Source of the DNA: an uncultured Elusimicrobia bacterium
Lineage (GTDB): Bacteria; Elusimicrobiota; Elusimicrobia; UBA1565; UBA9628
Reading direction: 5' to 3'
Length of the DNA stretch: 59,390 bases
NCBI GenBank assembly: GCA_964623465.1
Contig: CAZURZ010000002.1
Location: forward strand, 1 to 59,390
Within the stretch, counting starts at the first letter, position 1, and every line of letters begins with the position of its first letter. Both the position numbers and the translations under genes were made by a program. This document shows positions 1 to 59,390 of the stretch, piece after piece. The notes beneath the pieces were generated by a model. The model was not told the DNA's origin. It searched no databases and saw only the letters and a program-made list of their open reading frames with translations.

Positions 1-101
1 CCCCCTACACCCTCCTCGCCCCCCCACCCCCCGTTTTTTTTTTTTTGTTTTTTTCTGCCCCGCCCACCCCAAAAACCCCAAAACCTGACACCGACAGGAC
101 G

Positions 102-242
102 TCAGCGTCTTCCGCGGAGGGCGTTGTCTAGGGTCGACTTCGCGGCGCGAGCGCGCAACGGCGTCGGGTTCGCGCGGCTCTCGTAGATGTACATCGCGGC
201 GAGCAGGGCCGCGGGCACCGCGGCGAGAATGGTGTAAGTCAT
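102..242 (-). CDS. small (46 aa) single-pass membrane protein, unknown function (not in the supplied ORF track)
   Basis: ATG at 242-240 has GGAGAA 5 nt upstream. Translation is MTYTILAAVPAALLAAMYIYESRANPTPLRARAAKSTLDNALRGRR, a hydrophobic N-terminus with a basic tail. TGA lies at 104-102, followed on the minus strand by a short hairpin (CCTGTCGGTGTCAGG) and a T/G-rich run. Third codon positions are G/C-biased. Confidence 0.35.
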   Translation of the reverse strand: MTYTILAAVPAALLAAMYIYESRANPTPLRARAAKSTLDNALRGRR

Positions 243-379
243 CGGGGTTCTCCGGATCGGGACGTTTGCCGTCGACGGAGGATAGCCCCGGATTTCAATT
301 CCGTCAAGGGCCGTCTTTAACCGCGAGTTTCCTTGACGGGCCGGGGTTCTCCCCCTATCCTACGGTCACAGGACCGCCT

Positions 380-1516
380 ATGCCGCCCGCACCATTGTTC
401 TTGAGCGCCGCGAGGATCGAAGCCCTCGCGGCTTTTCGTTCGGCGGAGGCGGACGCGGTGACGCTGCACCTGACGGTCGATCCCGGCGGCCTGTATCCGT
501 CGGCCCTGCACCAGCTCGCCGCCGACGCCCGCCGCGATCCGGCCATGAAGCTCCTCGGCCGAGACCTCGAGCGCATCGAGTCCTTCGTGACCAACTCCTT
601 CGTCCCCGGCCCGCACCGCATGGCGGCGGTGTATTCCTGCGCCAAGCGGGGCCTCTTCGAGTGCTTCGGCCTGCCCCAGCCGTTCAAGAACGCCCTGACC
701 GTCGGCCGGACGCTCGATCTGCGTCCGCTCAACGCGTTGCGCGGACAGTATCACCGCTTCGTGGCGCTCCTGCTCGGCGAGAACAAGGCCCGCTTCGTCG
801 AGCTGCACATGGGCGAGGCCGTCGAGCTCGACGCGCTGAACGGAGACTTCGCCGCCCTCGACGGGCTCGGCGTGGTGGCCGCGCGCGCGGCCACGCTCGC
901 CCGGGAGCGGCGCTACGACCGCCTCATCCTCGGCGCGCCGCGCGCGCTCGAGGCGGCCCTGATCCCGCTCCTCGACCCGGCTCTCCAGAAAGACCTGATC
1001 CTGGAGCCGGTGCTCGGGCCCGAGAGGCCGGCGGACGCGGTCCTCGAGCGCGTGCTCCACAACGAGCGGCAGGCTCGACGGGTCCGGGAAAGCGTCCTCG
1101 TGCACCGCCTTCTCGATGAGACGCGCCAAGGAGGCGCCGTGACCGGATTGGACGCCGTCGCGGCCGCGGTCCAGCAGGGCTGCGTCTCGCGCGTGCTCGT
1201 GCGCGACGGCTACGCGAAGATGGGGCGCTCGTGCGGCAAGTGCGGCCATCTCTCGGTCGAGCACCGCTCCTGCCCGTGGTGCTTCCGCCCGACCGACTCA
1301 GTGCTCGACCTGGTCAGCGAGCTGGTCGATCGCGCCCTGTTGATGGGCTGCGAGGTGTACCGCGTCATGCACGACGAACGCTTCGACGGCGTGTGCCGCA
1401 TCGGGGCCGAGCTCAAGGTGCCGGTCGTGAAGCCGGCTCCGGCGCCGACATCGAGGGCGCTCAAAGGCCGCTTCTCGACCAAGGGCGGGCGGCCGTCTCC
1501 CCTGCGGCCCCGCTGA
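380..1516 (+). CDS. eRF1/Pelota-like (bacterial baeRF-type) protein with an embedded zinc ribbon
   Basis: ORF 266..1516; the in-frame ATG at 380 is preferred over TTG at 266. The C-terminal third resembles eRF1/Pelota domain 3 (RQGGAVTGLDAVAAAVQQGCVSRVLVRD ... LVDRALLMGCEVYRV). It is interrupted by CGKCGH-x9-CPWC. No GGQ motif is visible. Confidence 0.55.
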   Translation: MPPAPLFLSAARIEALAAFRSAEADAVTLHLTVDPGGLYPSALHQLAADARRDPAMKLLGRDLERIESFVTNSFVPGPHRMAAVYSCAKRGLFECFGLPQPFKNALTVGRTLDLRPLNALRGQYHRFVALLLGENKARFVELHMGEAVELDALNGDFAALDGLGVVAARAATLARERRYDRLILGAPRALEAALIPLLDPALQKDLILEPVLGPERPADAVLERVLHNERQARRVRESVLVHRLLDETRQGGAVTGLDAVAAAVQQGCVSRVLVRDGYAKMGRSCGKCGHLSVEHRSCPWCFRPTDSVLDLVSELVDRALLMGCEVYRVMHDERFDGVCRIGAELKVPVVKPAPAPTSRALKGRFSTKGGRPSPLRPR

Positions 1517-2050
1517 TCAGCCGGGCTCGCGGCCGAAATACGGCAGCTCCGCGAAGTCCGCCGCCGCGGAGGCCGCGCGGGCGCCGTCCTGCACGTCGCC
1601 GGCCCAGTACAATTCCAGGTCGCCGCCGTCATGCCTGCGCAGGCAGACCACCCAGCTGCGCGCGTTCCCGCCCGACAACAGGCGACGGCGCTCCCGGCTG
1701 AGCAGGACCACGGCGCGGAACTCGTCGAGATCCCACGTCCGGTTGCCGCCGACCGACTGCCCTCCCACGCCCAGGTAGCGCGCGACCATGCGGTGTTCCA
1801 GATCGATGACCACGCGCGAGCGCCCGCGCAGGAACAGCCAGCCCGAGGCCACGAAAATCCCGCCGAGCACGAAGCGCACTCCGGCGATCACGGGGGCGAA
1901 GGGGCGGTCGAACGCCCAGGCCACCACCCCGCTCAGGAACATCGTGCTCATCTCGACGAGGCCGAAGGCCACCAACGCGAGGCCCGCGATCGACGCGGTC
2001 GCGTCCGGCTCCTGACGGATTTCCAGGCGGGAACGGCTGGTCCTGATCAT
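1517..2050 (-). CDS. hypothetical membrane protein
   Basis: 177-aa ORF with two or three hydrophobic helices (IAGLALVAFGLV, FLSGVVAWAF, VLGGIFVASGWLFL) followed by a soluble tail. It abuts the convergent upstream gene with no spacer. No family recognised. Confidence 0.45.
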   Translation of the reverse strand: MIRTSRSRLEIRQEPDATASIAGLALVAFGLVEMSTMFLSGVVAWAFDRPFAPVIAGVRFVLGGIFVASGWLFLRGRSRVVIDLEHRMVARYLGVGGQSVGGNRTWDLDEFRAVVLLSRERRRLLSGGNARSWVVCLRRHDGGDLELYWAGDVQDGARAASAAADFAELPYFGREPG

Positions 2051-2155
2051 CTCGGTGTGGGCCGGAATCCGCCCCGGCCGTCGACGCCAGTGTAGCCCCG
2101 CCCCCGTCGAGAGTCAAGGCCCACGGCCTCGACAGGCGGGCGTCGGCGTGCGGAC

Positions 2156-2587
2156 CTAGAAGTAGCGGCGCACGCCGACCGCGCCGTCGAACGCCCCGCC
2201 TTCCGAAGGCGCGAAGCGCAGGACCGGAGCGATCTCGGCGAAGAACTCGTACGGGCGCTTGGAGTCGAACAGCGACACCCCGCCCACGAAGCGCAGGCCC
2301 GCGAAGGTCCGGCGCTCGGATTTGAGCTTCATGCCCAATCCCGCGTACAACGGAACGCGCAGATCGGGCTTGCGCCGGGGAAGGGCGTCCTCGAACACCC
2401 GCAGCCAATCCGCGCTGCACGTCAGGTCCCCGTCAGAGACGCCGAGGTGGGTCTGGGCGGCCCACCGGCGGTCGATCTCGACCTTGGCGGTGGCGCCGAA
2501 CGGCACGCCCGCGACGACGCCGGCGCCGACGCGGGGTTCCGCGGAGACGGGAGCGGCCAGGACCAGGAGAAGGAGGGCGTGTCTCAT
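2156..2587 (-). CDS. small outer-membrane beta-barrel-like protein with signal peptide
   Basis: Signal peptide MRHALLLLVLAAPVSA, alternating hydrophobic pattern and a C-terminal aromatic residue (...VGVRRYF) typical of OMPs. Confidence 0.5.
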   Translation of the reverse strand: MRHALLLLVLAAPVSAEPRVGAGVVAGVPFGATAKVEIDRRWAAQTHLGVSDGDLTCSADWLRVFEDALPRRKPDLRVPLYAGLGMKLKSERRTFAGLRFVGGVSLFDSKRPYEFFAEIAPVLRFAPSEGGAFDGAVGVRRYF

Positions 2588-2626
2588 GGACCAAGTTTAG
2601 CGGATTTTTAGATACTCTCCCTCGTG

Positions 2627-3391
2627 ATGAAGAGGCTCCTCGCCGCCGTCCTGCTCCTGGCCGCCTGCCAAAGCGTTCCCTACACCAACCGCCGCGCTTT
2701 GCTGCTGGTCTCCCCCGCCGAGGAGACCCAACTCGGCGAGCGCTCCTACCGCGAGGCTCTGTCCAAGGCCAAGCTGTCCGCCGACACGGCCGAGAACGCC
2801 CGACTTCAGCGCGTCGGCGCGCGCCTGGCCAGGGCGGCCAACAAGCCGGACTATGAGTGGGAGTTCACCCTCATCGACGACCCCAAGACGATCAACGCCT
2901 GGTGCCTCCCCGGCGGAAAGGTCGCCGTCTACACCGGCATCCTGCCGGTGACCAAGGACGATGCGGGCTTGGCGGTCGTGCTCGGCCACGAGATCGCCCA
3001 CGCGCTGGCGCGCCACGGCTCCGAGCGCATGAGCCAGGGCCTGCTCGCCCAGCTCGGCGGAGCGGCGCTGACCACCGCGATGGCCCAAAAGCCCGCGGTC
3101 ACGCAGAAGCTGGCCCTGCAGGCGTACGGCCTGGGCGCCAACGTCGGCCTCCTGCTCCCCTTCTCGCGCGGGCACGAGAGCGAGGCCGACCGCATCGGCC
3201 TGCTCATCATGGCCGAGGCCGGCTACGATCCCGGCGAGGCCGTCGGCTTCTGGCAGCGCATGGCCAAGGCGGGCGGCGGCGGTCCGGCGAGCCCCCTCGA
3301 CAAGTACCTGCGCACCCACCCGACCGACGAGCAGCGCGTCGAGGACATCCGAGGCTGGCTGCCCGAGGCTCGCGCCCGGGCCCCTCGCTGA
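2627..3391 (+). CDS. M48-family zinc metalloprotease lipoprotein
   Basis: Lipobox LLLAAC, and the HEIAHALARH (HExxH) zinc motif followed by ESEADRIGL. GTG at 2624 is an alternative start. Confidence 0.85.
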   Translation: MKRLLAAVLLLAACQSVPYTNRRALLLVSPAEETQLGERSYREALSKAKLSADTAENARLQRVGARLARAANKPDYEWEFTLIDDPKTINAWCLPGGKVAVYTGILPVTKDDAGLAVVLGHEIAHALARHGSERMSQGLLAQLGGAALTTAMAQKPAVTQKLALQAYGLGANVGLLLPFSRGHESEADRIGLLIMAEAGYDPGEAVGFWQRMAKAGGGGPASPLDKYLRTHPTDEQRVEDIRGWLPEARARAPR

Positions 3392-3420
3392 AAGACCGTT
3401 TTTCTGGTACACTCTCGCCG

Positions 3421-4449
3421 ATGAGCTCCGCCGCGGCCCCCGGCCCCGACGTCTCCTCCCGCTCCCTGGCCTCGCTCAACGCGATCCTGGCCAAGTACAA
3501 GGATCCGCACCTGCCGAGCGCCCTCTGGCAGCTCGCCAACACGGCGATCCCGTTCTTCATCGTGATGGGCCTGTCCTACTGGACCGCCTACCGGGGCTGG
3601 TGGCCGCTGACCATCCTGCTCGCGATCCCGGCCTCCGGCCTGCTGATGCGCATGTTCATCATCCAGCACGACTGCGGCCACGGCTCCTTCTTCGCCTCCC
3701 AGCGCGCCAACGACATGGTCGGCGCGGTGATCGGCGTCCTCAGCCTCACCCCCTACACCTACTGGAAGAAGACCCACGCCATCCACCACTCGACGTCCGG
3801 GAACCTCGACCGCCGAGGCTACGGCGACATCGAGACGCTGACCGTCAGCGAGTATAAAGCGCTCTCGAAGTGGGGCCGCTGGAAGTACCGCATGTACCGC
3901 TCAGTCCCCGTCCTCTTCTTCATCGGCCCGGCGTTCCATTTCGTCCTGTACCACCGCTGGCCCGGCATCGTTCCCAAGGAGTGGAAGGCCGAGCGCCGCT
4001 CCATCCTGCTCAACGACCTCGCCCTGGCGGCCCTGCTCTATTACGCGTACTGCACGGTCGGCATGAAGCCCTTCTTCCTCGTCCAGCTCTCGGTCGGGGT
4101 GTTCACCGCGATCGCCGGAGTGTGGCTGTTCTACGTCCAGCACCAGTTCGAGGACACCTACTGGAGCAAGGACGAGAAGTGGGACCTCGTCGAGGCCAGC
4201 CTGAAGGGCAGCTCGTACTTCCACCTGCCGAAGTTCTTCCAGTGGATCAGCGGCAACATCGGCTTCCACCATATCCACCACCTCAACAGCCGCATTCCCA
4301 ACTACAAGCTCGAGCGCTGCATGACCGAGAATCCCGTCTTCCAGAACGTTCCCCGCATGACGTTCTGGAGCGCGTTCAAGTGCGTGTCGCTGACCTTGTG
4401 GGACGAGGACCGCAAGAAGCTCGTGGGCTTCCACGCCGTCTCGAACTGA
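3421..4449 (+). CDS. membrane fatty-acid desaturase (three His-box type)
   Basis: His boxes HDCGH, HAIHH and HHIHH with intervening TM helices. ATG at 3421 is in frame within the longer ORF 2857..4449, whose upstream part overlaps the M48 gene. Confidence 0.9.
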   Translation: MSSAAAPGPDVSSRSLASLNAILAKYKDPHLPSALWQLANTAIPFFIVMGLSYWTAYRGWWPLTILLAIPASGLLMRMFIIQHDCGHGSFFASQRANDMVGAVIGVLSLTPYTYWKKTHAIHHSTSGNLDRRGYGDIETLTVSEYKALSKWGRWKYRMYRSVPVLFFIGPAFHFVLYHRWPGIVPKEWKAERRSILLNDLALAALLYYAYCTVGMKPFFLVQLSVGVFTAIAGVWLFYVQHQFEDTYWSKDEKWDLVEASLKGSSYFHLPKFFQWISGNIGFHHIHHLNSRIPNYKLERCMTENPVFQNVPRMTFWSAFKCVSLTLWDEDRKKLVGFHAVSN

Positions 4450-4456
4450 TCGCGCG

Positions 4457-5032
4457 TCAACGCGGCGTGAAGCGGTAGTGGCCGGTCATCCTCCACTCGA
4501 ACAGCACGTCCTCGAGCTTCGGACCTCGCCCGATGTTGTGGACGATCAGGGGCTTCGGGCCTCCGAGCGGATCGGCGACGACGACCCCGATGTGGGTGAG
4601 CCCGGAGCCCAGATCCCAGGTCACCAGGTCCCCGGGCGCGTAATCCGCCCCGTTCCGGCTCATGGGAAGGGACGCGCCCGCGCGCTCGAAAAACGTCCGC
4701 AGGTTCGGCACGCGCCGGTGGTCGATGTTGGGGTCGGGCGTCCGTCTCCCCCACTTCTTCGGATAGGCGGCGAAGTCCTTCTTCATGTCCTCGTGGACGA
4801 GCACCTGCAGGTCGGTCCCGGCCTTGCGGTAGGCGCGGATCACGACGTCGGTGCACACGCCCGTGCCGGCCGGGACGTCTCCTCCGGGATAAGGAATGCG
4901 CACGTAACGGCCGTCATAGACGACGTTGTCCCGGGTCTGCGCCAGCGCGGCCGCCGCCACGGAGTCGAGACCGGCCGGAGCGGGCGACGCGGCCAGGGCG
5001 CAGAGCGTCAGCAGGGCGGCGAGCGGCTTCAC
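4457..5032 (-). CDS. DUF1287-domain secreted protein
   Basis: Signal peptide plus the characteristic DGRYVRIPYPGGDVP..GVCTDVVIRAYR..THIGVV pattern. The GTG start overlaps the upstream stop (GTGA at 5029-5032). Confidence 0.75.
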   Translation of the reverse strand: MKPLAALLTLCALAASPAPAGLDSVAAAALAQTRDNVVYDGRYVRIPYPGGDVPAGTGVCTDVVIRAYRKAGTDLQVLVHEDMKKDFAAYPKKWGRRTPDPNIDHRRVPNLRTFFERAGASLPMSRNGADYAPGDLVTWDLGSGLTHIGVVVADPLGGPKPLIVHNIGRGPKLEDVLFEWRMTGHYRFTPR

Positions 5033-5595
5033 TTCTTGGCTTCGACCGCCGGAAGCAAGGTGGAGATGTCGGGCATGCCCGCGGGCGGCGCCGCCCCGGC
5101 CTTCCCCGCGGGAGCGGCGACGGCCGCTCCGCCTCCCATGTTGGAACCGGACATCCCGATGCCCGTGCCGCCCAGGCGCGAGTAGGCGCCCTGATTCAGG
5201 CGCGGCTGATTGAAGGTCTTGGGCTGGGGCTTAGCCGGCGCAGCCGCGGGAGCGGGGGCGGGAGCCGCCGCGACCGGCGCGGGTTCCGTCTTCGCCTCGG
5301 CCGGCGGCGTCTCTTTCGGCGCCGGCGCGGGCGGGCGCATATCGTCGTCGATCTTGAGCATCATGCCCGACTGGGGCACGGCCGAGAGCGGGGCGTTCTG
5401 AGGGATCTCAGGCTCGGGTTGCTCCTGCCCGCGCGCCGGAAACAGCTTGCGATAGTCTTTCGAGGCCTCGGCCACGGCGGTGACGGCCCTGTTCTCTTGA
5501 TAGAGCCGGTAGGCCCCGAAGGCCACGCCGGCCAGGAACAGGATCAGAAGGCCGACCCGGATCGGACTGATAGGGGGAACATCGTCGTCTTCCAT
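5029..5595 (-). CDS. hypothetical single-pass membrane protein with Pro/Ala-rich region
   Basis: 188-aa ORF with N-terminal TM helix VGLLILFLAGVAFGAY, then a low-complexity PAPAPK/AAPAPAPAAAPAKP region. It is translationally coupled to the DUF1287 gene. Confidence 0.5.
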   Translation of the reverse strand: MEDDDVPPISPIRVGLLILFLAGVAFGAYRLYQENRAVTAVAEASKDYRKLFPARGQEQPEPEIPQNAPLSAVPQSGMMLKIDDDMRPPAPAPKETPPAEAKTEPAPVAAAPAPAPAAAPAKPQPKTFNQPRLNQGAYSRLGGTGIGMSGSNMGGGAAVAAPAGKAGAAPPAGMPDISTLLPAVEAKK

Positions 5596-5628
5596 ATCGC
5601 AGCTAGTGTAGCCGCGCGCGGAAAATTA

Positions 5629-6393
5629 TCAAGCCCTCTTGAAAGCGAAGGGACCGAAGGCCTGCATCACGGGCATGACCTGGATGCGGTTGACGTTCAC
5701 GCGCCGAGGCAGAACCGCGGCCCAATACACGCACTCGGCCACGTCGTCGGCGTTCAAAGGTTCGATGCCCTCATAGGGCTTCTTGGCCTTCGCGGCGTCG
5801 CCCTTGAAGCGCACGAGGGAGAATTCGGTCTCGGCGAGGCCGGGCTCGACCGTGGTGGCGCGGACGTTGGAGCCGAGCAGGTCGGCGCGGAGGTTGAGCA
5901 TGAACTGCCCGACGAAGGCCTTCGTCGCGCCGTACACGTTGCCGCCGGGGTACGGGAAGTCCGCCGCCACCGAGCCGAGCGCGATCACGTGCCCGCGGTC
6001 GCGCGCGAGCATGCCGGGCAGGACGGCCTTCACGGTGTAGAGGAGTCCGTTGCAATTGGCCGCGATCATCGTCTCCCAGTCCTCGACGTCGGCCTTGGCG
6101 GCGCCCTCGAGCCCCAGCGCGAGCCCGGCGTTGGCCACGAGGACGTCGATCGCGGCGAACTCCTCGGGCAAGGACGCGACGGCCTTATCCGTCGCCTTGC
6201 GATCGCGCACGTCGAACTCGAGAACATGGACGCGGGCGCCCAGCTCTTTCTTCAGCGCTTTCAGCCGCTCGCCGCGCCGTCCCGTAGCGATCACACGGGC
6301 GCCTTCTTTTATGAAACGGCGGGCGACGGCGGCGCCGAACCCGGACGTGGCGCCGGTGACGAGAACGGTAAGGGATTTGGGATCGACAGTCAT
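5629..6393 (-). CDS. short-chain dehydrogenase/reductase (YdfG-like NADP-dependent)
   Basis: Cofactor motif TGATSGFG and catalytic YGATK (YxxxK). Internal ATG at 6393 gives an SDR-typical length of about 254 aa. Confidence 0.85.
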   Translation of the reverse strand: MTVDPKSLTVLVTGATSGFGAAVARRFIKEGARVIATGRRGERLKALKKELGARVHVLEFDVRDRKATDKAVASLPEEFAAIDVLVANAGLALGLEGAAKADVEDWETMIAANCNGLLYTVKAVLPGMLARDRGHVIALGSVAADFPYPGGNVYGATKAFVGQFMLNLRADLLGSNVRATTVEPGLAETEFSLVRFKGDAAKAKKPYEGIEPLNADDVAECVYWAAVLPRRVNVNRIQVMPVMQAFGPFAFKRA

Positions 6394-6418
6394 GGCTTGG
6401 ATTCTACTAGAATCCGGC

Positions 6419-6895
6419 ATGGACAGAATTTCTACTTGTCTCTGGTTCGACACCCAAGCCCTCGAGGCCGCGAAGTTCTACGTCTCCGTCTTCAAGAAGG
6501 GCTCCAAGATCGACCGGATCGCCCGCTACACGCCCGGCAGCCGCCGCCCGGCCGGCGAAGTGCTCCTCGTCGAGTTCACGCTCGCCGGGCGCCGCTTCCA
6601 GGCGCTCAACGGAGGCCCCGAGTTCCCCTTCACTGAGGCGGTTTCGCTGTCGGTCCGCTGCAGGACGCAGAAGGAGATCGACTATTACTGGAAGGCGCTC
6701 ACCGCCGGCGGCGGCAAGTCCGTGCAGTGCGGCTGGCTCAAGGACAAGTACGGCCTGTCCTGGCAGATCTACCCTGAGTTCGTCTCCAAGGTGCTGTCCG
6801 GCAAGGACAAGGCCAAGGCGACGCGCGTGATGGGCGAGGTGATGCGGATGGTCAAGCCCGATCTGAAGGCCATCGAAAAGGCCGCGAAAGGTTGA
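6419..6895 (+). CDS. VOC/glyoxalase-fold protein (PhnB / 3-demethylubiquinone methyltransferase-like domain)
   Basis: MDRISTCLWFD..AEEA..FY..F...GG..F.ALNGGP.F.F....S....C..Q.E.D.YW..L pattern. ATG at 6419 is in frame in ORF 6050..6895. Confidence 0.75.
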   Translation: MDRISTCLWFDTQALEAAKFYVSVFKKGSKIDRIARYTPGSRRPAGEVLLVEFTLAGRRFQALNGGPEFPFTEAVSLSVRCRTQKEIDYYWKALTAGGGKSVQCGWLKDKYGLSWQIYPEFVSKVLSGKDKAKATRVMGEVMRMVKPDLKAIEKAAKG

Positions 6896-6948
6896 AGGAA
6901 GTCACCAAGGCGGAGTTCAAGGCGTTCTACTTATCGGCGGCGACAAAC

Positions 6949-6985
6949 AAAAGGCGCCCCGGTCTCTCGACCGGAGCGCCTTTCC
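6949..6985. terminator. bidirectional intrinsic terminator between convergent genes
   Basis: The hairpin GGCGC-c-CCGGT / loop ctctcg / ACCGG-a-GCGCC is flanked by an A-run on one side and a T-run on the other. It lies between the stops at 6895 (+) and 7000 (-). Confidence 0.7.
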
Positions 6986-6999
6986 GTTTATGAAGAAGC

Positions 7000-7485
7000 T
7001 TACTTGAGCTTCGCGAGCTCGGCCTCGAGCTCCTTGTAGTCGCGCTCCTTCGTGATGTCGGCCTCGACCTTCACGAACGCGACCTTGCCGTCGGTGCCGA
7101 TCAGCACCGTCGCGCGCTCGGAGATGTTCGCCGCCGGCTTGAACAGGCCGTAGGCCTTGATCGCCGAGCGGTGCATGTCGGCGAGGAGCGTGTGCTTGAT
7201 GCCGCTCTGCGCCTTGAAGGCCTTGTGGGACCAGACGGAGTCCACGGAGATGCCGAAGACCTGCGCGAACTTCTCGTAGCGCGAGAGGTCGTTGGAGAAG
7301 CAGACGTTCTCCTTCGAGCACGTCGGGGAGAAGTCGAGCGGGTAGAAGAAGAGCGCGACGGGCTTCTTGCCCTTGAACTCGGAGAGCGTCCACTCCTTCT
7401 TCTCGGAGTCGGGCAGCTTGAAGTCGGGAGCGACGGCGCCGACCTTGATCGGCGTGGTATCCGGCGTGGCGGTAGCGGTAGTCAT
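7000..7485 (-). CDS. peroxiredoxin (AhpC/TSA family)
   Basis: VGAVAPDFKLPD...FFYPLDFSPTCS contains the peroxidatic Cys. Length is 161 aa. Confidence 0.9.
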   Translation of the reverse strand: MTTATATPDTTPIKVGAVAPDFKLPDSEKKEWTLSEFKGKKPVALFFYPLDFSPTCSKENVCFSNDLSRYEKFAQVFGISVDSVWSHKAFKAQSGIKHTLLADMHRSAIKAYGLFKPAANISERATVLIGTDGKVAFVKVEADITKERDYKELEAELAKLK

Positions 7486-7536
7486 TGCGTTCTATCTCCT
7501 TTGAGAATCCTCAAAATCCTCGTGTCTGACCCGAAC

Positions 7537-8616
7537 TTAGGCTTTGACGAGCTTGATCTCGAGCGGCTTGGCCGAAGCGTTGCGGATCGAGACCTGGGCG
7601 ACGACCTTCCGGGCGACCTCGCGCAGGGCCTTGGCCGGCGCGGAGTCGGGGTGCGACAGGACGATCGGCTTGCCCTCTTCGGATCCGAGGCCGACCTTCG
7701 GATCCAACGGAATGCCGCCGAGCAGGTCGATGCCGTGGTTCTTCTTGAGGGCCGCGGCGCTGCCCTGCGCGAAGATCTGGCTTTCCTTGGAGCAGTGCGG
7801 GCAGACGAAGCCGGCCATGTTCTCGATCGCGCCGAGGATCGGCACGTTGAGCTTCTTGAACATCGCGACGGCCTTGCGGACGTCCGACAAAGCGATCGAC
7901 TGCGGCGTGGTCACGATGACCGAGCCGGCCATCGGGACGGTCTGGCACAGCGTGAGCTGGACGTCGCCGGTGCCCGGCGGCAGATCGAGGATGAGATAGT
8001 CGAGCTCCCCCCACTTCACATCCTTGAGAAACTGGGTAATCGCGCCGTGAAGCATGGGACCGCGCCAGATGACCGGCGCGTCGGGGTCCATGAGGAACCC
8101 CATGGACATGACTTTAACGCCGTGATTCTGCGCGGGCTCGATCTTGTTGTCGGCTCCGGCGACGGGCTTGTACCCGGAGACGCCCATCATCTGCGGCTGG
8201 TTGGGGCCGTAGATGTCGGCGTCCATCAGGCCGACGCGCGCGCCGTCGAGCGCGAGAGAGACGGCGATGTTGGAGGCGACCGTGGACTTGCCGACCCCGC
8301 CCTTGCCGGCGGCGACGGCGATGAGATTCTTGATCCCGGGAGGCAGGACGTTCTCGAGGCGGGCGTCCTTCTTCACCGAGGCCGTCATGTTGATCTTGAC
8401 CGCGGTCACGCCGGGGACCTTCTTCACGGCGTTCTCGGCCTCGAGCTGCATCATGCCCTTGAGGGGACAGGCCGGCGTGGTGAGCACGTAATCGAAGCTC
8501 ACCACGCCGGCGTCCACGACGAGATTCTGCACCATGCCGAGCGTCACGATGTCCTTGTGAAGCTCCGGCTCGATGCACGTCGACAACGCCTTTAAAATCT
8601 CGTCTTTCGTCGGCAT
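7537..8616 (-). CDS. mrp: Mrp/ApbC/NBP35-family Fe-S cluster carrier ATPase
   Basis: N-terminal DUF59-like region, deviant Walker A GKGGVGKS and the CPHC motif. ATG at 8616 is in frame; the rest of ORF 7537..9492 is antisense to glnN. Confidence 0.9.
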   Translation of the reverse strand: MPTKDEILKALSTCIEPELHKDIVTLGMVQNLVVDAGVVSFDYVLTTPACPLKGMMQLEAENAVKKVPGVTAVKINMTASVKKDARLENVLPPGIKNLIAVAAGKGGVGKSTVASNIAVSLALDGARVGLMDADIYGPNQPQMMGVSGYKPVAGADNKIEPAQNHGVKVMSMGFLMDPDAPVIWRGPMLHGAITQFLKDVKWGELDYLILDLPPGTGDVQLTLCQTVPMAGSVIVTTPQSIALSDVRKAVAMFKKLNVPILGAIENMAGFVCPHCSKESQIFAQGSAAALKKNHGIDLLGGIPLDPKVGLGSEEGKPIVLSHPDSAPAKALREVARKVVAQVSIRNASAKPLEIKLVKA

Positions 8617-8636
8617 GAAACTTATCCCCTCTCTGA

Positions 8637-10814
8637 TTACATCAAGAACAGCATCTCGCGATACTTCGGCACAGGCCACGTCGCCGCGGGCATCAGGAGC
8701 TCGAGCGCGTCCACCTCGGCGCGGATCGTCTCGAAGTACGGCTTGACCTTGTCGCAGTACGCGACGGCCTTCTTCTCCACGTCGGAGAGGGCGTCGGCCT
8801 TGGCGAGCTCGGCCTTGAGGCCCTCGACGCCGGTGAGGGTCTTCTCGACCTTCTCGGCGACGGAGCGCAGCAGCGAGGCCTGCGCCGGGGCGCTCACCCC
8901 GTTCGCGGAGAGCGCCGTGAGAGTCTTGGAGAGCTCGTTCTGATACTCGACCGCGGCCGGAACGAAGAGCGTGGCCGCCATCTCGAGCATCAGCTTCGCC
9001 TCGATGTCGACGTCCTTGACGTACTTCTCGAGCAGGATGTGATAGCGCGAGTGCGACTCCTCCTCGGTGAGCACCCCGAGCTTGGCGAGCAGGGACACCG
9101 AGCGCTTGAGGGCGAAGCCCTTGAGCGCCGTCGGAGTCGTCTTCTCGTTCGGGAGGCCGCGCTTCTTGGCCTCGACGACCCACTCCTCGGAGTAGCCGTT
9201 GCCCTCGAAGCAGACGGCCTTCGACTCGGCGTAGTACTGGCGCAGGACGGTCGTGACGGCCTCCTTCAGGGTCTTGCCCTTCTTGAGGAGCGCGTCGATG
9301 TCCTTCTTCGTCGCGACGAGCTGGGCCGCGACGATCGAGTTGAGCACCGACATCGGGATCGCGTTGTTGGCGGACGCGCCGACCGCGCGGAACTCGAACT
9401 TGTTGCCCGTGAACGCGAACGGGGAAGTCCGGTTGCGGTCGGTGTTGTCCTTGAGGACGGCCGGGATGTGGTTGATCCCGAGCTCGATCCACTGCGGGTC
9501 GGTGCCCTTGGTGACCGCGCCCTTCTCGAGGTCGTTGAGGACCTTCGTCAGCTGGGCGCCGAGGAAGATCGACATGATCGCCGGAGGCGCCTCGTTGGCG
9601 CCGAGGCGGTGGTCGTTGCCCGACGAGGCGATCGACGCGCGCAGCAGCAGGGCGTGCGTGTGGACCGCCTTGATGATGGAGACGAGGATCGTCAGGAACT
9701 GCAGGTTCTCGTGCGGCGTCTCGCCGGGCGAGAGCAGGTTCTTGCCCGTGTCGGTGCCGAGCGACCAGTTGTTGTGCTTGCCGGACCCGTTGACGCCCGC
9801 GAAGGGCTTCTCATAGGTCAGCGCGGCCAGGCCGTGACGCTCGGCCACGCGCTTCATGATGTCCATGACGAGCTGGTTGTGGTCGACGGCGACGTTGGCC
9901 TCTTCGTAGACCGGGGCGCACTCGAACTGATGCGGCGCGACCTCGTTATGCCGGGTCTTCAGCGGTATGCCGAGCTTGTACAGCTCGCCCTCGAAGTCCG
10001 TCATGAAGGTCAGGACGCGATCCTTGATCGCGCCGAAGTAGTGGTCCTCGAGCTGCTGGCCCTTGGGGCTGGCCGCGCCGAAGAGCGTGCGGCCGGAGAG
10101 GACGAGGTCGGGGCGCGCGTCGTAGTACTCCTTGTCGATCAGGAAGTACTCCTGCTCGGCGCCCAACGTCGCGACGACCTTCTTCGCGTCGCTCTGGAAC
10201 AGCGACAGGATGCCGAGCGCGGCCTTGTCGAGGGCCGCGATGGAGCGGAGCAGCGGCGTCTTCGTGTCGAGCGCGTGGCCCGTGTAGGAGACGAAGCAGG
10301 TCGGGATGCACAGCGTCGAGCCGCCCTCGCTCTCGAGGATGAACGCGGGCGACGTCGGATCCCAGGCCGTGTAGCCGCGGGCCTCGAAGGTCACGCGCAG
10401 GCCGCCGGACGGGAAGGAGGACGCGTCGGGCTCCGCCTGCGTCAGCATCGCGCCGGTGAACTTCTCGAGGACCTTGCCGTTGCCGGTCGGGTCGATGAAG
10501 GCGTCGTGCTTCTCGGCGGTCGCGCCGGTCAGCGGCTGGAACCAGTGGCAATAGTGGGTGGCGCCCTTCTGCATCGCCCACGTCTTCATGGCCGAAGCCA
10601 CGGCGTTGGCGGAATCCAAGTCGAGACGCTCGCCCTTGGCGGCGGCGTCCTGGACCTTGCGGAAGGTCTCCTTGGGAAGGAGCAGCTTCATCGTCTCCAA
10701 TCCGAACACGTTGCAGCCGTAGTAGTCGGACACCTTCGGGGTCTTCGAGGCGGCGGGGCGGGCGGCCTTGGTCTTGGCGGTCATGTCGACAGCTCCATGG
10801 CGTCTGGGGGTCAT
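8637..10814 (-). CDS. glnN: glutamine synthetase type III
   Basis: A protein of about 725 aa with a typical GSIII N-terminus (KVSDYYGCNVFG) and catalytic core. ATG at 10814 has GGAGG just upstream; alternative starts lie at 10826 and 10784. Confidence 0.9.
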   Translation of the reverse strand: MTPRRHGAVDMTAKTKAARPAASKTPKVSDYYGCNVFGLETMKLLLPKETFRKVQDAAAKGERLDLDSANAVASAMKTWAMQKGATHYCHWFQPLTGATAEKHDAFIDPTGNGKVLEKFTGAMLTQAEPDASSFPSGGLRVTFEARGYTAWDPTSPAFILESEGGSTLCIPTCFVSYTGHALDTKTPLLRSIAALDKAALGILSLFQSDAKKVVATLGAEQEYFLIDKEYYDARPDLVLSGRTLFGAASPKGQQLEDHYFGAIKDRVLTFMTDFEGELYKLGIPLKTRHNEVAPHQFECAPVYEEANVAVDHNQLVMDIMKRVAERHGLAALTYEKPFAGVNGSGKHNNWSLGTDTGKNLLSPGETPHENLQFLTILVSIIKAVHTHALLLRASIASSGNDHRLGANEAPPAIMSIFLGAQLTKVLNDLEKGAVTKGTDPQWIELGINHIPAVLKDNTDRNRTSPFAFTGNKFEFRAVGASANNAIPMSVLNSIVAAQLVATKKDIDALLKKGKTLKEAVTTVLRQYYAESKAVCFEGNGYSEEWVVEAKKRGLPNEKTTPTALKGFALKRSVSLLAKLGVLTEEESHSRYHILLEKYVKDVDIEAKLMLEMAATLFVPAAVEYQNELSKTLTALSANGVSAPAQASLLRSVAEKVEKTLTGVEGLKAELAKADALSDVEKKAVAYCDKVKPYFETIRAEVDALELLMPAATWPVPKYREMLFLM

Positions 10815-10937
10815 TCTTCCCTCCATTCGATTTGTGCGGCGGTTGGCGGATTATCCCGGGGCGGCTTGTATCGCCGCCTTCGGGCCTCCTCCGTCGAGGA
10901 AATTGTAGGAATCTTGCTCCTCTAAAGTCCAGGGTGC

Positions 10938-11006
10938 CAGGGTCCTAGGACGGGTCCCAGGAAAATCCGGGCCATAAATCGCGGACCGTCTTGGGACCTG
11001 GGACCC
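10938..11006. promoter_or_regulatory. cluster of GGGACC(C)/GGGTCC(C) repeats and palindromes in the divergent glnN / giant-gene intergenic region
   Basis: CCAGGGTGCCAGGGTCC, the perfect palindrome GTCCTAGGAC, and GGGTCCCAGG (10952-10961) inverted with CCTGGGACCC (10997-11006), which is preceded by TTGGGACC. Confidence 0.35.
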
Positions 11007-11045
11007 GTACGGATTCCAAAGCTTCGCGCGTAGAATCTCTGCACC

Positions 11046-14000
11046 ATGAACCTCAATCGCTCCCTGTTCGGCCGCTTCGTCGCCTCCCTGCTCTCCTTCA
11101 TCCTGATCCAGACCGCGCCCGGCCTCGGGGTCTACGAGGTTCTCGCCCAGGTCCGCGCCAACGCAGGAGCCGCGACGGGCGCGAATCCGGTGATCACTCC
11201 CCTCTCCCTGCGCATCGATCTGCCCGCTCCGGCCGGCGCCGTGAATCCCCTCAACGCCCCCGGCCTGGCCCCCTCCTTGTCAGCTCCCGGCCTGGCTCCC
11301 GTTCCCGTCGTCCCCGTCGCCGCTCCGAAGCACGGAGCCGTCGTGACGATCCCCGTCTCCGCCGTCCCGCTGTCGTTCCGCTCGCCGCTGCTTCCCGCGG
11401 CCGCCAAGGCCGTTTCGCAGGACGCTCCCGCAGCGAGGGGATCCGCCGCCTCCGCCCTCACCCGGGACGTCCAGGCCGTCGTCGACGCGCCCGCCGCCAA
11501 GACTCCGTCTTCCGCCCCGGCCGCCCTGCTCGGCGCCCTCGGCCGCGTCTTCGACGGATCCTCTATTAAGGGAAATCTGGACGTCGTCCTGCCCGCCGCG
11601 TCCGCCGGCGACGCGTCACGCCCCTCCGCGCTCGAGCCCGCGCGCGCGCCCGCCGCCTCCGCCTCCGACGAGGTCCCCACGCCCCCCTCCGCCCCCGGCG
11701 CGCCGCAGGCCCCGAAGAAGTCCAAGGTCTCCGTCGGCCTCGCGCTCGCCGCCCTCGGCGGAGCCGCGGCGTGGTACACCACGGCCTGGGCCGCCGCGAC
11801 GATCGGCGGCCTGCTCGCTCCCTGGGTCGCGATCCCCGCGCTCGCCTTCACCTTCGGCTGGCCCGCGCTCGGCGTCCTCGCCGGCTTCGCGGCGTTCTCC
11901 GTCGAGACGTGGACGGGCTTCCCCGCCGCGCTCAAGGACTCGGCGGTCTCCGCCGGCCGCATGACCTTCCGCTTCTGGGGCCGCTTCGGCCTGATCTTCG
12001 ACTCGGTGATCCGCGGCAAGTCCGCCGATGAGGCGATGAAGACGGAGCTCTCCGCCAACATCCTGACGTATCCCGTCATCGCCTGGCTGTTCGTGCTCGC
12101 CGGCTACGTCATGGCGCCCGTCGCCTTCGTCCTGGGCGCCGGCTACCGGCTCGTCGGCACGCCGTTCCTGGCCGCCTTCCGCGGCGCGCGCGAGGTCATC
12201 GTCGGCTTCCTGCCGTGGATGGGGCGCGTGTTCCGCTTCCTCGGCAAGCTCGTCGTCCGCATCTTCCCCTTCATGGGCGGCCTGATCTGGGGCGCGCTCA
12301 AGGGCGTGTTCGTCTCCGCCGCGGCCGGCGCCGTGATCCTCGCCGGCCCGATCGCGCGCGACGCCTTCGAGCACAGCTCGTACAAGCCCGCGACCGTGCC
12401 CGGCTGGCTCGGCTACCGCCTGACCCAGCTCGCCGCCTTCGCCGCGACGCTCGTGACGGGCGCCGCCGGCGCCGCGATCGGCCTCGCCTCCGGCCTGCTC
12501 CACGCCGTCATGTACGCGTTCCACATGGCCTTCCAGTGGGCCCGCTTCTCCGAGGGCGCCGAGACCTTCTTCAAGCGCTGGGTGCGCTCCATCGAGAAGG
12601 ACGGCGCCTTCGAGGCGCTCACCGAACGCCGCTTCCCCGCGGCCCCCGCCGGCCTCACGCTCGCCGGCCGCGTCGCCCGCGTCCTCAACGGGACCCTGAT
12701 CGCGGCCTACACCGCCTTCTTCATCCCCTTCGTCTCGTTGGCCGCCTTCGTCCGCGCGTCCTACGCCGCTTATAAAGGGATCGAGGCCGAGAACGCCGAC
12801 ACGAACCCGAACCGCAAGGAGGACGAGGGCGCGGAGACGAAGGTCGAGCCGCGCGCCGGCGCCGTCCTCCCCGCCGCGCTCGCCCTCCTCGGCGCCGCGG
12901 CCCTCGCGGGCGCGGCCGGCTACCTGCTGATCCTCCCGCTCACCTTGGCCAACATCGGCCTGCTCGCCGCGGCCGCCGCCGTCGGCGCGACCGCGGGCCT
13001 GGCGCTCTCCCAGCCGCAGGCGTGGTCGGGCTTCTTCGGCGCGATCGCGTCCGACGCCCGGCTGACGGGCGCGCAGTCCTTCGGCGGCTGGCTCGACGCG
13101 GGCGCGCGCACCGGCGCCGCGCTGAGCGGCGACGCCGTCCCCGCCGCGGGCGCGAGCAAGCTGTGGCTCGCGCTCCCCGCGCTGTTCGGCGGGATCGCCG
13201 CGGCCGTGTCCGCGGTCCTCGGCGGCCTCCAGGGCGCCGCGGGCAAGTACGTCGCCGCCTCGTGGGCGGGCTTCATGGCCGTGATCACGCAGTTCCTGCC
13301 GGCGCTCAAGCGCTTCTTCGAGCGCGCCCTCGAGATCCTCAAGAACGTCGTCCCCTGGTCCGCCGGCTTCGTCATCGGCTTCATCGGCGGCGTCCTGCGC
13401 TCGGGCTGGTGGTTCGCGCCGAACCTGTTCCTGCCGCTCGCGTCCGCGCTCGAGCGCGAGGACGGGCGTCGCCGCGATCCGCGCGAACGCCGCGTCGAGA
13501 TCGCGCTGGCCATGACCGTGATCGCCCCGCTGGCGATCTTCGCCGTGGGCGTCGGCGTCGCCGCGGCGGTTTTCGCCGGCGGCTTCGTCTTCGGCGCCAT
13601 CGTCGGGCTGCCCGTCGCGGTCACGCGCGGCCTCGCCAAGGGCTCGCGCTGGGCCGGGACTTCCCGCGAGGACTACTACCGGACGTGGGAGAGCCGTTCC
13701 CTGCCCCGGGCGCTGAAAGAGGCTCTCGCCGTCGCGAAGCCGGCGCTCTCGGGCGAGGGCCGCGAGTCGGCCGGCTGGCGCGTGATCGTGCGGACTTTCA
13801 ACTGGGCGTTCGCGGTCGTCCCCACCGCCCTCGCGCTGGCGATCGCCGGCGGCAAGGCGTACCGCGCCTCGCTCGAGGACGCGAAGCTCGAGTCGAGCGC
13901 GAAGCCCGCCGGCACGCCGTCCGAAGCGGCGGCGCAGGCGCCGGCCGAAGCCGCCGATGAAGCGCCGATCCCGGACGGGAACGCCGCCCTCGCCGCGGCC

Positions 14001-15257
14001 CTCGGCGCGATCGGCCTCGGCGCCGGGGTCACGGCGGCGATCTTCCTCGCGCCGGGCTGGCTGGCCGGCCTCGCCGGCTGGAAGCTGTGGGCGCTGGGCG
14101 CCGCGGCCTACGCGGGCGTGCCCGCCGCCGCGACGGGCCTCGGCCTGGCCGCCTCCCAGCCCGCGCTGTGGAAGCGCCTGATCCCGGGCGTCGTCTCCTC
14201 GGTCCGTTCCGGCTGGACGCTCTCCTACGACTACTGGCTCGCCTCGGGCGAGGCCGCGGGCGCCCGTCCGCTGTACGCCCTCCCCGGAGTCCTCTTCGGG
14301 CTCGTCTTCGGCGCCGCCGGCGCCGCTTACGGGGCGCTCGAGTCGATTCTGGACGCCGCCTACCGCGGCGCCGGCCAGGTCGTGAGAGAGATCCTCCCCT
14401 TCCTGCGCTGGGTCTGGGAGACCGCGGAGCGGATCGCGCGCCGCATCTTCCCGTTCCTGTTCGGCCTCGCCGCCGGCCTCGTCTCCGGCGTGGTCGGCGC
14501 GGCCGCGTTCGGCGCGCTGCTCCTCGGCCGCCCGTACTTCAAGCACGTCGTCGCCGATGACTTCAAGCACGAAGGGGCCCTGGGCTTCCTCGGCAACGTC
14601 TTCCTGAAGTTCGTCGCGCTGGTCCTGGGCGTCGTCTTCGGCCTCGTCGGCGTGCTCGCCGGCGTGATCGCGGCCGCGCCCTACGCCCTGACCGCGATGG
14701 TCTCCTTCGCCTTCCGCTTCGCCGAGATCGGCGGACCGGCCGGGAAGTTCTTCGACCACTGGACGTACGGCTCCTTGCGCGCCGAGCTCCAGCGCCTCAA
14801 CCAGCTCACCGACAAGCTGGAGATCCCCGAGGGGACGCCGGCCATCGCCGACGGCTGGATCCGCATCGCCAACATCCTCCCTCTGACGCTCGCGGCGACC
14901 ATCGCCGGCACGTTCGCGGGCTGGATCGGGTACTTCCGCAGCGTCGGCGTCGCCTACAAGACCGCCAAGAGCGGCGCGCCCATCCCCGAGCCGGTCGTCG
15001 ACCGCGAGGCGGGCCGCCGCTGGGACTCCACGTGGCGCGCGGCGAAGAGCGCCGCGGGCTCGTTCCTCGTCTGGGGCCTCTTGGGCGGCGCCGTCGGCCT
15101 CGGCCTGTGGGCGCTGACGTCGTGGACGCCGCTCGGCCTCGCGGGCTGGCTGCTCGTCGGCGCGGCCGCGGGCGCGGGCGCGGTCCTCGCTCTCGGCGTC
15201 GGAGCCGTCATCGCGGCGATCGCGCTGGTCCTCTGGCTCGACGCGCAGCTGCGCTGA
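11046..15257 (+). CDS. giant (1403 aa) polytopic membrane protein with three internal ~370-aa repeat modules; unknown function
   Basis: N-terminal hydrophobic helix, a Pro/Ala-rich leader, then dozens of Gly/Ala-rich TM helices. A recurring motif appears three times: FLPWMGRVFRFLGKLVVRIFPFMGGLIWG, FLPALKRFFERALEILKNVVPWSAGFVIGFIGG and ILPFLRWVWETAERIARRIFPFLFGLAAG. Third positions are G/C-biased. The antisense ORF 11616..15434 is Arg/Gly/Asp junk. Confidence 0.7.
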   Translation: MNLNRSLFGRFVASLLSFILIQTAPGLGVYEVLAQVRANAGAATGANPVITPLSLRIDLPAPAGAVNPLNAPGLAPSLSAPGLAPVPVVPVAAPKHGAVVTIPVSAVPLSFRSPLLPAAAKAVSQDAPAARGSAASALTRDVQAVVDAPAAKTPSSAPAALLGALGRVFDGSSIKGNLDVVLPAASAGDASRPSALEPARAPAASASDEVPTPPSAPGAPQAPKKSKVSVGLALAALGGAAAWYTTAWAAATIGGLLAPWVAIPALAFTFGWPALGVLAGFAAFSVETWTGFPAALKDSAVSAGRMTFRFWGRFGLIFDSVIRGKSADEAMKTELSANILTYPVIAWLFVLAGYVMAPVAFVLGAGYRLVGTPFLAAFRGAREVIVGFLPWMGRVFRFLGKLVVRIFPFMGGLIWGALKGVFVSAAAGAVILAGPIARDAFEHSSYKPATVPGWLGYRLTQLAAFAATLVTGAAGAAIGLASGLLHAVMYAFHMAFQWARFSEGAETFFKRWVRSIEKDGAFEALTERRFPAAPAGLTLAGRVARVLNGTLIAAYTAFFIPFVSLAAFVRASYAAYKGIEAENADTNPNRKEDEGAETKVEPRAGAVLPAALALLGAAALAGAAGYLLILPLTLANIGLLAAAAAVGATAGLALSQPQAWSGFFGAIASDARLTGAQSFGGWLDAGARTGAALSGDAVPAAGASKLWLALPALFGGIAAAVSAVLGGLQGAAGKYVAASWAGFMAVITQFLPALKRFFERALEILKNVVPWSAGFVIGFIGGVLRSGWWFAPNLFLPLASALEREDGRRRDPRERRVEIALAMTVIAPLAIFAVGVGVAAAVFAGGFVFGAIVGLPVAVTRGLAKGSRWAGTSREDYYRTWESRSLPRALKEALAVAKPALSGEGRESAGWRVIVRTFNWAFAVVPTALALAIAGGKAYRASLEDAKLESSAKPAGTPSEAAAQAPAEAADEAPIPDGNAALAAALGAIGLGAGVTAAIFLAPGWLAGLAGWKLWALGAAAYAGVPAAATGLGLAASQPALWKRLIPGVVSSVRSGWTLSYDYWLASGEAAGARPLYALPGVLFGLVFGAAGAAYGALESILDAAYRGAGQVVREILPFLRWVWETAERIARRIFPFLFGLAAGLVSGVVGAAAFGALLLGRPYFKHVVADDFKHEGALGFLGNVFLKFVALVLGVVFGLVGVLAGVIAAAPYALTAMVSFAFRFAEIGGPAGKFFDHWTYGSLRAELQRLNQLTDKLEIPEGTPAIADGWIRIANILPLTLAATIAGTFAGWIGYFRSVGVAYKTAKSGAPIPEPVVDREAGRRWDSTWRAAKSAAGSFLVWGLLGGAVGLGLWALTSWTPLGLAGWLLVGAAAGAGAVLALGVGAVIAAIALVLWLDAQLR

Positions 15258-15261
15258 CGGC

Positions 15262-15705
15262 GTGTTCGCCCTCGGACACGCCGGTCTGACCGCGGCGGCC
15301 GCGCGGCGGGTCGATCCGGACGTCGACTGGCGCTGGGCGGCCGCGCTCGCGCTGGGCCCGGACCTCGTGGACAAGCCGCTGGCCCTGCTGGCGCCGTCCC
15401 TCGCGCACGGGAATACCCGCGGACTCGGCCACACGCTGGCGTTCTCCGCCGCGGTCCTCGCCGTCCTCTTCGCCTGGAAGCGCTCGCCGAAGGCCGCCCT
15501 GGTGCTGTGGGCGTGCTGGTCCGGGCACCTGCTCTTCGACCTGATGTGGCTCGCCCCGAGCCGCGCGATCCTGTTCTGGCCGCTGCTCGGCGGCTTCCCG
15601 ACGCCGGTCCGCGGTCCGTTCTGGAGCCCCCTGACCGTCTACAACCTCGCCGGGGAAGCCGCCGGTCTGTGGTGCCTCGCGCGCCTGAGCCGCGCCCCCC
15701 GCTGA
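15262..15705 (+). CDS. membrane-bound metal-dependent hydrolase-like protein (YdjM/DUF457-like)
   Basis: GTG lies 5 nt after the giant-gene stop. Small polytopic protein with conserved His/Asp positions (LGHAG, DLVDKPL, GLGHTL, GHLLFD). Confidence 0.45.
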   Translation: MFALGHAGLTAAAARRVDPDVDWRWAAALALGPDLVDKPLALLAPSLAHGNTRGLGHTLAFSAAVLAVLFAWKRSPKAALVLWACWSGHLLFDLMWLAPSRAILFWPLLGGFPTPVRGPFWSPLTVYNLAGEAAGLWCLARLSRAPR

Positions 15706-15711
15706 CGGGCC

Positions 15712-18700
15712 TTACTTCAGATAGGACTCGAGGTTGCGCAGGCGGAACGCCGCGTCGCCCTGATCCTTCGGCCGCGAGAGGACGATGCGCATGCCGCCGT
15801 TCTTCTCCTGCCAGATCGAGGCCCCGCCGAGGCCGCGCTCGTCGCCGTCGTACTCGAGCCTGAGCGTCAACGGGGCGGTCTTGCCCGAGGCGCGGCGCGC
15901 CTCCCCCATGCGGCGCGCCATGTCGAAGAACGCGCCGTCGCCGTACGCCCCCAACAACGGCGCCCACTGCTCGTCGGCGACCGCGATCGTGAAGCCCTTC
16001 GGCCAGGCGGGGTCGAGCGTGAGCTCGGCCAGGCGGGCCCGGCCGAGCGCGGTCAGGCGGGCCGCCAGAACCCGGTCTCCCGCGGCGAAGTCCTCGATCG
16101 CCGCGCGCTTGACCGCGGCGACGCCGCTCGACATGCGGTCGCGGCGGCGCGCGTCGAGCTTGCGGAAGGACGAAGCGATCATCTCCACGCCGAAATCCCC
16201 CGCCTTGCGGCCGCGGTCGACCGTGAGGCGGTCGAGCTCCTCGGCGGCGAGCATCATCTGGATGGTCGCCATGTTCATCTCGCGGCGCAGGAGCTCGCCG
16301 GCCCAGGAGGCCATCTCGGAGACCGCGCGGGCGGCGGCCTCGCCGAACGCCGCGCCGAGCGCGGCGGAGAGCTCGCCGCCGAGGCGCTCGCTCAGGAACC
16401 GGCGCATCTGCTCGGCGCTCGCCCCTTCGGGAGGGAGCAGGTTCTCGAGATCGGCGCCGTACCGGGCGCGCAGCGCGTCCGCGGCCGAGGCGGGCAGGGC
16501 GTCGAACACCGTCGAGACGACGCGCGGCCGGTCGTAGACGCCGGACGCGACGAGGCGGTCGATGGCCGGGGCGAGGCGGCGGTCGAGCTCGTCCTGCAGG
16601 CGCTCCTGCCCCAGCGCGACGAGGCGCGCCGTGATCATCTCCGGCGTCACCGGACCGTCCGGCATGTCGAGCCGGTCGGCGGCCATGCGCAGCAGCCAGG
16701 GCTCGGCCTCGCCCGCGCGCACCGGCGCCAGCGGCGAGAGGCGGCTGTTGAACGCGCCGAAGGCCGCGAGGAGGACCGGAGCGTGGGTCTTGAAGGAGAT
16801 CGTCTTGTCGAGCACCGGGATGTCGACCGTCTGGGTCTCGTCGAGCGCCGTGAGCAGGGCGCGGCGCCCCGCCGAGATCGCCACCGCGTTCCAGGTCTCC
16901 TGGTCGCCGATGAGCCTCAACACCTCCACGGCGCGGCCGGCGTCGGCGTGCAGGTCGGCCAGAAGCTCCTGGCGCGTCGCGCCGTCGCGCGCGCGCTCGA
17001 GGAACCGGTCCATCGCCGGGCCGAGCGACTCCGAGATCATTCGGCGCAGGCGGCGGTCCGCCTCCGACGCGGCGGGCGCGACGCGCAGCATGACGTCGGC
17101 CAGCACGGCGCGCTGCTCGCCGGTCAGCGGGAGGGCGCTCATGCGGTCGATCAGGGCGCCGGCGGCCTCCGGCCCCAGGCGCCCGAGGGCCAGCGACAGC
17201 GCGTTCATGCCGGCGTCGATCTGCGCGGCGGCCGCGCCCGTGTCGATGAGCCGCACGAGGTCGGTCGCGCGCTCGGCGGCCTGGACGCCGTCGGAAATCG
17301 CGTCGGTGACGACGCGCGTCGCCCCGGGCAGATAAGGCCGCATGACCTGCCCCTTGGTCTCGTACTCCCCGCCGAAGAGATGGTCCACCGTCAGGTTCGC
17401 GCCGCGCTTGCCGTCGAGGTCGACCGTCAATCCCGCGATGATCGCGTCGGAGTTCAGGTCGGCGTTGCCGTACTGGATCTTGTCGCGCTCGTAGGCGAGA
17501 TAGGCGCGCGTCCGGTCGGACAGCTGGGCGTCGACCTGCAGGCGCGCCTTGTCGCGCTCATATTCGATTCCGGGTCCGCTCTCGCGGCTGACGGAGGCGC
17601 GCACAGCGATCGGCACCCGGCGCACGCTCGTCATCAAAGCGGCCTCGCCCTGCGTGACCGTCGTGTCCGCGTTGTAGCGCTGGCCGACCGAGACGCTGAA
17701 GCGCGCGTCGTCCACGCCCGGAACGCGCCCCCACAGAGCGGTCGTCCAATGCGGGGCGTTCTCCAGATTCACGCCGGCCTTCACCCCGCCCTCGCCCATC
17801 AGCTCCTGGTAGACGCGGTTGCCGACCGGCGAGATGTTCTGCATGACGCCGCCGAACACGCCGAGGAACAGCTCGTCGCCCGGAAGGCGGATGCGCAGGC
17901 CGATCGACTCGTCGAAGGCCTGGTTGGGCGCGAGGTGCATCATCTTGGTCAAGCTCGTCACGCTCCAGCCGACGTCCACCGGCCCGCCGAGGTGGTAGGC
18001 GCGCCCCATCTGCGCGAGCAGGCTCGCCACGACGATGCCCTGAGCGCGGTAGGCGTCGTCGTAGGACAGGCTCTGCCGGATCCTGGCGACGTCGTCCGCG
18101 GGCGCCCCGAGCGAGACGGCGAGGTCGGCCAGGCGGCCGACGCGCGGGTCGGGTCCGTCGTGGAAGAAGCGCGCCTTGAGGTCGACGTAGGCGATCTGCG
18201 CCTTGACGCGGTAGTCGACCCACGACTTCGGGTCGCTGTCGACCGCCTTCGTCACGTTGACGTAAGGGCTCGGCATGAGCAGGCTCGAGCGCCCGTCGAT
18301 CCCGAGCTGGCCCACCTCCAGGCTCAGCCCCGTCTTCGGATTGGTCACCGTGACCGAGCGCACCGTCTCGTTGCGCACGCGCGCGTCGAAGACGAGCTCG
18401 TCGCCGGCCCGGGCCCGCTCTCCGAGCGCGGCGGTCCCGTCGAAGACGCCGTCGAGCACCGCGCGGGCCCGGGTGAAGTCCTCGGCGCCCATGGGCTTTC
18501 CGTCGGCCCGCTGGATGTCCACGCCGACCGGCACCGCGAGCCCGCGGGCGCGCAGCGCCGCCTCGCGCTCCTCGACCAGGCGCTGCCCGTCCGGGGTCAG
18601 GAAGCCCTTGGCGTCGACGTACGCCTCCCAGCCCTGCGGCTTGATGAGACGGATCAGCTCGAGGCGGCGCAGGCGGGAGCGCTCGCCGGCCTCGAGGTCG

Positions 18701-18870
18701 TCGCGCAGGCGGGCCTTTTCCGCCGCCTCCATCGCCCGGTAGCGCTCCACGGGCACGCTCCAACGCTCGAGCAGCTCCGGCGTGATCTTGAACGCGGACG
18801 GCGCGGGAACGGCGGCGGGGACCGCGGCGACGGCCAGCGTGGCGGCGCAGACGAGAACGGCTGCGAGCAT
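15712..18870 (-). CDS. large (1052 aa) secreted protein, unknown function
   Basis: Signal peptide MLAAVLVCAATLAVAAVPA. The central region has beta-strand-like alternation and the C-terminal half is helical. TATAAT lies 9 nt upstream of the ATG. No family recognised. Confidence 0.65.
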   Translation of the reverse strand: MLAAVLVCAATLAVAAVPAAVPAPSAFKITPELLERWSVPVERYRAMEAAEKARLRDDLEAGERSRLRRLELIRLIKPQGWEAYVDAKGFLTPDGQRLVEEREAALRARGLAVPVGVDIQRADGKPMGAEDFTRARAVLDGVFDGTAALGERARAGDELVFDARVRNETVRSVTVTNPKTGLSLEVGQLGIDGRSSLLMPSPYVNVTKAVDSDPKSWVDYRVKAQIAYVDLKARFFHDGPDPRVGRLADLAVSLGAPADDVARIRQSLSYDDAYRAQGIVVASLLAQMGRAYHLGGPVDVGWSVTSLTKMMHLAPNQAFDESIGLRIRLPGDELFLGVFGGVMQNISPVGNRVYQELMGEGGVKAGVNLENAPHWTTALWGRVPGVDDARFSVSVGQRYNADTTVTQGEAALMTSVRRVPIAVRASVSRESGPGIEYERDKARLQVDAQLSDRTRAYLAYERDKIQYGNADLNSDAIIAGLTVDLDGKRGANLTVDHLFGGEYETKGQVMRPYLPGATRVVTDAISDGVQAAERATDLVRLIDTGAAAAQIDAGMNALSLALGRLGPEAAGALIDRMSALPLTGEQRAVLADVMLRVAPAASEADRRLRRMISESLGPAMDRFLERARDGATRQELLADLHADAGRAVEVLRLIGDQETWNAVAISAGRRALLTALDETQTVDIPVLDKTISFKTHAPVLLAAFGAFNSRLSPLAPVRAGEAEPWLLRMAADRLDMPDGPVTPEMITARLVALGQERLQDELDRRLAPAIDRLVASGVYDRPRVVSTVFDALPASAADALRARYGADLENLLPPEGASAEQMRRFLSERLGGELSAALGAAFGEAAARAVSEMASWAGELLRREMNMATIQMMLAAEELDRLTVDRGRKAGDFGVEMIASSFRKLDARRRDRMSSGVAAVKRAAIEDFAAGDRVLAARLTALGRARLAELTLDPAWPKGFTIAVADEQWAPLLGAYGDGAFFDMARRMGEARRASGKTAPLTLRLEYDGDERGLGGASIWQEKNGGMRIVLSRPKDQGDAAFRLRNLESYLK

Positions 18871-18938
18871 GTTCCCGTTATTATAACAACGCCGCCGGTT
18901 GCCACTCTGGGCCTCCCGGTCCGGCCGCCCTGGGCCCC

Positions 18939-19559
18939 TTACTCGGCTTTGTCGGTGACGAGCGTCTCCAGGCTTTGCAGATCGCCGTTGATCGCGAAGT
19001 TCTTCGCGTAGTCGATCGTCACCGTGCTGGGCGCGGGATCGGCGGGCGCCTCCCCGAAGGGAACGACGACGGTCTTGCCCGGGGTGACGAGGACGGTCTT
19101 GCCTTGGGCGGTCACCGCGACGGTGTGCCCGAAGCCCGCGTATGTCGTGGCCTTGGTCTCCTTGTCGGCCTTGCCCCAGAACAAGGTGCCGCGCACGGCC
19201 GCCACCGCCGACTGGGTGCGCACGCGGAAGCTCTGGCGTTTCTCGAGCTTCTTCGACAGGCCGATCAAGAACTCGCCGAACTTGAACGAAAGCGTCGTCG
19301 CGCGGGGAGACCCGGTCAGCGTCATCACGCTCTCCTCGCGCAGCAGCACCGCGCCGCGGTCCTTGAGGACGAGGTGCGCGACCCCGCCCTTGCCGACCTT
19401 GATGGTGTCGCCATAGATCAGGCCCTCTCCGCCTTGGGCGGCCACGGCCTTGGCCGCTCCCTGGGCGAGGATGGACACCGGACCGGACATCTTGGCGAGG
19501 GTCGCGTCCTGGGCGGAGGCGGCCGTCGCGGCGAGCGTCAAAACGAGAGCGAGCTTCAT
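18939..19559 (-). CDS. FecR-domain secreted protein
   Basis: ATG at 19559 gives signal peptide MKLALVLTLAATAASA, followed by a FecR-type fold pattern (GD.I.....A.L....G....L...S...L...; VRT....AVRGT.F). Confidence 0.7.
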   Translation of the reverse strand: MKLALVLTLAATAASAQDATLAKMSGPVSILAQGAAKAVAAQGGEGLIYGDTIKVGKGGVAHLVLKDRGAVLLREESVMTLTGSPRATTLSFKFGEFLIGLSKKLEKRQSFRVRTQSAVAAVRGTLFWGKADKETKATTYAGFGHTVAVTAQGKTVLVTPGKTVVVPFGEAPADPAPSTVTIDYAKNFAINGDLQSLETLVTDKAE

Positions 19560-19634
19560 GGTTGTCTCCTGGGCGTCCTGGATGAGTGCCGGAGCGCGCC
19601 GGCTATTACATCGTCTTGACGGAGGCCGTCTTCC

Positions 19635-19666
19635 GTCGTATACTGTATATACGACTAATTTAGTCG
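19635..19666. promoter_or_regulatory. overlapping palindromes in an AT-rich divergent promoter; IscR/Rrf2-type operator candidate
   Basis: GTCGTATA-ctgta-TATACGAC spans 19635-19655 and CGACTAA-t-TTAGTCG spans 19652-19666. The latter contains GACT-AATTT-AGTC, about 26 nt upstream of the HesB/IscA ATG at 19692. Confidence 0.45.
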
Positions 19667-19691
19667 GGTTTCCAGACCCGCGGAGAACGCC

Positions 19692-20015
19692 ATGCTGACC
19701 ATCACCCCGAAGGCCGCCGAGAAGATCACCGATTTCATGAAGTCCGAGGAGAGCGCCGCGGGTAAGTCGCTGCGCCTGCGCGTCGCCGAGTCCGGCTGCG
19801 CCGGCTACGAGTACCGCATCGGCTTCGACGACAAGGCCGCGACGGACAAGGTCCTCCCCCAGGCCGGCTTCGACGTCATCATCGACGAGAAGAGCCTGCA
19901 GTTCGTCGAGAACGCGACGATCGACTACTCCGAGGACGAGACCAGCGCCGGCTTCCGCATCAAGAACCCGCTCGAGAAGGGTTCCTGCGGCTGCGGCAAG
20001 TCCAAGCAGTTCTGA
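19692..20015 (+). CDS. HesB/IscA-family Fe-S cluster insertion protein
   Basis: 107 aa, with Cys in SGCAGYEY and a C-terminal GSCGCG motif. GGAGAA Shine-Dalgarno sequence is present. Confidence 0.85.
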   Translation: MLTITPKAAEKITDFMKSEESAAGKSLRLRVAESGCAGYEYRIGFDDKAATDKVLPQAGFDVIIDEKSLQFVENATIDYSEDETSAGFRIKNPLEKGSCGCGKSKQF

Positions 20016-20019
20016 GCCG

Positions 20020-20340
20020 ATGATCACGCTCACCGAGCGCGCCGCCAAGAAGATCGCCGCGCTGGCCGCCAAGAAGGGCGCGCCGGCGGCCCTGCGCGTG
20101 AAGGTGGGCTCGGGCGGCTGCTCGGGGATGAGCTACGAGTTCTCGGTCGGCGACGAGCCCGGCAAGGACGACCAGGTCCACGAGGCCTTCGGCGCCAAGA
20201 CCATCGTCGATCCCAAGGCGGACTTCTTCATCGGCGGCTCGCAGGTCGACTACGAGGAGACGATGATGAAGTCCGGCTTCGTGGTCAAGAACCCGCAGGC
20301 GACGTCGACCTGCTCCTGCGGCAAGTCGTTCTCGACCTGA
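20020..20340 (+). CDS. HesB/IscA-family Fe-S cluster insertion protein (second paralog)
   Basis: 106 aa, with GGCSGMSY and C-terminal TCSCGKSF. It starts 4 nt after the previous stop. Confidence 0.9.
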   Translation: MITLTERAAKKIAALAAKKGAPAALRVKVGSGGCSGMSYEFSVGDEPGKDDQVHEAFGAKTIVDPKADFFIGGSQVDYEETMMKSGFVVKNPQATSTCSCGKSFST

Positions 20341-20341
20341 T

Positions 20342-20809
20342 TCAGCGCGTCTCGCGCTTGGGGCCGTCGTACGCGTCGAACAGGGCGCGGTGCCCCTTCA
20401 GGGACATCGTTCCCTCGCGCGAGTAGTACTCCGACACCCACTTCAGCAGGAACTCGAGCTTCGAGTCCTGCTCGGCCTTGGAGGCGTACTTCGCCGGCTC
20501 CCAAGGCCGCGCCCGGCAGCGCTCCAGGCAGACCGCCTCGCCGGGGTTCACGAAGACGAGCTCCGGCCTCCAGCGCAGGGACGCCTCGATCAGGTCCGCG
20601 TAGCAGCCCTCGACGATCCAGCCCGGGCCCGCGCAGAACTTCTCGAGGTCGGCGCGCGCGGCGGCCGGGTCGCGCGGAACGGCGATCTTGCCGGGCTCCC
20701 AGGCGATCCGGTCGAGGTCGAGCGAAGGCGCCCCGTGCTTGGCGGAGAGCGCCGCGGCGAGCGTCGACTTGCCCGAACCCGAGTTGCCGATGATCGCGAT
20801 GCGGATCAA
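20342..20809 (-). CDS. P-loop NTPase / nucleotide kinase-like protein (adenylate kinase / topology-modulation family)
   Basis: TTG start gives (M)IRIAIIGNSGSGKSTLA, a Walker A motif. It overlaps the upstream stop as TTGA (20806-20809). Confidence 0.65.
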   Translation of the reverse strand: MIRIAIIGNSGSGKSTLAAALSAKHGAPSLDLDRIAWEPGKIAVPRDPAAARADLEKFCAGPGWIVEGCYADLIEASLRWRPELVFVNPGEAVCLERCRARPWEPAKYASKAEQDSKLEFLLKWVSEYYSREGTMSLKGHRALFDAYDGPKRETR

Positions 20810-21219
20810 AGGCGGTAGAGCATCCAGTAGACGGTCACGCCCGTGACCGAGACGTACAGCCAGATCGGGAACGCCCAGCGCGCGGCGCGCCGGTGCTCCT
20901 CGAAGCGGTCCTTCGCCGCGAGGTAGAGCGTCCGCAGGATCACCGGGAGGACCAGGACGGCCAGGATCGTGTGCGAGAGCAGGATCGAGAAGTAGACGGG
21001 ACGGATCCAGCCCTGCCTCTGGAAGCGCACCGAGCCGACGTGGAAGTGGTAGTAGAGGTAGCAGGCGAGGAACAGCGCCGAGCACAGGAAGGCCGCGACC
21101 ATCGTCCAGCGGTGGGCCTCGCGCTTCCCGGAGCGGATCAGAAACCAGCCCGTGACGAGCAGGGCGGCGGTCGTCGCGTTGAGCGAGGCGTTGAGGGCCG
21201 GGAAGCTCGTCAACTCCAC
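20806..21219 (-). CDS. DUF420-family membrane protein
   Basis: 137 aa with four TM helices and the characteristic N..LN..A..LL..G...I......H...M and H..LA pattern. Confidence 0.75.
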   Translation of the reverse strand: MELTSFPALNASLNATTAALLVTGWFLIRSGKREAHRWTMVAAFLCSALFLACYLYYHFHVGSVRFQRQGWIRPVYFSILLSHTILAVLVLPVILRTLYLAAKDRFEEHRRAARWAFPIWLYVSVTGVTVYWMLYRL

Positions 21220-21220
21220 C

Positions 21221-21628
21221 CTATTCGACCTCTTCGATCTCGACGGCGGCGTGCTTGCCCGAGGTAGGGGCGGGACCGGTGTTGAACCGCGGGTTGTGCT
21301 TTTTCACGAAGGCGCCCGCGATGTCCTTGAGCTCCTCGACGTCCTGGATGTCGGCGGAGGCCACGAAGTCGAAGTAGATGTCGGGCGAGACGGCGAAGAG
21401 CTCCGAGCGGCCGGGCTTGATCTCGTCGCCCATGTGCTTGGCGAGCTCCTCCTGCACCGACGTGCCGGGCATCGCGACGCCGACGTAGAGCACCTGGGGA
21501 TTGCGCTGGGCGTCGAAGGTCACGAACTCGTACACGCCGGGCTTGCGCGGGGCGTGGTCCGGCAGCGCGGCGGGCTTGAAGCGGTAGCAGCGCTCCGACA
21601 TGGCGACGCGGAATTTTCTCACGGACAT
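21221..21628 (-). CDS. hypothetical protein
   Basis: 135-aa ORF packed between the chlorite-dismutase-family and DUF420 genes (1-nt and 16-nt gaps). GVYEF...VLYVG is only faintly GIY-YIG-like. Confidence 0.5.
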   Translation of the reverse strand: MSVRKFRVAMSERCYRFKPAALPDHAPRKPGVYEFVTFDAQRNPQVLYVGVAMPGTSVQEELAKHMGDEIKPGRSELFAVSPDIYFDFVASADIQDVEELKDIAGAFVKKHNPRFNTGPAPTSGKHAAVEIEEVE

Positions 21629-21644
21629 GGCGGGTCTCCTGACG

Positions 21645-22400
21645 TCAGGCCTTCTGCGGGGTGCGCCACACGGCGCGGCCGACGAAGAACGGCCCCAGGT
21701 TCTCGATGTACTGCGAGGTCTGGACCGTGGGGCGCATCGCCTCGACGAGCTGGGAGAGCGGCGCGAGCTCCTTGCCGATCAGGCCGATGACGAAGTCGTT
21801 GTCGTTCTTGTCGAGGCCGTGGCAGGCCAGGCGGACGTCGGAGGCGTGTCCGGCGTCGCCGAACTGGCGGCCGATGATGCCGTGCTCCTTGAGGATCTGG
21901 CCCTGCTCGGCGCGCGGCAGGCGCGCGAAGGCGCCGCTGCGGCGCAGCGGGTACCAGACCGCCCAGGGCGTCGCGGGATCCATCGTCACGCGGCGCGACC
22001 GGTGGAGCAGCCAGTCCTCGAGCTTCGGCTCGTAGCCGAGCGCGTACGTCCGTCCGAGCATGGAGAACTCGGGCTTGATCGTCAGGTCCTTGAAGGGGCC
22101 GGCGGAGAGGTCGCGGCGCAGCTTGGTCACGAACAGGGCGGGATCCTCCGTCATCGCGAGCACGGCGACTCCCGTCGGGTCGTTGACCTCCTCATAGAGG
22201 ACGCAGTCCACGCCGCAGCCGATCAGGCCGTTGATCAGGGACTGGGCGTCGCGGCAGCCGGAGAACGCCGTCAGCTGCATGAACAGGCGCCGGTCGGAGT
22301 ACTGGGTGACGCCGTCCTTGGGGCCGCCCTTCTCGCGAAGGTCGAGGGGCGCGGCTTCGGACGCGGCTTGCGGCGCGGCGGGCTGGTGGGGGTGGCTCAC
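21645..22400 (-). CDS. chlorite dismutase-family protein (HemQ/Cld-like)
   Basis: 251 aa, with WAVWYPLRR, LKEHGIIG and DFVIGL patterns typical of the family. Confidence 0.75.
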   Translation of the reverse strand: MSHPHQPAAPQAASEAAPLDLREKGGPKDGVTQYSDRRLFMQLTAFSGCRDAQSLINGLIGCGVDCVLYEEVNDPTGVAVLAMTEDPALFVTKLRRDLSAGPFKDLTIKPEFSMLGRTYALGYEPKLEDWLLHRSRRVTMDPATPWAVWYPLRRSGAFARLPRAEQGQILKEHGIIGRQFGDAGHASDVRLACHGLDKNDNDFVIGLIGKELAPLSQLVEAMRPTVQTSQYIENLGPFFVGRAVWRTPQKA

Positions 22401-22409
22401 GAGGGGATT

Positions 22410-23117
22410 TTACTTCTTCCCGTCGCGGCGTGTCGAGGCTTCGTCCTTGGCGAGCTTGGCCAGCGCGGCTTTGGCGTCGTTCTCGACGGAGGAGCCCTTC
22501 GGAGCCAACGCGAGGGCGCGCTTCCACTCGGTCCGAGCCCTCTCCAAGTCGCCCCTCTGGAAGTGGATCATGCCGGTGAAGTACGCCTGCGTGGCAAGAT
22601 GCTCGTCCTTGGGCTCCTCGGCCGTCTTGAGCGCCTTGGGCGCGCCGTCTCCCGTCATCGGAGCCTCGCCGTAGAGCACGGCGATCCGCTCCAGCCCGGC
22701 CGCGGCGTCCTTCGCCGCGTCGGAACCGGCCGGCGCGAGCGCTTTGGCCTCGGCCCAGCGCGCGCGCGCCTTCTCGTAGTCGCCCTTCTGGAAGTAGATC
22801 ACGCCCTCCAGGTACTTCTGCTGGGCGTCGCGCTCGGCCGAGGGCGGCGCCTGGGTGACCGGCGGCGCGGGCTCGTCGGCCTTGTCCTCCGGCGGGACCG
22901 GGCGCGCCGGCCCGGCGTCGAGAGCCGAGAGGCCGAACTCGCAGAAGTCGTTCTTCGCGTCGAGCTCCAGGCAGGCCGTCCACTCCCGGCGGGCGTCCTC
23001 GCCGCGGCCGGCGCGGAAATGATCGTAGCCGGCCATGAAGTGGGCGTCGGCGGCGCGGTTCGGGGAGATCTGGGCGGAAGCGGCCGGAGCCAGGGCGAGG
23101 AGGACGGACAGGATCAT
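22410..23117 (-). CDS. TPR-repeat secreted protein
   Basis: Signal peptide MILSVLLALAPAASA, and repeated A..YF.G...F..GD...A...W..AL.L motifs. Confidence 0.75.
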   Translation of the reverse strand: MILSVLLALAPAASAQISPNRAADAHFMAGYDHFRAGRGEDARREWTACLELDAKNDFCEFGLSALDAGPARPVPPEDKADEPAPPVTQAPPSAERDAQQKYLEGVIYFQKGDYEKARARWAEAKALAPAGSDAAKDAAAGLERIAVLYGEAPMTGDGAPKALKTAEEPKDEHLATQAYFTGMIHFQRGDLERARTEWKRALALAPKGSSVENDAKAALAKLAKDEASTRRDGKK

Positions 23118-23155
23118 GGCGACAGGGTAGCCCCCGGCCGTTACGGAATCAAGGC

Positions 23156-23743
23156 TCAGTTCGGAAAGAGCTTGTCGATCGCCGAGACGAGCTCGGCCAT
23201 CTCGAAGGGCTTCTGGAGGAAGCGGTCGCAGTTCTTCTTCAGGAAATCCTGCTGGGACGCGCTGAGCTTCTTGCCGAAGATGGCGATGATCTTCATCTCC
23301 TTGGTCGCCGGGTTCGACTTGAGGATCTGGCAGACCTGGAAGCCGTCCATCACGGGCATAAGCAGGTCCAGCACCAGGAGATGCGGCAGCTTCTTGCCGA
23401 TCATGACCAAGGCGTCCACGGGATTATTGGCCACGGCCACCGCGTAGCGGTCCTTGTGCTTCTGGAAGCCCTTCTCGAGCAGCTTGGTCATCATCGGCTC
23501 GTCATCGAGGATGAGGATGTGCTTGTGCATGTCCTCGATGTCGGCGGGCACCGGCATCTCGTACCTCTTCATGAAGGCGATCAGCTCGGAGATCGGGATG
23601 CGGCGGTGGCCGCCGGGCGTGACGCGCGCCTTCAGCTTCCCCTTGTTGACCCAATTGATGACGGTCGTGTGGAACACGCCGCACAGGCGCGCGACTTCGA
23701 AGGTGGTGAAGGTCTTCTCGCCGAACTCGCCGGTGGTGGACAT
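23156..23743 (-). CDS. response regulator with N-terminal excisionase/MerR-type HTH domain
   Basis: HTH segment FTTFEVARLCGVFHTTVINWVNKGKLKA..TPGGHRRIP, then a receiver domain (ILILDDEP ... LLVLDLLMPVMDG ... K). Confidence 0.8.
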   Translation of the reverse strand: MSTTGEFGEKTFTTFEVARLCGVFHTTVINWVNKGKLKARVTPGGHRRIPISELIAFMKRYEMPVPADIEDMHKHILILDDEPMMTKLLEKGFQKHKDRYAVAVANNPVDALVMIGKKLPHLLVLDLLMPVMDGFQVCQILKSNPATKEMKIIAIFGKKLSASQQDFLKKNCDRFLQKPFEMAELVSAIDKLFPN

Positions 23744-23837
23744 TCGCGGATGGTAATAATTTTCCCCCGCCTCGACAATAGAGCGAAGGGCCCTTGTAAC
23801 TAAGGTATTTGAGCCGGAGGGACCGCAGGACGGCGCC

Positions 23838-24635
23838 TCAGCCGAGCTTGCGCTCCCAGTCGTAGATGCGGTTGCGGACCTTCTCCGCGTCGGGAGCCCC
23901 GGGCGACAGCAGCAGGTACTTCTTCATCTCCGCGATCGCCATGCGGTAGTCCTCGATCTCGGCGAGCACCAGCGCGAAGTTGTAGCGGCCGGCGGCCCAC
24001 GCGGGCGCGGCCTTCAAGGCGAGGTCGTAGTACTCAGCGGCCTCCTCGAAATCCTTCTCGCGCAGGGCGCCTTCGGCCTGGGCCTTCAGCCTCCGGAACG
24101 CCTCCTCCGAGTCGGACGGCGTCTTGGCCGCCTTGTAGGCGGCCACCTCCTTCTCCAGGTCGGCGTCGGACTTGGACAGCGCCGCGTTGCGCTCGGCCGC
24201 GTCGCGGGACAAAACCAGGAATGCGTCGGCGAAGCCGTGCGCCGTCGCCTCCGGGATGCCGCCTCGAACGGTGATATAGGCGGTTCTTTTTCCTTCTTTC
24301 GGATGGTAGACGCGCAAGTACAGATCCCAATATGAGCCGTGGACATTCGGCTGGAACCGGGAATACGGCCGGAGGTCGTGCAACGGCACTTCGACCACGT
24401 TGCCCCGGCGATGAGTCACCTTGACTTTCGAGAAGCTGATCGCGATTTTAGCCGCATCATGGTCCGAACGATAGCCGTTCGCGACCACCTCGGGAATGAA
24501 AGTCTTCCTGAGGACTTTACGGGCCTCCGCGGGCGTCATCGTGAGGCCCTCGGGTTTCGGCCTATAGGTCGTGATGCATGAGCTCAACTGCAGAGCGATC
24601 ACGGCGGCGACACCTGCGGCGGCGGCGGCTCTCAT
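23838..24635 (-). CDS. lipoprotein with C-terminal TPR-like repeats
   Basis: ATG at 24635 (or 24650) gives MRAAAAAGVAAVIALQLSSC, which includes a lipobox. The C-terminus resembles TPR (FEEAAEYYDLALKAAP..A..YNFALVL...EDY..AI.E..KYL). Confidence 0.6.
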   Translation of the reverse strand: MRAAAAAGVAAVIALQLSSCITTYRPKPEGLTMTPAEARKVLRKTFIPEVVANGYRSDHDAAKIAISFSKVKVTHRRGNVVEVPLHDLRPYSRFQPNVHGSYWDLYLRVYHPKEGKRTAYITVRGGIPEATAHGFADAFLVLSRDAAERNAALSKSDADLEKEVAAYKAAKTPSDSEEAFRRLKAQAEGALREKDFEEAAEYYDLALKAAPAWAAGRYNFALVLAEIEDYRMAIAEMKKYLLLSPGAPDAEKVRNRIYDWERKLG

Positions 24636-24646
24636 CGGTCGTCCTC

Positions 24647-25486
24647 TCATTTGCTGATGTAACCGCGGCCGAACTCTTGGACCCATTCGGTGCGGCAGGG
24701 GCCCTTCGCCCGCGGATCGGCGCTTCCTTCGCCGAGGTTGAGCTTGTCGAGCTTCGCCTTCCGGCCGGCCAGGAACGCGTCGCGCATCTTGAGCGTCCGC
24801 TTCTTCTCGCCGGACGCGAATCCCATCTTGTAGTCCCTGAAGCAGTCGCCCTGCTCGTCGACGGGGTACTCGTGGCAGTAAGGTCCGCCTTTCGACGTAA
24901 AACACCCGTAGGCGTCGTCCTCACCGCGCGTAAACGCGTGGCTCGGAGCCCGCTTGAGCTCGGACCTGCTTTTCTTGTCGTTCGGAAGCTTGAAGCTGCC
25001 CTCTGCCTCGTCGAGCTTGAAGTCGAGCTCCGAGGAATCGAGGCCGGAATCCTTGAGATCTCCCTTCAGCTCGTCAAGCCGCTCCCCCCGCCGCTCGAGC
25101 TCCTCTTTTTCCCGCTCCTTGCGGCGGGCGGCGTCCTCGGCGTCCCGCTGCCGCCGGGCGCGGCTCTCCTGGTCCAGTTGGCCCGCCAAACCCTGCATCG
25201 CGCCGAAAATCTGCCCGGTCTGCGCGTTCGCGTCGCTGGACGGGGACTTGCCGGGAGCCGCCGCTCCGGAGGACTTGCCGGGCTTGGGCGCCTCTTTAAA
25301 GCGGCACCAGCTGCCCGTCCGGGAATACTCGAACGTACCGCCCTTGCAGCGGCACCAGGACTTGTAGGTCTCCATCCCCGCCGAGTTGGTGACGCTCGGC
25401 TCGGGACCGCAGGCGCCCGCCGGAACGCGCAGCGCGGCGAAGACGGCCAGCGCGCCGGAGAGCCTCGCGGCTCGGAAAGCTTTCAT
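24647..25486 (-). CDS. hypothetical secreted/lipoprotein with central charged coiled-coil and Cys-rich ends
   Basis: Signal peptide or lipobox (ALRVPAGAC), a central ERRGERLDELKGDLK-type charged helix, and Cys pairs at both ends. Confidence 0.55.
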   Translation of the reverse strand: MKAFRAARLSGALAVFAALRVPAGACGPEPSVTNSAGMETYKSWCRCKGGTFEYSRTGSWCRFKEAPKPGKSSGAAAPGKSPSSDANAQTGQIFGAMQGLAGQLDQESRARRQRDAEDAARRKEREKEELERRGERLDELKGDLKDSGLDSSELDFKLDEAEGSFKLPNDKKSRSELKRAPSHAFTRGEDDAYGCFTSKGGPYCHEYPVDEQGDCFRDYKMGFASGEKKRTLKMRDAFLAGRKAKLDKLNLGEGSADPRAKGPCRTEWVQEFGRGYISK

Positions 25487-25544
25487 ATCGACTGATACTA
25501 TATAAATGATATCCCCGTCTGTGAATGCACGCGTGCGCGGCTGT

Positions 25545-25734
25545 GAGGATGTGCTTGTGCATGTCCTCGATGTCGGAGGGCGCCGGTATCTCGTACTTCT
25601 TCATGAACGCGACGAGCTCGGAGATCGGGATGCGGCGGTGGCCGCCGGGGGTCACGCGCGCCCTCAGCTTGCCTTGTTGACCCAGTTGAGGATGGCAATA
25701 ATTTTTTGAACGGCAACAATAGAGCGAAGGGGCC
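25545..25734 (-). pseudogene. truncated, frameshifted duplicate of the 5' part and promoter region of the HTH-response-regulator gene at 23156..23743
   Basis: 25545-25689 aligns with 23513-23658 (roughly nine of ten positions identical by eye, with one 1-nt indel). It encodes TPGGHRRIPISELVAFMKKYEIPAPSDIEDMHKHIL. About 88 bp carrying the HTH N-terminus and start codon is missing. GATGGcAATAATTTT and ACAATAGAGCGAAGGG match 23748-23790. Confidence 0.65.
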
Positions 25735-25768
25735 GCACAATTAAACCGCCTAAGCCGCCGGCGCCCGG

Positions 25769-27286
25769 TCAGCGCGTCCAGCCCAACCAGGTCCCGAGGG
25801 CCGTCTTGGCGAACGGAGTCAGGCGCGTGCGGTTGTAGGCGTCGCCGAGCTTGCGCACGGCCTCGGCCTGCGTCGGATAGGGGTGGATGGTCGCTCCGAT
25901 GCCGGCGAGCCCGATGCCGTTGTTGATCGCCACCGAGACCTCGCTGATCATGTCTCCCGCGTGGGAGGCGACGATGGTCGCGCCGAGGATCCGGTCCGTG
26001 CCGTCCTCTGCCAGGATCTTCACGAATCCTTCGGTCTCCCCGTCCAGGATGGCGCGATCCACGTCCTGGAGGCTTTGCACGAAGGTCTTCGTCTTGAGGC
26101 CTTTCGCCAGCGCCTCCTTCTCATACAGCCCTACATGCGCGATTTCGGGATCCGTGTAGGTGCACCACGGGATCGTCAACGCGCTGAATCGCTTCCGCCC
26201 CATGAACAGGGCGTTTTGAATGACGATGCGCGCGGCGAAATCGGCGGTGTGCGTGAACTTGGGCTCGAGGCAGATGTCGCCGGCGGCGAAGATCCTGGGA
26301 TTGGCGGTGCGAAGATGGTCGTCGACCTTGACGCCCGACTTGTCGTAGGCCACGCCGACCGCGTCGAGCCCGAGACCCTCGGTGTTGGGCGTCCGGCCGA
26401 CCGCGACCAGGACCGCGTCGAACTCCTTCGAGCCCGAGGGCCCGTGCTTGCTCTTGAACCGGGCCGTCTTCACGGCGCCGGAACACTCGAGACGCTCGAT
26501 CTCGACGCAGCAGAGGAAATCGACCTCGTCGCGCTCAAGCGACTTGCGCACGATCTCGGCCGCGTCCTGATCCTCCCTCGACAGCATCCCGTGCATGGAC
26601 TCGAACAAGGTCACCTGCGATCCGAAGCGCGCGAAGGCCTGGGCCATCTCCACTCCGATCGGCCCCGCTCCGATGACGAGCAGGCGCTTGGGCAGTTCGG
26701 TCAGAGAGAAGACGGTCTCGTTGGTGAGGGCCGCGGCGTCCTCGAGGCCCGGAATGGGCGGATTCGCCGCTCGCGCGCCCGTGGCGATGACCGCGCGGGT
26801 GAAGCGCAGGGTCTTTCCCCCGACCTCGACCCGGTCGGAGGCGGCGAAACGGCCCTGGCCGACGAACACGTCCACGCCGAGTTTCTTGAAACGAGCCGCC
26901 GAGTCGTTCGCGCTGATGTCCGCTCGCAGGCGGCGCAGACGCTCCATGACGGCCGGGAAATCGACGGAGACTCCGTCGGGGACCTTGACGCCGAATTCTC
27001 CCGCGCGCCTCACCTGCGCGACCGCGCGCGAGGCCCTCAGCAGGGCTTTCGATGGCACGCAACCCGAGTTGAGGCAGTCTCCTCCCATCAGATGCCGCTC
27101 GATCAAGGCGACTTTCGCGCCCAGGCCCGCCGCGCCGGCTGCGGCGACGAGACCTGCGGTTCCGCCGCCGATGACCACGAGGTTGTAGCGCGGCGCCGGT
27201 TCGGGATTGACCCACTGCGGCGGGTGCACGTTGGAGAGCAGCTTCCGGTTGTGCTCATCCATGGGGGAGACCGGTTCGTCAGGCAT
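25769..27286 (-). CDS. FAD-dependent pyridine nucleotide-disulfide oxidoreductase (dihydrolipoyl dehydrogenase / mercuric reductase-like)
   Basis: GGGTAG dinucleotide fold, redox-active CLNSGCVPSK, a second NAD fold (VIGAGPIG) and a C-terminal dimerisation domain with HPYPT. Confidence 0.9.
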   Translation of the reverse strand: MPDEPVSPMDEHNRKLLSNVHPPQWVNPEPAPRYNLVVIGGGTAGLVAAAGAAGLGAKVALIERHLMGGDCLNSGCVPSKALLRASRAVAQVRRAGEFGVKVPDGVSVDFPAVMERLRRLRADISANDSAARFKKLGVDVFVGQGRFAASDRVEVGGKTLRFTRAVIATGARAANPPIPGLEDAAALTNETVFSLTELPKRLLVIGAGPIGVEMAQAFARFGSQVTLFESMHGMLSREDQDAAEIVRKSLERDEVDFLCCVEIERLECSGAVKTARFKSKHGPSGSKEFDAVLVAVGRTPNTEGLGLDAVGVAYDKSGVKVDDHLRTANPRIFAAGDICLEPKFTHTADFAARIVIQNALFMGRKRFSALTIPWCTYTDPEIAHVGLYEKEALAKGLKTKTFVQSLQDVDRAILDGETEGFVKILAEDGTDRILGATIVASHAGDMISEVSVAINNGIGLAGIGATIHPYPTQAEAVRKLGDAYNRTRLTPFAKTALGTWLGWTR

Positions 27287-27911
27287 TCAATCCTTCCTTC
27301 GGCGCCGTCGCGACCTTGGCGGCCAGCGCGCGCTTGGCGGTCCGGCCCACCAGCCACGCCGCGACGGCGGTGGCGATGAGGCCGCCGGCGTACAGCGCCC
27401 ACTCGGCCGGAGTGCGCGCGCGCGCGCCGCCCTTAACCGCCTCCCCCGCCGCGGCGCCGAGGTAGACGTAAAGGAAAGTGCCGGGCATCATCCCGACCCA
27501 GGAGGCCAACGCGTACTCGCCCAAACCCACCGTCGTCAGGCCGTAGCCGTAGTTGAGGAGGTTGAACGGAAGTACGGGCGATAAACGCGTCAAAAACACG
27601 ACCTTTCCGCCTTCGACGCCGATGGCCGCCGCGACGGCTGCGAAGGCGGGAAATCGTTCCAGACGGCGGGACACCCAGTCGCGCAAGAGATAGCGGCCCG
27701 TCAGAAACGCGGCGCACGCGCCGATAGTCGAGCCCGCCGAGACGAGCAGGAGACCCTTCCAAAGACCGAACGCAGCGCCGGCGCCCAACGTGAGCACGGA
27801 ACCAGGAAGGAAGGCGACGCAGGCCAGGACATAGAGCCCCACGAAGACCGCCTGGCCGAAGGGACCGGCCGCGGCGGTCCAGGCCAACGTCGACGCGAGA
27901 AATTCCCTCAT
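27279..27911 (-). CDS. TVP38/TMEM64 (DedA-related) family membrane protein
   Basis: 210-aa polytopic protein with the family pattern (FLPGSVLTLGAGAAFG ... RLSPVLPFNLLNYGYG). It overlaps the oxidoreductase start by 8 nt. Confidence 0.8.
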   Translation of the reverse strand: MREFLASTLAWTAAAGPFGQAVFVGLYVLACVAFLPGSVLTLGAGAAFGLWKGLLLVSAGSTIGACAAFLTGRYLLRDWVSRRLERFPAFAAVAAAIGVEGGKVVFLTRLSPVLPFNLLNYGYGLTTVGLGEYALASWVGMMPGTFLYVYLGAAAGEAVKGGARARTPAEWALYAGGLIATAVAAWLVGRTAKRALAAKVATAPKEGLNA

Positions 27912-27939
27912 ACCTCTCCGTTGCGACCGCGCCGCGATC

Positions 27940-27964
27940 CGTCCGACGGCTTCCTCGTCGGACG
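27940..27964. other. 9-bp perfect stem-loop between the DUF1223 operon end and the TVP38 gene start
   Basis: CGTCCGACG-gcttcct-CGTCGGACG with no flanking U-run. It could be a weak terminator or a 5'-UTR structure. Confidence 0.3.
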
Positions 27965-28021
27965 CAATGCTAACATAATCCCATCTTGACGTTGCTTATG
28001 GGCTGACGCGCTCAGGAGCCG

Positions 28022-28735
28022 TTAATCCTGCTTGAGGTAGCCCCCTGCGGCCTGCAAGGGCGCCGGATCGTCGCCGCGCGACACCCACGCGGCGACGCCC
28101 AGACGGCCCGCCCGAGCGGCCAAGTTCTTCTTGAACAGGAAAGCGGCCCGCCCGTTCTTGAGGGGCTGCCGTTCATGCGCCAACACGACGAAGTCGTGAC
28201 GCAGGACTCTTCCGCCGTTCTCGCCGCGCGAGACCGAAGAGGCGACGTCGAACCCGATCAGGACCGCGTGCGCGGTCAAACCGCCCGCGTCGGACCCGTT
28301 GGCCTTGAAGCGGACGACGCCGGAGGCGCCGTCCGAGCGCAGTTCGAGCGCGCCCGCGTCCGACTTCGGCTTGGCCAGAACCGCCGCGCTGCGGCCCGAA
28401 AGCGGGCGCCCGTTGAGGAGAAGCTCAGGGGTCAATAGGCGGCCGTAGGACTGCTGCCGGGCGGTGAATTCCGGGGAGGCGAGCTCATCGCGCCAACCCA
28501 GGTAGTCCCAGTAGTCCACATGAAAAGCCACCGGAACGAAATCCGTCCACAGCCCGGGCTCGCGGCGCAGCGCGCTCAACCAGGCGTCGGCGGGCGGACA
28601 GGAGCTGCAGCCCTCCGAACTGTACAACTCCAAGAGCGACGTCCCGCCGGGCGCGCTGCGGAAGACGCCTTCCGCGGCCCCCGCAGGAAGGCTCCACATA
28701 GACAGGGCGACCAGAGCCGCGGCACGTTTGATCAT
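28022..28735 (-). CDS. DUF1223-family secreted thioredoxin-fold protein
   Basis: ATG at 28735 gives signal peptide MIKRAAALVALSMWSLPAGAA. The hallmark ELYSSEGCSSCPPAD and HVDYWDYLGW motifs are present. Confidence 0.8.
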   Translation of the reverse strand: MIKRAAALVALSMWSLPAGAAEGVFRSAPGGTSLLELYSSEGCSSCPPADAWLSALRREPGLWTDFVPVAFHVDYWDYLGWRDELASPEFTARQQSYGRLLTPELLLNGRPLSGRSAAVLAKPKSDAGALELRSDGASGVVRFKANGSDAGGLTAHAVLIGFDVASSVSRGENGGRVLRHDFVVLAHERQPLKNGRAAFLFKKNLAARAGRLGVAAWVSRGDDPAPLQAAGGYLKQD

Positions 28736-28778
28736 GATAGTTCTCATGCCTACTATACGCATGCGGGCGCGGGCCGGG

Positions 28779-29036
28779 TTATTTTGCCGCGAACTTCCCG
28801 CCCTTCGCGTCGCAGTCCGCCTTCGTCAGCGCGAGCCAGCCCTTTCCCTTGCAGGCGTTCTTGCCCGCGCACGAGTGGCCGACCCCGCCGCACTCTCCCT
28901 GGCCCTTGCACGAATTGACGCCCGAGCACTCGCCCTTGACCTCGGCGACCGCTCCGCCCTTCTTCGCTCCCGCGCAGGCCGCCGACGCGGCCAAGGCGGC
29001 CAGGGCGACGCACGCCACCGCTCGATTCTTCGTCAT
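28779..29036 (-). CDS. small secreted six-Cys protein, bufferin-like (DUF2282-related / 6-Cys type)
   Basis: Signal peptide ends in an ASA|A site. The mature ~60 aa reads C-x5-C-x5-C-x6-C-x5-C-x12-C with repeated G.N.CKG.G units. HSCAGKNACKGKGW...CDAKGGK is reminiscent of DUF2282 metallophore precursors. Confidence 0.65.
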   Translation of the reverse strand: MTKNRAVACVALAALAASAACAGAKKGGAVAEVKGECSGVNSCKGQGECGGVGHSCAGKNACKGKGWLALTKADCDAKGGKFAAK

Positions 29037-29052
29037 AACTCCTCCTTATGAA

Positions 29053-29925
29053 TCACAGTCGTCCCGAAATCGATACCGCGAAGAATGGGGCTCCGTCGGC
29101 CTTGAGCTCGACTCCGGCCCCTTCATAGCGAAGCCGCCTCTGGAGCTGCCAGCCGCCGGACAACTCCGCGCGCGTACCGCGCCAATCCAGAGAGACGCCC
29201 CCTTCCGCGGAGACTTCCCGTCGGGTCAGCCGGCGGCCGTCGAGCTCCGGCCGGCCTCGGCGCGTCCCGAAATCCCGGGAAACGCGATGGCTTCCGCCGC
29301 TGAAGGCCAGGCCTGAGAACAGCTCGACGCGCTTGTCGCCGTCGTCCAACGCCCGGTACTCGACCCGCAGGCGCGGCGGGAGAAGGTTCAAGTTCCAGCG
29401 CCGGTTCAACCGCCAAACCGCGCCCGCGAACGGCGTCACGAGGCTTCCCGCGAATGGGTCCACGGCGAGGCCCGCCGCCAACCGCAAGCCCGGCGACTGG
29501 AGGTAGTTCAAGGTCACGTCCGAAGGCGCGTTGAAAGTCCGCCCGTCGAGGATGCGGTCGCCGTACGCTCCGGGGTTGGCGTTGATGAACACCCACCAGC
29601 GCGGGTCGAGAAGCCACTCGGCGCCCAGCCGCAACGACGCCGCCTGCAGCAGCGACGGCAAGGGCGCCCCGGCCGCGGCCAGCTCCGTCCTGCGGTAGCC
29701 GGCGCCCCCCATCAAGCTCAGGGCCTCCGAGACGGGCACGCGCGCGACGTAAGAGAACTCGGTCTCATCGATCCTCAGCCGTCCCCGGCCGGAGGCGCCT
29801 TCCGATGCGGCCGACGATCCGCCAAGCTTCTCTTGGAAAGAGTACTGATGCAGGAAAACCTCTTCCGCCCGCGCCGCGCCGACGGCCGACCACGCCGACA
29901 GCGCCACGACGATCAAGCGTTTCAT
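29053..29925 (-). CDS. outer-membrane beta-barrel-like protein, unknown family
   Basis: ATG at 29925 (GGAG 6 nt upstream) gives signal peptide MKRLIVVALSAWSAVGAARA. The sequence shows alternating amphipathic strands. Its stop lies 16 nt before the Cys-rich peptide gene. Confidence 0.5.
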   Translation of the reverse strand: MKRLIVVALSAWSAVGAARAEEVFLHQYSFQEKLGGSSAASEGASGRGRLRIDETEFSYVARVPVSEALSLMGGAGYRRTELAAAGAPLPSLLQAASLRLGAEWLLDPRWWVFINANPGAYGDRILDGRTFNAPSDVTLNYLQSPGLRLAAGLAVDPFAGSLVTPFAGAVWRLNRRWNLNLLPPRLRVEYRALDDGDKRVELFSGLAFSGGSHRVSRDFGTRRGRPELDGRRLTRREVSAEGGVSLDWRGTRAELSGGWQLQRRLRYEGAGVELKADGAPFFAVSISGRL

Positions 29926-30085
29926 CCGCATCTCCGCATCCCCTGGCGCCCGCATGCGCGTCGCGCTGCCAACAGTACGCGCGGCCGCGCCGTTTGGATT
30001 CATCGCGCCGCCGCGCGCCGCCTGCGGGAAGTATAATACGATGTCCGCCGTCGCCCCAACCAAGCCGACTGAGTCTGGAGGACGC

Positions 30086-30256
30086 ATGAATATGAAGACG
30101 ATAGTGATGGTGACGGCGATCGCCGCGCTCGCGGGCGCCGCGACGGGATGCTACTGGTGGAACAAGCCCGCCGCGAATTCGTCGACGGAGTCCTGCGCGG
30201 GGCTCGAAGGCACGCTCAAGTCGGACTGCGAGGCGCGCAAGACGGCTCCGCGCTGA
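30086..30256 (+). CDS. mini-lipoprotein (56-aa precursor)
   Basis: GGAGG lies upstream of the ATG at 30086. MNMKTIVMVTAIAALAGAATGC carries a lipobox-like sequence. The mature ~35 aa is CYWWNKPAANSSTESCAGLEGTLKSDCEARKTAPR. The stop lies 8 nt before the radical SAM gene. Confidence 0.45.
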   Translation: MNMKTIVMVTAIAALAGAATGCYWWNKPAANSSTESCAGLEGTLKSDCEARKTAPR

Positions 30257-30263
30257 AGCCGGC

Positions 30264-31592
30264 GTGATGCTCGATCCCATCGGCGCCGCGACCCGGCGCG
30301 CGCTCGCCCGGGCTTGGGAGCGCGTGCCCGAGGCCCTGCGGCGACCCGGGCAGTTCCTCGGCCGCCACTACGCGGGCTGCGGCGCCACGATCGGACTGAT
30401 GCCGCGCTGCGATCTTTCCTGCCGGGGCTGCTACCTGGGCTCGGAAGCCGACGCGGCGCGACCCAAGCCGCTCGAGGAGATCAAGGCTCAGGTCCGGATT
30501 CTGCGCGAATGGCTCGGCCCGGGCGGGAACCTCCAGATCACCGACGGCGAAGCGACCTTGCGGCCGGAGGCCGAGCTCGTCGAACTCATCTCTTACGCGC
30601 GCGCCCAGGGTCTCGTGCCCATGCTCATGACGCACGGGGAGACCCTCCGCCGCCGTCCGGGCATGCTCGAGCGGCTCATGGAGCGCGGCGGGCTCACCGA
30701 GATCTCGTTTCACGTGGACACCACGATGCGCGGGCGCCGGGGCGCTTACGGGACGGCGACCCGGGAGGAGGAGCTGCACGGGCTCCGGGCGGAATTCGCG
30801 GAGATGATCCGAGGCGCGCGGCGCAAGACGGGGCGAAAGCTCGAGGCCGCCTCGACGATGACCGTGCACCGGGGCAACCTCGACGAAGTGCCGGGCGTGG
30901 CGCGCTGGTATCTCGCCAATGCCGACGCTTTCAAGATGGCGAGCTTCCTTCCCGTGGCGCCGGTCGGACGCACGGAACAGGACCTGGATGGCGTCGGCGC
31001 CGAAGAGCTTTGGAAGCGCGTGGCCCGGGGCGCCGGACGGCCCGAACTGCTCGACGGTTCCGGCTTCCTCGGTCACCCGGCCTGCAGCCGCTTCGTCCAA
31101 GGCCTCGTTTTCGAAGGCCTGGGCGAAGCGCCCGTCTTCGAACCTCTTTATCAAGTGAATCGAAATGAGGACGCCCGGAGCCTGGAGGCTTTGCTGGCGC
31201 GGCTCGGCGGGGCGAGTTTCCGGCTCGACGGACGCGCGGCGGCGGCTCGCCGCGTCCTCGGGATGCTCGTGCGTCATCCCGGCTTTCTGGCGTCGAGCGC
31301 GCTGCCGCACGCGTGGAGGCTGCTCGGCCGCGCGAGCGACGGCCGGCCTTGGCCGCTGCTGGCCGGCCTGATCGGCGGCCGAGTCCGGGCGCGCTATTTC
31401 AACTTCGTGACCCACCACTTCATGAGCCGGGAGGAGACGGCGACTCCGCTCGGGCAGGAACGCCTATCTCTCTGCGCCTTCCAGGCGCCGGTGGACGGCC
31501 GGCTGACGCCGATGTGCGAGATCAACGCCTCCGGCCTGCGGCAGGACTACTACGAGGGGCGTCAGTCCCGCGAGTTGAGTTCCCAATCATAA
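30264..31592 (+). CDS. radical SAM protein, subfamily not assignable
   Basis: CDLSCRGCY (CxxxCxxC), followed by ITDGEATL, MLMTHGE and ISFHVD core strands. The long C-terminal extension has Cys residues (HPACS, LSLCAF, TPMCEIN) but no obvious SPASM CxxCxxxxxC pattern. Confidence 0.8.
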   Translation: MMLDPIGAATRRALARAWERVPEALRRPGQFLGRHYAGCGATIGLMPRCDLSCRGCYLGSEADAARPKPLEEIKAQVRILREWLGPGGNLQITDGEATLRPEAELVELISYARAQGLVPMLMTHGETLRRRPGMLERLMERGGLTEISFHVDTTMRGRRGAYGTATREEELHGLRAEFAEMIRGARRKTGRKLEAASTMTVHRGNLDEVPGVARWYLANADAFKMASFLPVAPVGRTEQDLDGVGAEELWKRVARGAGRPELLDGSGFLGHPACSRFVQGLVFEGLGEAPVFEPLYQVNRNEDARSLEALLARLGGASFRLDGRAAAARRVLGMLVRHPGFLASSALPHAWRLLGRASDGRPWPLLAGLIGGRVRARYFNFVTHHFMSREETATPLGQERLSLCAFQAPVDGRLTPMCEINASGLRQDYYEGRQSRELSSQS

Positions 31593-32272
31593 GGCAGGAA
31601 CTCGACTTTGAAGTCTTCCGGGATCTTCGACTCCCGGAAGCGATTGGCGTAGGAGATCAGCGAGGGCGCCGCGGCCAGGAAGTCTTCTTTGTACCAGTCC
31701 AGGATGGCGGAGAACCGGACGACGCGCGCCGCCTCGTCGACCTGCACATGCCTTCTTTCACCGAAGAACTCCACGGCCGCCCGGTTGAGCTGCGCCTGCA
31801 GAATTTCCGGCGAGAACGGCTCCCGGGGCAGTCGCGGGCAGCCGCGCACCATGCAGTTCAAGGCGAAGTGGACGCGGGGATCTCCCAAGGGGCGGATCAC
31901 CTTGTTTTCGAGCGCGTGAAGAGACAGCCGCCGCCCGCCCACGTCGTGACGAGAAAGGAAGAAGAACCGGACCTTGGACTTGGGCATCAGGCCCGAGTGC
32001 GCCGCGTGGCTCATCGCCAAGGCGTTGTAGGCGTTGAGGAGGTAGGCCAGACGCGGCGCCCCCTCGGGCACCGCCTCGGGAGCCGTCGCCGCGACGAAGT
32101 CCGTCTGCGCGCGCAGATCCGCGGGATCGGCTTTGACGGCGGCGAAGCCCACGCGCCCGCGCTCGTCGACGAAGCGCTCGAGCACGCGCGGCCACGACGG
32201 ATCATAGACGACGGGCGCGGGCGCGGCATGCCCGACCGAGACGACGAGCAAAGACAAAGCCGGGATGATCAT
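31562..32272 (-). CDS. DUF547-domain secreted protein
   Basis: ATG at 32272 gives signal peptide MIIPALSLLVVSVGHA. LLNAYNALAM, RVHFALNC...GCP and DWYKEDF are hallmarks of the family. Its 3' end overlaps the convergent radical SAM gene by 31 nt. Confidence 0.8.
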   Translation of the reverse strand: MIIPALSLLVVSVGHAAPAPVVYDPSWPRVLERFVDERGRVGFAAVKADPADLRAQTDFVAATAPEAVPEGAPRLAYLLNAYNALAMSHAAHSGLMPKSKVRFFFLSRHDVGGRRLSLHALENKVIRPLGDPRVHFALNCMVRGCPRLPREPFSPEILQAQLNRAAVEFFGERRHVQVDEAARVVRFSAILDWYKEDFLAAAPSLISYANRFRESKIPEDFKVEFLPYDWELNSRD

Positions 32273-32290
32273 AGGAGGCAAGGTTAGCAA

Positions 32291-33046
32291 ATGCTGCCTT
32301 TCATCGGCCCGTTCTGGACCTACGGCCTTTGCAGCGCGGCGGCCTTCGCGGGCTCGTTGTTGTGGCTCAAGTCCCGGCGAGAAGAACTCGGCCTCTCGGA
32401 AAACGCGTTCTGGGCGGCCGCCTGGAGCCTGGTTCTCGGCGCCATCGCCGGAGCCAAAGGCCTGTTCGTCGTCCTGGCCTGGGAGCACTACTCGTCGGGC
32501 CGGCTCCGTTTTTTCGCCGATTTCGGCGCGGGCTTCGTCTTCTTCGGAGGCCTCGCGGGCGCGACGCTCGCCGGCCTGCTCTTCGCTCGGATCATGAAGG
32601 CGTCCTTCCTGCGCGGCGCCGACTATTTCGCCGTCGTCTTGCCTCTGGGTCATGCGGTCGGACGTTTGGGATGCCTCGCGGCCGGCTGCTGCCCGGGCGC
32701 GCCCTCGAGCGCGCCCTGGGCCGTGCGATTCACGCACCCCGCCTGCCTCATTCCGGAGCCCCTTCGCGGAGTCCCCCTCCACCCCGTGCAGCTCTATGAG
32801 GCCGCCGGGCTGATCTTCGTCGGCCTGGCCGCGGCGCGGACCTTGAGCGCGACGCGCTCCGGCCGCTTGGCCGAGGGATCGGCCTTCCGCGTCTATCTCG
32901 CGCTCTACGGCGCGCTGCGGCTGCTGATGGACGCCCTACGAGGCGACGGGCGGCCCGAGCGATATTGGGGGCTGTCGCACCAACAGGGACTCGCCCTCCT
33001 TTGCATCGCGGCGGCGGCGCTGATGGGCGCGCGCGCCAAGAAATAG
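32291..33046 (+). CDS. lgt: prolipoprotein diacylglyceryl transferase family protein
   Basis: AGGAGG lies 11 nt upstream. Polytopic protein with HPVQLYEA and LRGDGRP motifs. The central motif is the variant GRLGCLAAGCCPG. Confidence 0.75.
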   Translation: MLPFIGPFWTYGLCSAAAFAGSLLWLKSRREELGLSENAFWAAAWSLVLGAIAGAKGLFVVLAWEHYSSGRLRFFADFGAGFVFFGGLAGATLAGLLFARIMKASFLRGADYFAVVLPLGHAVGRLGCLAAGCCPGAPSSAPWAVRFTHPACLIPEPLRGVPLHPVQLYEAAGLIFVGLAAARTLSATRSGRLAEGSAFRVYLALYGALRLLMDALRGDGRPERYWGLSHQQGLALLCIAAAALMGARAKK

Positions 33047-33055
33047 GGAAGCGGG

Positions 33056-33790
33056 CTACCGCGACAGTCCGATCGCGGCGCGCAACTCGCCGATCTCCGC
33101 GTCGGAATGTCCCTGGAGCCCGTAGGCGCCGTCCGGCGTGAACGACGGTTCCTGAAGCGCCCCATGACCCTCGGAGGAGATTTCCGGCTCGGGGAAATCG
33201 CCGGAAAGTCCGATGCGGCCGTGACAGATGCAGACGTAGGCGCGGCCCTCACGGACCTTCACGATGAAATCGGTTCCCAACGCCGTGACGCGGCTGTGCG
33301 GGGTCTTCACGCTGTAGCGGGCTCCGTTGCGGACCGCGTTGAGCAGCCAGCCCGAATCGACGACCACCTCGACGCCCCCGTCGCGCGCATGGACGCGCGC
33401 CCGCCCGCCCCGGCTGAGCCGGAAGCCGCCGGCGCCGCCGATGCGCACGACCGCCTCGCCGTCCGCGGCGACGGAGATCTCCTGGCCGCCGGAGACGCCG
33501 GCCCCCGCGGACGCGGGACGGCCTCCCACCGAGACGGCACCGGCCGTGGAAACGACCGTGATCGATTCCGAGCCGCGCGGGATCATGTAGACGGCAAGCA
33601 GGACGACCGCCGTCGCGGCCGCGAACGCCGGCAGCGCCCAACGACGGGAGACGAGCGGCGGGCGGACGTCGCCGCGCAGCGACGCCATGATCCTTCCCTT
33701 AAGAGCCGCGGGAGGCCTGCGCTCCGGCGCCGCGTGCGCCAGAAGCGCCGCGATCTCCGGATCCATGGGGTCGTGATCTTCCTGGTTCAT
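33056..33790 (-). CDS. anti-sigma factor with FecR-like periplasmic domain
   Basis: It starts 1 nt after the sigma-gene stop. It has an N-terminal cytoplasmic segment, one TM helix (ALPAFAAATAVVLLAV) and a FecR-type domain (VKTPHSRVTALGTDFIV). A C-terminal VCICHG motif is present. Confidence 0.7.
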   Translation of the reverse strand: MNQEDHDPMDPEIAALLAHAAPERRPPAALKGRIMASLRGDVRPPLVSRRWALPAFAAATAVVLLAVYMIPRGSESITVVSTAGAVSVGGRPASAGAGVSGGQEISVAADGEAVVRIGGAGGFRLSRGGRARVHARDGGVEVVVDSGWLLNAVRNGARYSVKTPHSRVTALGTDFIVKVREGRAYVCICHGRIGLSGDFPEPEISSEGHGALQEPSFTPDGAYGLQGHSDAEIGELRAAIGLSR

Positions 33791-33791
33791 G

Positions 33792-34394
33792 TCAAACGTG
33801 CGCCTTGAGCAGCTCCGCCAACTTTCTCATGCCCAGCCGCACGCGCGTCTTGACGGTTCCCAACGGCTCCCCCGTCTCGGCCGCGATCTGCGACTGGCTG
33901 AGTCCGTCGAAAAATGAAGCCTCGAGGGCGCGCCGTTGCTCGTCGGGGAGCGCGCTCAAAGCCCGCCTCACGACGGCCTGCGTTTCAGCGCGCAGCATGT
34001 CCTCGACGGCCATCGGCGCGTCGTCGGCCGGCTCGGGCGAGTCGGCCGCCGGCTGCGATTCGTGCCTCCTCAACACGGCGCGGCTGCGCAGCCTGTCCAG
34101 GCAACGGCTGCGCGTCATCGTCACGGACCAAGCGCGAACCGAGCCCCGCGCCGGATCATAACGGCCGGCTTCACGCCACATCTTGAGCATGACCTCCTGA
34201 ACGACTTCCTGCGCGTCTTCTTCGCTGCCGAGCATCCGGCAAGCCAGCGAGAACAGCAACGGCGACTGCAGGTCGTACAGCCGCGAGAAGGCGCTCTCGT
34301 CCCGCGCGCGGGCGACGCGGGACAGGCAGTCGGCCTCTTCGCCCAGCATGGCCCTCTGCTCAGATATACGCGCCGCGGCTTCGTCCGGATTCAT
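33792..34394 (-). CDS. ECF-type RNA polymerase sigma-70 factor
   Basis: ATG at 34394. Region 2 is FSRLYD...L...A..ML....DA.EVVQEV..K.W and region 4 is LP..QR.AL....F.GLSQSQIAAETG.PLGTVKTR. Confidence 0.85.
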   Translation of the reverse strand: MNPDEAAARISEQRAMLGEEADCLSRVARARDESAFSRLYDLQSPLLFSLACRMLGSEEDAQEVVQEVMLKMWREAGRYDPARGSVRAWSVTMTRSRCLDRLRSRAVLRRHESQPAADSPEPADDAPMAVEDMLRAETQAVVRRALSALPDEQRRALEASFFDGLSQSQIAAETGEPLGTVKTRVRLGMRKLAELLKAHV

Positions 34395-34533
34395 GGATTG
34401 AGAGCCACGATACCACTTTAAACGATGAATCCGAATCCCCGGGCGGCGCGTAATGATTTGGAGAGGGCCGCAAGCGAGGGTTCCACTCGACTCAAAGAAT
34501 TGCGATGATCGCTGATCCCAGGAGGAATTGCCC

Positions 34534-35580
34534 ATGCCCGTCGATATCGAAGCCGGCGTCCGCGACTATTACGGCAAAACCCTCAAGAGCGGCGCCGACC
34601 TGAAGACCGACGCCTGCTGCTCCCCCTCGGATCTGCCTCGGGCCGTGCGCGACGCCCTTTCGAAGGTGAGCGACGAGGTCGTCTCCCGCTACTACGGCTG
34701 CGGCCTGACCATCCCGAACGAGTTGACGGGACTCAGCGTCCTCGACCTGGGCTCCGGTTCGGGGCGAGACTGCTACATCCTCTCCCAGCTCGTCGGCCGC
34801 GAGGGGCGCGTGACCGGCGTCGACATGACCGACGAGCAGCTGGCGGTCGCGGAGCGCAACCGGGCGCACCACGCTCAGGTCTTCGGCTACGGCAACGTCG
34901 AATTCCTCAAGGGCGACATCTCACGTCTCGATGCGCTCGGCCTCGAAGACGCGTCCTTCGATCTGATCGTTTCCAACTGCGTCATCAATCTGGCGCGCGA
35001 CAAGAAGGCCGTGCTGCGCGAAGCCAAGCGGGTTCTGAAGGAAGGCGGTGAGCTGTATTTCTCGGACGTCTACGCCGACCGGCGCGTGCCCGCGGAGCTC
35101 AGGGAAGATCCCGTGCTGTACGGCGAGTGCCTCGGCGGCGCGCTTTACTGGAACGATTTCCTTCAGTTGGCCAAGAGCGCCGGATTCGCCGACCCCAGGC
35201 TCGTGGAATCGCGGCCCCTGTCGGTCGACGCCGGCCCGATACGGGATCGCGTCGGAGACATCCGGTTCTATTCGGCGACCTACCGGCTCTTCAAGCTCGC
35301 CGGGCTCGAGCCCGCGTGCGAGGACTTCGGCCAGGCCGTGCGCTACAAAGGGACGCTTCCGGACGCCCCGTCGGCGTTCCTGCTCGACGGCCATCACCGC
35401 TTCGAATCCGGACGCATCATGACCGTGTGCGGCAACACCGCCCTGATGCTCGAAAAGACCCGTTTCCGCCGCCACTTCGAATTCTTCGGCGACACGACGA
35501 AGCACTTCGGCATCTTTCCGGGCTGCGGGACGAGCATCCCTTTCTCCGCGGAGCAGAAGAACGATGGCGCCTGCTGCTAA
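34534..35580 (+). CDS. arsM: arsenite S-adenosylmethionine methyltransferase (ArsM-type)
   Basis: AGGAGGA lies 7 nt upstream of the ATG at 34534. An N-terminal Cys pair (DACCSP), the SAM motif VLDLGSGSG and conserved Cys residues (SNCVINL, GECLGG) are present, with a C-terminal CC. Confidence 0.8.
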   Translation: MPVDIEAGVRDYYGKTLKSGADLKTDACCSPSDLPRAVRDALSKVSDEVVSRYYGCGLTIPNELTGLSVLDLGSGSGRDCYILSQLVGREGRVTGVDMTDEQLAVAERNRAHHAQVFGYGNVEFLKGDISRLDALGLEDASFDLIVSNCVINLARDKKAVLREAKRVLKEGGELYFSDVYADRRVPAELREDPVLYGECLGGALYWNDFLQLAKSAGFADPRLVESRPLSVDAGPIRDRVGDIRFYSATYRLFKLAGLEPACEDFGQAVRYKGTLPDAPSAFLLDGHHRFESGRIMTVCGNTALMLEKTRFRRHFEFFGDTTKHFGIFPGCGTSIPFSAEQKNDGACC

Positions 35581-36457
35581 GTGGGCGGTCGCCGAGACCA
35601 CGGCGAAAGGCCGGCCTCGCGCCGCGGTCGCGCCCGTCGCGCTGAAGACCCTGTGGTTCAACACCGGCACCCGCTGCAACATCGAGTGCGAGAACTGCTA
35701 CATCGAGTCGTCTCCGCGCAACGACCGCCTCGAATACCTGCGCCTGACCGAGATCGCGCCTTTTCTCGACGAGGCGGAGCGGATGGGCGCGAGCGAGATC
35801 GGCTTCACCGGGGGCGAGCCGTTCATGAACCCGGATCTGCTCGCCATGGCCGAGGAATGCCTGAAGCGAGGCTTCTCCGCGCTCATCCTGACCAACGCGA
35901 TGGCGCCGATGACGAATCGAAAGCGGGAGCTGCTGGACCTGCGCGAGCGCCGTCCCGCGGGCCTGCGTCTGCGCGTCTCGCTCGATCATCACACCCCCGC
36001 CGCCCACGACGCTGAACGCGGCGCGGGCGCCTTCGACAAGACGATGGCCGGACTGCGCTGGCTGCTCGAATCCGGATTCGAAGCCTCCGTCGCGGGACGG
36101 ACCTTCGTCGATGAAGACGAAGCCGCCGCGCGCGCGGGATACCGGCTCGCGATCGGGCGAGACGTCCCCCTGACGATTTTTCCCGAGATGGGCGCCGGCG
36201 ACGAGCTCCCCGAGATCACCACCGAGTGCTGGGGCATCCTCGGCAAGTCGCCGGATGCGATGATGTGCGCCTCCTCACGCATGGTGGTCAAGCGCCGCGG
36301 CGAAACGCGCCCCGCCGTGCTGGCGTGCACGCTCATACCGTACGACGCGCGATTCGAGCTCGGAGAAACGCTGGAGGCGTCCTGGCGCCCGGTCGCGCTT
36401 CAACACCCGAACTGCGCCTCGTTCTGCGTGCTCGGCGGCGGGTCCTGCGCCGCGTGA
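35564..36457 (+). CDS. radical SAM protein with Cys-rich C-terminus (ArsS / 'radical SAM/Cys-rich domain' family-like)
   Basis: CNIECENCY (CxxxCxxC), GFTGGEPF, and a C-terminal HPNCASFCVLGGGSCAA. It overlaps arsM by 17 nt and is followed by a coupled GT2-like gene. Confidence 0.6.
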   Translation: MAPAAKWAVAETTAKGRPRAAVAPVALKTLWFNTGTRCNIECENCYIESSPRNDRLEYLRLTEIAPFLDEAERMGASEIGFTGGEPFMNPDLLAMAEECLKRGFSALILTNAMAPMTNRKRELLDLRERRPAGLRLRVSLDHHTPAAHDAERGAGAFDKTMAGLRWLLESGFEASVAGRTFVDEDEAAARAGYRLAIGRDVPLTIFPEMGAGDELPEITTECWGILGKSPDAMMCASSRMVVKRRGETRPAVLACTLIPYDARFELGETLEASWRPVALQHPNCASFCVLGGGSCAA

Positions 36458-37122
36458 AGCTGTCGGTCGTCATTCCGGTGCACCGCAACGGAATGGAGTG
36501 GCTTCCTCGCATTCTAGCCAGCCTCGCCGCGGTCGAAGGCGTCGAGGTCATATGCGCCGGGGATCCTCCCCCCGCGGGTGCTCCGGTCTCTCGCCATGTC
36601 GCCGTGGACGGGCCTTCGCGGGGCGCCCGCCTTCAGGCGGGCATCGAAGCCGCGTCGCATGAGATGATCCTCCTTCATCACCCGCGCAGCCTGCTCCCGG
36701 CGGCCGGCCTGCGCTGGCTGGCCGAGGGCGCCGGCGGCTGGGGTTGGGGAGGCTTCACGCACGCCTTCGACTGGGATCATCCGCTGCTGCGGTTCACGAG
36801 CTGGTACTCGAACCGGATCCGCCTCGGCATGAAGGGGATCGTCTACCTCGATCACTGCATTTTTTTCGAACGCCGGCTCCTGACGCGGCCGATTCCGCCG
36901 GTGGAGATATTCGAAGACACGGAGTTGTCCCTGATCCTCCGCGAGAGCGGTCCGCCCGCGCTCGCCCCCTTCGTCTCGATCACCTCCGCCGTCCGCTTCC
37001 GCGCCAACGGCCCCTGGCGCCAATCCCTTCTCAACCAGCGCATGAAGCTCGCCTATCTCCTGGGCGGCTCGCACCGCCGGATGAACGCGCGCTATGAGCG
37101 CGGACTCGGGCTGAACGCCTGA
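36454..37122 (+). CDS. family-2 glycosyltransferase-like protein ('transferase 2, rSAM/selenodomain-associated' type)
   Basis: The GTG start overlaps the previous stop (GTGA at 36454-36457). LSVVIPVHRNG...L..L is an N-terminal GT-A pattern. Length is 222 aa. Confidence 0.6.
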   Translation: MKLSVVIPVHRNGMEWLPRILASLAAVEGVEVICAGDPPPAGAPVSRHVAVDGPSRGARLQAGIEAASHEMILLHHPRSLLPAAGLRWLAEGAGGWGWGGFTHAFDWDHPLLRFTSWYSNRIRLGMKGIVYLDHCIFFERRLLTRPIPPVEIFEDTELSLILRESGPPALAPFVSITSAVRFRANGPWRQSLLNQRMKLAYLLGGSHRRMNARYERGLGLNA

Positions 37123-37157
37123 GCTCAGCAAGCCAAATTCAGTATAATCTCTTCGAC

Positions 37158-37234
37158 GGTGCGATGCCCAAGTGGTCCAAGGGGATGGTCTGCAAAACCA
37201 TTATTCGCGGGTTCGAATCCCGCTCGCACCTCCA
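37158..37234 (+). tRNA. tRNA-Cys (anticodon GCA), CCA encoded
   Basis: Acceptor stem GGTGCGA/TCGCACC, anticodon stem ATGGT/ACCAT with loop CTGCAAA, T-arm GCGGG-TTCGAAT-CCCGC, discriminator U and a genomic CCA. Confidence 0.92.
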
Positions 37235-37253
37235 GTTTAGCCGCTTAAAATGA

Positions 37254-37289
37254 GGACGGCCCCGGCGCGAGCCGGGGCCGTCCCGTTTT
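37254..37289. terminator. strong bidirectional intrinsic terminator
   Basis: 13-bp perfect stem GGACGGCCCCGGC-gcga-GCCGGGGCCGTCC followed by CGTTTT. It lies between tRNA-Cys (+) and the VWA gene stop at 37306 (-). Confidence 0.8.
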
Positions 37290-37305
37290 CAGGATCGCGC
37301 GCCGT

Positions 37306-38403
37306 CTAGTAGACGATCCCCTTCTTCGCGGCCTGCGTCTTCAGCGCCTCCACCAGGCGCGTGTCGAACGAGTCGGCGCGGCGAGCGCCCGCCTCCTTCC
37401 GGAGCCAGTCGGCGCGCTTGGCGGCCAGGGCGTCGATCTCGGCTTTGGCCCTCTTGCGCTCGGCCGCGATCTCGTCGAGCTTGGCCTGACGCTTGTCGGC
37501 CGGGATGTCGCGCAGGGCGGAGGGAAGCTCGTCCTCCTTCACGTCCTTGAGCGCGATCTTGTTCTCCTCGACCGCCGCGACCAGGTCCGACGAGACGCCG
37601 AAGCCGGCGCGGGCCTTGAACTCGGCGCGCTCGGCCGCGGCCGGGGCCGCCGCCATGCCGCGGATGGACGCGGCGAGGCCGGCGTCGGCCTCCGCCTTGC
37701 GCCGCGCGCGGCCGAAGGCCAGGCCCGTGCCCTCGAAGCGGGCGGACAGGGACGCCAGCTTGTCGTCGAAGGGCGTCGCCGTCGCGACCATGCCGCCGTC
37801 CTGGGGCACCGGCAGGAAGCGCCCCTCGCCCATGCGGGCGATGCGGTTGAAAGCCAAGGTCGTCGACGAATCCGCCCCGCACTGCACCGAGTTGACGACC
37901 AGCCCGCGGCGCACCGCCTTCTCCATGACGGCGGCGAGCGTCGGAGAGTCGCCGTAGTCCTCGTGCGGGGCGGCGTCGCCGACGACGTAGACCACCTTGA
38001 ACGTCTTGGGGTCCTTGCTCCACGAGATCTTCTCCACCGCGGCCTTGAGGCCGGCGATCACGTGCTCGGGGCCGTCCCCGCCGCCGCCCACGGAGAGCGA
38101 GAGAAGATCCTTGTAGGTGTTGTCGAGGTTGTCCGAAAGGTCGAACTCCTTGGTGACGTACTCGTCGCCCTTGTCGCGGAAGGCGACCAGCCCCATCTTC
38201 ACGCGCGGGCCGGGCTTGCCCTTGGCGATCTCGTTGGCGATGGACCAGATGCGCTGCTTGGCGCCCTCGATGAGCCCGCCCATGCTCGACGTGGTGTCGA
38301 GCACGAAGACCACCTCGACGCTCGGGCGCGACGGGGCCTCCGCCGCCTTCGCGAAAACGCCGGACATCAGGACCGCCGCGACCAGACTGAATCGAATCTT
38401 CAT
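37306..38403 (-). CDS. von Willebrand factor type A domain secreted protein
   Basis: Signal peptide, the MIDAS motif VLDTTSSM, and a charged helical C-terminal half. GGGAGG Shine-Dalgarno sequence is present. Confidence 0.85.
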   Translation of the reverse strand: MKIRFSLVAAVLMSGVFAKAAEAPSRPSVEVVFVLDTTSSMGGLIEGAKQRIWSIANEIAKGKPGPRVKMGLVAFRDKGDEYVTKEFDLSDNLDNTYKDLLSLSVGGGGDGPEHVIAGLKAAVEKISWSKDPKTFKVVYVVGDAAPHEDYGDSPTLAAVMEKAVRRGLVVNSVQCGADSSTTLAFNRIARMGEGRFLPVPQDGGMVATATPFDDKLASLSARFEGTGLAFGRARRKAEADAGLAASIRGMAAAPAAAERAEFKARAGFGVSSDLVAAVEENKIALKDVKEDELPSALRDIPADKRQAKLDEIAAERKRAKAEIDALAAKRADWLRKEAGARRADSFDTRLVEALKTQAAKKGIVY

Positions 38404-38539
38404 ATCCGCCTCCCCCGGCCCAGCGGCCGTTGAGGATGGGACTCCCCCGCCCCGGAAAAGTTCCCTAGGCCCATTTCCTTCCTAATAATAGGCCCTCGGT
38501 CCCTCGGGGAATCGAGGGGCTTCGCGCTAGAATCACCGC

Positions 38540-41500
38540 ATGAAGACCATGAGCGCCTCCCTTTCGCTGATCCTGATCCTCCAGCCCCTCGCGAACGCCC
38601 AGACGCTCGCCGGCCGCGCCGCGAACGCCCCGCTGGCGCCCTCGCTCGGCCTTCCCGCGACGCCCGCCCTCTCCCCCTCCTCCCTCGCCGCCCCGGCCCT
38701 CGCGCCCGCCGTCCTCGCGCCGTCGCTCGCCGCCCCTTCCGCCTCCCCCGTCTTGAATGCCATGATCCCCGCGGCGCCGGCCGCGAGGCCCGCCGCCGCC
38801 AAGGCCATGGAACCGATCAAGCCCGAAGCCCAGCCCGCGCGCGCGCTGCCCGTGCTGCGCGCCGCCGCTTCCGCGCCCGACCGCCCCGCCGACGCGCAGT
38901 TCGACGGGAGCGCCGCGCGCCGCCCCGCGGACGCCGTCTCCGCCGCCGAAGGCGCGGCCGCCCCCGGCCTGTCCTTGCCCGTGAAGACCTTCACCTTGGC
39001 CAACGGCCTCAAGGTCGTGGTCCACACCGACAAGACCGCGCCCGTCGTCGCCGTCTCCATCACCTACAACGTCGGCTCGATGCACGAGACGCCCGGCCTC
39101 TCCGGCTTCGCGCACCTCTTCGAGCACCTGATGGCCCAGGGCACGAAGAGCCTCAAGCCGCGCGAGATCTCGCACCTCATCGAGTCCAACGGCGGCGTGC
39201 GCAACGCGTACACGATGCGCTCCAACACCACCTACCACTCCGTCGTCCCGAAGAGCGCCCTGAAGACCGTGCTCTGGGCCGAGGCCGAGCGCATGTCCAA
39301 GCTCAACGTGGACGAACTCGCGCTCGCCGACGAGCAGCAGGTCGTGCTCGAGGAGATGCGCCTGCGCTACGTCAACGCCGCCTACGCGAAGGCCCGCGAC
39401 GCCGGCATGGCGGAGACCGCGTTCCGCAAGTGGGAGAACCGGCACACCACGATCGGCGAGGCCGCCGACGTGCGCGGCGCGCGCCTCGAGGACGTGCGCG
39501 AGTTCTACCGGAAGCACTACGCGCCCAACAACGCCGTGCTCTCCCTCGCGGGCGACGTGACCGAGGATGAGGCCCGCGCGCTCGCCGAGCGCTTCTTCGG
39601 CCCGCTCGAGTCCAAGCCCCTGCCGCAGGCTCCCGACCTCTCCGAGCCGCGCATGACCGGGGAGACGCGCCGCGTGATCGAAGACAAGTTCGCCAAGGTC
39701 CCCCTGCTCATGACGGGCTGGAACGCCCCGGAGCGCGGCACCAAGGACTACTGGGCGCTGACCTTGCTCGGCGAGATACTCGGCGCGGGCGAGGACAGCC
39801 CGCTGTACCGCGCGCTCGTCAAGGACGCCAAGATCGCTCTGTCGGCGAGCACGAACTTCCCCTGGTGGACCGGGCCGTTCAATCCCGGCGGCCCCGAGCT
39901 CTTCGGCGTCATGACGGCCCTCAAGGGCGCCACGGCCGACGAGGCCCTGCGCCTCACGGACGCCGTGCTCGCGCGTCTCGCCGAGGAGGGTCCGACCGAG
40001 GCCCAGCTCGCCGCGGCCAAGACGAGCGTCGAGCTCGCGTGGACGAAGGACCTCGAGCAGCTCATCGAGCGCGCCAAGACCGCCGGCTCCTACGCCGCGA
40101 TGGTCGGCGATCCGGAGAACCTCTCCCGGGATTTCGCGGACCTGATGTCCGTGACGGTCGCCGACGTCAAGGCCGCGCTGAAGGAGTGGATCGTCGGCAA
40201 GGGACGCGCCGTCGTCGAGGCGCGCCCGGCCCCGAGCCTCGTCCTGTCGGTCGATCCCGCCACGCCGCCCAAGCCGACGCGCGCGCCGCGTCCCGAGGGC
40301 GACCCGCGCCCCGAGATCGATCCCCAGCCCGCCGCGAAGGTCCCGGCCATCGAGCGTTTCACGCTCTCCAACGGCCTCAAGGTCGCCTTCGTGCGCGACT
40401 CCCGCCTGCCCCTGCTCGAGGCGCGGCTCTCATTCGCGGCCGGACGCGTGGCGGAGCGCCCGGGCGAGGACGGCCTGTCGGCCGCCGCCGCCGAGCTGCT
40501 CCTCCAGGGCGCCGCCGGCCGGGACGCCCGCGGCCTCGCCGCCGCCTTCGCGGGCCTGGGCTGGAAGCTCGACGTCATTCGCGGAGTCGAGTGGCTGGAC
40601 GTCTTCGCCTCCGGCCTGTCGCGCAACTCCGCGGCGTTCTTCCGGGAGCTCGCGAACGTGCTCTCCACCGCGACCTTCCCCGAGGACGAGGTCGCGCTCT
40701 GGAGGGAGAACAAGGTCGAGGAGCTCAAGATGCAGCGCGCGAAGCCGGACTTCATGGCCTCCGAGCGCATGAAGGCCGAGCTGTTCGGCGCCGAACACCC
40801 CTACGGAAGGCCCGCGCTGGAGGACGCGCAGATCGGCGCGATCTCTCGCGGCAAGATCGCCGACTTCTTCCGGCGCTCGTACGTGCCCGACGGCGCGACG
40901 CTCACGTTGACCGGCGACGCCGACCCGGCGGCCCTGCGCGCCCAGCTCGAGGCCGCGTTCGCCGGCTGGACCGGCGCGTCCGCCGCGCCGCGGATCCCGG
41001 ACCTGCCCGCGCAGGGACCGGCGCGCACCGCCCTCGTCGACCGCGCCGGCTCGAAGCAGGCCAACCTCACCGTCTCCCAGGCCGTCGATCTCAAGCCGAC
41101 GGATCCCGACTACCTCGCCTTCTCGGTGATGAACCAGATCCTCGGCGGCTCGGCGACCTCGCGCCTCTTCGTCAACCTGCGCGTGAAGAACTCCTACACC
41201 TACGGCGCGTACTCCCGCCCGCAGGCGCTCGAGAAGGGCCTGCTCTGGACGGCGACCGCCGAGGTCCGCAACGAGGTCGCGGCCGCCGCGCTCGCCGAGA
41301 TGCGCAAGGAGATCGCGGGCATGCGGGACGGCCTCGTCGACGAGCGGCAGCTCGAGGCGGTCAAGCGCTACCTCGCCGGCCTCTTCCTCCTGCGGCTGTC
41401 GTCCATCGACTACGCGGCCGACTCGCTCGCGGGCTACGAACGCAACAAGCAGTCCGCGGAGCGCGAGCTGGCCACCTACGTGGAGCGTCTGAACGCGCTG

Positions 41501-41608
41501 ACGCCGGCCGACATCCAGCGCGTCGCGCGCCGCTACCTCGACCCGGAGAAGATGGTGACGGTCGTGGTCGGCGACGAGAAGGCCCTGGCCCCGCAGCTGC
41601 GGCCCTAG
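38540..41608 (+). CDS. M16 (pitrilysin) family zinc peptidase, two tandem M16 modules, with long N-terminal leader
   Basis: Inverted zinc motif HLFEHLM (HxxEH) in the first module, and a second, inactive-type M16 pair downstream. The first ~145 aa are a hydrophobic helix plus a Pro/Ala/Ser/Leu-rich spacer ending in AQFDGS. Confidence 0.85.
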   Translation: MKTMSASLSLILILQPLANAQTLAGRAANAPLAPSLGLPATPALSPSSLAAPALAPAVLAPSLAAPSASPVLNAMIPAAPAARPAAAKAMEPIKPEAQPARALPVLRAAASAPDRPADAQFDGSAARRPADAVSAAEGAAAPGLSLPVKTFTLANGLKVVVHTDKTAPVVAVSITYNVGSMHETPGLSGFAHLFEHLMAQGTKSLKPREISHLIESNGGVRNAYTMRSNTTYHSVVPKSALKTVLWAEAERMSKLNVDELALADEQQVVLEEMRLRYVNAAYAKARDAGMAETAFRKWENRHTTIGEAADVRGARLEDVREFYRKHYAPNNAVLSLAGDVTEDEARALAERFFGPLESKPLPQAPDLSEPRMTGETRRVIEDKFAKVPLLMTGWNAPERGTKDYWALTLLGEILGAGEDSPLYRALVKDAKIALSASTNFPWWTGPFNPGGPELFGVMTALKGATADEALRLTDAVLARLAEEGPTEAQLAAAKTSVELAWTKDLEQLIERAKTAGSYAAMVGDPENLSRDFADLMSVTVADVKAALKEWIVGKGRAVVEARPAPSLVLSVDPATPPKPTRAPRPEGDPRPEIDPQPAAKVPAIERFTLSNGLKVAFVRDSRLPLLEARLSFAAGRVAERPGEDGLSAAAAELLLQGAAGRDARGLAAAFAGLGWKLDVIRGVEWLDVFASGLSRNSAAFFRELANVLSTATFPEDEVALWRENKVEELKMQRAKPDFMASERMKAELFGAEHPYGRPALEDAQIGAISRGKIADFFRRSYVPDGATLTLTGDADPAALRAQLEAAFAGWTGASAAPRIPDLPAQGPARTALVDRAGSKQANLTVSQAVDLKPTDPDYLAFSVMNQILGGSATSRLFVNLRVKNSYTYGAYSRPQALEKGLLWTATAEVRNEVAAAALAEMRKEIAGMRDGLVDERQLEAVKRYLAGLFLLRLSSIDYAADSLAGYERNKQSAERELATYVERLNALTPADIQRVARRYLDPEKMVTVVVGDEKALAPQLRP

Positions 41609-41656
41609 CCGGCCCGAAGGTCCCAGAACGAACTAGGACTTTAGTCCTTTTTTCCC

Positions 41657-41685
41657 TTGACTCCCCTCCGGCCCTTTGCTGAAAT
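41657..41685 (+). promoter_or_regulatory. sigma70-like promoter candidate for the serine protease gene
   Basis: TTGACT (41657-41662), a 17-nt spacer, then TGAAAT (41680-41685). It lies downstream of a short hairpin plus T-run (AGGACTttAGTCCTTTTTT) that ends the M16 gene. Confidence 0.35.
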
Positions 41686-41717
41686 GGGCCCGACGCATCC
41701 CTGGTGAGGAGGAATCA

Positions 41718-42662
41718 ATGAAGAGACTCATGATCACGGCCGCCGTCCTGGCGGCCGCCCTGCGGCTGACGGCGTCGGCGCAGGTGGACGGGCAGGTCAT
41801 CTACGGCGCGGACGACCGCATCGACCTGTATCAGACGGACAACGCGAAGCTGCGCTCCATGGCCGACTCGACCGTCGCCCTGGTCAACGCGTCCTCGGTG
41901 AAGGCCGAAGGCGCCGTGGCCAAGCTCGACGTCGATCCGTACGGTCCCGGCATGGGCCTGTGCAAGGACGAGCCCTTCTACGAGCAGGTCACCGCCGCCT
42001 TCTGCTCGGGCTCGCTCATCGCCCCCGACCTGATCATGACGGCCGGCCACTGCATCACCTCCGAGGCCTCCTGCCAGAACACCAAGTTCGTGTTCGGCTT
42101 CTCCGTCAAGGAGAAGGGCAAGATGCCGACGTCGGTGCCCGCGACCGAGGTCTACGGCTGCAAGAAGCTGCTCGGCCGCGACCAGGTCAACGACGGCGCC
42201 GACTGGGCGCTGATCAAGCTCGACCGGCCCGTCTCCGGCCACGCGCCGCTGAAGCTGTCCAAGGGCGCGATCGCCAACAAGACGCCCATCGTCGTCATCG
42301 GCCATCCGGCCGGCCTGCCGACGAAGATCGCGGGCGGCGCCGAGGTGCGCGACAACTCGAAGAACGGCTACTTCATCGCCAACCTCGACACCTACGGCGG
42401 CAATTCCGGCTCGGCGGTCTTCAACGCCCGCACCGGCCTGGTCGAGGGCATCCTCGTCCGCGGCGAGCAGGACTACGTCTACCGCGGCTCCTGCCGCGTG
42501 TCGAACGTGTGCACGAACGAGGGCTGCCGCGGCGAGGACGTCACCAAGATCGACGTCGTCAACGAGAAGCTGCCCGCCCTCCAGCATCAGGACCGCGTGG
42601 CCGGACTCGGCGCCACGTTCGCGTCCCTGCTGAGCTCGGTCTCGGCCGAGGCGCAGCCCTGA
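41718..42662 (+). CDS. trypsin-like (S1 family, V8/Glu-endopeptidase-like) secreted serine protease
   Basis: GAGGAGG Shine-Dalgarno sequence and a signal peptide. The catalytic triad contexts are TAGHC, DWALIKL and GGNSGSAVF. Confidence 0.8.
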   Translation: MKRLMITAAVLAAALRLTASAQVDGQVIYGADDRIDLYQTDNAKLRSMADSTVALVNASSVKAEGAVAKLDVDPYGPGMGLCKDEPFYEQVTAAFCSGSLIAPDLIMTAGHCITSEASCQNTKFVFGFSVKEKGKMPTSVPATEVYGCKKLLGRDQVNDGADWALIKLDRPVSGHAPLKLSKGAIANKTPIVVIGHPAGLPTKIAGGAEVRDNSKNGYFIANLDTYGGNSGSAVFNARTGLVEGILVRGEQDYVYRGSCRVSNVCTNEGCRGEDVTKIDVVNEKLPALQHQDRVAGLGATFASLLSSVSAEAQP

Positions 42663-43936
42663 CGATCCCCTCCGGAACCGGCGAGCCGCTTCCAGCCCTG
42701 CGTTCGAGGCTGGAAGCGGTGCCGGCCGAGGAGGACGGCAAGCCGGTCTTCGTTCTCCGCGACCTCGAGGAGCTGACCGACAAGCCGCTGGCGCTGTCCG
42801 GCGGCGGGATGTTCCTGATCTCGCTGCTCGACGGGAAGCGCACGGCCGCCGATCTGGCGGCCGCGTTCAAAGAAGGGACCGGCTCGGAGATCGCCGTGGA
42901 CGTCGTGGCCGATCTCGCGCGCGCCCTGGACGAAGCCGGTTATCTGGAGACCCCCGCGGTCGCCGAGAAGCGGATCAAGGCGGCGGAGCTGTTCCGCGGC
43001 AACCCGAAGCGCCCCGCGGTCTTCGCCGGAACGGCCTACCCCGCGGAGTCGCTCCCCCTCGCCGGACGCCTCGGCGCGTTCTTCACCGCGGAGACGGGCC
43101 CCGGCAAGGACAAGGAAACCGAGCCCGCGAAGGCGCCCCCCCTCGGCCTCGCCGCGCCCCACATCGATTTCGCGCGCGGCGGCCCCGCGTACGCCTGGGC
43201 CTACCAGGCGCTCTCCGAGCGCCGGCCGCCGGACGTCGTGGTCGCGCTGGGCGTCGCGCACGTCTCCCCTGACTCGCCGTGGGTGTTCACCAACAAGAGC
43301 TACGAGACCCCCTTCGGCTCCATGGAAGTCGATGATGCCTTATACTCGCGCCTGTCCGAGCGCGTGTGGTACGAGCCGCGCGCCGACGAGTGGACCCACA
43401 AGAACGAGCACTCGCTCGAGTTCCAGGCGGTGTGGCTCAAGTACCTGTGGCGCGAGAAGGCGCCGAAGTGGGTGCCGATCCTCGTCTCCAGCTTCGAACG
43501 CTTCTCTCCGGACGAGGCGCCGTCGAAGATCCCCACCATCGAGAAGGCCATCAAGGACTTCGGCGCGGTGCTCGCCGCCGAGAAGGCGGCCGGCCGCTCC
43601 GTCGCCGTCTTATGCGGCATCGACCTCGCGCACGTCGGCCCGCGCTTCGGCGACGACGTGGAGATCACGCCCGAACTGGCGAAGAAGATCGAGGCCGAGG
43701 ACCGCAAATCGCTCGTCGACGCGCTGGCGCTCGACGCCGACGGCTTCTACCGCTCGGTCGTCGCGGACGGCCACTGGCGGAAAGTGTGCGGGCTCTCGGC
43801 CCTCTACACCGGCGTGCGCCTCATGAAAGCCCTGGGCGCGACCGAGCCGGGGCGGCTGCTGACCTACGGCCAGGCTCCGGATCCGGCCGGCGGAATCGTC
43901 TCTTTCGCCTCCGCCGTCTGGGACGCGAAGGCCTAG
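42659..43936 (+). CDS. MEMO1-family protein (AmmeMemoRadiSam system protein B-like) with N-terminal extension; start codon uncertain
   Basis: LGLAAPHIDFARGGPAYAWAY, ALGVAH, EHSLEFQ and CGIDLAHVGPRFGD motifs. The conserved-looking N-terminus (LPALRSRLEAVP..DGKPVFVLRD) has no in-frame ATG/GTG/TTG upstream. CTG at 42659 overlaps the protease stop as CTGA. Confidence 0.65.
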   Translation: MTIPSGTGEPLPALRSRLEAVPAEEDGKPVFVLRDLEELTDKPLALSGGGMFLISLLDGKRTAADLAAAFKEGTGSEIAVDVVADLARALDEAGYLETPAVAEKRIKAAELFRGNPKRPAVFAGTAYPAESLPLAGRLGAFFTAETGPGKDKETEPAKAPPLGLAAPHIDFARGGPAYAWAYQALSERRPPDVVVALGVAHVSPDSPWVFTNKSYETPFGSMEVDDALYSRLSERVWYEPRADEWTHKNEHSLEFQAVWLKYLWREKAPKWVPILVSSFERFSPDEAPSKIPTIEKAIKDFGAVLAAEKAAGRSVAVLCGIDLAHVGPRFGDDVEITPELAKKIEAEDRKSLVDALALDADGFYRSVVADGHWRKVCGLSALYTGVRLMKALGATEPGRLLTYGQAPDPAGGIVSFASAVWDAKA

Positions 43937-44418
43937 CCCCAGGCCAGGTCGACGGCCAGCCACGCCGCCATCAGCAGGGCCAGTCCCACGCGGGCGGCCG
44001 TGCCGACGAGGAGCCCCAAGGCCGCTCCCGCGCCGGCCTTCAGCGCCTGGTCGAACGCGCGCCGGTCCAGGGCGAGTTCGCACAAGGCGGCGCCCGCGAC
44101 GGCCCCGGCGACGATGCCGAGCGGACCGAAGAAGAGGCCGATCGCCGCGCCGGCGGCCGCGCCCAGCGCGGCCCAGCGCCCGCCGCCGAAGCGCTTCACC
44201 CCGGCGATCCCGCACAGCACGTCGACGACGACGCTGAGCGCGGCGAGGACGGCCAGGACGGCGAGGGTCCAAGCCGAAACGTAGCCGGGAAGCAGCCAGC
44301 GGTGGAGCACCGCGGCCGCGAGGATCAGCGGCGCCCCGGGCAGAGCGGGCACGACCGCGCCCGCCACGCCCAGCGCCGCGAGGAGCACCGTCGCGGCCCA
44401 CACCGAGGCCGGGCTCAC
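43933..44418 (-). CDS. DUF456-family membrane protein
   Basis: The GTG start overlaps the upstream stop (GTGA at 44415-44418). Four Gly/Ala-rich TM helices fit the family pattern (PGAPLI, GIAGVKRFGGG). Confidence 0.7.
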   Translation of the reverse strand: MSPASVWAATVLLAALGVAGAVVPALPGAPLILAAAVLHRWLLPGYVSAWTLAVLAVLAALSVVVDVLCGIAGVKRFGGGRWAALGAAAGAAIGLFFGPLGIVAGAVAGAALCELALDRRAFDQALKAGAGAALGLLVGTAARVGLALLMAAWLAVDLAWG

Positions 44419-44927
44419 CGCAGGCCCTCGCGCAGGAGCCGGGCGCCGAACGCCAGGAACAGCGCGACCATCGCGCTCGCGCAGGCGTCGGCGACGCGCT
44501 CGCCCGCCGGAGCCGGCGCGTCCTGCGCGAGCAGTTCCCCGTCGAGGAAGCGCGGACCGCGCCGGCCCCGGCTCAGCCACGCCTTGTACGCGAGCGCGGC
44601 CCCGGCCAGGAGCAGGAACGCGCCCCCGGCCGCGGCGCTCCGCCCGCCCTCGCGCACGGGGAAGGGCTCCCGCCCCGCCGCGGCCGCCCACAGCAGACCG
44701 AGGCCGATCCCCGCGAAGAACAAGCCTCCGAAGCGGTAGGCCAGCACGAGGCCGCGCCGCCGGCCCGGATCCGTCTCGCGCGGCTCCGGCACGCCGGCCG
44801 CCTGGCGCCACTGGCGCTCCCATGACAGGGCGTCCTCCGCGCTGCGGCGCGCGGCGGCCGCCAGGGAGGTCCCCATCAAGGCGAAGAGGGCGCCGGCGAA
44901 GAGGGTCCACTCCCGGGCGAAATCCAT
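44415..44927 (-). CDS. hypothetical membrane protein
   Basis: 170-aa ORF with four hydrophobic helices, translationally coupled to the DUF456 gene. Confidence 0.5.
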   Translation of the reverse strand: MDFAREWTLFAGALFALMGTSLAAAARRSAEDALSWERQWRQAAGVPEPRETDPGRRRGLVLAYRFGGLFFAGIGLGLLWAAAAGREPFPVREGGRSAAAGGAFLLLAGAALAYKAWLSRGRRGPRFLDGELLAQDAPAPAGERVADACASAMVALFLAFGARLLREGLR

Positions 44928-44934
44928 GCCGGGA

Positions 44935-46236
44935 TTATAGGCTTTTGGGCGCGGCGAGGTCGCCGTCGGCGGGAACGCGCGCCTGCTTCCAGACGAAGGA
45001 GAACTCCCCGCCGAAGGCGGCCGCGTCCGCGGGCGCGGTGGTGAACAGGTCGTTCTCGAAATTGAACAGCTCGGCGTTCTGGGAGAAGTTGTAGGAGCCG
45101 CTCATCAGCATGGCGCCGTCGAACAGCGCGTACTTGTGGTGCATCACGCCGAGGCCGTCGCGGCCGCCGCTCAGGCGCAGCTCCACGCCGCCGTCGGCCA
45201 GCGCGCGCACCGCCTGAGAGCGGCGCGACTGCCCGGCGTCGGCGACCACGCGCACCGCGACGCCGCGCTTCTTCGCGGCGACGAGGGCGGAGGCGACGCG
45301 CTGGGAGTACATGCTGAAGATCGCGACCTCGATGCGGCGGCGCGAGCGCCCGATCGCGTCCACGAGCAGGTCCTCGACGCCGCCTTCGGGCGAGAAGGCG
45401 TAGCGCGGATAGGCGCCGCCCGCGAACGACACCGGCCGCGACGGATCGGAGGGCGGCGCCCCGAAACCGGCGCCCGCGGGGCCGCCCGCGATCGAGAAGA
45501 CCGCGTCCTCGTCCTCCTCCGCGCCGAAGGTCCCGGACGCGAGCTCGGCGGCCGCGGCCGACGGCTCCTTGGCCAGCGGCCACATCCACCTCCAGCAGCG
45601 GGCGAAGCCGTCGACGAGAGCCGGATCGTCCTTGAACACGGCGTTCTCGAAGTGCTTTTCGTCGGCCGCGCGGGTCCAGTTGAAGGAGCCCGTGAACAGC
45701 AGGGCCCCGTCGAACACGGCGAATTTGTGGTGCATGATGCCGAACGAACCGCCTCCCTTGAGCAGGCGGACCGGCACGCCCGCCGCGAGCAGGGCCTGAT
45801 ACTCCGCCGAGGGCCCCTTGCCCGTCGCCGGATCGGCGGGCCCCTTGGCGTGGCCCATGTCGTAGATCACGCGCACGTCCACCCCGCGCCGGTGGGCGCG
45901 GACGATCGCGTCCCCGAGCTCGGCCATCTTCAGGTCGTACAGCGCGAGCAGCAGGCTCTTCTCGGTCTTGTCGATCGCCGCGACCAACGACGCGGGAATG
46001 CGGTCGGTCCGGCTGAACTGGATCCCTTTGAGGACCAGCCCCCTGAAGGCGACGGTCGGGACGGCCGGCGCCGCGGCCGGAAGCGCGGGCGGCGGCGCCG
46101 GCAGGGGACGGGCCGGCAGAGGCAACGGCTGGGCGAGGAGCGACCAGGACGCGTCCGGAAGGGAGGCCCGGGCCGGAAGGACGGCGGCGAGCAGAAGGGC
46201 GAGGGGTGCGCCCGGGAGTCTCACGAGCTTGAGCAT
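44935..46236 (-). CDS. phospholipase D-family protein with two HKD motifs, secreted
   Basis: Signal peptide. HHKFAVFDG...GSFNWT and HHKYALFDG...GSYNFS are two HxKx4D motifs. GAGGAAAGG Shine-Dalgarno sequence is present. Confidence 0.85.
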   Translation of the reverse strand: MLKLVRLPGAPLALLLAAVLPARASLPDASWSLLAQPLPLPARPLPAPPPALPAAAPAVPTVAFRGLVLKGIQFSRTDRIPASLVAAIDKTEKSLLLALYDLKMAELGDAIVRAHRRGVDVRVIYDMGHAKGPADPATGKGPSAEYQALLAAGVPVRLLKGGGSFGIMHHKFAVFDGALLFTGSFNWTRAADEKHFENAVFKDDPALVDGFARCWRWMWPLAKEPSAAAAELASGTFGAEEDEDAVFSIAGGPAGAGFGAPPSDPSRPVSFAGGAYPRYAFSPEGGVEDLLVDAIGRSRRRIEVAIFSMYSQRVASALVAAKKRGVAVRVVADAGQSRRSQAVRALADGGVELRLSGGRDGLGVMHHKYALFDGAMLMSGSYNFSQNAELFNFENDLFTTAPADAAAFGGEFSFVWKQARVPADGDLAAPKSL

Positions 46237-46348
46237 AGGCCTTTCCTCATGGGTCCGCCTGGGCCGTCGGGCCCATATGAATATAGTACCAAAGTCCTAC
46301 GCCGCCTTCCCTGGACGACCGGCGCGAGGACTGCTAGGATTGACGCGC

Positions 46349-48085
46349 GTGAAGCTTCCCAAGGAGTGGTCGGTGTACCTGGTGCGCTGCGCGGACGCGA
46401 GCCTCTACACCGGCATCGCGAAGGACGTCGCCGCGCGCGTCGCCGCCCACAACGACGGACGCGGCGCGGCCTACACGCGCTCGCGCCTGCCGGTGCGCCT
46501 CGTCTATCAGAAGAAGGGCTTCACCCGCTCCACCGCTTCGATCGAGGAAGCCCGCATCAAATCGCTCGAACGCCCCGCCAAGCTGGCCCTCGTCGCCCGC
46601 TCCCTGCGGCGCGCCGCCGGCGCGCTGGCCCTCCTCTGGGCCGCGGCCTCCCCGGCCGCCGCCCTGCCCGTGTTCGTGCCCGAGAACGCGGTCGTGCTGT
46701 CCTCGGCGGCCCCGCAGGCCTTCACCGGGGAGTCGACGTACGCGCCCCTGCGCATGTACTACCTCCCCGCGATCTCCAGCGGGGTGCCGCACACGAGCTC
46801 GGGCCCGGCGATCCTGTCCGCGACCTCGGTCAACGGCTTCGCCTGGACCAAGGAGTCCGGCGTGCGCGTCGACACGAACACGGTCCCGTCCGTGTCCGCC
46901 AGCTCGATCACCGGCTGCTCCCTCCAGCCGCTCACCGCCGGCGGCTTCCGCATGCTCTACTCGATCGTGTCGACCACCGGCGCCTACCGCATCCACTCGG
47001 CGACCTCGGCCGACGGCCTGGCCTGGGCGAACGAAAGCGCGACGCACGTCGACGCGGGGACCATCGCCTTCGTCGCGCACCCCAAGGTGGTCGTGCTGAA
47101 CTCGGGGGACTGGCGCATGTACTACATCGCCGGCTCGACGACCACCACGGCCGACCGCACGATCCGCACCGCCCGCTCCACCGACCAGGGCGCCTCGTGG
47201 GGCTCCTTCGCCGTCGCCTTGTCCACTCTCGCCTACGAGGTCGGCGCCTCCAAGCTCGCCGACAACAAGATCCGCCTCTACTACACGCAGGCCCTGGCCG
47301 CCGGCTCGAGCGCGACCGTGATCGCCAGCGCCCTGTCGAGCGACGCGCTGGGGACGTCCTTCACCCAGGAAACGGGCTTCCGCGTCTCGACCGGCGTGAC
47401 GACGGGGGCCCTCGCCTTCCCCGTGCCCGCGCGCTCCACGGATTCCTTCCGCTGGCGCCTGTACTACGCCGCGTACGAATCGTTCAACTCGACCGGCGAC
47501 GCGCGCTCGGCCCTGACCGGCTCGCCGGCGCCCGTCTCGATCTCGCCCAACACCGTGTACGCGAGCGCCGGCTCGATCCCGCTCACGATCAAGGGCGAGG
47601 TCTTCTCGACCGCTCCCGGCGTCTCGATCACGCGGGGCGCGACGACCATCGCCGGGACGAGCGTCAACCGCAGCGACGACCAGACGATCACGGCGAACTT
47701 CGCCACGCAGGGCCAGGCTGTCGGAACCTGGGACGTCACCGTCACGAACGCGGACGGCGTCGCGACGACCGCGTCCAACCTGCTGACGATCGATTTCGCC
47801 CCCGGCGTCGTCGTGCTGACCAACAACCTCCTGCGCCCGCGTCTGGGCGGGAGCACGACGGTCGACATCACGACCTTCAACCCCGGCCCGGTGACCGCGC
47901 GCGTGTACGACCTCGAGGGCCGGCCGGTCAACACGCTCTTCGAGGGCTACCAGCCCGCAGGTGCGTTCACCGTGACCTGGAACGGGCGCTCCGCCTCGGG
48001 CGCGGCCGCCCCGAGCGGCGTGTACTTCGTCCAGGTGACCGGCCCCAAGATCAACCAGAAGAGCAAGATCGTCCTGATCCGATGA
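46349..48085 (+). CDS. fusion protein: N-terminal GIY-YIG (YhbQ/UPF0213-like) domain + signal-peptide-like helix + BNR-type repeats + Ig-like domains + FlgD-Ig/T9SS-type C-terminal domain
   Basis: GTG at 46349 (or TTG at 46340). The GIY-YIG part reads WSVYLVRCADASLYTGIAKDVAARVAAHNDGRGAAYTR...EEARIKSL. It continues into RSLRRAAGALALLWAAASPAAALP with no stop and no canonical start codon between the two parts. SxDxGxxW-like units (STDQGASW, SADGLAW) follow. The C-terminus is VYDLEGRPV..L....AG...V.WNG....G...PSGVYFV. Confidence 0.65.
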   Translation: MKLPKEWSVYLVRCADASLYTGIAKDVAARVAAHNDGRGAAYTRSRLPVRLVYQKKGFTRSTASIEEARIKSLERPAKLALVARSLRRAAGALALLWAAASPAAALPVFVPENAVVLSSAAPQAFTGESTYAPLRMYYLPAISSGVPHTSSGPAILSATSVNGFAWTKESGVRVDTNTVPSVSASSITGCSLQPLTAGGFRMLYSIVSTTGAYRIHSATSADGLAWANESATHVDAGTIAFVAHPKVVVLNSGDWRMYYIAGSTTTTADRTIRTARSTDQGASWGSFAVALSTLAYEVGASKLADNKIRLYYTQALAAGSSATVIASALSSDALGTSFTQETGFRVSTGVTTGALAFPVPARSTDSFRWRLYYAAYESFNSTGDARSALTGSPAPVSISPNTVYASAGSIPLTIKGEVFSTAPGVSITRGATTIAGTSVNRSDDQTITANFATQGQAVGTWDVTVTNADGVATTASNLLTIDFAPGVVVLTNNLLRPRLGGSTTVDITTFNPGPVTARVYDLEGRPVNTLFEGYQPAGAFTVTWNGRSASGAAAPSGVYFVQVTGPKINQKSKIVLIR

Positions 48086-49008
48086 CGCGCGCCCTGCTCG
48101 CCGCCGCCGTCCTCTCCCTGCTCGCCGCGCCCGCGTCGGCCGCCGGGGCGGCGACTTTGCGCCGCGCGCTGTCGACTCGCGCGGCGGGCATGGCGAACGC
48201 CTACTCGGCGGTGCCGGGAGGGCTGTCCTCGCTGAGCACCAACCCCGCCGGCCTCGCCGCCGCACGCAAGCCGGAGCTCGACAGCGCGTTCGCCAGCGGG
48301 GTGCTCGACGACACCTTCGGCTTCATCGCCGGAGGACGGCCGCTTCCGCTGGGCGTGCTCGCGGCGGGCCTGTCGTACTACGACGCGGGCAAGGTCGATC
48401 TGCATTTCACCGGCGGAACCACCGAGACCCGGACCGCGCAGCGCGACTTCGTGGGCCACCTGGGCTGGGGCGTCGCCTTGCCCGGCGGCCTCTCCGCCGG
48501 CGCGACCGGCAAGTTTTACCGCTTCGAACTGGCGCAGGAAGCCAAGGCCTCGGGAGCCGCGGCCGACTTCGGCGCGCAGTGGCGCACGCCGGTCAAAGGC
48601 CTCGCCCTGGGCGCCGCCGTCCAGAATCTCGGCCCCGGCCTCCGCTACGAGAGCGAGCGCGAACCCCTGCCGACCGCCGCGCGCGGCGGCGCCTCCTGGT
48701 CTTGGGCCAGCCGCGAGCCCGCCAAGGACGCGGAGTCGACGATCGCCGGAACGCGCTTCCTCGCCGTCGCCGAGGCGCTCAAGGAGCGCGACGTGAAGAC
48801 CGCGGGCGCGCTCGGGGCCGAGATCGCCATGGATTTCTCGGAACGAGCCGCGATCGCGCTGCGCATGGGCTGGACGCTGAACTCGGACGCTTCGCGCCTG
48901 AGCGTCGGCGTGGGCATCCGCGAAGGCCGCTGGACGCTCGATTACGCCCTCGGCGAGAAGCGCACGCTCGGCCAGACCCACCAGGTCGGCTTCGGCGTTC
49001 GATTCTAA
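48082..49008 (+). CDS. PorV/PorQ-family outer-membrane protein
   Basis: The ATG overlaps the previous stop (ATGA at 48082-48085). A signal peptide is followed by AAGMANAYSAVPGGLSSLSTNPAGLA. The sequence has a beta-barrel pattern and ends in VGFGVRF. Confidence 0.65.
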   Translation: MTRALLAAAVLSLLAAPASAAGAATLRRALSTRAAGMANAYSAVPGGLSSLSTNPAGLAAARKPELDSAFASGVLDDTFGFIAGGRPLPLGVLAAGLSYYDAGKVDLHFTGGTTETRTAQRDFVGHLGWGVALPGGLSAGATGKFYRFELAQEAKASGAAADFGAQWRTPVKGLALGAAVQNLGPGLRYESEREPLPTAARGGASWSWASREPAKDAESTIAGTRFLAVAEALKERDVKTAGALGAEIAMDFSERAAIALRMGWTLNSDASRLSVGVGIREGRWTLDYALGEKRTLGQTHQVGFGVRF

Positions 49009-51267
49009 ATGTCTCGCCGCCGCCGTCGCGGCGAATTCCTCCTCTGGGCCGCGATCGCCGTCCTGATGGGGCTCGGCCTCGCGGGCGCCTGGCTCGTCCT
49101 TCAGGCCCAACGCAAGCTCTCCACGCTGGTCCTGGACGGCCTGGGCGAGAGCTTCACGACCCGGGTCTGGTCGGCCCCGTTCGTCGTGAGGGACGGCGCG
49201 CTCGGCGAGGCGCAGCGCCTCGTCGAGCGCCTCGACCGTCTCGGCTACCGCCGCGTGGACGGGGTTCCCGCGCGCGGCGAATACCGCTGGACGCCGCCCG
49301 AGCTCGGCGTCCATCTGCGCGGCCACCGCGTCCCGGGCTCGGCGCAGGCCGACGGCTTCTTCGTTCTGCGCCGCTCCGCCGTCGGGGCCTGGAGCCTGTT
49401 CGACGGGCTCGGAGGCTCCGTGCCGGAACTGAGGCTGGAGCCCGAGCTGGTCGTCGAGCTCTCCGCCGGCCGCTCCGAACGGCGCGAGCCCGCCGCGTGG
49501 GAGCAGCTCCCCTCCGCGCTCAAGGACGCCGTGATCGCGACCGAGGACAAGCGCTTCTGGAGCCACCATGGCCTGGATTTCCGCGCGATGGCCCGCGCGG
49601 CCCTGTCGAACCTGCGCGGCGGCGAGCTCCAGGGCGCGAGCACGATCACCCAGCAGCTCTCGAAGAACCTCTTCCTCTCGCCGCGGCGGACGTTCTCCCG
49701 CAAGCTCGCCGAGGCGGGCCTGGCGCTCTACCTCGAACTGCGCCTCGACAAGACGCGCATCCTGACGCTCTACTTGAACCACATCTACCTGGGCCAGGAC
49801 GGGCCCGCGAGCGTGATGGGCGCGCGCTCGGCGGCGCGGCACTACTTCTCCAAGGACGTCGCCGACCTGACGCTGGCCGAGTCGGCACTGATCGCCGGAG
49901 TCATCCGCGGACCGGGCCTCTACAACCCCTTCCGGGATCCGTCCGCCGCCAAGGCGCGCCGCGACCACGTCCTGCGGCGCATGCGCGAGGAAGGCATGCT
50001 GACCTCGCCCGAGCTCGCCGCCGCGCTCGCCGCCCCCCTCGAGCTCAGCCGCGGTTCGGGGCCCGAGGACCGGCGCGAGTCGGCCTACTACGCCGCCGAA
50101 GTCGTGCGCCAGCTGCTCCCGCGCTACGGCGGCGACGCCCTGTACCGGCACGGGCTGTCGATCCACACCGCCATGGATCCTCTCCTGCAGGGCGCGGCGC
50201 GGCGCGCCCTGGCGGCGTCTCGCGCCCAAGCCGCCCTCGTCGCCCTCGATCCGCGCGACGGCTCGGTGCTCGCCCTGACGGGCGGGCGCGACTTCTCGGA
50301 GAGCCAGTTCAACCGCGCGACGCAGGCTCAGCGCCAGCCCGGCTCGACGTTCAAGCCGTTCGTCTACGCGGCCGCCCTGGAGATGCACCTGACCCCTGCC
50401 ACGATCCTGCGCGACAAGCCCAAGACCTACCCCGGCTCAGGAGCGCAGGGCTGGTCGCCGGCCAACTACGAGGGCGTCTACCACGGCACCGCGACGATGC
50501 GCGCCGCGCTGGCGCGCTCGCTCAACGCCGCGACGCTGGACTTGGCCGAGCGCGTCGGCCTCAAGCGCATCCAGGACACGGCGCGCGCCTGCGGGATCTC
50601 GAGCCCGATGCGCTCCGACCTCGGCCTGGCCTTGGGGGCCTCGGAGGTCGGCCTGCTCGAGCTCGCCGCCGCGTACCAGCCGTTCGCCGCGCTCGGCCGG
50701 CGCGCGAGCCCCCGCCTGGTCACGGCGGTCGTCGATGCCGACGGCGCCGTCCTCGAGGCCGCGATGCCCGAGACGACGCCCGCCTTGGATCCCGCGGTCG
50801 CCTACCTGACGCACTCCCTGCTCGAAAGCGCGACCCGCGAAGGGACCGCGAGGGGGCTGCGCGCCCTCGGCGTGACGTTTCCGACGGCGGGCAAGACCGG
50901 CACGACCAACGACGGCCGCGACGCCTGGTTCGTCGGCTACACGTCGTCCCTGCTCGCCGGCGTCTGGGTCGGCGACGACCGCAATCGCGCCCTCAAGCTG
51001 ACCGGCGCCAAGGACGCCCTGCCGCTGTGGGCGGCGTTCATGAAGGAGGCCTCCGCCGACCGCCCCGGCGAGCCGCTCGTCCGCCCCGATTCGGTCGTCG
51101 AGACGGTCGTGTGCCCCGAGTCCGGCATGGTGGCGCGTTCCGGCTGCCCGCGAAAACTCGACGAGCTGTTCATCGCCGGCGACGAGCCGCGCAGCGACTG
51201 CGCCCTGCACCGGGGCGGCTTGGCCGGCTGGCTTCAGCGCATGCTGGGCGGAAACAAGGCGCCCTAG
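49009..51267 (+). CDS. class A penicillin-binding protein (glycosyltransferase + transpeptidase)
   Basis: GT51 motifs ATEDKRFWSHHG and GASTITQQL. Transpeptidase motifs STFKP, SLN and KTGTT. An N-terminal membrane anchor is present. The ATG directly follows the previous TAA. Confidence 0.9.
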   Translation: MSRRRRRGEFLLWAAIAVLMGLGLAGAWLVLQAQRKLSTLVLDGLGESFTTRVWSAPFVVRDGALGEAQRLVERLDRLGYRRVDGVPARGEYRWTPPELGVHLRGHRVPGSAQADGFFVLRRSAVGAWSLFDGLGGSVPELRLEPELVVELSAGRSERREPAAWEQLPSALKDAVIATEDKRFWSHHGLDFRAMARAALSNLRGGELQGASTITQQLSKNLFLSPRRTFSRKLAEAGLALYLELRLDKTRILTLYLNHIYLGQDGPASVMGARSAARHYFSKDVADLTLAESALIAGVIRGPGLYNPFRDPSAAKARRDHVLRRMREEGMLTSPELAAALAAPLELSRGSGPEDRRESAYYAAEVVRQLLPRYGGDALYRHGLSIHTAMDPLLQGAARRALAASRAQAALVALDPRDGSVLALTGGRDFSESQFNRATQAQRQPGSTFKPFVYAAALEMHLTPATILRDKPKTYPGSGAQGWSPANYEGVYHGTATMRAALARSLNAATLDLAERVGLKRIQDTARACGISSPMRSDLGLALGASEVGLLELAAAYQPFAALGRRASPRLVTAVVDADGAVLEAAMPETTPALDPAVAYLTHSLLESATREGTARGLRALGVTFPTAGKTGTTNDGRDAWFVGYTSSLLAGVWVGDDRNRALKLTGAKDALPLWAAFMKEASADRPGEPLVRPDSVVETVVCPESGMVARSGCPRKLDELFIAGDEPRSDCALHRGGLAGWLQRMLGGNKAP

Positions 51268-51698
51268 GGCGCCGCGTACGCCCGCGCCGTGACCTCGGTG
51301 CAGAGCTTGCGGTATATCCCCAGGATGCTGAACACGCGCTGATCGACGCGCACGTCGTAGATTCCCGCCGTCTCCGGCCTCTGCGCCTTGATGTGCGCGA
51401 CCGCCTTCTGGAAGCTCCCGTCGCCGTGGGCGCCGGTGATCGACGTCCCGCGCACGTCGGCGGTGATCGGGATGGACAGGCCGCGCTGACAGGAGGTGCC
51501 GGTCACCGTGCCGAGCGGGCGCGCCCCCTGGGGGATGTCCTTTGGCGTCATCGTCACGAAGGACAGCGGACCCGTCGAATTGTAGTACAGCATCAGACCG
51601 CCCGCGGGGATGAGCCCGGGCGTCGCGACGTCCTCGTCGTTCTCGCCTCGCGCGCCCGCGGACGCCGCGAGCAGGACGACGAGCATCAGCGCCTTCAC
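51264..51698 (-). CDS. TRL-like family lipoprotein/secreted protein (second copy)
   Basis: The GTG start overlaps the upstream stop (GTGA at 51695-51698). Its layout matches the neighbour (G.V.G.SC...L.......GD.S...A..........IYDV..D......LG.Y...C..V.G.A). Confidence 0.6.
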   Translation of the reverse strand: MKALMLVVLLAASAGARGENDEDVATPGLIPAGGLMLYYNSTGPLSFVTMTPKDIPQGARPLGTVTGTSCQRGLSIPITADVRGTSITGAHGDGSFQKAVAHIKAQRPETAGIYDVRVDQRVFSILGIYRKLCTEVTARAYAAP

Positions 51699-52033
51699 GG
51701 CTTGGCGAGCTTTCCGCTGACCATGGTGCAGACCTGCGTGTAGGCGCCGAGCACGTAGGCGTTGACCTTGACGTCCGCGCGCACGTCGTAGAGGATGCCG
51801 TCCTTGTCCTTGACCGCGTCGCGCACCGCCGCCGCGTAGGAACCGTCGCCCCACGCGAACAGGAAGATGGCCGAACGGTTGCATGCGCGGCCGGTGACGG
51901 TCGGGTCGTCCGGGGAGGACTTCACCTCCGCCGGCGTCGCGGTGCGGTAGCCGCGAGGGACCTTGATATCCGTATAAAGGAGTCCGCACGCGGATGGAAC
52001 GAGAGCCAGGACGAGAAGGAAGAGGTAGCGCAT
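51695..52033 (-). CDS. TRL-like family lipoprotein
   Basis: Lipobox LALVPSAC, followed by GLLYTDIKVP ... GRAC...IFLFAWGDGS...A........ILYDVRADVK....LG.YT..CT.V.GK. Confidence 0.7.
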   Translation of the reverse strand: MRYLFLLVLALVPSACGLLYTDIKVPRGYRTATPAEVKSSPDDPTVTGRACNRSAIFLFAWGDGSYAAAVRDAVKDKDGILYDVRADVKVNAYVLGAYTQVCTMVSGKLAKP

Positions 52034-52050
52034 ACGGGGAGGATAGCAAA

Positions 52051-52932
52051 ATGGTAGAATCTCCGTCGGAGATCCCCATGACCACCGCGGCCCCCGTCGC
52101 TCCCGCTCATCTCGCCCCGATCAAGATCGGCTCCCCGGAGCACAAGGACCTGCTCTGCTCCTTCTTCGTCGACAGCCACGATCCCTACAAGCCCTCCGAG
52201 CTGAAGTGGCCGCCGCTCGAGGACGTCGCCGCCGAGCGCCTGCGCGCCCTGCCGATCTGGGAGGAGGCCGTGCGCACCGAGGCCGAGACCGCGCTCGCGG
52301 TGCTCTCCATGGGCGCCGCCGAGAAGGACCCCGTCCTCTCGCACGCGATCACGCTGCAGGGCCAGGAGGAGCAGCGCCACGCCGACATCCTCAAGCTCCT
52401 GACCGAGAAGTACGGCATTCCGGTGCCCAAGTTCTCCCCGGACGCGCCCAAGGACCCGAACTGGGCGTTCATGCGCATCGGCTACGGCGAGTGCTTCGAC
52501 TCGTTCTTCGCCTTCGGCCTGTTCGCCCTCGCGCGCGACTCGGGCTTCTTCCCCCCGAACCTCGTCGAGCTCTTCGAGCCGATCATGCAGGAGGAAGGGC
52601 GCCACATCATCTTCCACGTGAACTGGGTCGCCTACAACCAGGCCAAGCTCCCCTACGCCGGCCGCCCGCGCTACGTGTTCAAGCGCGGCCTGGCCATGTG
52701 GCTGCAGGCGCTCTCGCGCCTGAAGACCGCGCTCCGCATCAAGGGCACCGCCGAGCAGGACAACTTCACGATGAACGCGCACGCGCAGTTCGGAGACATC
52801 TCGCCGCGCCAGTTCGTCGAGCTGTGCCTGCGGGAGAACGAGCGCCGCCTGGCCCCGTACGATCCGCGGCTGCTGCGCCCTCAGCTGGTGCCGTCCATCG
52901 CCCGCGCGATCCTGCCGACGCTCCCGAAGTGA
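52051..52932 (+). CDS. ferritin-like di-iron carboxylate protein (oxygenase/desaturase-like)
   Basis: GGGGAGGA Shine-Dalgarno sequence. There are two E...ExxH half-sites: WEEAVRTEAE ... QEEQRHADIL and YGECFDS ... MQEEGRHIIFHVNW. An alternative ATG lies at 52078. Confidence 0.65.
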   Translation: MVESPSEIPMTTAAPVAPAHLAPIKIGSPEHKDLLCSFFVDSHDPYKPSELKWPPLEDVAAERLRALPIWEEAVRTEAETALAVLSMGAAEKDPVLSHAITLQGQEEQRHADILKLLTEKYGIPVPKFSPDAPKDPNWAFMRIGYGECFDSFFAFGLFALARDSGFFPPNLVELFEPIMQEEGRHIIFHVNWVAYNQAKLPYAGRPRYVFKRGLAMWLQALSRLKTALRIKGTAEQDNFTMNAHAQFGDISPRQFVELCLRENERRLAPYDPRLLRPQLVPSIARAILPTLPK

Positions 52933-53843
52933 ATCCCGTCCTCGCCCTGCTGCTGCGGATTCCGCTTCACGGGCTCGGACTGCTGGCCGCCCTGACGCCG
53001 CGCTCCCTTGAAATGAGCCTCGGGAAGTGGGGCGGCCGCCTGGCCATGGTCTTCGACCGCAAGCGCCGGCGCATCGCCGAAGACAACATCGCCCGCTGCC
53101 TGCCGGAGCTCTCCGCGCAAGAGCGCGCGCGGCTCCTGCGCGAGAACTTCGAGCACTACGGGCGCATGGTGCTCGAATTGTCCCACATGTTCGCGCCGAT
53201 TCCCGGGCACTTCAAGCGCTACGTGCTCAAGAACGTGCGCGTCGAGGGGCTCGAGGAGTGGCGCGCGGTCCACGCCCGCGGCAAGGGCTCGCTGTACGTC
53301 TCCTCGCACATCGCGAACTGGGAGTTCGCCGCGGCGATCGGCTCGCTCCACGGCATGGTCGTCATGATCGTCACGCGCCACCTCAAGCCCAAGTGGCTCG
53401 ACGAATGGATGGCCGCCGTGCGCGAGTCCGTCGGGGTTTCCGCGGCTTACCAGCCTCGCACGGTGCCCTCGGTGATGAAGCATCTGCGCGCGGGGCACGG
53501 CGTGGTCTTCGTGATGGACCAGTATATGCCCCCGCCCATGGGCGAGCCGATGCGCCTGTTCGGAGTCAACGCGCACACCCTGGCCGCGATCGCGCCGCTG
53601 GCCCGGCGCACCGAGGCGGGCGTCCTCCCCGTCCGCGCGCGCCGCGGAGAGGACGGGATCGTGACCGTCACCATCGAGCCCGAAATGAAGCTCTCCGACG
53701 ACGACAAGGCCGACAACCAGCGCTTCGCCCACAAGATCGAGGATTGGATGCGGGAGAACCCCGCCCAGTCCCTGTGGGGGCACCGGCGCTTCAAGGACGT
53801 GGACTGGTCGGACCGCGTACCCCGTAGGGCCCAAGCCGCCTAG
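52929..53843 (+). CDS. lipid A biosynthesis (LpxL/HtrB-type) lysophospholipid acyltransferase family protein
   Basis: The GTG start overlaps the previous stop (GTGA at 52929-52932). An N-terminal TM helix, the catalytic HIANWE (Hx4E/D) motif and a MDQ motif are present. Confidence 0.8.
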   Translation: MNPVLALLLRIPLHGLGLLAALTPRSLEMSLGKWGGRLAMVFDRKRRRIAEDNIARCLPELSAQERARLLRENFEHYGRMVLELSHMFAPIPGHFKRYVLKNVRVEGLEEWRAVHARGKGSLYVSSHIANWEFAAAIGSLHGMVVMIVTRHLKPKWLDEWMAAVRESVGVSAAYQPRTVPSVMKHLRAGHGVVFVMDQYMPPPMGEPMRLFGVNAHTLAAIAPLARRTEAGVLPVRARRGEDGIVTVTIEPEMKLSDDDKADNQRFAHKIEDWMRENPAQSLWGHRRFKDVDWSDRVPRRAQAA

Positions 53844-53938
53844 GCCCTCGGCCCACATCCTTTAATAGGGCCATTTCCCGCCCGTCCGGGCCCTCTCGGC
53901 CCCCCCGCTCCCGCTCCGGCACGGCTACACTCCTGGTC

Positions 53939-56767
53939 ATGAAGACCATGAACCGCCGGCCCAAGACCACCCTCGCCCGCGTCCTGCTCGCCGCCTTCCT
54001 CGTCACGCTTCCGGGAAGCCGCGAGGCCTTCGCGCAGGTGGCCGGCAGAAGCGGTCCCGCGGTTTCCGCAACCGGTCCGGTCGGCATCACCGGCGTCATC
54101 GGCGGCGTCTCCGCCGCCCCGGGCCTGTCCGCGCCGCTCTCTCCCGCGGCCCTCTCGCTCTCTCCGCTCGGCGCGCCCAGCCTCGCGGCCCCGGTGCCGA
54201 ACGCCGCGGCGGCGGCCGCGATTCCCGCCGCGATCCCGGCCGCGCTGAAGTCGTCCGCGCGCCCCGCCGCGATCCTGCCCGACGCTCGGGCCGGAGCGAA
54301 AGCCGCCCTGACCGGCGCGGCCGGCCGCGTCGCCCGCATCGGAGACCGCACGTCCGCCGACGACGCCCGGGGCCTGGCCGCCTCCGCCTTCGACGGCATC
54401 AGCCGCGCCGGCGCGGCCGGCGACGTTCCCTCGGCCCTCACCCCCGCCCGCGGCGCCGCCGCCGGCGGCGACGGCTCGAACGGCGGCGGTCCGCTCGTGC
54501 CGAGCCGGCCGGCGATCGCCCCGGTCATCGCGCTCACGAAGGTCTTCTTCCCCGGCGTCAACGACCGGCGCTTCGGCTTCACGGGAGAGAAGACGCTCGC
54601 GCTCGTGAAGCTCGCGCTGCGCAACGGCGGCTGGATGATCGCCACCACGGCCGGCTCGAACGAGAAGGGCCAGAGCGACGCGGCCGTTCTGACCAGGATC
54701 TCCCACCTCGACGAGTCCAATCCCGCGCAGATGTCGGTGATGATGTCGGTCGTCGACACGGTTCAGATCATCGGCTACGGGGCCAAGGACGAGGTGCCGG
54801 TCGCCAAGGTCGTCTACCCCAAGCAGGCCAGCGACGCCAAGCGGCTCGAGGATCTCGGCTCCCTCGCCCAGCACACGCTCGAGGAGCTCGCCCGTCTCGA
54901 CCCCGCGCTCGACAAAGACGTCGTGAAGCACGCGCTGATGGAGAAGAGCTCCGAGCGCCTGGCCAACCTGCTCGCGCAGGAACTCCCGTTCCCCGACGCC
55001 GTCAAGCAGCGTCTGCTCGCCGAACCGTCGACCGAGGCCCTGATGCAGGCCGTGATCCTCGAGATGACGGCCCACTTCAAGGGCGCCTCCGACGCGGCCA
55101 AGCCCAAGGCCAAGGGCGACGGCGAGAAGGGCGGCGCCGGCAACGGCGCGCCCGTCGCCGAGGCGCTCAAGACCGTCGAGGCGCTCAAGACGAAGATGAA
55201 GATCATCGGCATGCCCGACGCCATCCAGGAGACCGTCCTCTCCGAGTACCGCAAGTACTCCGAGATGAATCCCAAGGACTCCGAGGCGCAGAAGCTGCGC
55301 CAGTACATGGAGTGGCTGCTCGAGATGCCGTGGAGCCGCCGCACCGAGGACAACCTCGACATCCCGGCGGCCCGCAAGATCCTCGACGCCGACCACTTCG
55401 GCCTGGAGCGCGTGAAGGAGCGCGTGCTCGAATTCCTCGCCCTGCGCAAGAAGACCGGCTCGAAGAAGGGCGCGATCATCGCCTTCACCGGGCCTCCCGG
55501 CGTCGGCAAGACCTCGATCGCCTCGGCGATCGCGCAGGCGCTGGGCCGCAAGTTCGTGCGCCTCTCGCTCGGCGGCGTGCACGACGAGTCCGTCCTGCGC
55601 GGCCACGGCCGCACCTACGTCGGCTCGATGCCCGGCGAAATCATGCGCCAGATGAAGAACGCCGGCACGGTCAACCCCGTCATGCTCATGGACGAGGCCG
55701 ACAAGATCGGCCGCAACGGCAACCACGGCGACCCGACGGCCGCCCTGCTCGAGATCCTGGATCCGGCGCAGAACAACACCTACCGCGACCGCTACCTGGA
55801 CGTTCCTTACGATCTGTCCGAGGTGCTGTTCGTCGTGACCTCCAACGAGCTCATGAACATCCCCGAGCCGCTGCGCGACCGCATGGAGATCATCGAGTTC
55901 GACGGCTACACGACGCTCGAGAAGATCGAGATCGCCAACCGCCACATCATCCCCCAGAAGCTCAAGGTCACCGGCCTGAAGCCCGAGGAGGCCTCGCTCA
56001 CGAAGGCCGCGATCATGCGCGTCATCGAGGGCTACACGATGGAGGCGGGCGTGCGCAAGCTGCGCGAGCAGATCGAGTCGCTGCTGCGCAAGATCTCGGC
56101 CTGGACCGAGACCCGCGGCCTGCAGGCGCCCGGCAAGGTCGACGCGAAGGATGTGGAAAAGTACCTCGGCGTCGAGCGCTTCTCCCCCCGCGAGACGGCC
56201 CAGAACGGGATCGGCGTGGCCACGGGCCTCGCGGTCAACACCTACGGCGGCAGCACGCTGAACGTCGAGGTTTCCAAAGAGCCCGGCACCGGCCAGCTGA
56301 AGCTGCGCAAGCAGTTCGGCGACGACATCGAGGACTCGGCCAAGAACGCCTTGAAGTACGTGAAGCAGAACAAGGAGAAGTTCGGCCTGAAGGACTTCGA
56401 CTTCACGAAGTACGACATCGACATCAACATCACCCCGGCGGGCAAGGTCGACGGCCCCTCCGCCGGCGGCCTGATGGTGACCGCCATCATCTCCGCGCTG
56501 ACCGGCCGCTCGGTCACGCCCGGCCTGGCGATGACGGGCGAGATCACGATGCGCGGCGACGTGCTGCCCATCGGCGGCCTCAAGCAGAAGGTCATGGCCG
56601 CCCACCGCATGGGCTACAAGATGGTGATCTTCCCCCACGCGAACCTCAAGGACGTCGAGGACATCCCCCAGGAGGTCCGCGACGGCATCAAGCTCAAGGC
56701 CGTGAAGACGTACGACGAGATCTACCCCGACGCGGTCGTCCCCGCCGAGGACGCTCCGAAGAGCTGA
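53939..56767 (+). CDS. lon: Lon-family ATP-dependent protease with atypical ~190-aa N-terminal leader
   Basis: LON N-domain ([12 protein letters not shown]...), Walker [10 protein letters not shown], Walker [10 protein letters not shown], and proteolytic DGPSAGG / KQKVMAAHR. The leader reads [31 protein letters not shown], then a Pro/Ala/Ser-rich spacer, then SAFDGI. Confidence 0.9.
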
Positions 56768-56777
56768 GCGCAAACGC

Positions 56778-59390
<2,613 letters not shown>

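Follow-up and report, generated by a model that had tools for sequence, protein, structure and literature searches.

Bufferins, RiPPs that buffer copper in the periplasm, were described recently and form a very large class. Among the described systems, Caulobacter vibrioides bufferin 2 consists of BufA2, BufB2 and BufC2 (CCNA_02999-03001), and the Caulobacter buf operons lie within an ECF (SigF) copper regulon (PMC11626156). A sizeable share of bufferin precursor genes is unlinked to MNIO genes, and Leprevost et al. 2025 proposed that such stand-alone precursors are modified either by enzymes of another locus or not at all; the number of complete genomes with Buf2 but without MNIO was 0 of 864 (PMC12452194). 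Barrels, YceI, thioredoxin-fold proteins and Elusimicrobia are not mentioned in that paper. Our literature search returned nothing on DUF1223 or DUF6268 together with bufferins, on Elusimicrobia with DUF692, or on a bufferin with an outer-membrane protein.

The locus analysed here lies in a stretch of 59,390 nucleotides from an uncultured Elusimicrobia bacterium (hereafter the window; Table 1). Its open reading frames give three tightly spaced minus-strand genes, encoding a predicted barrel, an 85-residue peptide with six Cys residues and a CxxC protein of the DUF1223 family, with gaps of 16 nt between barrel and peptide and 43 nt between peptide and DUF1223 (start at 28735), the same trio and spacing as in a previous interpretation made from the letters alone (the sequence-only reading). 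With Caulobacter bufferin 2 the locus appears to share an NF050166 precursor, a Sec-type signal, six Cys residues and control by an ECF sigma factor. The strand (CysI) and short helix (CysVI) layout of bufferin 2 is also matched by a low-confidence model of the window peptide (pLDDT 60), and close relatives of the locus carry BufB (NF050167) and BufC (PF09836) right after the precursor. Unlike the Caulobacter system, the window lacks bufB and bufC, its precursor is lipoprotein-like and an outer-membrane barrel gene stands in front; furthermore, YceI closes the operon in relatives and the anti-sigma factor is FecR-like rather than NrsF. The orphan precursors of Leprevost et al. 2025 (PMC12452194) are likewise BufA2 genes without MNIO linkage, from which the present one differs by an upstream barrel that is strictly conserved within Elusimicrobiota.

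Table 1. Features of the bufferin locus and its surroundings, in positions of the window.
Feature	Positions	Strand	Basis or remark
ECF-type promoter motif TGAATCC-N16-CGTA	29976..30002	-	Exact match; the start codon of the barrel gene follows after ~50 nt
Outer-membrane β-barrel (predicted), 290 aa, conserved upstream partner of BufA2 in Elusimicrobiota	29053..29925	-	AF2, Foldseek, PF19783 relatives
BufA2-family bufferin precursor, 85 aa, six-Cys core	28779..29036	-	NF050166
Putative remnant of the ECF promoter that belonged to the DUF1223 operon; fusion junction	28756..28782	-	Sequence and L001/L023 upstream comparison
DUF1223 thioredoxin-fold periplasmic protein (CSSCPP), 237 aa	28022..28735	-	PF06764, 2AXO; ORF to 28762
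VTT/DedA-type membrane protein, same-strand downstream neighbour	27279..27911	-	PF09335, E 1e-25; kept with the MerA-like gene in L001, L023, L024
MerA-like FAD pyridine-nucleotide-disulfide oxidoreductase	25769..27286	-	NF004991, 804 bits; 8-nt overlap with the VTT gene
ECF sigma factor	33804..34394	-	tblastn 49-55% identity, E 1e-52 to 1e-66, to relatives' orthologues
FecR-like anti-sigma factor	33071..33826	-	PF04773, E 1.6e-5; 37-39% identical to L001, L018, L020 partners
Radical SAM enzyme	30264-31592	+	PF04055, E 1.3e-10; divergent from the barrel
Small divergent lipoprotein ORF	30088-30256	Opposite to barrel (divergent)	

The peptide, which had been likened to bufferin precursors, reaches 61.7 bits against NCBIfam NF050166 (Cu_RiPP_BufA2; model positions 6-78 of 79) and so passes the curated equivalog cutoff of 60, by a margin of 1.7 bits only; orphan and MNIO-adjacent copies of BufA2 score alike with this model (62-71 bits), the MNIO-adjacent relatives covering 62-70 bits. 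The spacing of its core, C-x5-C-x5-C-x6-C-x5-C-x12-C, follows straight from the sequence as originally read, and C37, C43, C49, C56, C62 and C75 are invariant among 33 homologues, together with flanking Gly, Asn and Lys residues. The core is 73% identical to an MNIO-linked BufA2 of Bdellovibrionales. For the peptide, identity is 95% with P0001 and 76% with its counterpart in the nearest relative, L001, with every Cys retained. Read by eye, its N-terminus is a lipobox-like Sec signal (AASAAC; MTKNRAVACVALAALAASAAC/AG), in place of which relatives have LAAGC. The AF2 model, with a mean pLDDT of only 60, places strands at residues 34-38, 67-71 and 81-84 and a helix at 72-77; this low-confidence layout is compatible with the published sheet and short helix bridging CysI and CysVI, and a sequence search of the PDB found no solved bufferin structure. 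On sequence grounds, the peptide is a true BufA2 precursor. The small divergent ORF was also considered as a degenerate bufferin and rejected, having no family match and no BLAST similarity to the divergent BufA of L001.

The AF2 model of the upstream protein is confident (pLDDT 89.1, pTM 0.80) and all-beta, with ~14 strands, and a Foldseek search with it gave 124 PDB matches at E <= 1e-3, the best 50 of the 124 all being outer-membrane barrels, which bears out its earlier description as a putative outer-membrane β-barrel. The protein carries a Sec signal peptide (ARA/EE), the C-terminal residue in its family is L, F or W, and no conserved His, Met or Cys suggestive of Cu binding was found in the family. 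PF19783 (DUF6268) is matched by 34 of the 39 HMM-detected relatives, whereas the window barrel itself has no match to it at E <= 0.1 and a weak one to MipA (20 bits); in size (~290 aa) and all-beta character it resembles the DUF6268 barrels. Judged from its model and these relatives, it is probably a distant DUF6268-like outer-membrane protein. The barrel is 79% identical over its full length to that of L001, and a BufA2 gene follows it in all of the independent loci found (13 of 13), all from Elusimicrobiota; the co-occurrence suggested at the outset therefore holds for the barrel-BufA2 pair. The searches yielded three loci in GTDB genomes and five in JGI metagenomes, small counts because a pattern-based search of this kind picks up the close subfamily specifically. 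In contrast, the one distant DUF6268 member examined, L012, has no BufA2 neighbour, and the link to the peptide is therefore specific to one Elusimicrobiota subfamily. Stand-alone barrel-BufA2' pairs are kept in many class-2 Elusimicrobiota loci.

The related operons show what has probably been lost at the window locus. L018/L019, L020 and L022, whose barrels are 57-62% identical to that of the window, have the order barrel-BufA2-MNIO-HvfC_N-YceI, neighbouring genes overlapping or lying no more than ~160 nt apart, and the MNIO of L018 is an NF050167 protein (MNIO_BufB, 361 bits). In L009 the order is BufA2-MNIO-HvfC-barrel-BufA2', all on the same strand and with gaps of 36 nt and 8 nt, and in L010 bufABC lies ~3 kb from a barrel-BufA2' pair. 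In a neighbour-joining tree of 14 barrels, those of the window and L001 are nested inside the MNIO-adjacent clade, and the direction of rearrangement rests on this tree together with parsimony. An ancestral operon in the order ECF promoter, outer-membrane barrel, BufA2, BufB (MNIO), BufC (DUF2063) and YceI would be the best explanation for the arrangements in this lineage. The Buf2 clusters of Elusimicrobiota thus have a conserved barrel gene first and often YceI last, neither of which appears in published surveys.

The search for the maturation genes covered the whole 59 kb, in which the locus has 28.0 kb on its left flank and 29.5 kb on its right. With eight MNIO/DUF2063 seed proteins from four loci, including the closest lineage, every tblastn match in the window had E > 0.1, and three YceI seeds gave no match there; profile HMMs built on seven MNIO, seven HvfC_N and five YceI sequences found nothing better than E 0.86 when run with --max on all 698 six-frame fragments, and Pfam scans of 27 window ORFs matched neither PF05114 nor PF09836. 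The absence of MNIO and DUF2063, initially put at more than 25 kb on either side, extends to the entire 59-kb window, and the tblastn and six-frame HMM searches found no hidden or decayed MNIO, DUF2063 or YceI within it. MNIO was also not found on the 11-kb contig of L001, so the enzymes have perhaps been lost in the whole sublineage. Genes neighbouring the locus in the window share 82-89% identity with their counterparts in GCA_016212855.1, which carries bufB and bufC. The sequence-only reading had raised the possibility of an orphan precursor matured in trans. This fits the evidence; adjacent bufB and bufC are lacking, and the precursor is probably matured in trans by a putative bufB/bufC pair elsewhere in the genome.

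The motif TGAATCC-N16-CGTA provides a link between the genes on either side of the precursor. It occurs in the window as three exact matches, compared with 0.33 expected, a count reached in 0 of 100 shuffles; among the relatives it precedes the barrel (L001, L018, L020) as well as DUF1223 (L001, L023, L024), and the window match at 34367-34393 coincides with the annotated start of the ECF sigma gene. In L018 and L020 the orthologue of this sigma gene directly adjoins barrel-BufA2-BufB-BufC-YceI. From motif placement across relatives, the operons of the barrel and of DUF1223 appear to form one ECF regulon with the sigma gene itself. Between BufA2 and DUF1223 in the window, the DUF1223 promoter persists as a relic, of which the -10 CGTA (28756-28759) and the 5'UTR are kept; in the degenerate -35, ATAACCC, 4 of 7 positions agree, and the stop codon of BufA2 (28779-28781) overlaps this element. 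Because the -35 was lost at the join, barrel, BufA2, DUF1223, VTT and MerA-like genes are probably expressed as a single ECF-driven transcript.

Extracytoplasmic methionine-sulfoxide repair systems include those of the CcdA/DsbD-thioredoxin-MsrAB type. The window DUF1223 protein matches PF06764 (E 4.9e-37; 128.4 bits, gathering score 30.7), and its best solved relative is 2AXO (E 1.5e-17), with CSSCPP aligned to CASCPP, in agreement with its first description as a thioredoxin-fold protein with this motif. Its likeliest start is at 28735 (MIKR...), the context of which, ATCATGATCAAACG, is kept in L001 and L023. Homologues at 70-73% identity belong to islands of the layout DsbD_TM / DUF1223-MsrAB-...-DUF547-VTT-MerA-like, in which DUF1223 is flanked by DsbD_TM on one side and by a gene for a secreted MsrA-MsrB fusion on the other, and a DUF1223-MsrB fusion protein exists. 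The arrangement resembles the repair systems, and the island appears to serve envelope thiol and oxidative stress; the window differs in that neither MsrAB nor DsbD_TM is found in it. The window MerA-like protein is 89% identical to its L023 orthologue over the available part, and the MAG GCA_016212855.1 has its DUF1223 island (L023) on a different contig from its bufferin locus (L010). DUF1223 stands beside BufA2 in only 2 of the 13 loci, the window and its close relative L001, and in L001 two opposite-strand genes lie between them. Conservation of the three genes as a set, without which the sequence-only reading was to count as refuted, consequently fails for DUF1223, whose partners elsewhere are MsrAB, DsbD_TM, DUF547 and VTT-MerA-like. 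Its alternative, a different and undescribed module in which DUF1223 and the barrel service the peptide, is likewise not supported, as the barrel heads otherwise canonical buf operons in the closest relatives and DUF1223 so rarely adjoins the peptide.

Based on the above data, we propose that a rearrangement within one regulon probably orphaned the BufA2 precursor, joining barrel-BufA2 to DUF1223...VTT-MerA-like with the disappearance of bufB-bufC-yceI. Since precursor and barrel have been parted from their enzymes and fused beside a stress-response gene, the locus is a rearranged form of the known bufferin system and not a new system. The bufB-bufC-yceI part would have been lost in the window and in L001, the joining point falling inside the DUF1223 promoter such that its -10 was retained and its -35 lost. 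Metal or oxidative envelope stress would free the ECF sigma factor, leading to synthesis of BufA2, whose four central Cys residues may be converted to thiooxazoles in the cytoplasm if a BufB/BufC pair is encoded elsewhere. BufA2 would then be exported by Sec, probably lipidated, and form a CysI-CysVI disulfide, buffering periplasmic Cu. The barrel could serve as its outer-membrane partner, as an anchor, a channel or a means of surface display, and DUF1223 would be a periplasmic CxxC reductant normally serving MsrAB, that is, a co-regulated neighbour and not a bufferin maturase. The window offers a base-pair view of how an orphan precursor may originate when two operons belonging to the same regulon fuse. 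Orphan bufferin precursors have already been described; what appears to be new in detail is the partner barrel and the common regulon. The locus reveals no new metal-handling chemistry, and the points it adds are modest; the ECF-type promoter common to the bufferin operon and the DUF1223/MsrAB/DsbD/DUF547/VTT-MerA-like island nonetheless defines a regulon that can be tested and hints at functions for several DUF families.

An MNIO-independent function, in which an unmodified Cys-rich BufA2 lipoprotein buffers metal or oxidants by its thiols with DUF1223 as redox helper and the barrel as partner, corresponds to the second option of the sequence-only reading and is unlikely. DUF1223 would in that case keep the BufA2 Cys residues reduced or form its disulfides, and it is indeed a secreted CxxC thioredoxin-fold protein encoded 43 nt after the peptide, its own -35 lost, so that the two are probably co-transcribed; the lack of MNIO and DUF2063 both here and on the L001 contig agrees with such a function, and rare unmodified precursors are allowed by the literature (PMC12452194). 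However, DUF1223 is too seldom beside BufA2, with the L001 pair split, and its company is MsrAB and DsbD_TM, to the point of fusion with MsrB. Moreover, the peptide core is constrained like that of MNIO-linked copies, with all six Cys and the flanking Gly, Asn and Lys residues invariant, bufB and bufC are part of the operon in the nearest relatives of the barrel, and no complete genome in the survey has Buf2 without MNIO (PMC12452194). We consider it quite unlikely, too, that the BufA2 of the window and L001 is an MNIO-free six-Cys lipoprotein in a thiol-based metal/oxidant module with DUF1223, VTT/DedA, the MerA-like protein and a dedicated barrel; if true, it would be a RiPP precursor repurposed as an ordinary Cys-rich protein.

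That barrel and peptide are non-functional leftovers of bufB/bufC loss, on the way to becoming pseudogenes, is very unlikely. The rearrangement itself is clear from the promoter relic and from the loss of bufBC-yceI and, from the island, of MsrAB and DsbD_TM, but both ORFs are intact with coding-type GC3, the ECF promoter is kept exactly, the identities to P0001 and L001 given above are high with all Cys preserved, and lone barrel-BufA2' pairs are maintained in many class-2 loci. Finally, it is hardly credible that the radical SAM enzyme is an alternative maturase of the peptide: although its gene adjoins the barrel promoter region in divergent orientation and encodes a CxxxCxxC radical-SAM domain, and a radical SAM gene likewise diverges from the barrel of L013, we reject this role because the enzyme is conserved in no related locus (no homologue in 24 by tblastn at 1e-4), the L013 protein is not homologous to it, and the window enzyme has no SPASM or RiPP-recognition match, its weak NCBIfam similarity being to lipid (Tes) and TrsS enzymes.

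The locus represents a new architecture within a known system, namely a barrel-led Buf2 cluster of which the window carries an orphaned copy. Its six-Cys peptide, without a match in Pfam, scores 61.7 bits (cutoff 60) with NF050166, the curated NCBIfam equivalog model for BufA2 family periplasmic bufferin-type metallophores, in line with the bufferin-like nature first ascribed to it. Scores with this model are similar for orphan and MNIO-adjacent peptides of the clade (62-71 bits). The peptide core (C-x5-C-x5-C-x6-C-x5-C-x12-C) is 73% identical to that of a Bdellovibrionales BufA2 belonging to a canonical YceI-BufA2-BufA2-MNIO-DUF2063 operon; a database search returned 304 homologues, and the six Cys and flanking Gly, Asn and Lys are invariant in 33 homologues. 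The signal sequence ends with a lipobox-like AASAAC (LAAGC in relatives) and BufA2 is probably a lipoprotein, a type accounting for ~16% of Buf2 precursors (PMC12452194). In the AlphaFold2 model, of only moderate confidence (pLDDT 60), CysI falls in a strand and CysVI in a short helix, which agrees with the published bufferin, where CysI and CysVI are disulfide-bonded and thiooxazoles arise from the four central Cys (-18 Da in total; PMC11626156). In genomes carrying two BufA2 copies (L009, 8066-8377; L010, 6959-7084 region), a His-rich linker (HKHHG, SHHHDD) follows the lipobox of the MNIO-adjacent copy and is missing from the barrel-adjacent one (BufA2').

The protein encoded upstream is indeed an outer-membrane barrel, as supposed from the sequence: it carries a Sec signal peptide, its AlphaFold2 model is all-beta with ~14 strands (pLDDT 89, pTM 0.80), and Foldseek matches it to outer-membrane barrels exclusively (autotransporter beta-domains, OmpG, FadL/TodX, COG4313). 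Pfam returns weak MipA similarity alone for this protein, and DUF6268 (PF19783) for 34 of the 39 sampled members of its family (~670 clusters at 50% identity); close relatives turned up in Elusimicrobiota MAGs and metagenomes only. The barrel and the peptide are co-conserved, BufA2 directly following the barrel in 13/13 independent loci (window, L001, L007, L009, L010, L013-L017, L018, L020, L021, L022; L008, L011 and L019 duplicate L007 and L018). In the closest clade (L018/L019, L020, L022), with barrels 57-62% identical to that of the window, overlapping or near genes form a barrel-BufA2-MNIO-HvfC_N(DUF2063)-YceI operon beside a divergent ECF sigma/FecR-like anti-sigma pair, and NF050167 identifies the MNIO of L018 as a BufB equivalog (361 bits vs a cutoff of 310). 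A neighbour-joining tree nests the barrels of the window and of L001, its nearest relative, within this MNIO-adjacent clade. The barrel is a conserved BufA2 partner within canonical bufferin clusters. A second, more distant clade (40-47% identity) carries stand-alone barrel-BufA2' pairs. In L009 the pair comes straight after BufA2-MNIO-DUF2063, all on one strand (gaps of 36 and 8 nt), and in L010 it is ~3 kb from bufABC; the available flanks of five other loci contain no MNIO. No peptide gene adjoins L012, a DUF6268 protein that is more distant still. A further operon, in L024, combines a 312-aa barrel (weak Phenol_MetA_deg match) with a DsbD_TM-like protein and a 109-aa six-Cys BufA; it has an ECF motif of its own and diverges from DUF1223-MsrAB, and the 12-kb contig has no MNIO.

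The three minus-strand genes are closely packed as first described, with gaps of 16 nt (barrel/peptide) and 43 nt (peptide/DUF1223), the DUF1223 start being placed at 28735 by its conserved context ATCATGATCAAACG. Their surroundings are likewise free of maturase genes, which leave no trace within the 28-29 kb on either side that the window covers: tblastn of the whole 59,390 bp with eight MNIO and DUF2063 seed proteins, drawn from four loci and covering the closest lineage, stayed at E > 0.1 throughout, the lowest E from profile HMMs (--max) over the complete set of six-frame fragments was 0.86, and Pfam scans of 27 window ORFs matched neither PF05114 nor PF09836. [quoted passage not shown] An MNIO-independent BufA2, which would fit the second proposal, seems to us improbable, since the peptide is constrained in sequence like MNIO-linked copies and 0/864 complete genomes with Buf2 lack an MNIO (PMC12452194). 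Together with the 82-89% identity of neighbouring window genes to those of the MAG GCA_016212855.1, which has bufBC alongside unlinked precursors, this leads us to infer that the window BufA2 would be matured in trans.

The third gene product, a DUF1223 protein (PF06764, E 4.9e-37) whose CSSCPP aligns with CASCPP of the thioredoxin-fold structure 2AXO, had been considered to service the peptide. It is not a bufferin partner: DUF1223, a family with > 7,400 matches, occurs near BufA2 in the window and L001 only (in L001 a glyoxalase gene and an Lgt fragment on the opposite strand separate them), and otherwise has its own recurrent island. This island, DsbD_TM | DUF1223-MsrA/MsrB-(ECF sigma-anti-sigma)-...-DUF547-VTT-MerA-like, surrounds the two closest homologues of known context (L023 and L024, 70-73% identity), and in GCA_016212855.1 it lies on a different contig (L023) from barrel-BufA2' and bufABC (L010). 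DUF1223 has a CxxC thioredoxin fold and is secreted, it lies beside DsbD_TM and a secreted MsrAB in conserved DsbD_TM | DUF1223-MsrAB neighbourhoods, and a DUF1223-MsrB (SelR) fusion protein exists (P0374); these features suggest that it is a periplasmic reductant for extracytoplasmic methionine-sulfoxide repair; MsrAB and DsbD_TM have been lost from its neighbourhood in the window. The DUF547, VTT/DedA and MerA-like flavoprotein triad recurs in several loci, apparently in the same ECF regulon, with VTT and MerA-like fused in Bdellovibrionales (L005) and DUF547 fused to AhpC/TSA in L023. The L023 island also contains a MerR-MerT-CopZ-HMA metal-handling cassette, consistent with a role in metal stress.

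An ECF-type motif, TGAATCC-N16-CGTA, is common to the upstream regions. The window contains three exact copies (expectation 0.33 with one mismatch allowed; 0/100 shuffles reached three), and the motif also precedes the barrel in L001, L018 and L020, DUF1223 in L001, L023 and L024, and orphan six-Cys BufA genes in L001 and L024; second-clade barrel loci have none. The sigma/anti-sigma pair orthologous to that of the window adjoins the complete bufferin operon in L018/L020. In every locus the motif overlaps the opening codons annotated for the sigma gene (ATGAATCC...), which suggests that the sigma factor is autoregulated and that its true start codon lies farther downstream. Between the BufA2 stop and the DUF1223 start, the -10 CGTA (28756-28759), 5'UTR and start context are kept as in L001 and L023, and the -35 position is a degenerate ATAACCC (4/7) overlapped by the BufA2 stop codon. 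Two operons of one regulon have thus been fused and the intervening DNA removed, which on phylogenetic grounds would have been bufB-bufC-yceI. An lgt (lipoprotein diacylglyceryl transferase) gene near the locus and a 63-aa lgt fragment directly 3' of BufA2 in L001 may be traces of this rearrangement history, or a coincidence, BufA2 being lipoprotein-like.

Features of the window and of related loci
Feature	Sequence	Coordinates	Strand	Remark
Barrel ORF	window	29053-29925	-	290 aa; ORF call
Six-Cys peptide ORF (BufA2)	window	28779-29036	-	85 aa; ORF call
DUF1223 ORF	window	28022-28762	-	ORF call
ECF motif	window	29976-30002	-	~50 nt upstream of barrel
ECF motif	window	34426-34452	+	upstream of methyltransferase-radical SAM pair
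ECF motif	window	34367-34393	-	at annotated start of ECF sigma gene
ECF motif at sigma start	L001; L018; L020; L023; L024	4776-4802; 9022-9048; 1801-1827; 5832-5858; 7529-7555
ECF sigma	window	33804-34394		orthologous to L018/L020 sigma, 49-51% identity
FecR-like anti-sigma	window	33071-33826		orthologous to L018/L020 anti-sigma, 38-39% identity
DUF547/VTT/MerA-like triad	window	25769-27911; 31562-32270	-
DUF547/VTT/MerA-like triad	L005; L023; L024	1-767; 18281-20717; 9456-12327
DsbD_TM/DUF1223-MsrAB	L023; L024	9184-11749; 4249-7467
Barrel, DsbD_TM-like, BufA operon	L024	3831-5599	-
MerR-MerT-CopZ-HMA	L023	15485-17285
lgt	window	32291-33046	+
lgt fragment	L001	2186-2374	-
Small ORF	window	30088-30256	+
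Methyltransferase-radical SAM pair	window	34528-36457	+
Chlorite-dismutase-like block	window; L007	19692-22400; 13941-15853

The stretch from the barrel to the VTT gene contains no terminator-like structure. We propose a mechanism in which envelope metal or oxidative stress would trigger the ECF sigma factor to drive barrel-BufA2-DUF1223-VTT-MerA-like as a single transcript. BufA2, modified by a BufB/BufC pair encoded elsewhere, would be exported, probably lipidated, and would buffer copper with the barrel as its putative outer-membrane partner. The sequence-only observation stands in full and its interpretation in part (a bufferin-type peptide, lacking bufBC, with a co-conserved barrel); the locus does not amount to a novel type of metal-handling module. 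The published survey states that additional conserved genes are very rare and that stand-alone precursors lack conserved flanks, and leaves barrels, YceI, thioredoxin-fold proteins and Elusimicrobia unmentioned (PMC12452194); our literature searches returned nothing linking DUF1223 or DUF6268 to bufferins. A third new respect is the ECF regulon common to the bufferin locus and the DUF1223/Msr/VTT-MerA island. A YceI-family gene, also unmentioned in PMC11626156, is constant in the Buf2 clusters of L002, L005, L018, L020 and L022: Bdellovibrionota-type loci have it upstream of BufA2, whereas in Elusimicrobiota it comes after BufC.

Divergent from the barrel, a small ORF preceded by a strong ribosome-binding site (GGAGG) occupies the place of the divergent six-Cys BufA gene of L001. 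Its 55-aa lipoprotein-like product (MNMKTIVMVTAIAALAGAATGC|YWWNKPAANSSTESCAGLEGTLKSDCEARKTAPR) matches no family; two additional Cys, within SCAG and DCE, faintly resemble the bufferin tail in their contexts. The SAM methyltransferase (C-terminal GACC) and radical SAM genes are 86% and 82% identical to those of L023; a comparable group of methyltransferase, radical-SAM, DUF2064 and PHO4 genes, reminiscent of arsenic-related ones, adjoins a BufA gene in L023 and, in Bdellovibrionales (L005), the canonical BufA2 operon. Lastly, a block encoding a chlorite-dismutase-like protein, a ~135-aa protein of unknown function, DUF420 and Fe-S biosynthesis is syntenic with, and 72-76% identical to, that of the Elusimicrobia MAG locus L007, which supports an Elusimicrobiota origin of the window.

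Follow-up and report, generated by a model that had tools for sequence, protein, structure and literature searches.

AAA+ proteases are, in textbook accounts, enzymes of the cytoplasm or the matrix, because they require ATP. The locus described here, from an uncultured Elusimicrobia bacterium, raises the question of why two Lon paralogs should begin with an apparent Sec-type leader, and why an M16 peptidase and a giant hydrophobic protein encoded on the same stretch of DNA should begin in the same way.

Architecture and translation of the leaders

The window (the whole analysed stretch of 59,390 nt, contig CAZURZ010000002.1 of assembly GCA_964623465.1, 70% G+C) contains four genes, otherwise unrelated, whose translations follow one plan: a Sec-type signal peptide, a spacer of 60-125 residues rich in Pro, Ala, Ser and Leu, and an FDG motif at residues 121-169 (Table 1). 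Over residues 30-150 the combined fraction of Pro, Ala and Ser is 0.47-0.60 in the four leaders, versus at most 0.40 in all other genes of the window. Sub-motifs recur between pairs of leaders, IPAA in Lon1 (aa 94-103), Lon2 (aa 72-77) and M16 (aa 75-79), and RALPVL(R/E)AAA in M16 (aa 101-110) and Lon2 (within aa 86-102), and the conserved block lies 20-60 residues upstream of the folded domains. These parts, including an FDG placed 120-170 residues deep, had been described in a sequence-only reading of the DNA and are borne out by the translations in all four genes, FDG being present at a conserved position in orthologues. The same reading had added a 1052-aa secreted protein as a further carrier; it does have GVFDGT at about residue 143, but the region is charged, uniformly conserved and not of low complexity, and the protein is not retained as a member.

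Table 1. Leader parts and cargo of the four genes
Feature	Position (nt)	Strand	Basis
Giant hydrophobic protein, gene	11046..15257	+	
Giant, signal peptide, aa 1-34, ending ...SFILIQTAPGLGVYEVLA, then QV	11046..11147	+	translation, 18 orthologues
Giant, spacer, predicted disordered, aa 35-158; PLSFRSPLLPAAAKAV at 11367-11414	11148..11519	+	translation, AlphaFold2
Giant, predicted short helix ending in FDG, aa 159-171, AALLGALGRVFDG; FDG aa 169-171	11520..11558	+	orthologues, AlphaFold2
Giant, post-FDG linker (PSALEPAR 11622-11645; KKSK before first hydrophobic stretch) and body	11559..15257	+	
M16 peptidase, gene	38540..41608	+	
M16, signal peptide, aa 1-20, MKTMSASLSLILILQPLANA, then QT	38540..38599	+	translation; orthologues
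M16, P/A/S/L-rich spacer, aa 21-86	38600..38797	+	composition
M16, conserved block AKAMEPIK ... RALPVLRAAA ... PDRP ... QFDG, aa 87-123; FDG aa 121-123, 38900-38908	38798..38908	+	7 orthologues
M16, short linker and four-domain M16 peptidase, HxxEH (HLFEH), no cysteine	38909..41608	+	Pfam
Lon1, gene	53939..56767	+	
Lon1, signal peptide, aa 1-32, then QV	53939..54034	+	translation, orthologue comparison
Lon1, P/A/S/L-rich spacer, aa 33-113 (10-residue stretch at 54218-54247)	54035..54277	+	composition
Lon1, conserved block ending in FDG, aa 114-153; FDG aa 151-153, 54389-54397	54278..54397	+	leader alignment
Lon1, post-FDG Gly/Ser/Ala linker to LON N-domain; PSALTPAR 54428-54451	54398..54520	+	translation
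Lon1, complete LonA (N-domain, AAA+, S16 protease), no cysteine	54521..56767	+	Pfam, NCBIfam
Lon2, gene, running off contig end	56778..59390	+	
Lon2, signal peptide, aa 1-25, then QV	56778..56852	+	translation
Lon2, P/A/S/L-rich spacer, aa 26-85, with AIPAAL	56853..57032	+	composition
Lon2, conserved block to SSFDG, aa 86-127; FDG aa 125-127, 57150-57158	57033..57158	+	alignment, BLASTP
Lon2, helical N-domain, then Lon AAA+ module, no cysteine	57210..59390	+	

The leaders are translated, as had been argued from third-position bias alone. GC3 in the annotated frame is 0.88-0.95, the highest of the three frames, and the first 37 codons of Lon1 differ from those of the L001 orthologue by nine synonymous and no amino-acid changes; the 100 nt upstream are only 35% identical. 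An internal start conserved in Lon1 was not found, the GTG of the window being GTC in L001, and translation begins at the annotated ATG rather than downstream of the leader.

The cargo proteins belong to distinct families. Lon1 is a LonA and not a LonB (TIGR00763, 642 bits against a cut-off of 608; NCBIfam), with a LON N-domain (LON_substr_bdg from aa 195), an AAA+ module with Walker A/B and an S16 domain in Pfam, and scores 521 bits against Bacillus subtilis LonA 3m6a. Its Walker A/B, pore loop, sensor, Arg finger and Ser-Lys dyad are all present (catalytic and ATPase motifs at aa 518, 555, 585, 634, 645, 838 and 879). The AAA+ module of Lon2 is incomplete in the window since it runs past the contig end, and is preceded by a novel N-domain (aa 145-636) with two winged-helix-like repeats. 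The M16 protein carries Peptidase_M16 and M16_C domains (Pfam) and the HxxEH zinc site. The giant protein, with about 20 hydrophobic segments and no cysteine in its body, has no family in Pfam or NCBIfam. A trypsin-like protease gene at 41718 encodes a small-x-small-Q signal peptide without a spacer.

Conservation and relatedness of the leaders

Orthologues separate a variable spacer from a conserved motif. In M16 the spacer is 41% identical to that of orthologues versus 92% for the peptidase domain, while FDG is invariant in all seven orthologues, all from Elusimicrobia, and the islands KA(M/I)(E/D)P(I/V)K, ALPxL, P(D/E)xP and A(K/R)xPA show little or no variation in these seven and are partly retained in L017. 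The Lon1 spacer likewise diverges fast and with gaps in the DNA alignment with L001, and the block of its orthologue P0001 reads SKGEPVTAKAVLGAAAL...AAFDGS. Among 18 aligned orthologues of the giant protein (34-71% identical, all Elusimicrobia), F169 is invariant and D170 and G171 are at least 90% conserved, the consensus of the helix being EPSALLTTLSRLFDGS. AlphaFold2 gives residues 36-223 of this leader a pLDDT of 20-30, a value compatible with disorder but no proof of it, and predicts a single helix (160-169) ending at F169.

The sequence-only reading had put FDG forward as a candidate cleavage or recognition site. The following residue may be S, E, D, Q, A, I, W, G, F or N, so self-cleavage of the G↓S type is ruled out, and cleavage at FDG is not favoured in general; placed at the end of a short predicted helix within predicted disorder, FDG looks more like a binding motif.

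In relatives, the leader also occurs on two Clp/Hsp100 double-AAA+ ATPases (Clp1 and Clp2) and on a LOR-domain membrane protein, which indicates that it moves between cargoes. F(D/E)G is retained in Lon1, Lon2, Clp1 and Clp2 of L001, L002, L011 and L012, and leader-bearing AAA+ cargo was found in only four or five of the sampled genomes. Clp1 and Clp2 are class I Clp/Hsp100 proteins, with two AAA+ modules and ClpB_D2-small (Pfam, Clp2 of L002 and P0010), and retain both Walker sets. They fall short of the ClpB (684 bits, cut-off 1232) and ClpA (622 bits, cut-off 993) equivalogs of NCBIfam; in place of Clp_N they carry the leader and a novel N-domain. The N-domain of Lon2 is also found fused to Clp ATPases in L002, L011 and L012.

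Composition-corrected BLASTP between cargo families links the leaders of Lon1 and Clp1 (E=5e-40), of Lon2 and the L001 Lon1 (E=4e-8 over the conserved block), of M16 and Clp1 (E=4e-6), and of the giant protein P0054 and the LOR protein next to it (44% identity across 190 aa, E=1e-10 to 1e-18). Profiles built from type-1 or type-2 leaders only detect one another with scores of 19-30 bits. Scanned over the 1,095 six-frame ORFs of the window, the leader profile matches leaders only, and it recovers the orthologous Lon2 leader, left out of training, at 43 bits (next best below 10 bits). A profile of 34 giant leaders failed to detect the Lon and M16 leaders, and one of AAA+ leaders failed to detect M16 and the giant protein, so that a single common origin of all leaders is unsupported. 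On these comparisons, statistically solid homology unites the Lon, Clp and M16 leaders on the one hand and the giant and LOR leaders on the other; the link between the two groups is only architectural. The proposal of one leader on all four genes stands for Lon1, Lon2 and M16 and goes too far for the giant protein, whose leader has no statistically established similarity to the other three.

These data also bear on the possibility that the leaders have no specific function, being generic low-complexity linkers of 70% G+C DNA in which the tripeptide arose by coincidence. The spacers are fast-evolving and, as seen in M16 and at many other places of the window, show a weak tandem periodicity of 12-15 nt; a secreted ParB-like nuclease of relatives has a similar spacer without FDG; HMMER bias terms in the leader searches are large (20-50 bits); and the giant-leader profiles miss the other leaders. 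However, orthologues show no variation in FDG and its flanks but do vary at adjacent residues; the similarity is positionally conserved and not one of Ala/Pro composition alone. The BLASTP matches are significant after composition correction, Ala/Pro-rich spurious ORFs of the same DNA score below 10 bits, and the cargo shares the complete cysteine avoidance described below. Judged on profile scan, BLASTP and orthologue conservation, absence of function is largely refuted and in our view highly improbable.

The sequence-only reading had not recognised the leader as a described sorting signal, and in line with this nothing in Pfam, NCBIfam or PDB matched it, and an exhaustive profile search of 1.84 billion representative proteins returned two matches, both from this clade.

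Signal peptides and cysteine avoidance

As read from the translations, the four signal peptides have a basic n-region, an h-region of 10-14 residues, a Pro/Gly break and a small-x-small site, with predicted cleavage at AFA↓QV (Lon1), LFA↓QV (Lon2), ANA↓QT (M16) and VLA↓QV (giant). In Lon1, five K/R residues lie within the 14 of the n-region and PGSREAFA↓Q follows the h/c boundary; the h/c region ending in (E/D)AFAQ is identical in the Clp1 proteins P0002 and P0010. Lon2 has the n-region IKLARK, a 12-residue h-region and PGPLFA↓Q, the same N-terminus occurring in L001 and a related APGPAFAQVAR in Clp2 of L002. In M16 the parts are MKTMSAS, LSLILIL and QPLANA↓Q, conserved as LQP.AQAQ in the seven orthologues, and in the giant protein NLNRSLFGR, FVASLLSFILI and QTAPGLGVYEVLA↓Q, with R10, P25, G26 and Y30 invariant in the 18 orthologues.

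The AQ(V/T) ending, earlier regarded as part of the module, is rather the ordinary signal-peptidase I site of the organism. Small-x-small-Q was found in 20 of 44 signal-peptide-like N-termini (45%) versus 3 of 87 controls from 11 loci, an enrichment, not a majority, as scored by a heuristic classifier. A Tat signal, with S/T-R-R-x-F-L-K immediately ahead of the h-region, was discarded, since RR occurs only in the Lon1/Clp1 type, 6-7 residues before the h-region, and is lacking in the Lon2, M16, giant and LOR leaders. So was a lipoprotein (signal peptidase II) signal, as no leader signal peptide ends in the Cys of a lipobox (L-x-x-C). The type IX sorting domain (TIGR04183/Por_Secre_tail) is absent from Lon1 and M16 (NCBIfam), and the full leader proteins contain no TPS (Haemagg_act) or ESPR region (Pfam).

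All leader-bearing proteins are free of cysteine past the signal peptide and ordinary secreted proteins are not, which is a new finding. At the window-wide frequency of 0.88%, about 37 Cys would be expected in the approximately 4,240 residues of the four window proteins, and none is present. Clp1, Clp2, the M16 orthologues and the LOR protein also have none, and in 44 giant orthologues, one protein excepted, Cys is confined to the signal peptide (first 25 residues); ordinary signal-peptide proteins contain 1.0%. This shared absence suggests that the cargo forms a commonly handled set, unlike ordinary secreted proteins, and the tolerance of Cys in the giant protein up to residue 25 but not beyond, like the +1 Gln shared with plainly secreted proteins, lends indirect support to cleavage and translocation.

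Topology, energy source and comparison with known systems

The paradox of a Sec leader on an ATP-dependent protease, already remarked upon, is real, and is sharpened by the two Clp/Hsp100 ATPases of relatives. The ATPase motifs of Lon1 and the Clp proteins are intact, and by the established view that underlies the envelope biology of diderm bacteria their periplasm holds no ATP; exported machines would therefore be without an obvious energy source. The interpretation that we consider somewhat probable is that of a clade-specific, translated export module made up of a signal peptide, a disordered tether and a short recognition motif. A cleavable Sec/signal-peptidase I signal peptide with the widely used +1 Gln would open export, the fast-evolving Pro/Ala/Ser/Leu-rich spacer of 60-125 residues would act as a flexible tether, and a hydrophobic helix of the K-x-x-E-P/A-L-P-V-L type, followed at variable distance by F-(D/E)-G, would be the conserved linear motif. 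This motif would serve as a docking or recognition element for a common extracytoplasmic partner, which might be a receptor, a processing enzyme or a chaperone of export. The module has been copied among unrelated genes (Lon1, Lon2, the two Clp/Hsp100 ATPases, M16, the giant protein and the LOR-domain protein). Its translation, conservation, predicted disorder and shuffling, and the lack of cysteine in its cargo, are observed here; that the cargo is in fact exported and cleaved, and that the motif binds, we infer. The further step, that this Elusimicrobiota clade exports complete Lon and Clp/Hsp100 machines via Sec, along with M16 and the giant protein, to work at an ATP-holding extracytoplasmic site, is advanced tentatively and is on balance doubtful; the site could be a periplasm that is energised or else another cell's cytoplasm, and the leader would mark the Cys-free cargo set.

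The ATP paradox disappears if the leader is an uncleaved anchor with a Pro/Ala-rich leash that holds Lon1, Lon2 and Clp, all with intact ATPase motifs, at the cytoplasmic face of the inner membrane, in the manner of FtsH or LonB and within reach of ATP; the FDG block might dock them there to a partner in the membrane, for instance the giant protein. Basic residues stand just ahead of the first post-leader hydrophobic segment in the giant (KKSK/RSR), LOR (WWKK) and Clp2 (RARR) proteins, which under the positive-inside rule would place the leader end in the cytoplasm and counts against the export module; the giant loops, all K/R-rich, fit the same side, and the Lon1-type h/c region does not vary between Lon1 and Clp1 of several genomes, which is uncommon for a signal peptide meant to be discarded. 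Nevertheless, the anatomy of the N-termini predicts an N-in/C-out orientation with cleavage and not an N-out anchor, the +1 Gln matches the site of plainly secreted proteins, M16 bears the leader and has ordinary signal-peptide proteins as its relatives outside the clade, and the restriction of Cys to the first 25 giant residues fits removal, or a different compartment, of that segment. Such tethering is thus deemed unlikely. Quite improbable is delivery of an unfolded, Cys-free cargo across the outer membrane into prey, host or competitor, where the recipient's ATP would power Lon and Clp, the giant protein would insert into the target membrane, and the leader box would work like a colicin translocation region or an effector chaperone-binding region. 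Proteins that have to pass a second membrane in an unfolded state typically avoid cysteine, and here the avoidance is total and specific to leader cargo; the giant loops lack inside/outside alternation of charge, as expected for one-sided insertion, the sequence downstream of FDG in the Lon leaders is rich in Gly, Ser and Asp, and the neighbouring genes include those for a trypsin-like protease that is secreted, a phospholipase D-like protein and a VWA protein. Yet none of the cargo genes has a secretion or injection apparatus, an immunity gene or a lysis gene next to it, their neighbourhoods are syntenic and of housekeeping type, passage through the periplasm would be hard for a protein of 1,400 residues and about 20 hydrophobic segments, and the resemblance to colicin and effector leaders would be one of analogy.

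A slightly smaller chance still is given to a removable prodomain that holds the proteases in an inactive or unassembled state and is then clipped off, at or near FDG, by a dedicated peptidase such as the leader-bearing M16 or the adjacent trypsin-like protease. The cargo is mostly proteolytic (Lon, Clp, M16), M16 enzymes include peptidases that remove organellar presequences, the M16/trypsin-like gene pair is syntenic in L005, L009 and L017, and the position of the conserved block just ahead of the folded domains would suit such a role. The giant and LOR membrane proteins, however, carry the leader and are not proteases, the residue after FDG is not conserved, and the predicted structure of the giant protein has no docking of the leader onto its downstream part. 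A prodomain would moreover be compatible with the export module and not exclusive of it. Overall, a translated, conserved, modular leader on unrelated cargo, together with the paradox that it poses, survives from the first interpretation, while its claims on AQ(V/T), the giant homology, the 1052-aa protein and FDG cleavage are corrected or not supported.

Several known systems share parts of this design. Disordered Pro/Ala/Ser-rich linkers of envelope proteins (TonB/TolA, the LpoB linker, the O-glycosylated Ala/Ser/Pro regions of Neisseria glycoproteins) resemble the spacer as low-complexity, predicted-disordered, fast-evolving and length-variable stretches right after an export signal; they differ in that we know of none with a conserved helix-F(D/E)G box across unrelated cargo, nor of any on AAA+ proteases. 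Colicins have an unstructured N-terminal translocation region with TolB/TonB boxes, and type III effectors a secretion signal and chaperone-binding region. By analogy, the leaders may be likened to these in combining a disordered N-terminus with one short functional box exchangeable between catalytic cargoes, but colicins and type III effectors lack the Sec signal peptide present here, nor did a Tol/Ton-box consensus, a chaperone gene or an injectisome turn up. FtsH and the LonB of archaea and Bacillus also join a hydrophobic segment and linker to an ATP-dependent protease; their ATPase is cytoplasmic, whereas the signal-peptide anatomy of the leaders predicts the opposite topology, and Lon1 is a LonA. 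Organellar Lon, Clp/Hsp78 and M16 processing peptidase carry presequences, and the ClpB-like HSP101 of the Plasmodium PTEX has a signal peptide, so that the same trio of Lon, Clp/Hsp100 and M16 bears N-terminal targeting extensions. These are eukaryotic systems with unrelated targeting sequences, and their machines cross a membrane into an ATP-containing compartment; in Elusimicrobiota we know of no such extracytoplasmic compartment. A conserved, selected signal peptide on Lon and Clp implies either a new mode of membrane tethering or extracytoplasmic work. Were the latter true, AAA+ proteolysis beyond the cytoplasm of the producing cell would be seen for the first time in a bacterium, and the leader would be a new sorting signal. 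In a phylum of which little is known, the combination of signal peptide, disordered spacer and helix-F(D/E)G with a lack of Cys offers a sequence handle for defining a cargo set.

The predicted cleavage sites recall the Q-rule (Bochtler et al. 2018, PMC5837995; PMC10653852), described as Bacteroidetes-specific in PMC5837995. The leaders resemble its substrates in having a basic n-region, a short h-region and a small-x-small site, with Gln at +1 in all four and in about 45% of the signal-peptide-like proteins of these loci, and differ in that their hosts are Elusimicrobiota; the rule spans the first 20-35 residues only, the spacer and F(D/E)G block being outside its scope. No glutaminyl cyclase was seen in the window. 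Along with PorV/type IX elements, the Q-rule-like sites suggest a wider reach of envelope traits that are regarded as typical of Bacteroidetes. Another protein of the window (46349-48085) carries a type IX sorting domain.

Architecture and translation of the leader

The leader, consisting of a Sec-type signal peptide, a spacer rich in Pro, Ala, Ser and Leu and a conserved block ending in F(D/E)G, is a real, conserved and undescribed N-terminal module. Its boundaries and membership differ from those first proposed: the AQ(V/T) site is generic, a 1052-aa protein drops out and the giant protein belongs by architecture only. On translation, the four N-termini were as the sequence-only reading had described them, and the Pro+Ala+Ser fraction over residues 30-150 was 0.47-0.60, versus at most 0.40 in all other called genes. 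Clp and LOR cargo in relatives, module shuffling, disorder and cysteine avoidance are new to the present analysis.

The four cargo proteins are mutually unrelated according to Pfam. Lon1 is a LonA with all its domains (the LON N-domain starting at aa 195, then AAA+ and Lon_C); its score for endopeptidase La in NCBIfam, 642 bits, exceeds the equivalog cut-off of 608, and the Walker A/B motifs, pore loop, sensor, Arg finger and Ser-Lys dyad are all retained. Lon2 has about 650 residues matching no family, followed by a Lon-type AAA+ module, and the M16 protein is a four-domain peptidase with its M16 domain from aa 159. The giant protein (1,403 aa, about 20 hydrophobic segments) has no Pfam, NCBIfam or PDB match. 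Its hydrophilic loops are all K/R-rich with no inside/outside charge alternation, and repeated FRFWxRFGLIFD-like amphipathic stretches lie between the hydrophobic segments; one orthologue is labelled 'phage-related protein' by one source.

The cargo genes form no dedicated operon. A type III glutamine synthetase gene always precedes the giant gene, with a YdjM-family gene on the other side in most cases, a trypsin-like protease gene directly follows the M16 gene, and the Lon/Clp genes are flanked by an LpxL-like acyltransferase gene and hydrolase/MOSC genes. No partner or apparatus was evident in these neighbourhoods, and PADLOC returned generic AAA/Lon matches only. In the Clp-bearing genomes only, two paralogous small genes (about 140 aa, receiver-domain-like in appearance, no family match) lie between Lon1 and Clp1. 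The window (59,390 bp) has a G+C content of about 70%, and all close relatives of its genes are encoded in MAGs of Elusimicrobiota/Elusimicrobia, from activated sludge or groundwater, the closest being the syntenic 3.8-Mb assembly CP096137.1 (loci L001 and L003). Frameshifts within Lon1, Lon2 and the M16 leader of this 'complete' MAG, which are probably assembly errors rather than pseudogenes, cause these genes to be annotated there as fragments or hypothetical proteins.

Coordinates of leader genes, domains and neighbouring features in the window and at related loci
Feature	Sequence	Position (strand)	F(D/E)G start
Lon1 gene, start	window	53939	aa 151
Lon2 gene, start	window	56778	aa 125
M16 gene, start	window	38540	aa 121
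Giant gene	window	11046-15257 (+)	aa 169
Lon1-type signal peptide	window	53939-54034	
Lon1-type signal peptide	L001	10001-10111	
Lon2-type N-domain	window	57210-58685 (+)	
Lon2-type N-domain	L002	7480-8970	
Lon2-type N-domain	P0010	aa 186-470	
Frameshifted Lon1 and Lon2	L001	10001-16302	
Frameshifted M16	L003	6001-9070	
Small paralogous genes	L002	2539-2946, 2982-3416	
Clp2 with insert	L002	6709-10770	
Clp2 with insert	L011	1482-5450	
Clp2 with insert	L012	1364-5317	
ParB-like nuclease	L016	4265-5317	
ParB-like nuclease	L019	4876-5907	
1052-aa protein	window	15712-18870 (-)	
FecR-like protein	window	18939-19559 (-)	
TPR protein	window	22410-23117 (-)	
Trypsin-like protease	window	41718-42662	
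578-aa ORF	window	46349-48085 (+)	
PorV/PorQ-family protein	window	48082-49008 (+)	

The leaders are translated. Their GC3 is 0.88-0.95 in the annotated frame, and in the M16 alignment (n=7) changes fall most often on third positions whichever region is considered, the signal peptide and M16 domain being the clearest cases. Translation of the Lon1 leader, first argued from codon bias, is borne out by comparison with L001: codons 1-37 differ by nine synonymous and no amino-acid changes, while the 100 nt 5' of the gene are only 35% identical. A start downstream of the leader is not conserved, the sole candidate GTG 5' of the LON N-domain reading GTC in L001. Lon1 and Clp1 of four genomes (window, L001 and the proteins P0002 and P0010) do not differ in the h and c regions of their Lon1-type signal peptide, which end in (E/D)AFAQ, although the DNA has diverged at synonymous sites; this peptide is constrained far beyond the need of a generic signal peptide. 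An origin of the spacer from DNA tandem repeats was discarded, its 12-15 nt periodicity being weak and not above the rest of the window.

As modelled by AlphaFold2 from an 18-sequence alignment of giant orthologues, the module behaves as a disordered region with one short linear motif. Residues 36-223 have pLDDT values of 20-30, a single short helix is predicted at 160-169, ending at F169 of FDG, and hydrophobic helices begin at residue 228, with no confident contact between the leader and the downstream part. Among leader positions past the signal peptide, only L74 and F169 are invariant in this alignment, and P90, P108, D170, G171 and L196 are at least 90% conserved.

Homology groups and exchange of the module

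A leader-core profile (alignment A4) searched against 1,095 ORFs, taken from all six frames of the window and L001, a harsh background rich in spurious Ala/Pro/Arg-rich frames, matched leaders only, the next best score being below 10 bits; the L001 Lon2 leader, left out of training, was found at 43 bits. When whole families were left out, a Lon1/Clp1-type profile recovered Lon2/Clp2-type leaders at 30 and 19 bits, and the reciprocal profile recovered Lon1/Clp1-type leaders at 27 and 25 bits. The AAA+ leader profile found neither M16 nor giant leaders, and a profile of 34 giant leaders detected no other leader among all six-frame ORFs; the idea that the four window proteins all carry one homologous leader was therefore dropped. 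Composition-corrected BLASTP linked the leaders of Lon1 and Clp1 (E=5e-40), Lon2 and L001 Lon1 (4e-8), M16 and Clp1 (4e-6), Lon2 and M16 (2e-3), giant and Clp2 (1e-3), and the giant orthologue P0054 and the LOR protein of its genome (1e-10 to 1e-18); other pairs with giant leaders were not significant. Together these comparisons robustly support two homology groups, {Lon1, Lon2, Clp1, Clp2, M16} and {giant, LOR}, with the same architecture and F(D/E)G box; the link between them is architectural, and a common origin is no more than possible.

The leader had no match in NCBIfam or Pfam and only chance matches among PDB sequence profiles (E about 0.7-0.9, to Ala/Pro-rich sigma-factor tails), and a single-sequence search with the M16 leader returned ordinary M16 domains with short linkers and no leader homologues. 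An exhaustive search of 1.84 billion representative proteins with the leader-core profile gave two matches, P0001 (a Lon1 orthologue) and P0010, which is no proof that divergent leaders are rare, since the window's own M16 leader reaches only 25 bits against that profile.

Among orthologues the FDG keeps its position in both the giant and M16 alignments, against the suspicion of a merely compositional likeness. The 44 relatives of the giant protein are all from Elusimicrobia (33-70% identity), and those with a complete N-terminus keep the signal peptide ..FLSFVLIQTAPGxxVYxALAQV, a variable spacer containing PLSFKPxxLPAAAKSV, and EPSALLTTLSRLFDGS near residue 170; deep branches carry FGKLFDGWR, GRLFDGFRR, NRVFDASR, GRFFEGWR, LNLAFDGAK or RLVFDGGVV at the box. 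Eight orthologous M16 loci were recovered from species-representative genomes (L003 being frameshifted in the assembly and L008 lacking its 5' end), and the leader is kept in every locus that includes the gene start. Its islands KA(M/I)(E/D)P(I/V)K, ALPxL, P(D/E)xP, FDG and A(K/R)xPA show little or no variation, while identity is 41% in the spacer and 92% in the M16 domain. The more distant L017 protein is without KAMEPIK and keeps RALPVLL...PSQPE...FDGQAAKKPA, and relatives outside the clade are ordinary, with a signal peptide and a 20-30-residue linker only.

In relatives, the leader also occurs on other proteins. P0010 (Clp1, 1,058 aa) begins with a Lon1-type signal peptide; AKGEPVAAKAVLQGAAL...AAFEG and PSALTPRR come next, and a single Lon2 N-domain then leads into a double AAA+ body resembling ClpA/ClpB. 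It is encoded on contig L002, which shows synteny with the window end and has, in order, a Lon1 orthologue (leader tail ...ERFDGN), the two small genes, Clp1 and Clp2, an arrangement also seen at two further metagenome loci. In Clp2 of L002 (1,353 aa), a Lon2-type signal peptide is followed by AAAKADKPSPRAALDGAAAQAA...RAFEG, an insert bearing two short hydrophobic stretches, the two-repeat N-domain and a Clp body. The sequence RRPMGFV in both Clp1 and Clp2 reads as a ClpA-like h-G-F loop. The LOR protein (424 aa, a membrane protein whose LOR domain is weak) is encoded immediately upstream of the most distant giant orthologue, and across its whole leader (signal peptide to ..GAPSAISFSGLRRMFDGG) it shares 44% identity with the leader of this neighbour. 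Given its presence on Clp1, Clp2 and LOR proteins, the leader is a module that has moved between unrelated genes, and the Lon2-type N-domain has likewise been swapped between Lon and Clp engines.

This N-domain (about 490 aa) comprises two repeats of a winged-helix-like unit plus helical bundle, one being present in Clp1 and two in Clp2; in the window it sits on a Lon engine. Its AlphaFold2 model (pLDDT 61) had no PDB match better than E=0.3 by Foldseek, and none was found by sequence; the resemblance to a GntR/FadR winged helix is only a hint. A secreted ParB-like nuclease (PF08857) of two relatives has a signal peptide, a PSL-type spacer and no Cys, and is without the F(D/E)G box, indicating that the spacer type is in wider use than the box.

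Cysteine avoidance and the export question

The four window leader proteins contain no Cys in about 4,240 residues, where about 37 would be expected from the window average (0.88%). The LOR protein, Clp1, Clp2, Lon1 of L002 and every intact M16 orthologue are likewise Cys-free. Among the giant orthologues (n=44), all but one have Cys, if any, only at positions 7-24 within the signal peptide (often as xCRF), and the only Cys of the L017 M16 protein also lies within its signal peptide. Secreted proteins of the clade are not generally Cys-poor (1.0% in signal-peptide proteins versus 0.94% in others), so that the avoidance is specific to leader cargo, starting where the signal peptide ends. Cys-free LonA occurs elsewhere too, as in a Meiothermus LonA alignment, and for both reasons a Cys-free Lon was rejected as a simple export marker. 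The avoidance could possibly prevent wrong disulfides in cytoplasm-type folds within an oxidising compartment, or keep the cargo unfolded for a second translocation step.

The leader is best classed as an unfamiliar form of extended export leader, and its significance would be far greater if AAA+ machines are truly exported. The most likely mechanism, held with moderate confidence, is that the signal peptide would direct Sec export of the cargo and that the disordered stretch behind it would serve as a putative tether carrying a short docking motif. The best indirect evidence is the cysteine boundary, by which the first 20-35 residues would be removed, or separated, from the rest. The main rival, which we consider rather unlikely, is that the leader is a cytoplasmic membrane tether. 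The periplasm is generally regarded as free of ATP, and the intact ATPase motifs of Lon1 argue against export. In addition, the first hydrophobic segment past the leader is immediately preceded by basic residues in the giant, LOR and Clp2 proteins, and the hydrophilic loops of the giant protein are K/R-rich throughout; as basic charges mark the cytoplasmic side under the positive-inside rule, they would put the leader end in the cytoplasm, in conflict with the signal-peptide anatomy. It is mainly this conflict that keeps confidence in Sec export moderate. No relevant literature on exported Lon or AAA+ proteins was found. Between the FEG box and N-domain of Clp2, the insert of about 90 aa has hydrophobic segments of about 21 and 16 residues; the location of the ATPase relative to the membrane depends on whether they form a single pass or a hairpin.

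Predicted cleavage site, non-member and possible type IX secretion elements

The AQ(V/T) site, proposed as part of the leader, appears instead to be a property of the organism. The same small-x-small-Q site occurs without a spacer in the trypsin-like protease (..LTASA|QVDG), the FecR-like protein and the TPR protein of the window, and across 11 loci it lies just past the h-region in 20 of 44 signal-peptide-like non-lipoprotein N-termini (about 45%) versus 3 of 87 controls. A +1 Gln at the predicted signal-peptidase I site is also seen on secreted proteins of L002, L005, L009, L013, L014 and L016. The pattern resembles the Bacteroidetes Q-rule (PMC5837995, PMC10653852), described so far as specific to Bacteroidetes (PMC5837995); in these Elusimicrobiota the Gln at +1 is an enrichment, on about 45% of signal-peptide-like proteins, rather than a majority. 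A Tat signal on the leaders was ruled out by motif position.

The 1052-aa protein, first counted as carrying the leader, has its GVFDGT within a uniformly conserved charged region and is not a member. Its N-terminus is hydrophobic, it matches no family, and Cys is absent beyond the N-terminal segment. Its gene shares an operon with that of the FecR-like secreted protein, and the gene for its 1063-aa orthologue in L016 has an ABC ATPase gene beside it on the same strand.

The window also encodes a PorV/PorQ-family outer-membrane protein (NCBIfam, 106 bits versus a cut-off of 90), and the 578-aa ORF just 5' of it has a type IX secretion type A sorting domain at its C-terminus (29.3 bits versus 23), an indication that elements of type IX secretion exist in this clade of Elusimicrobiota. 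This ORF begins with a GIY-YIG nuclease domain and may be two genes read as one, because they are called separately in L001.
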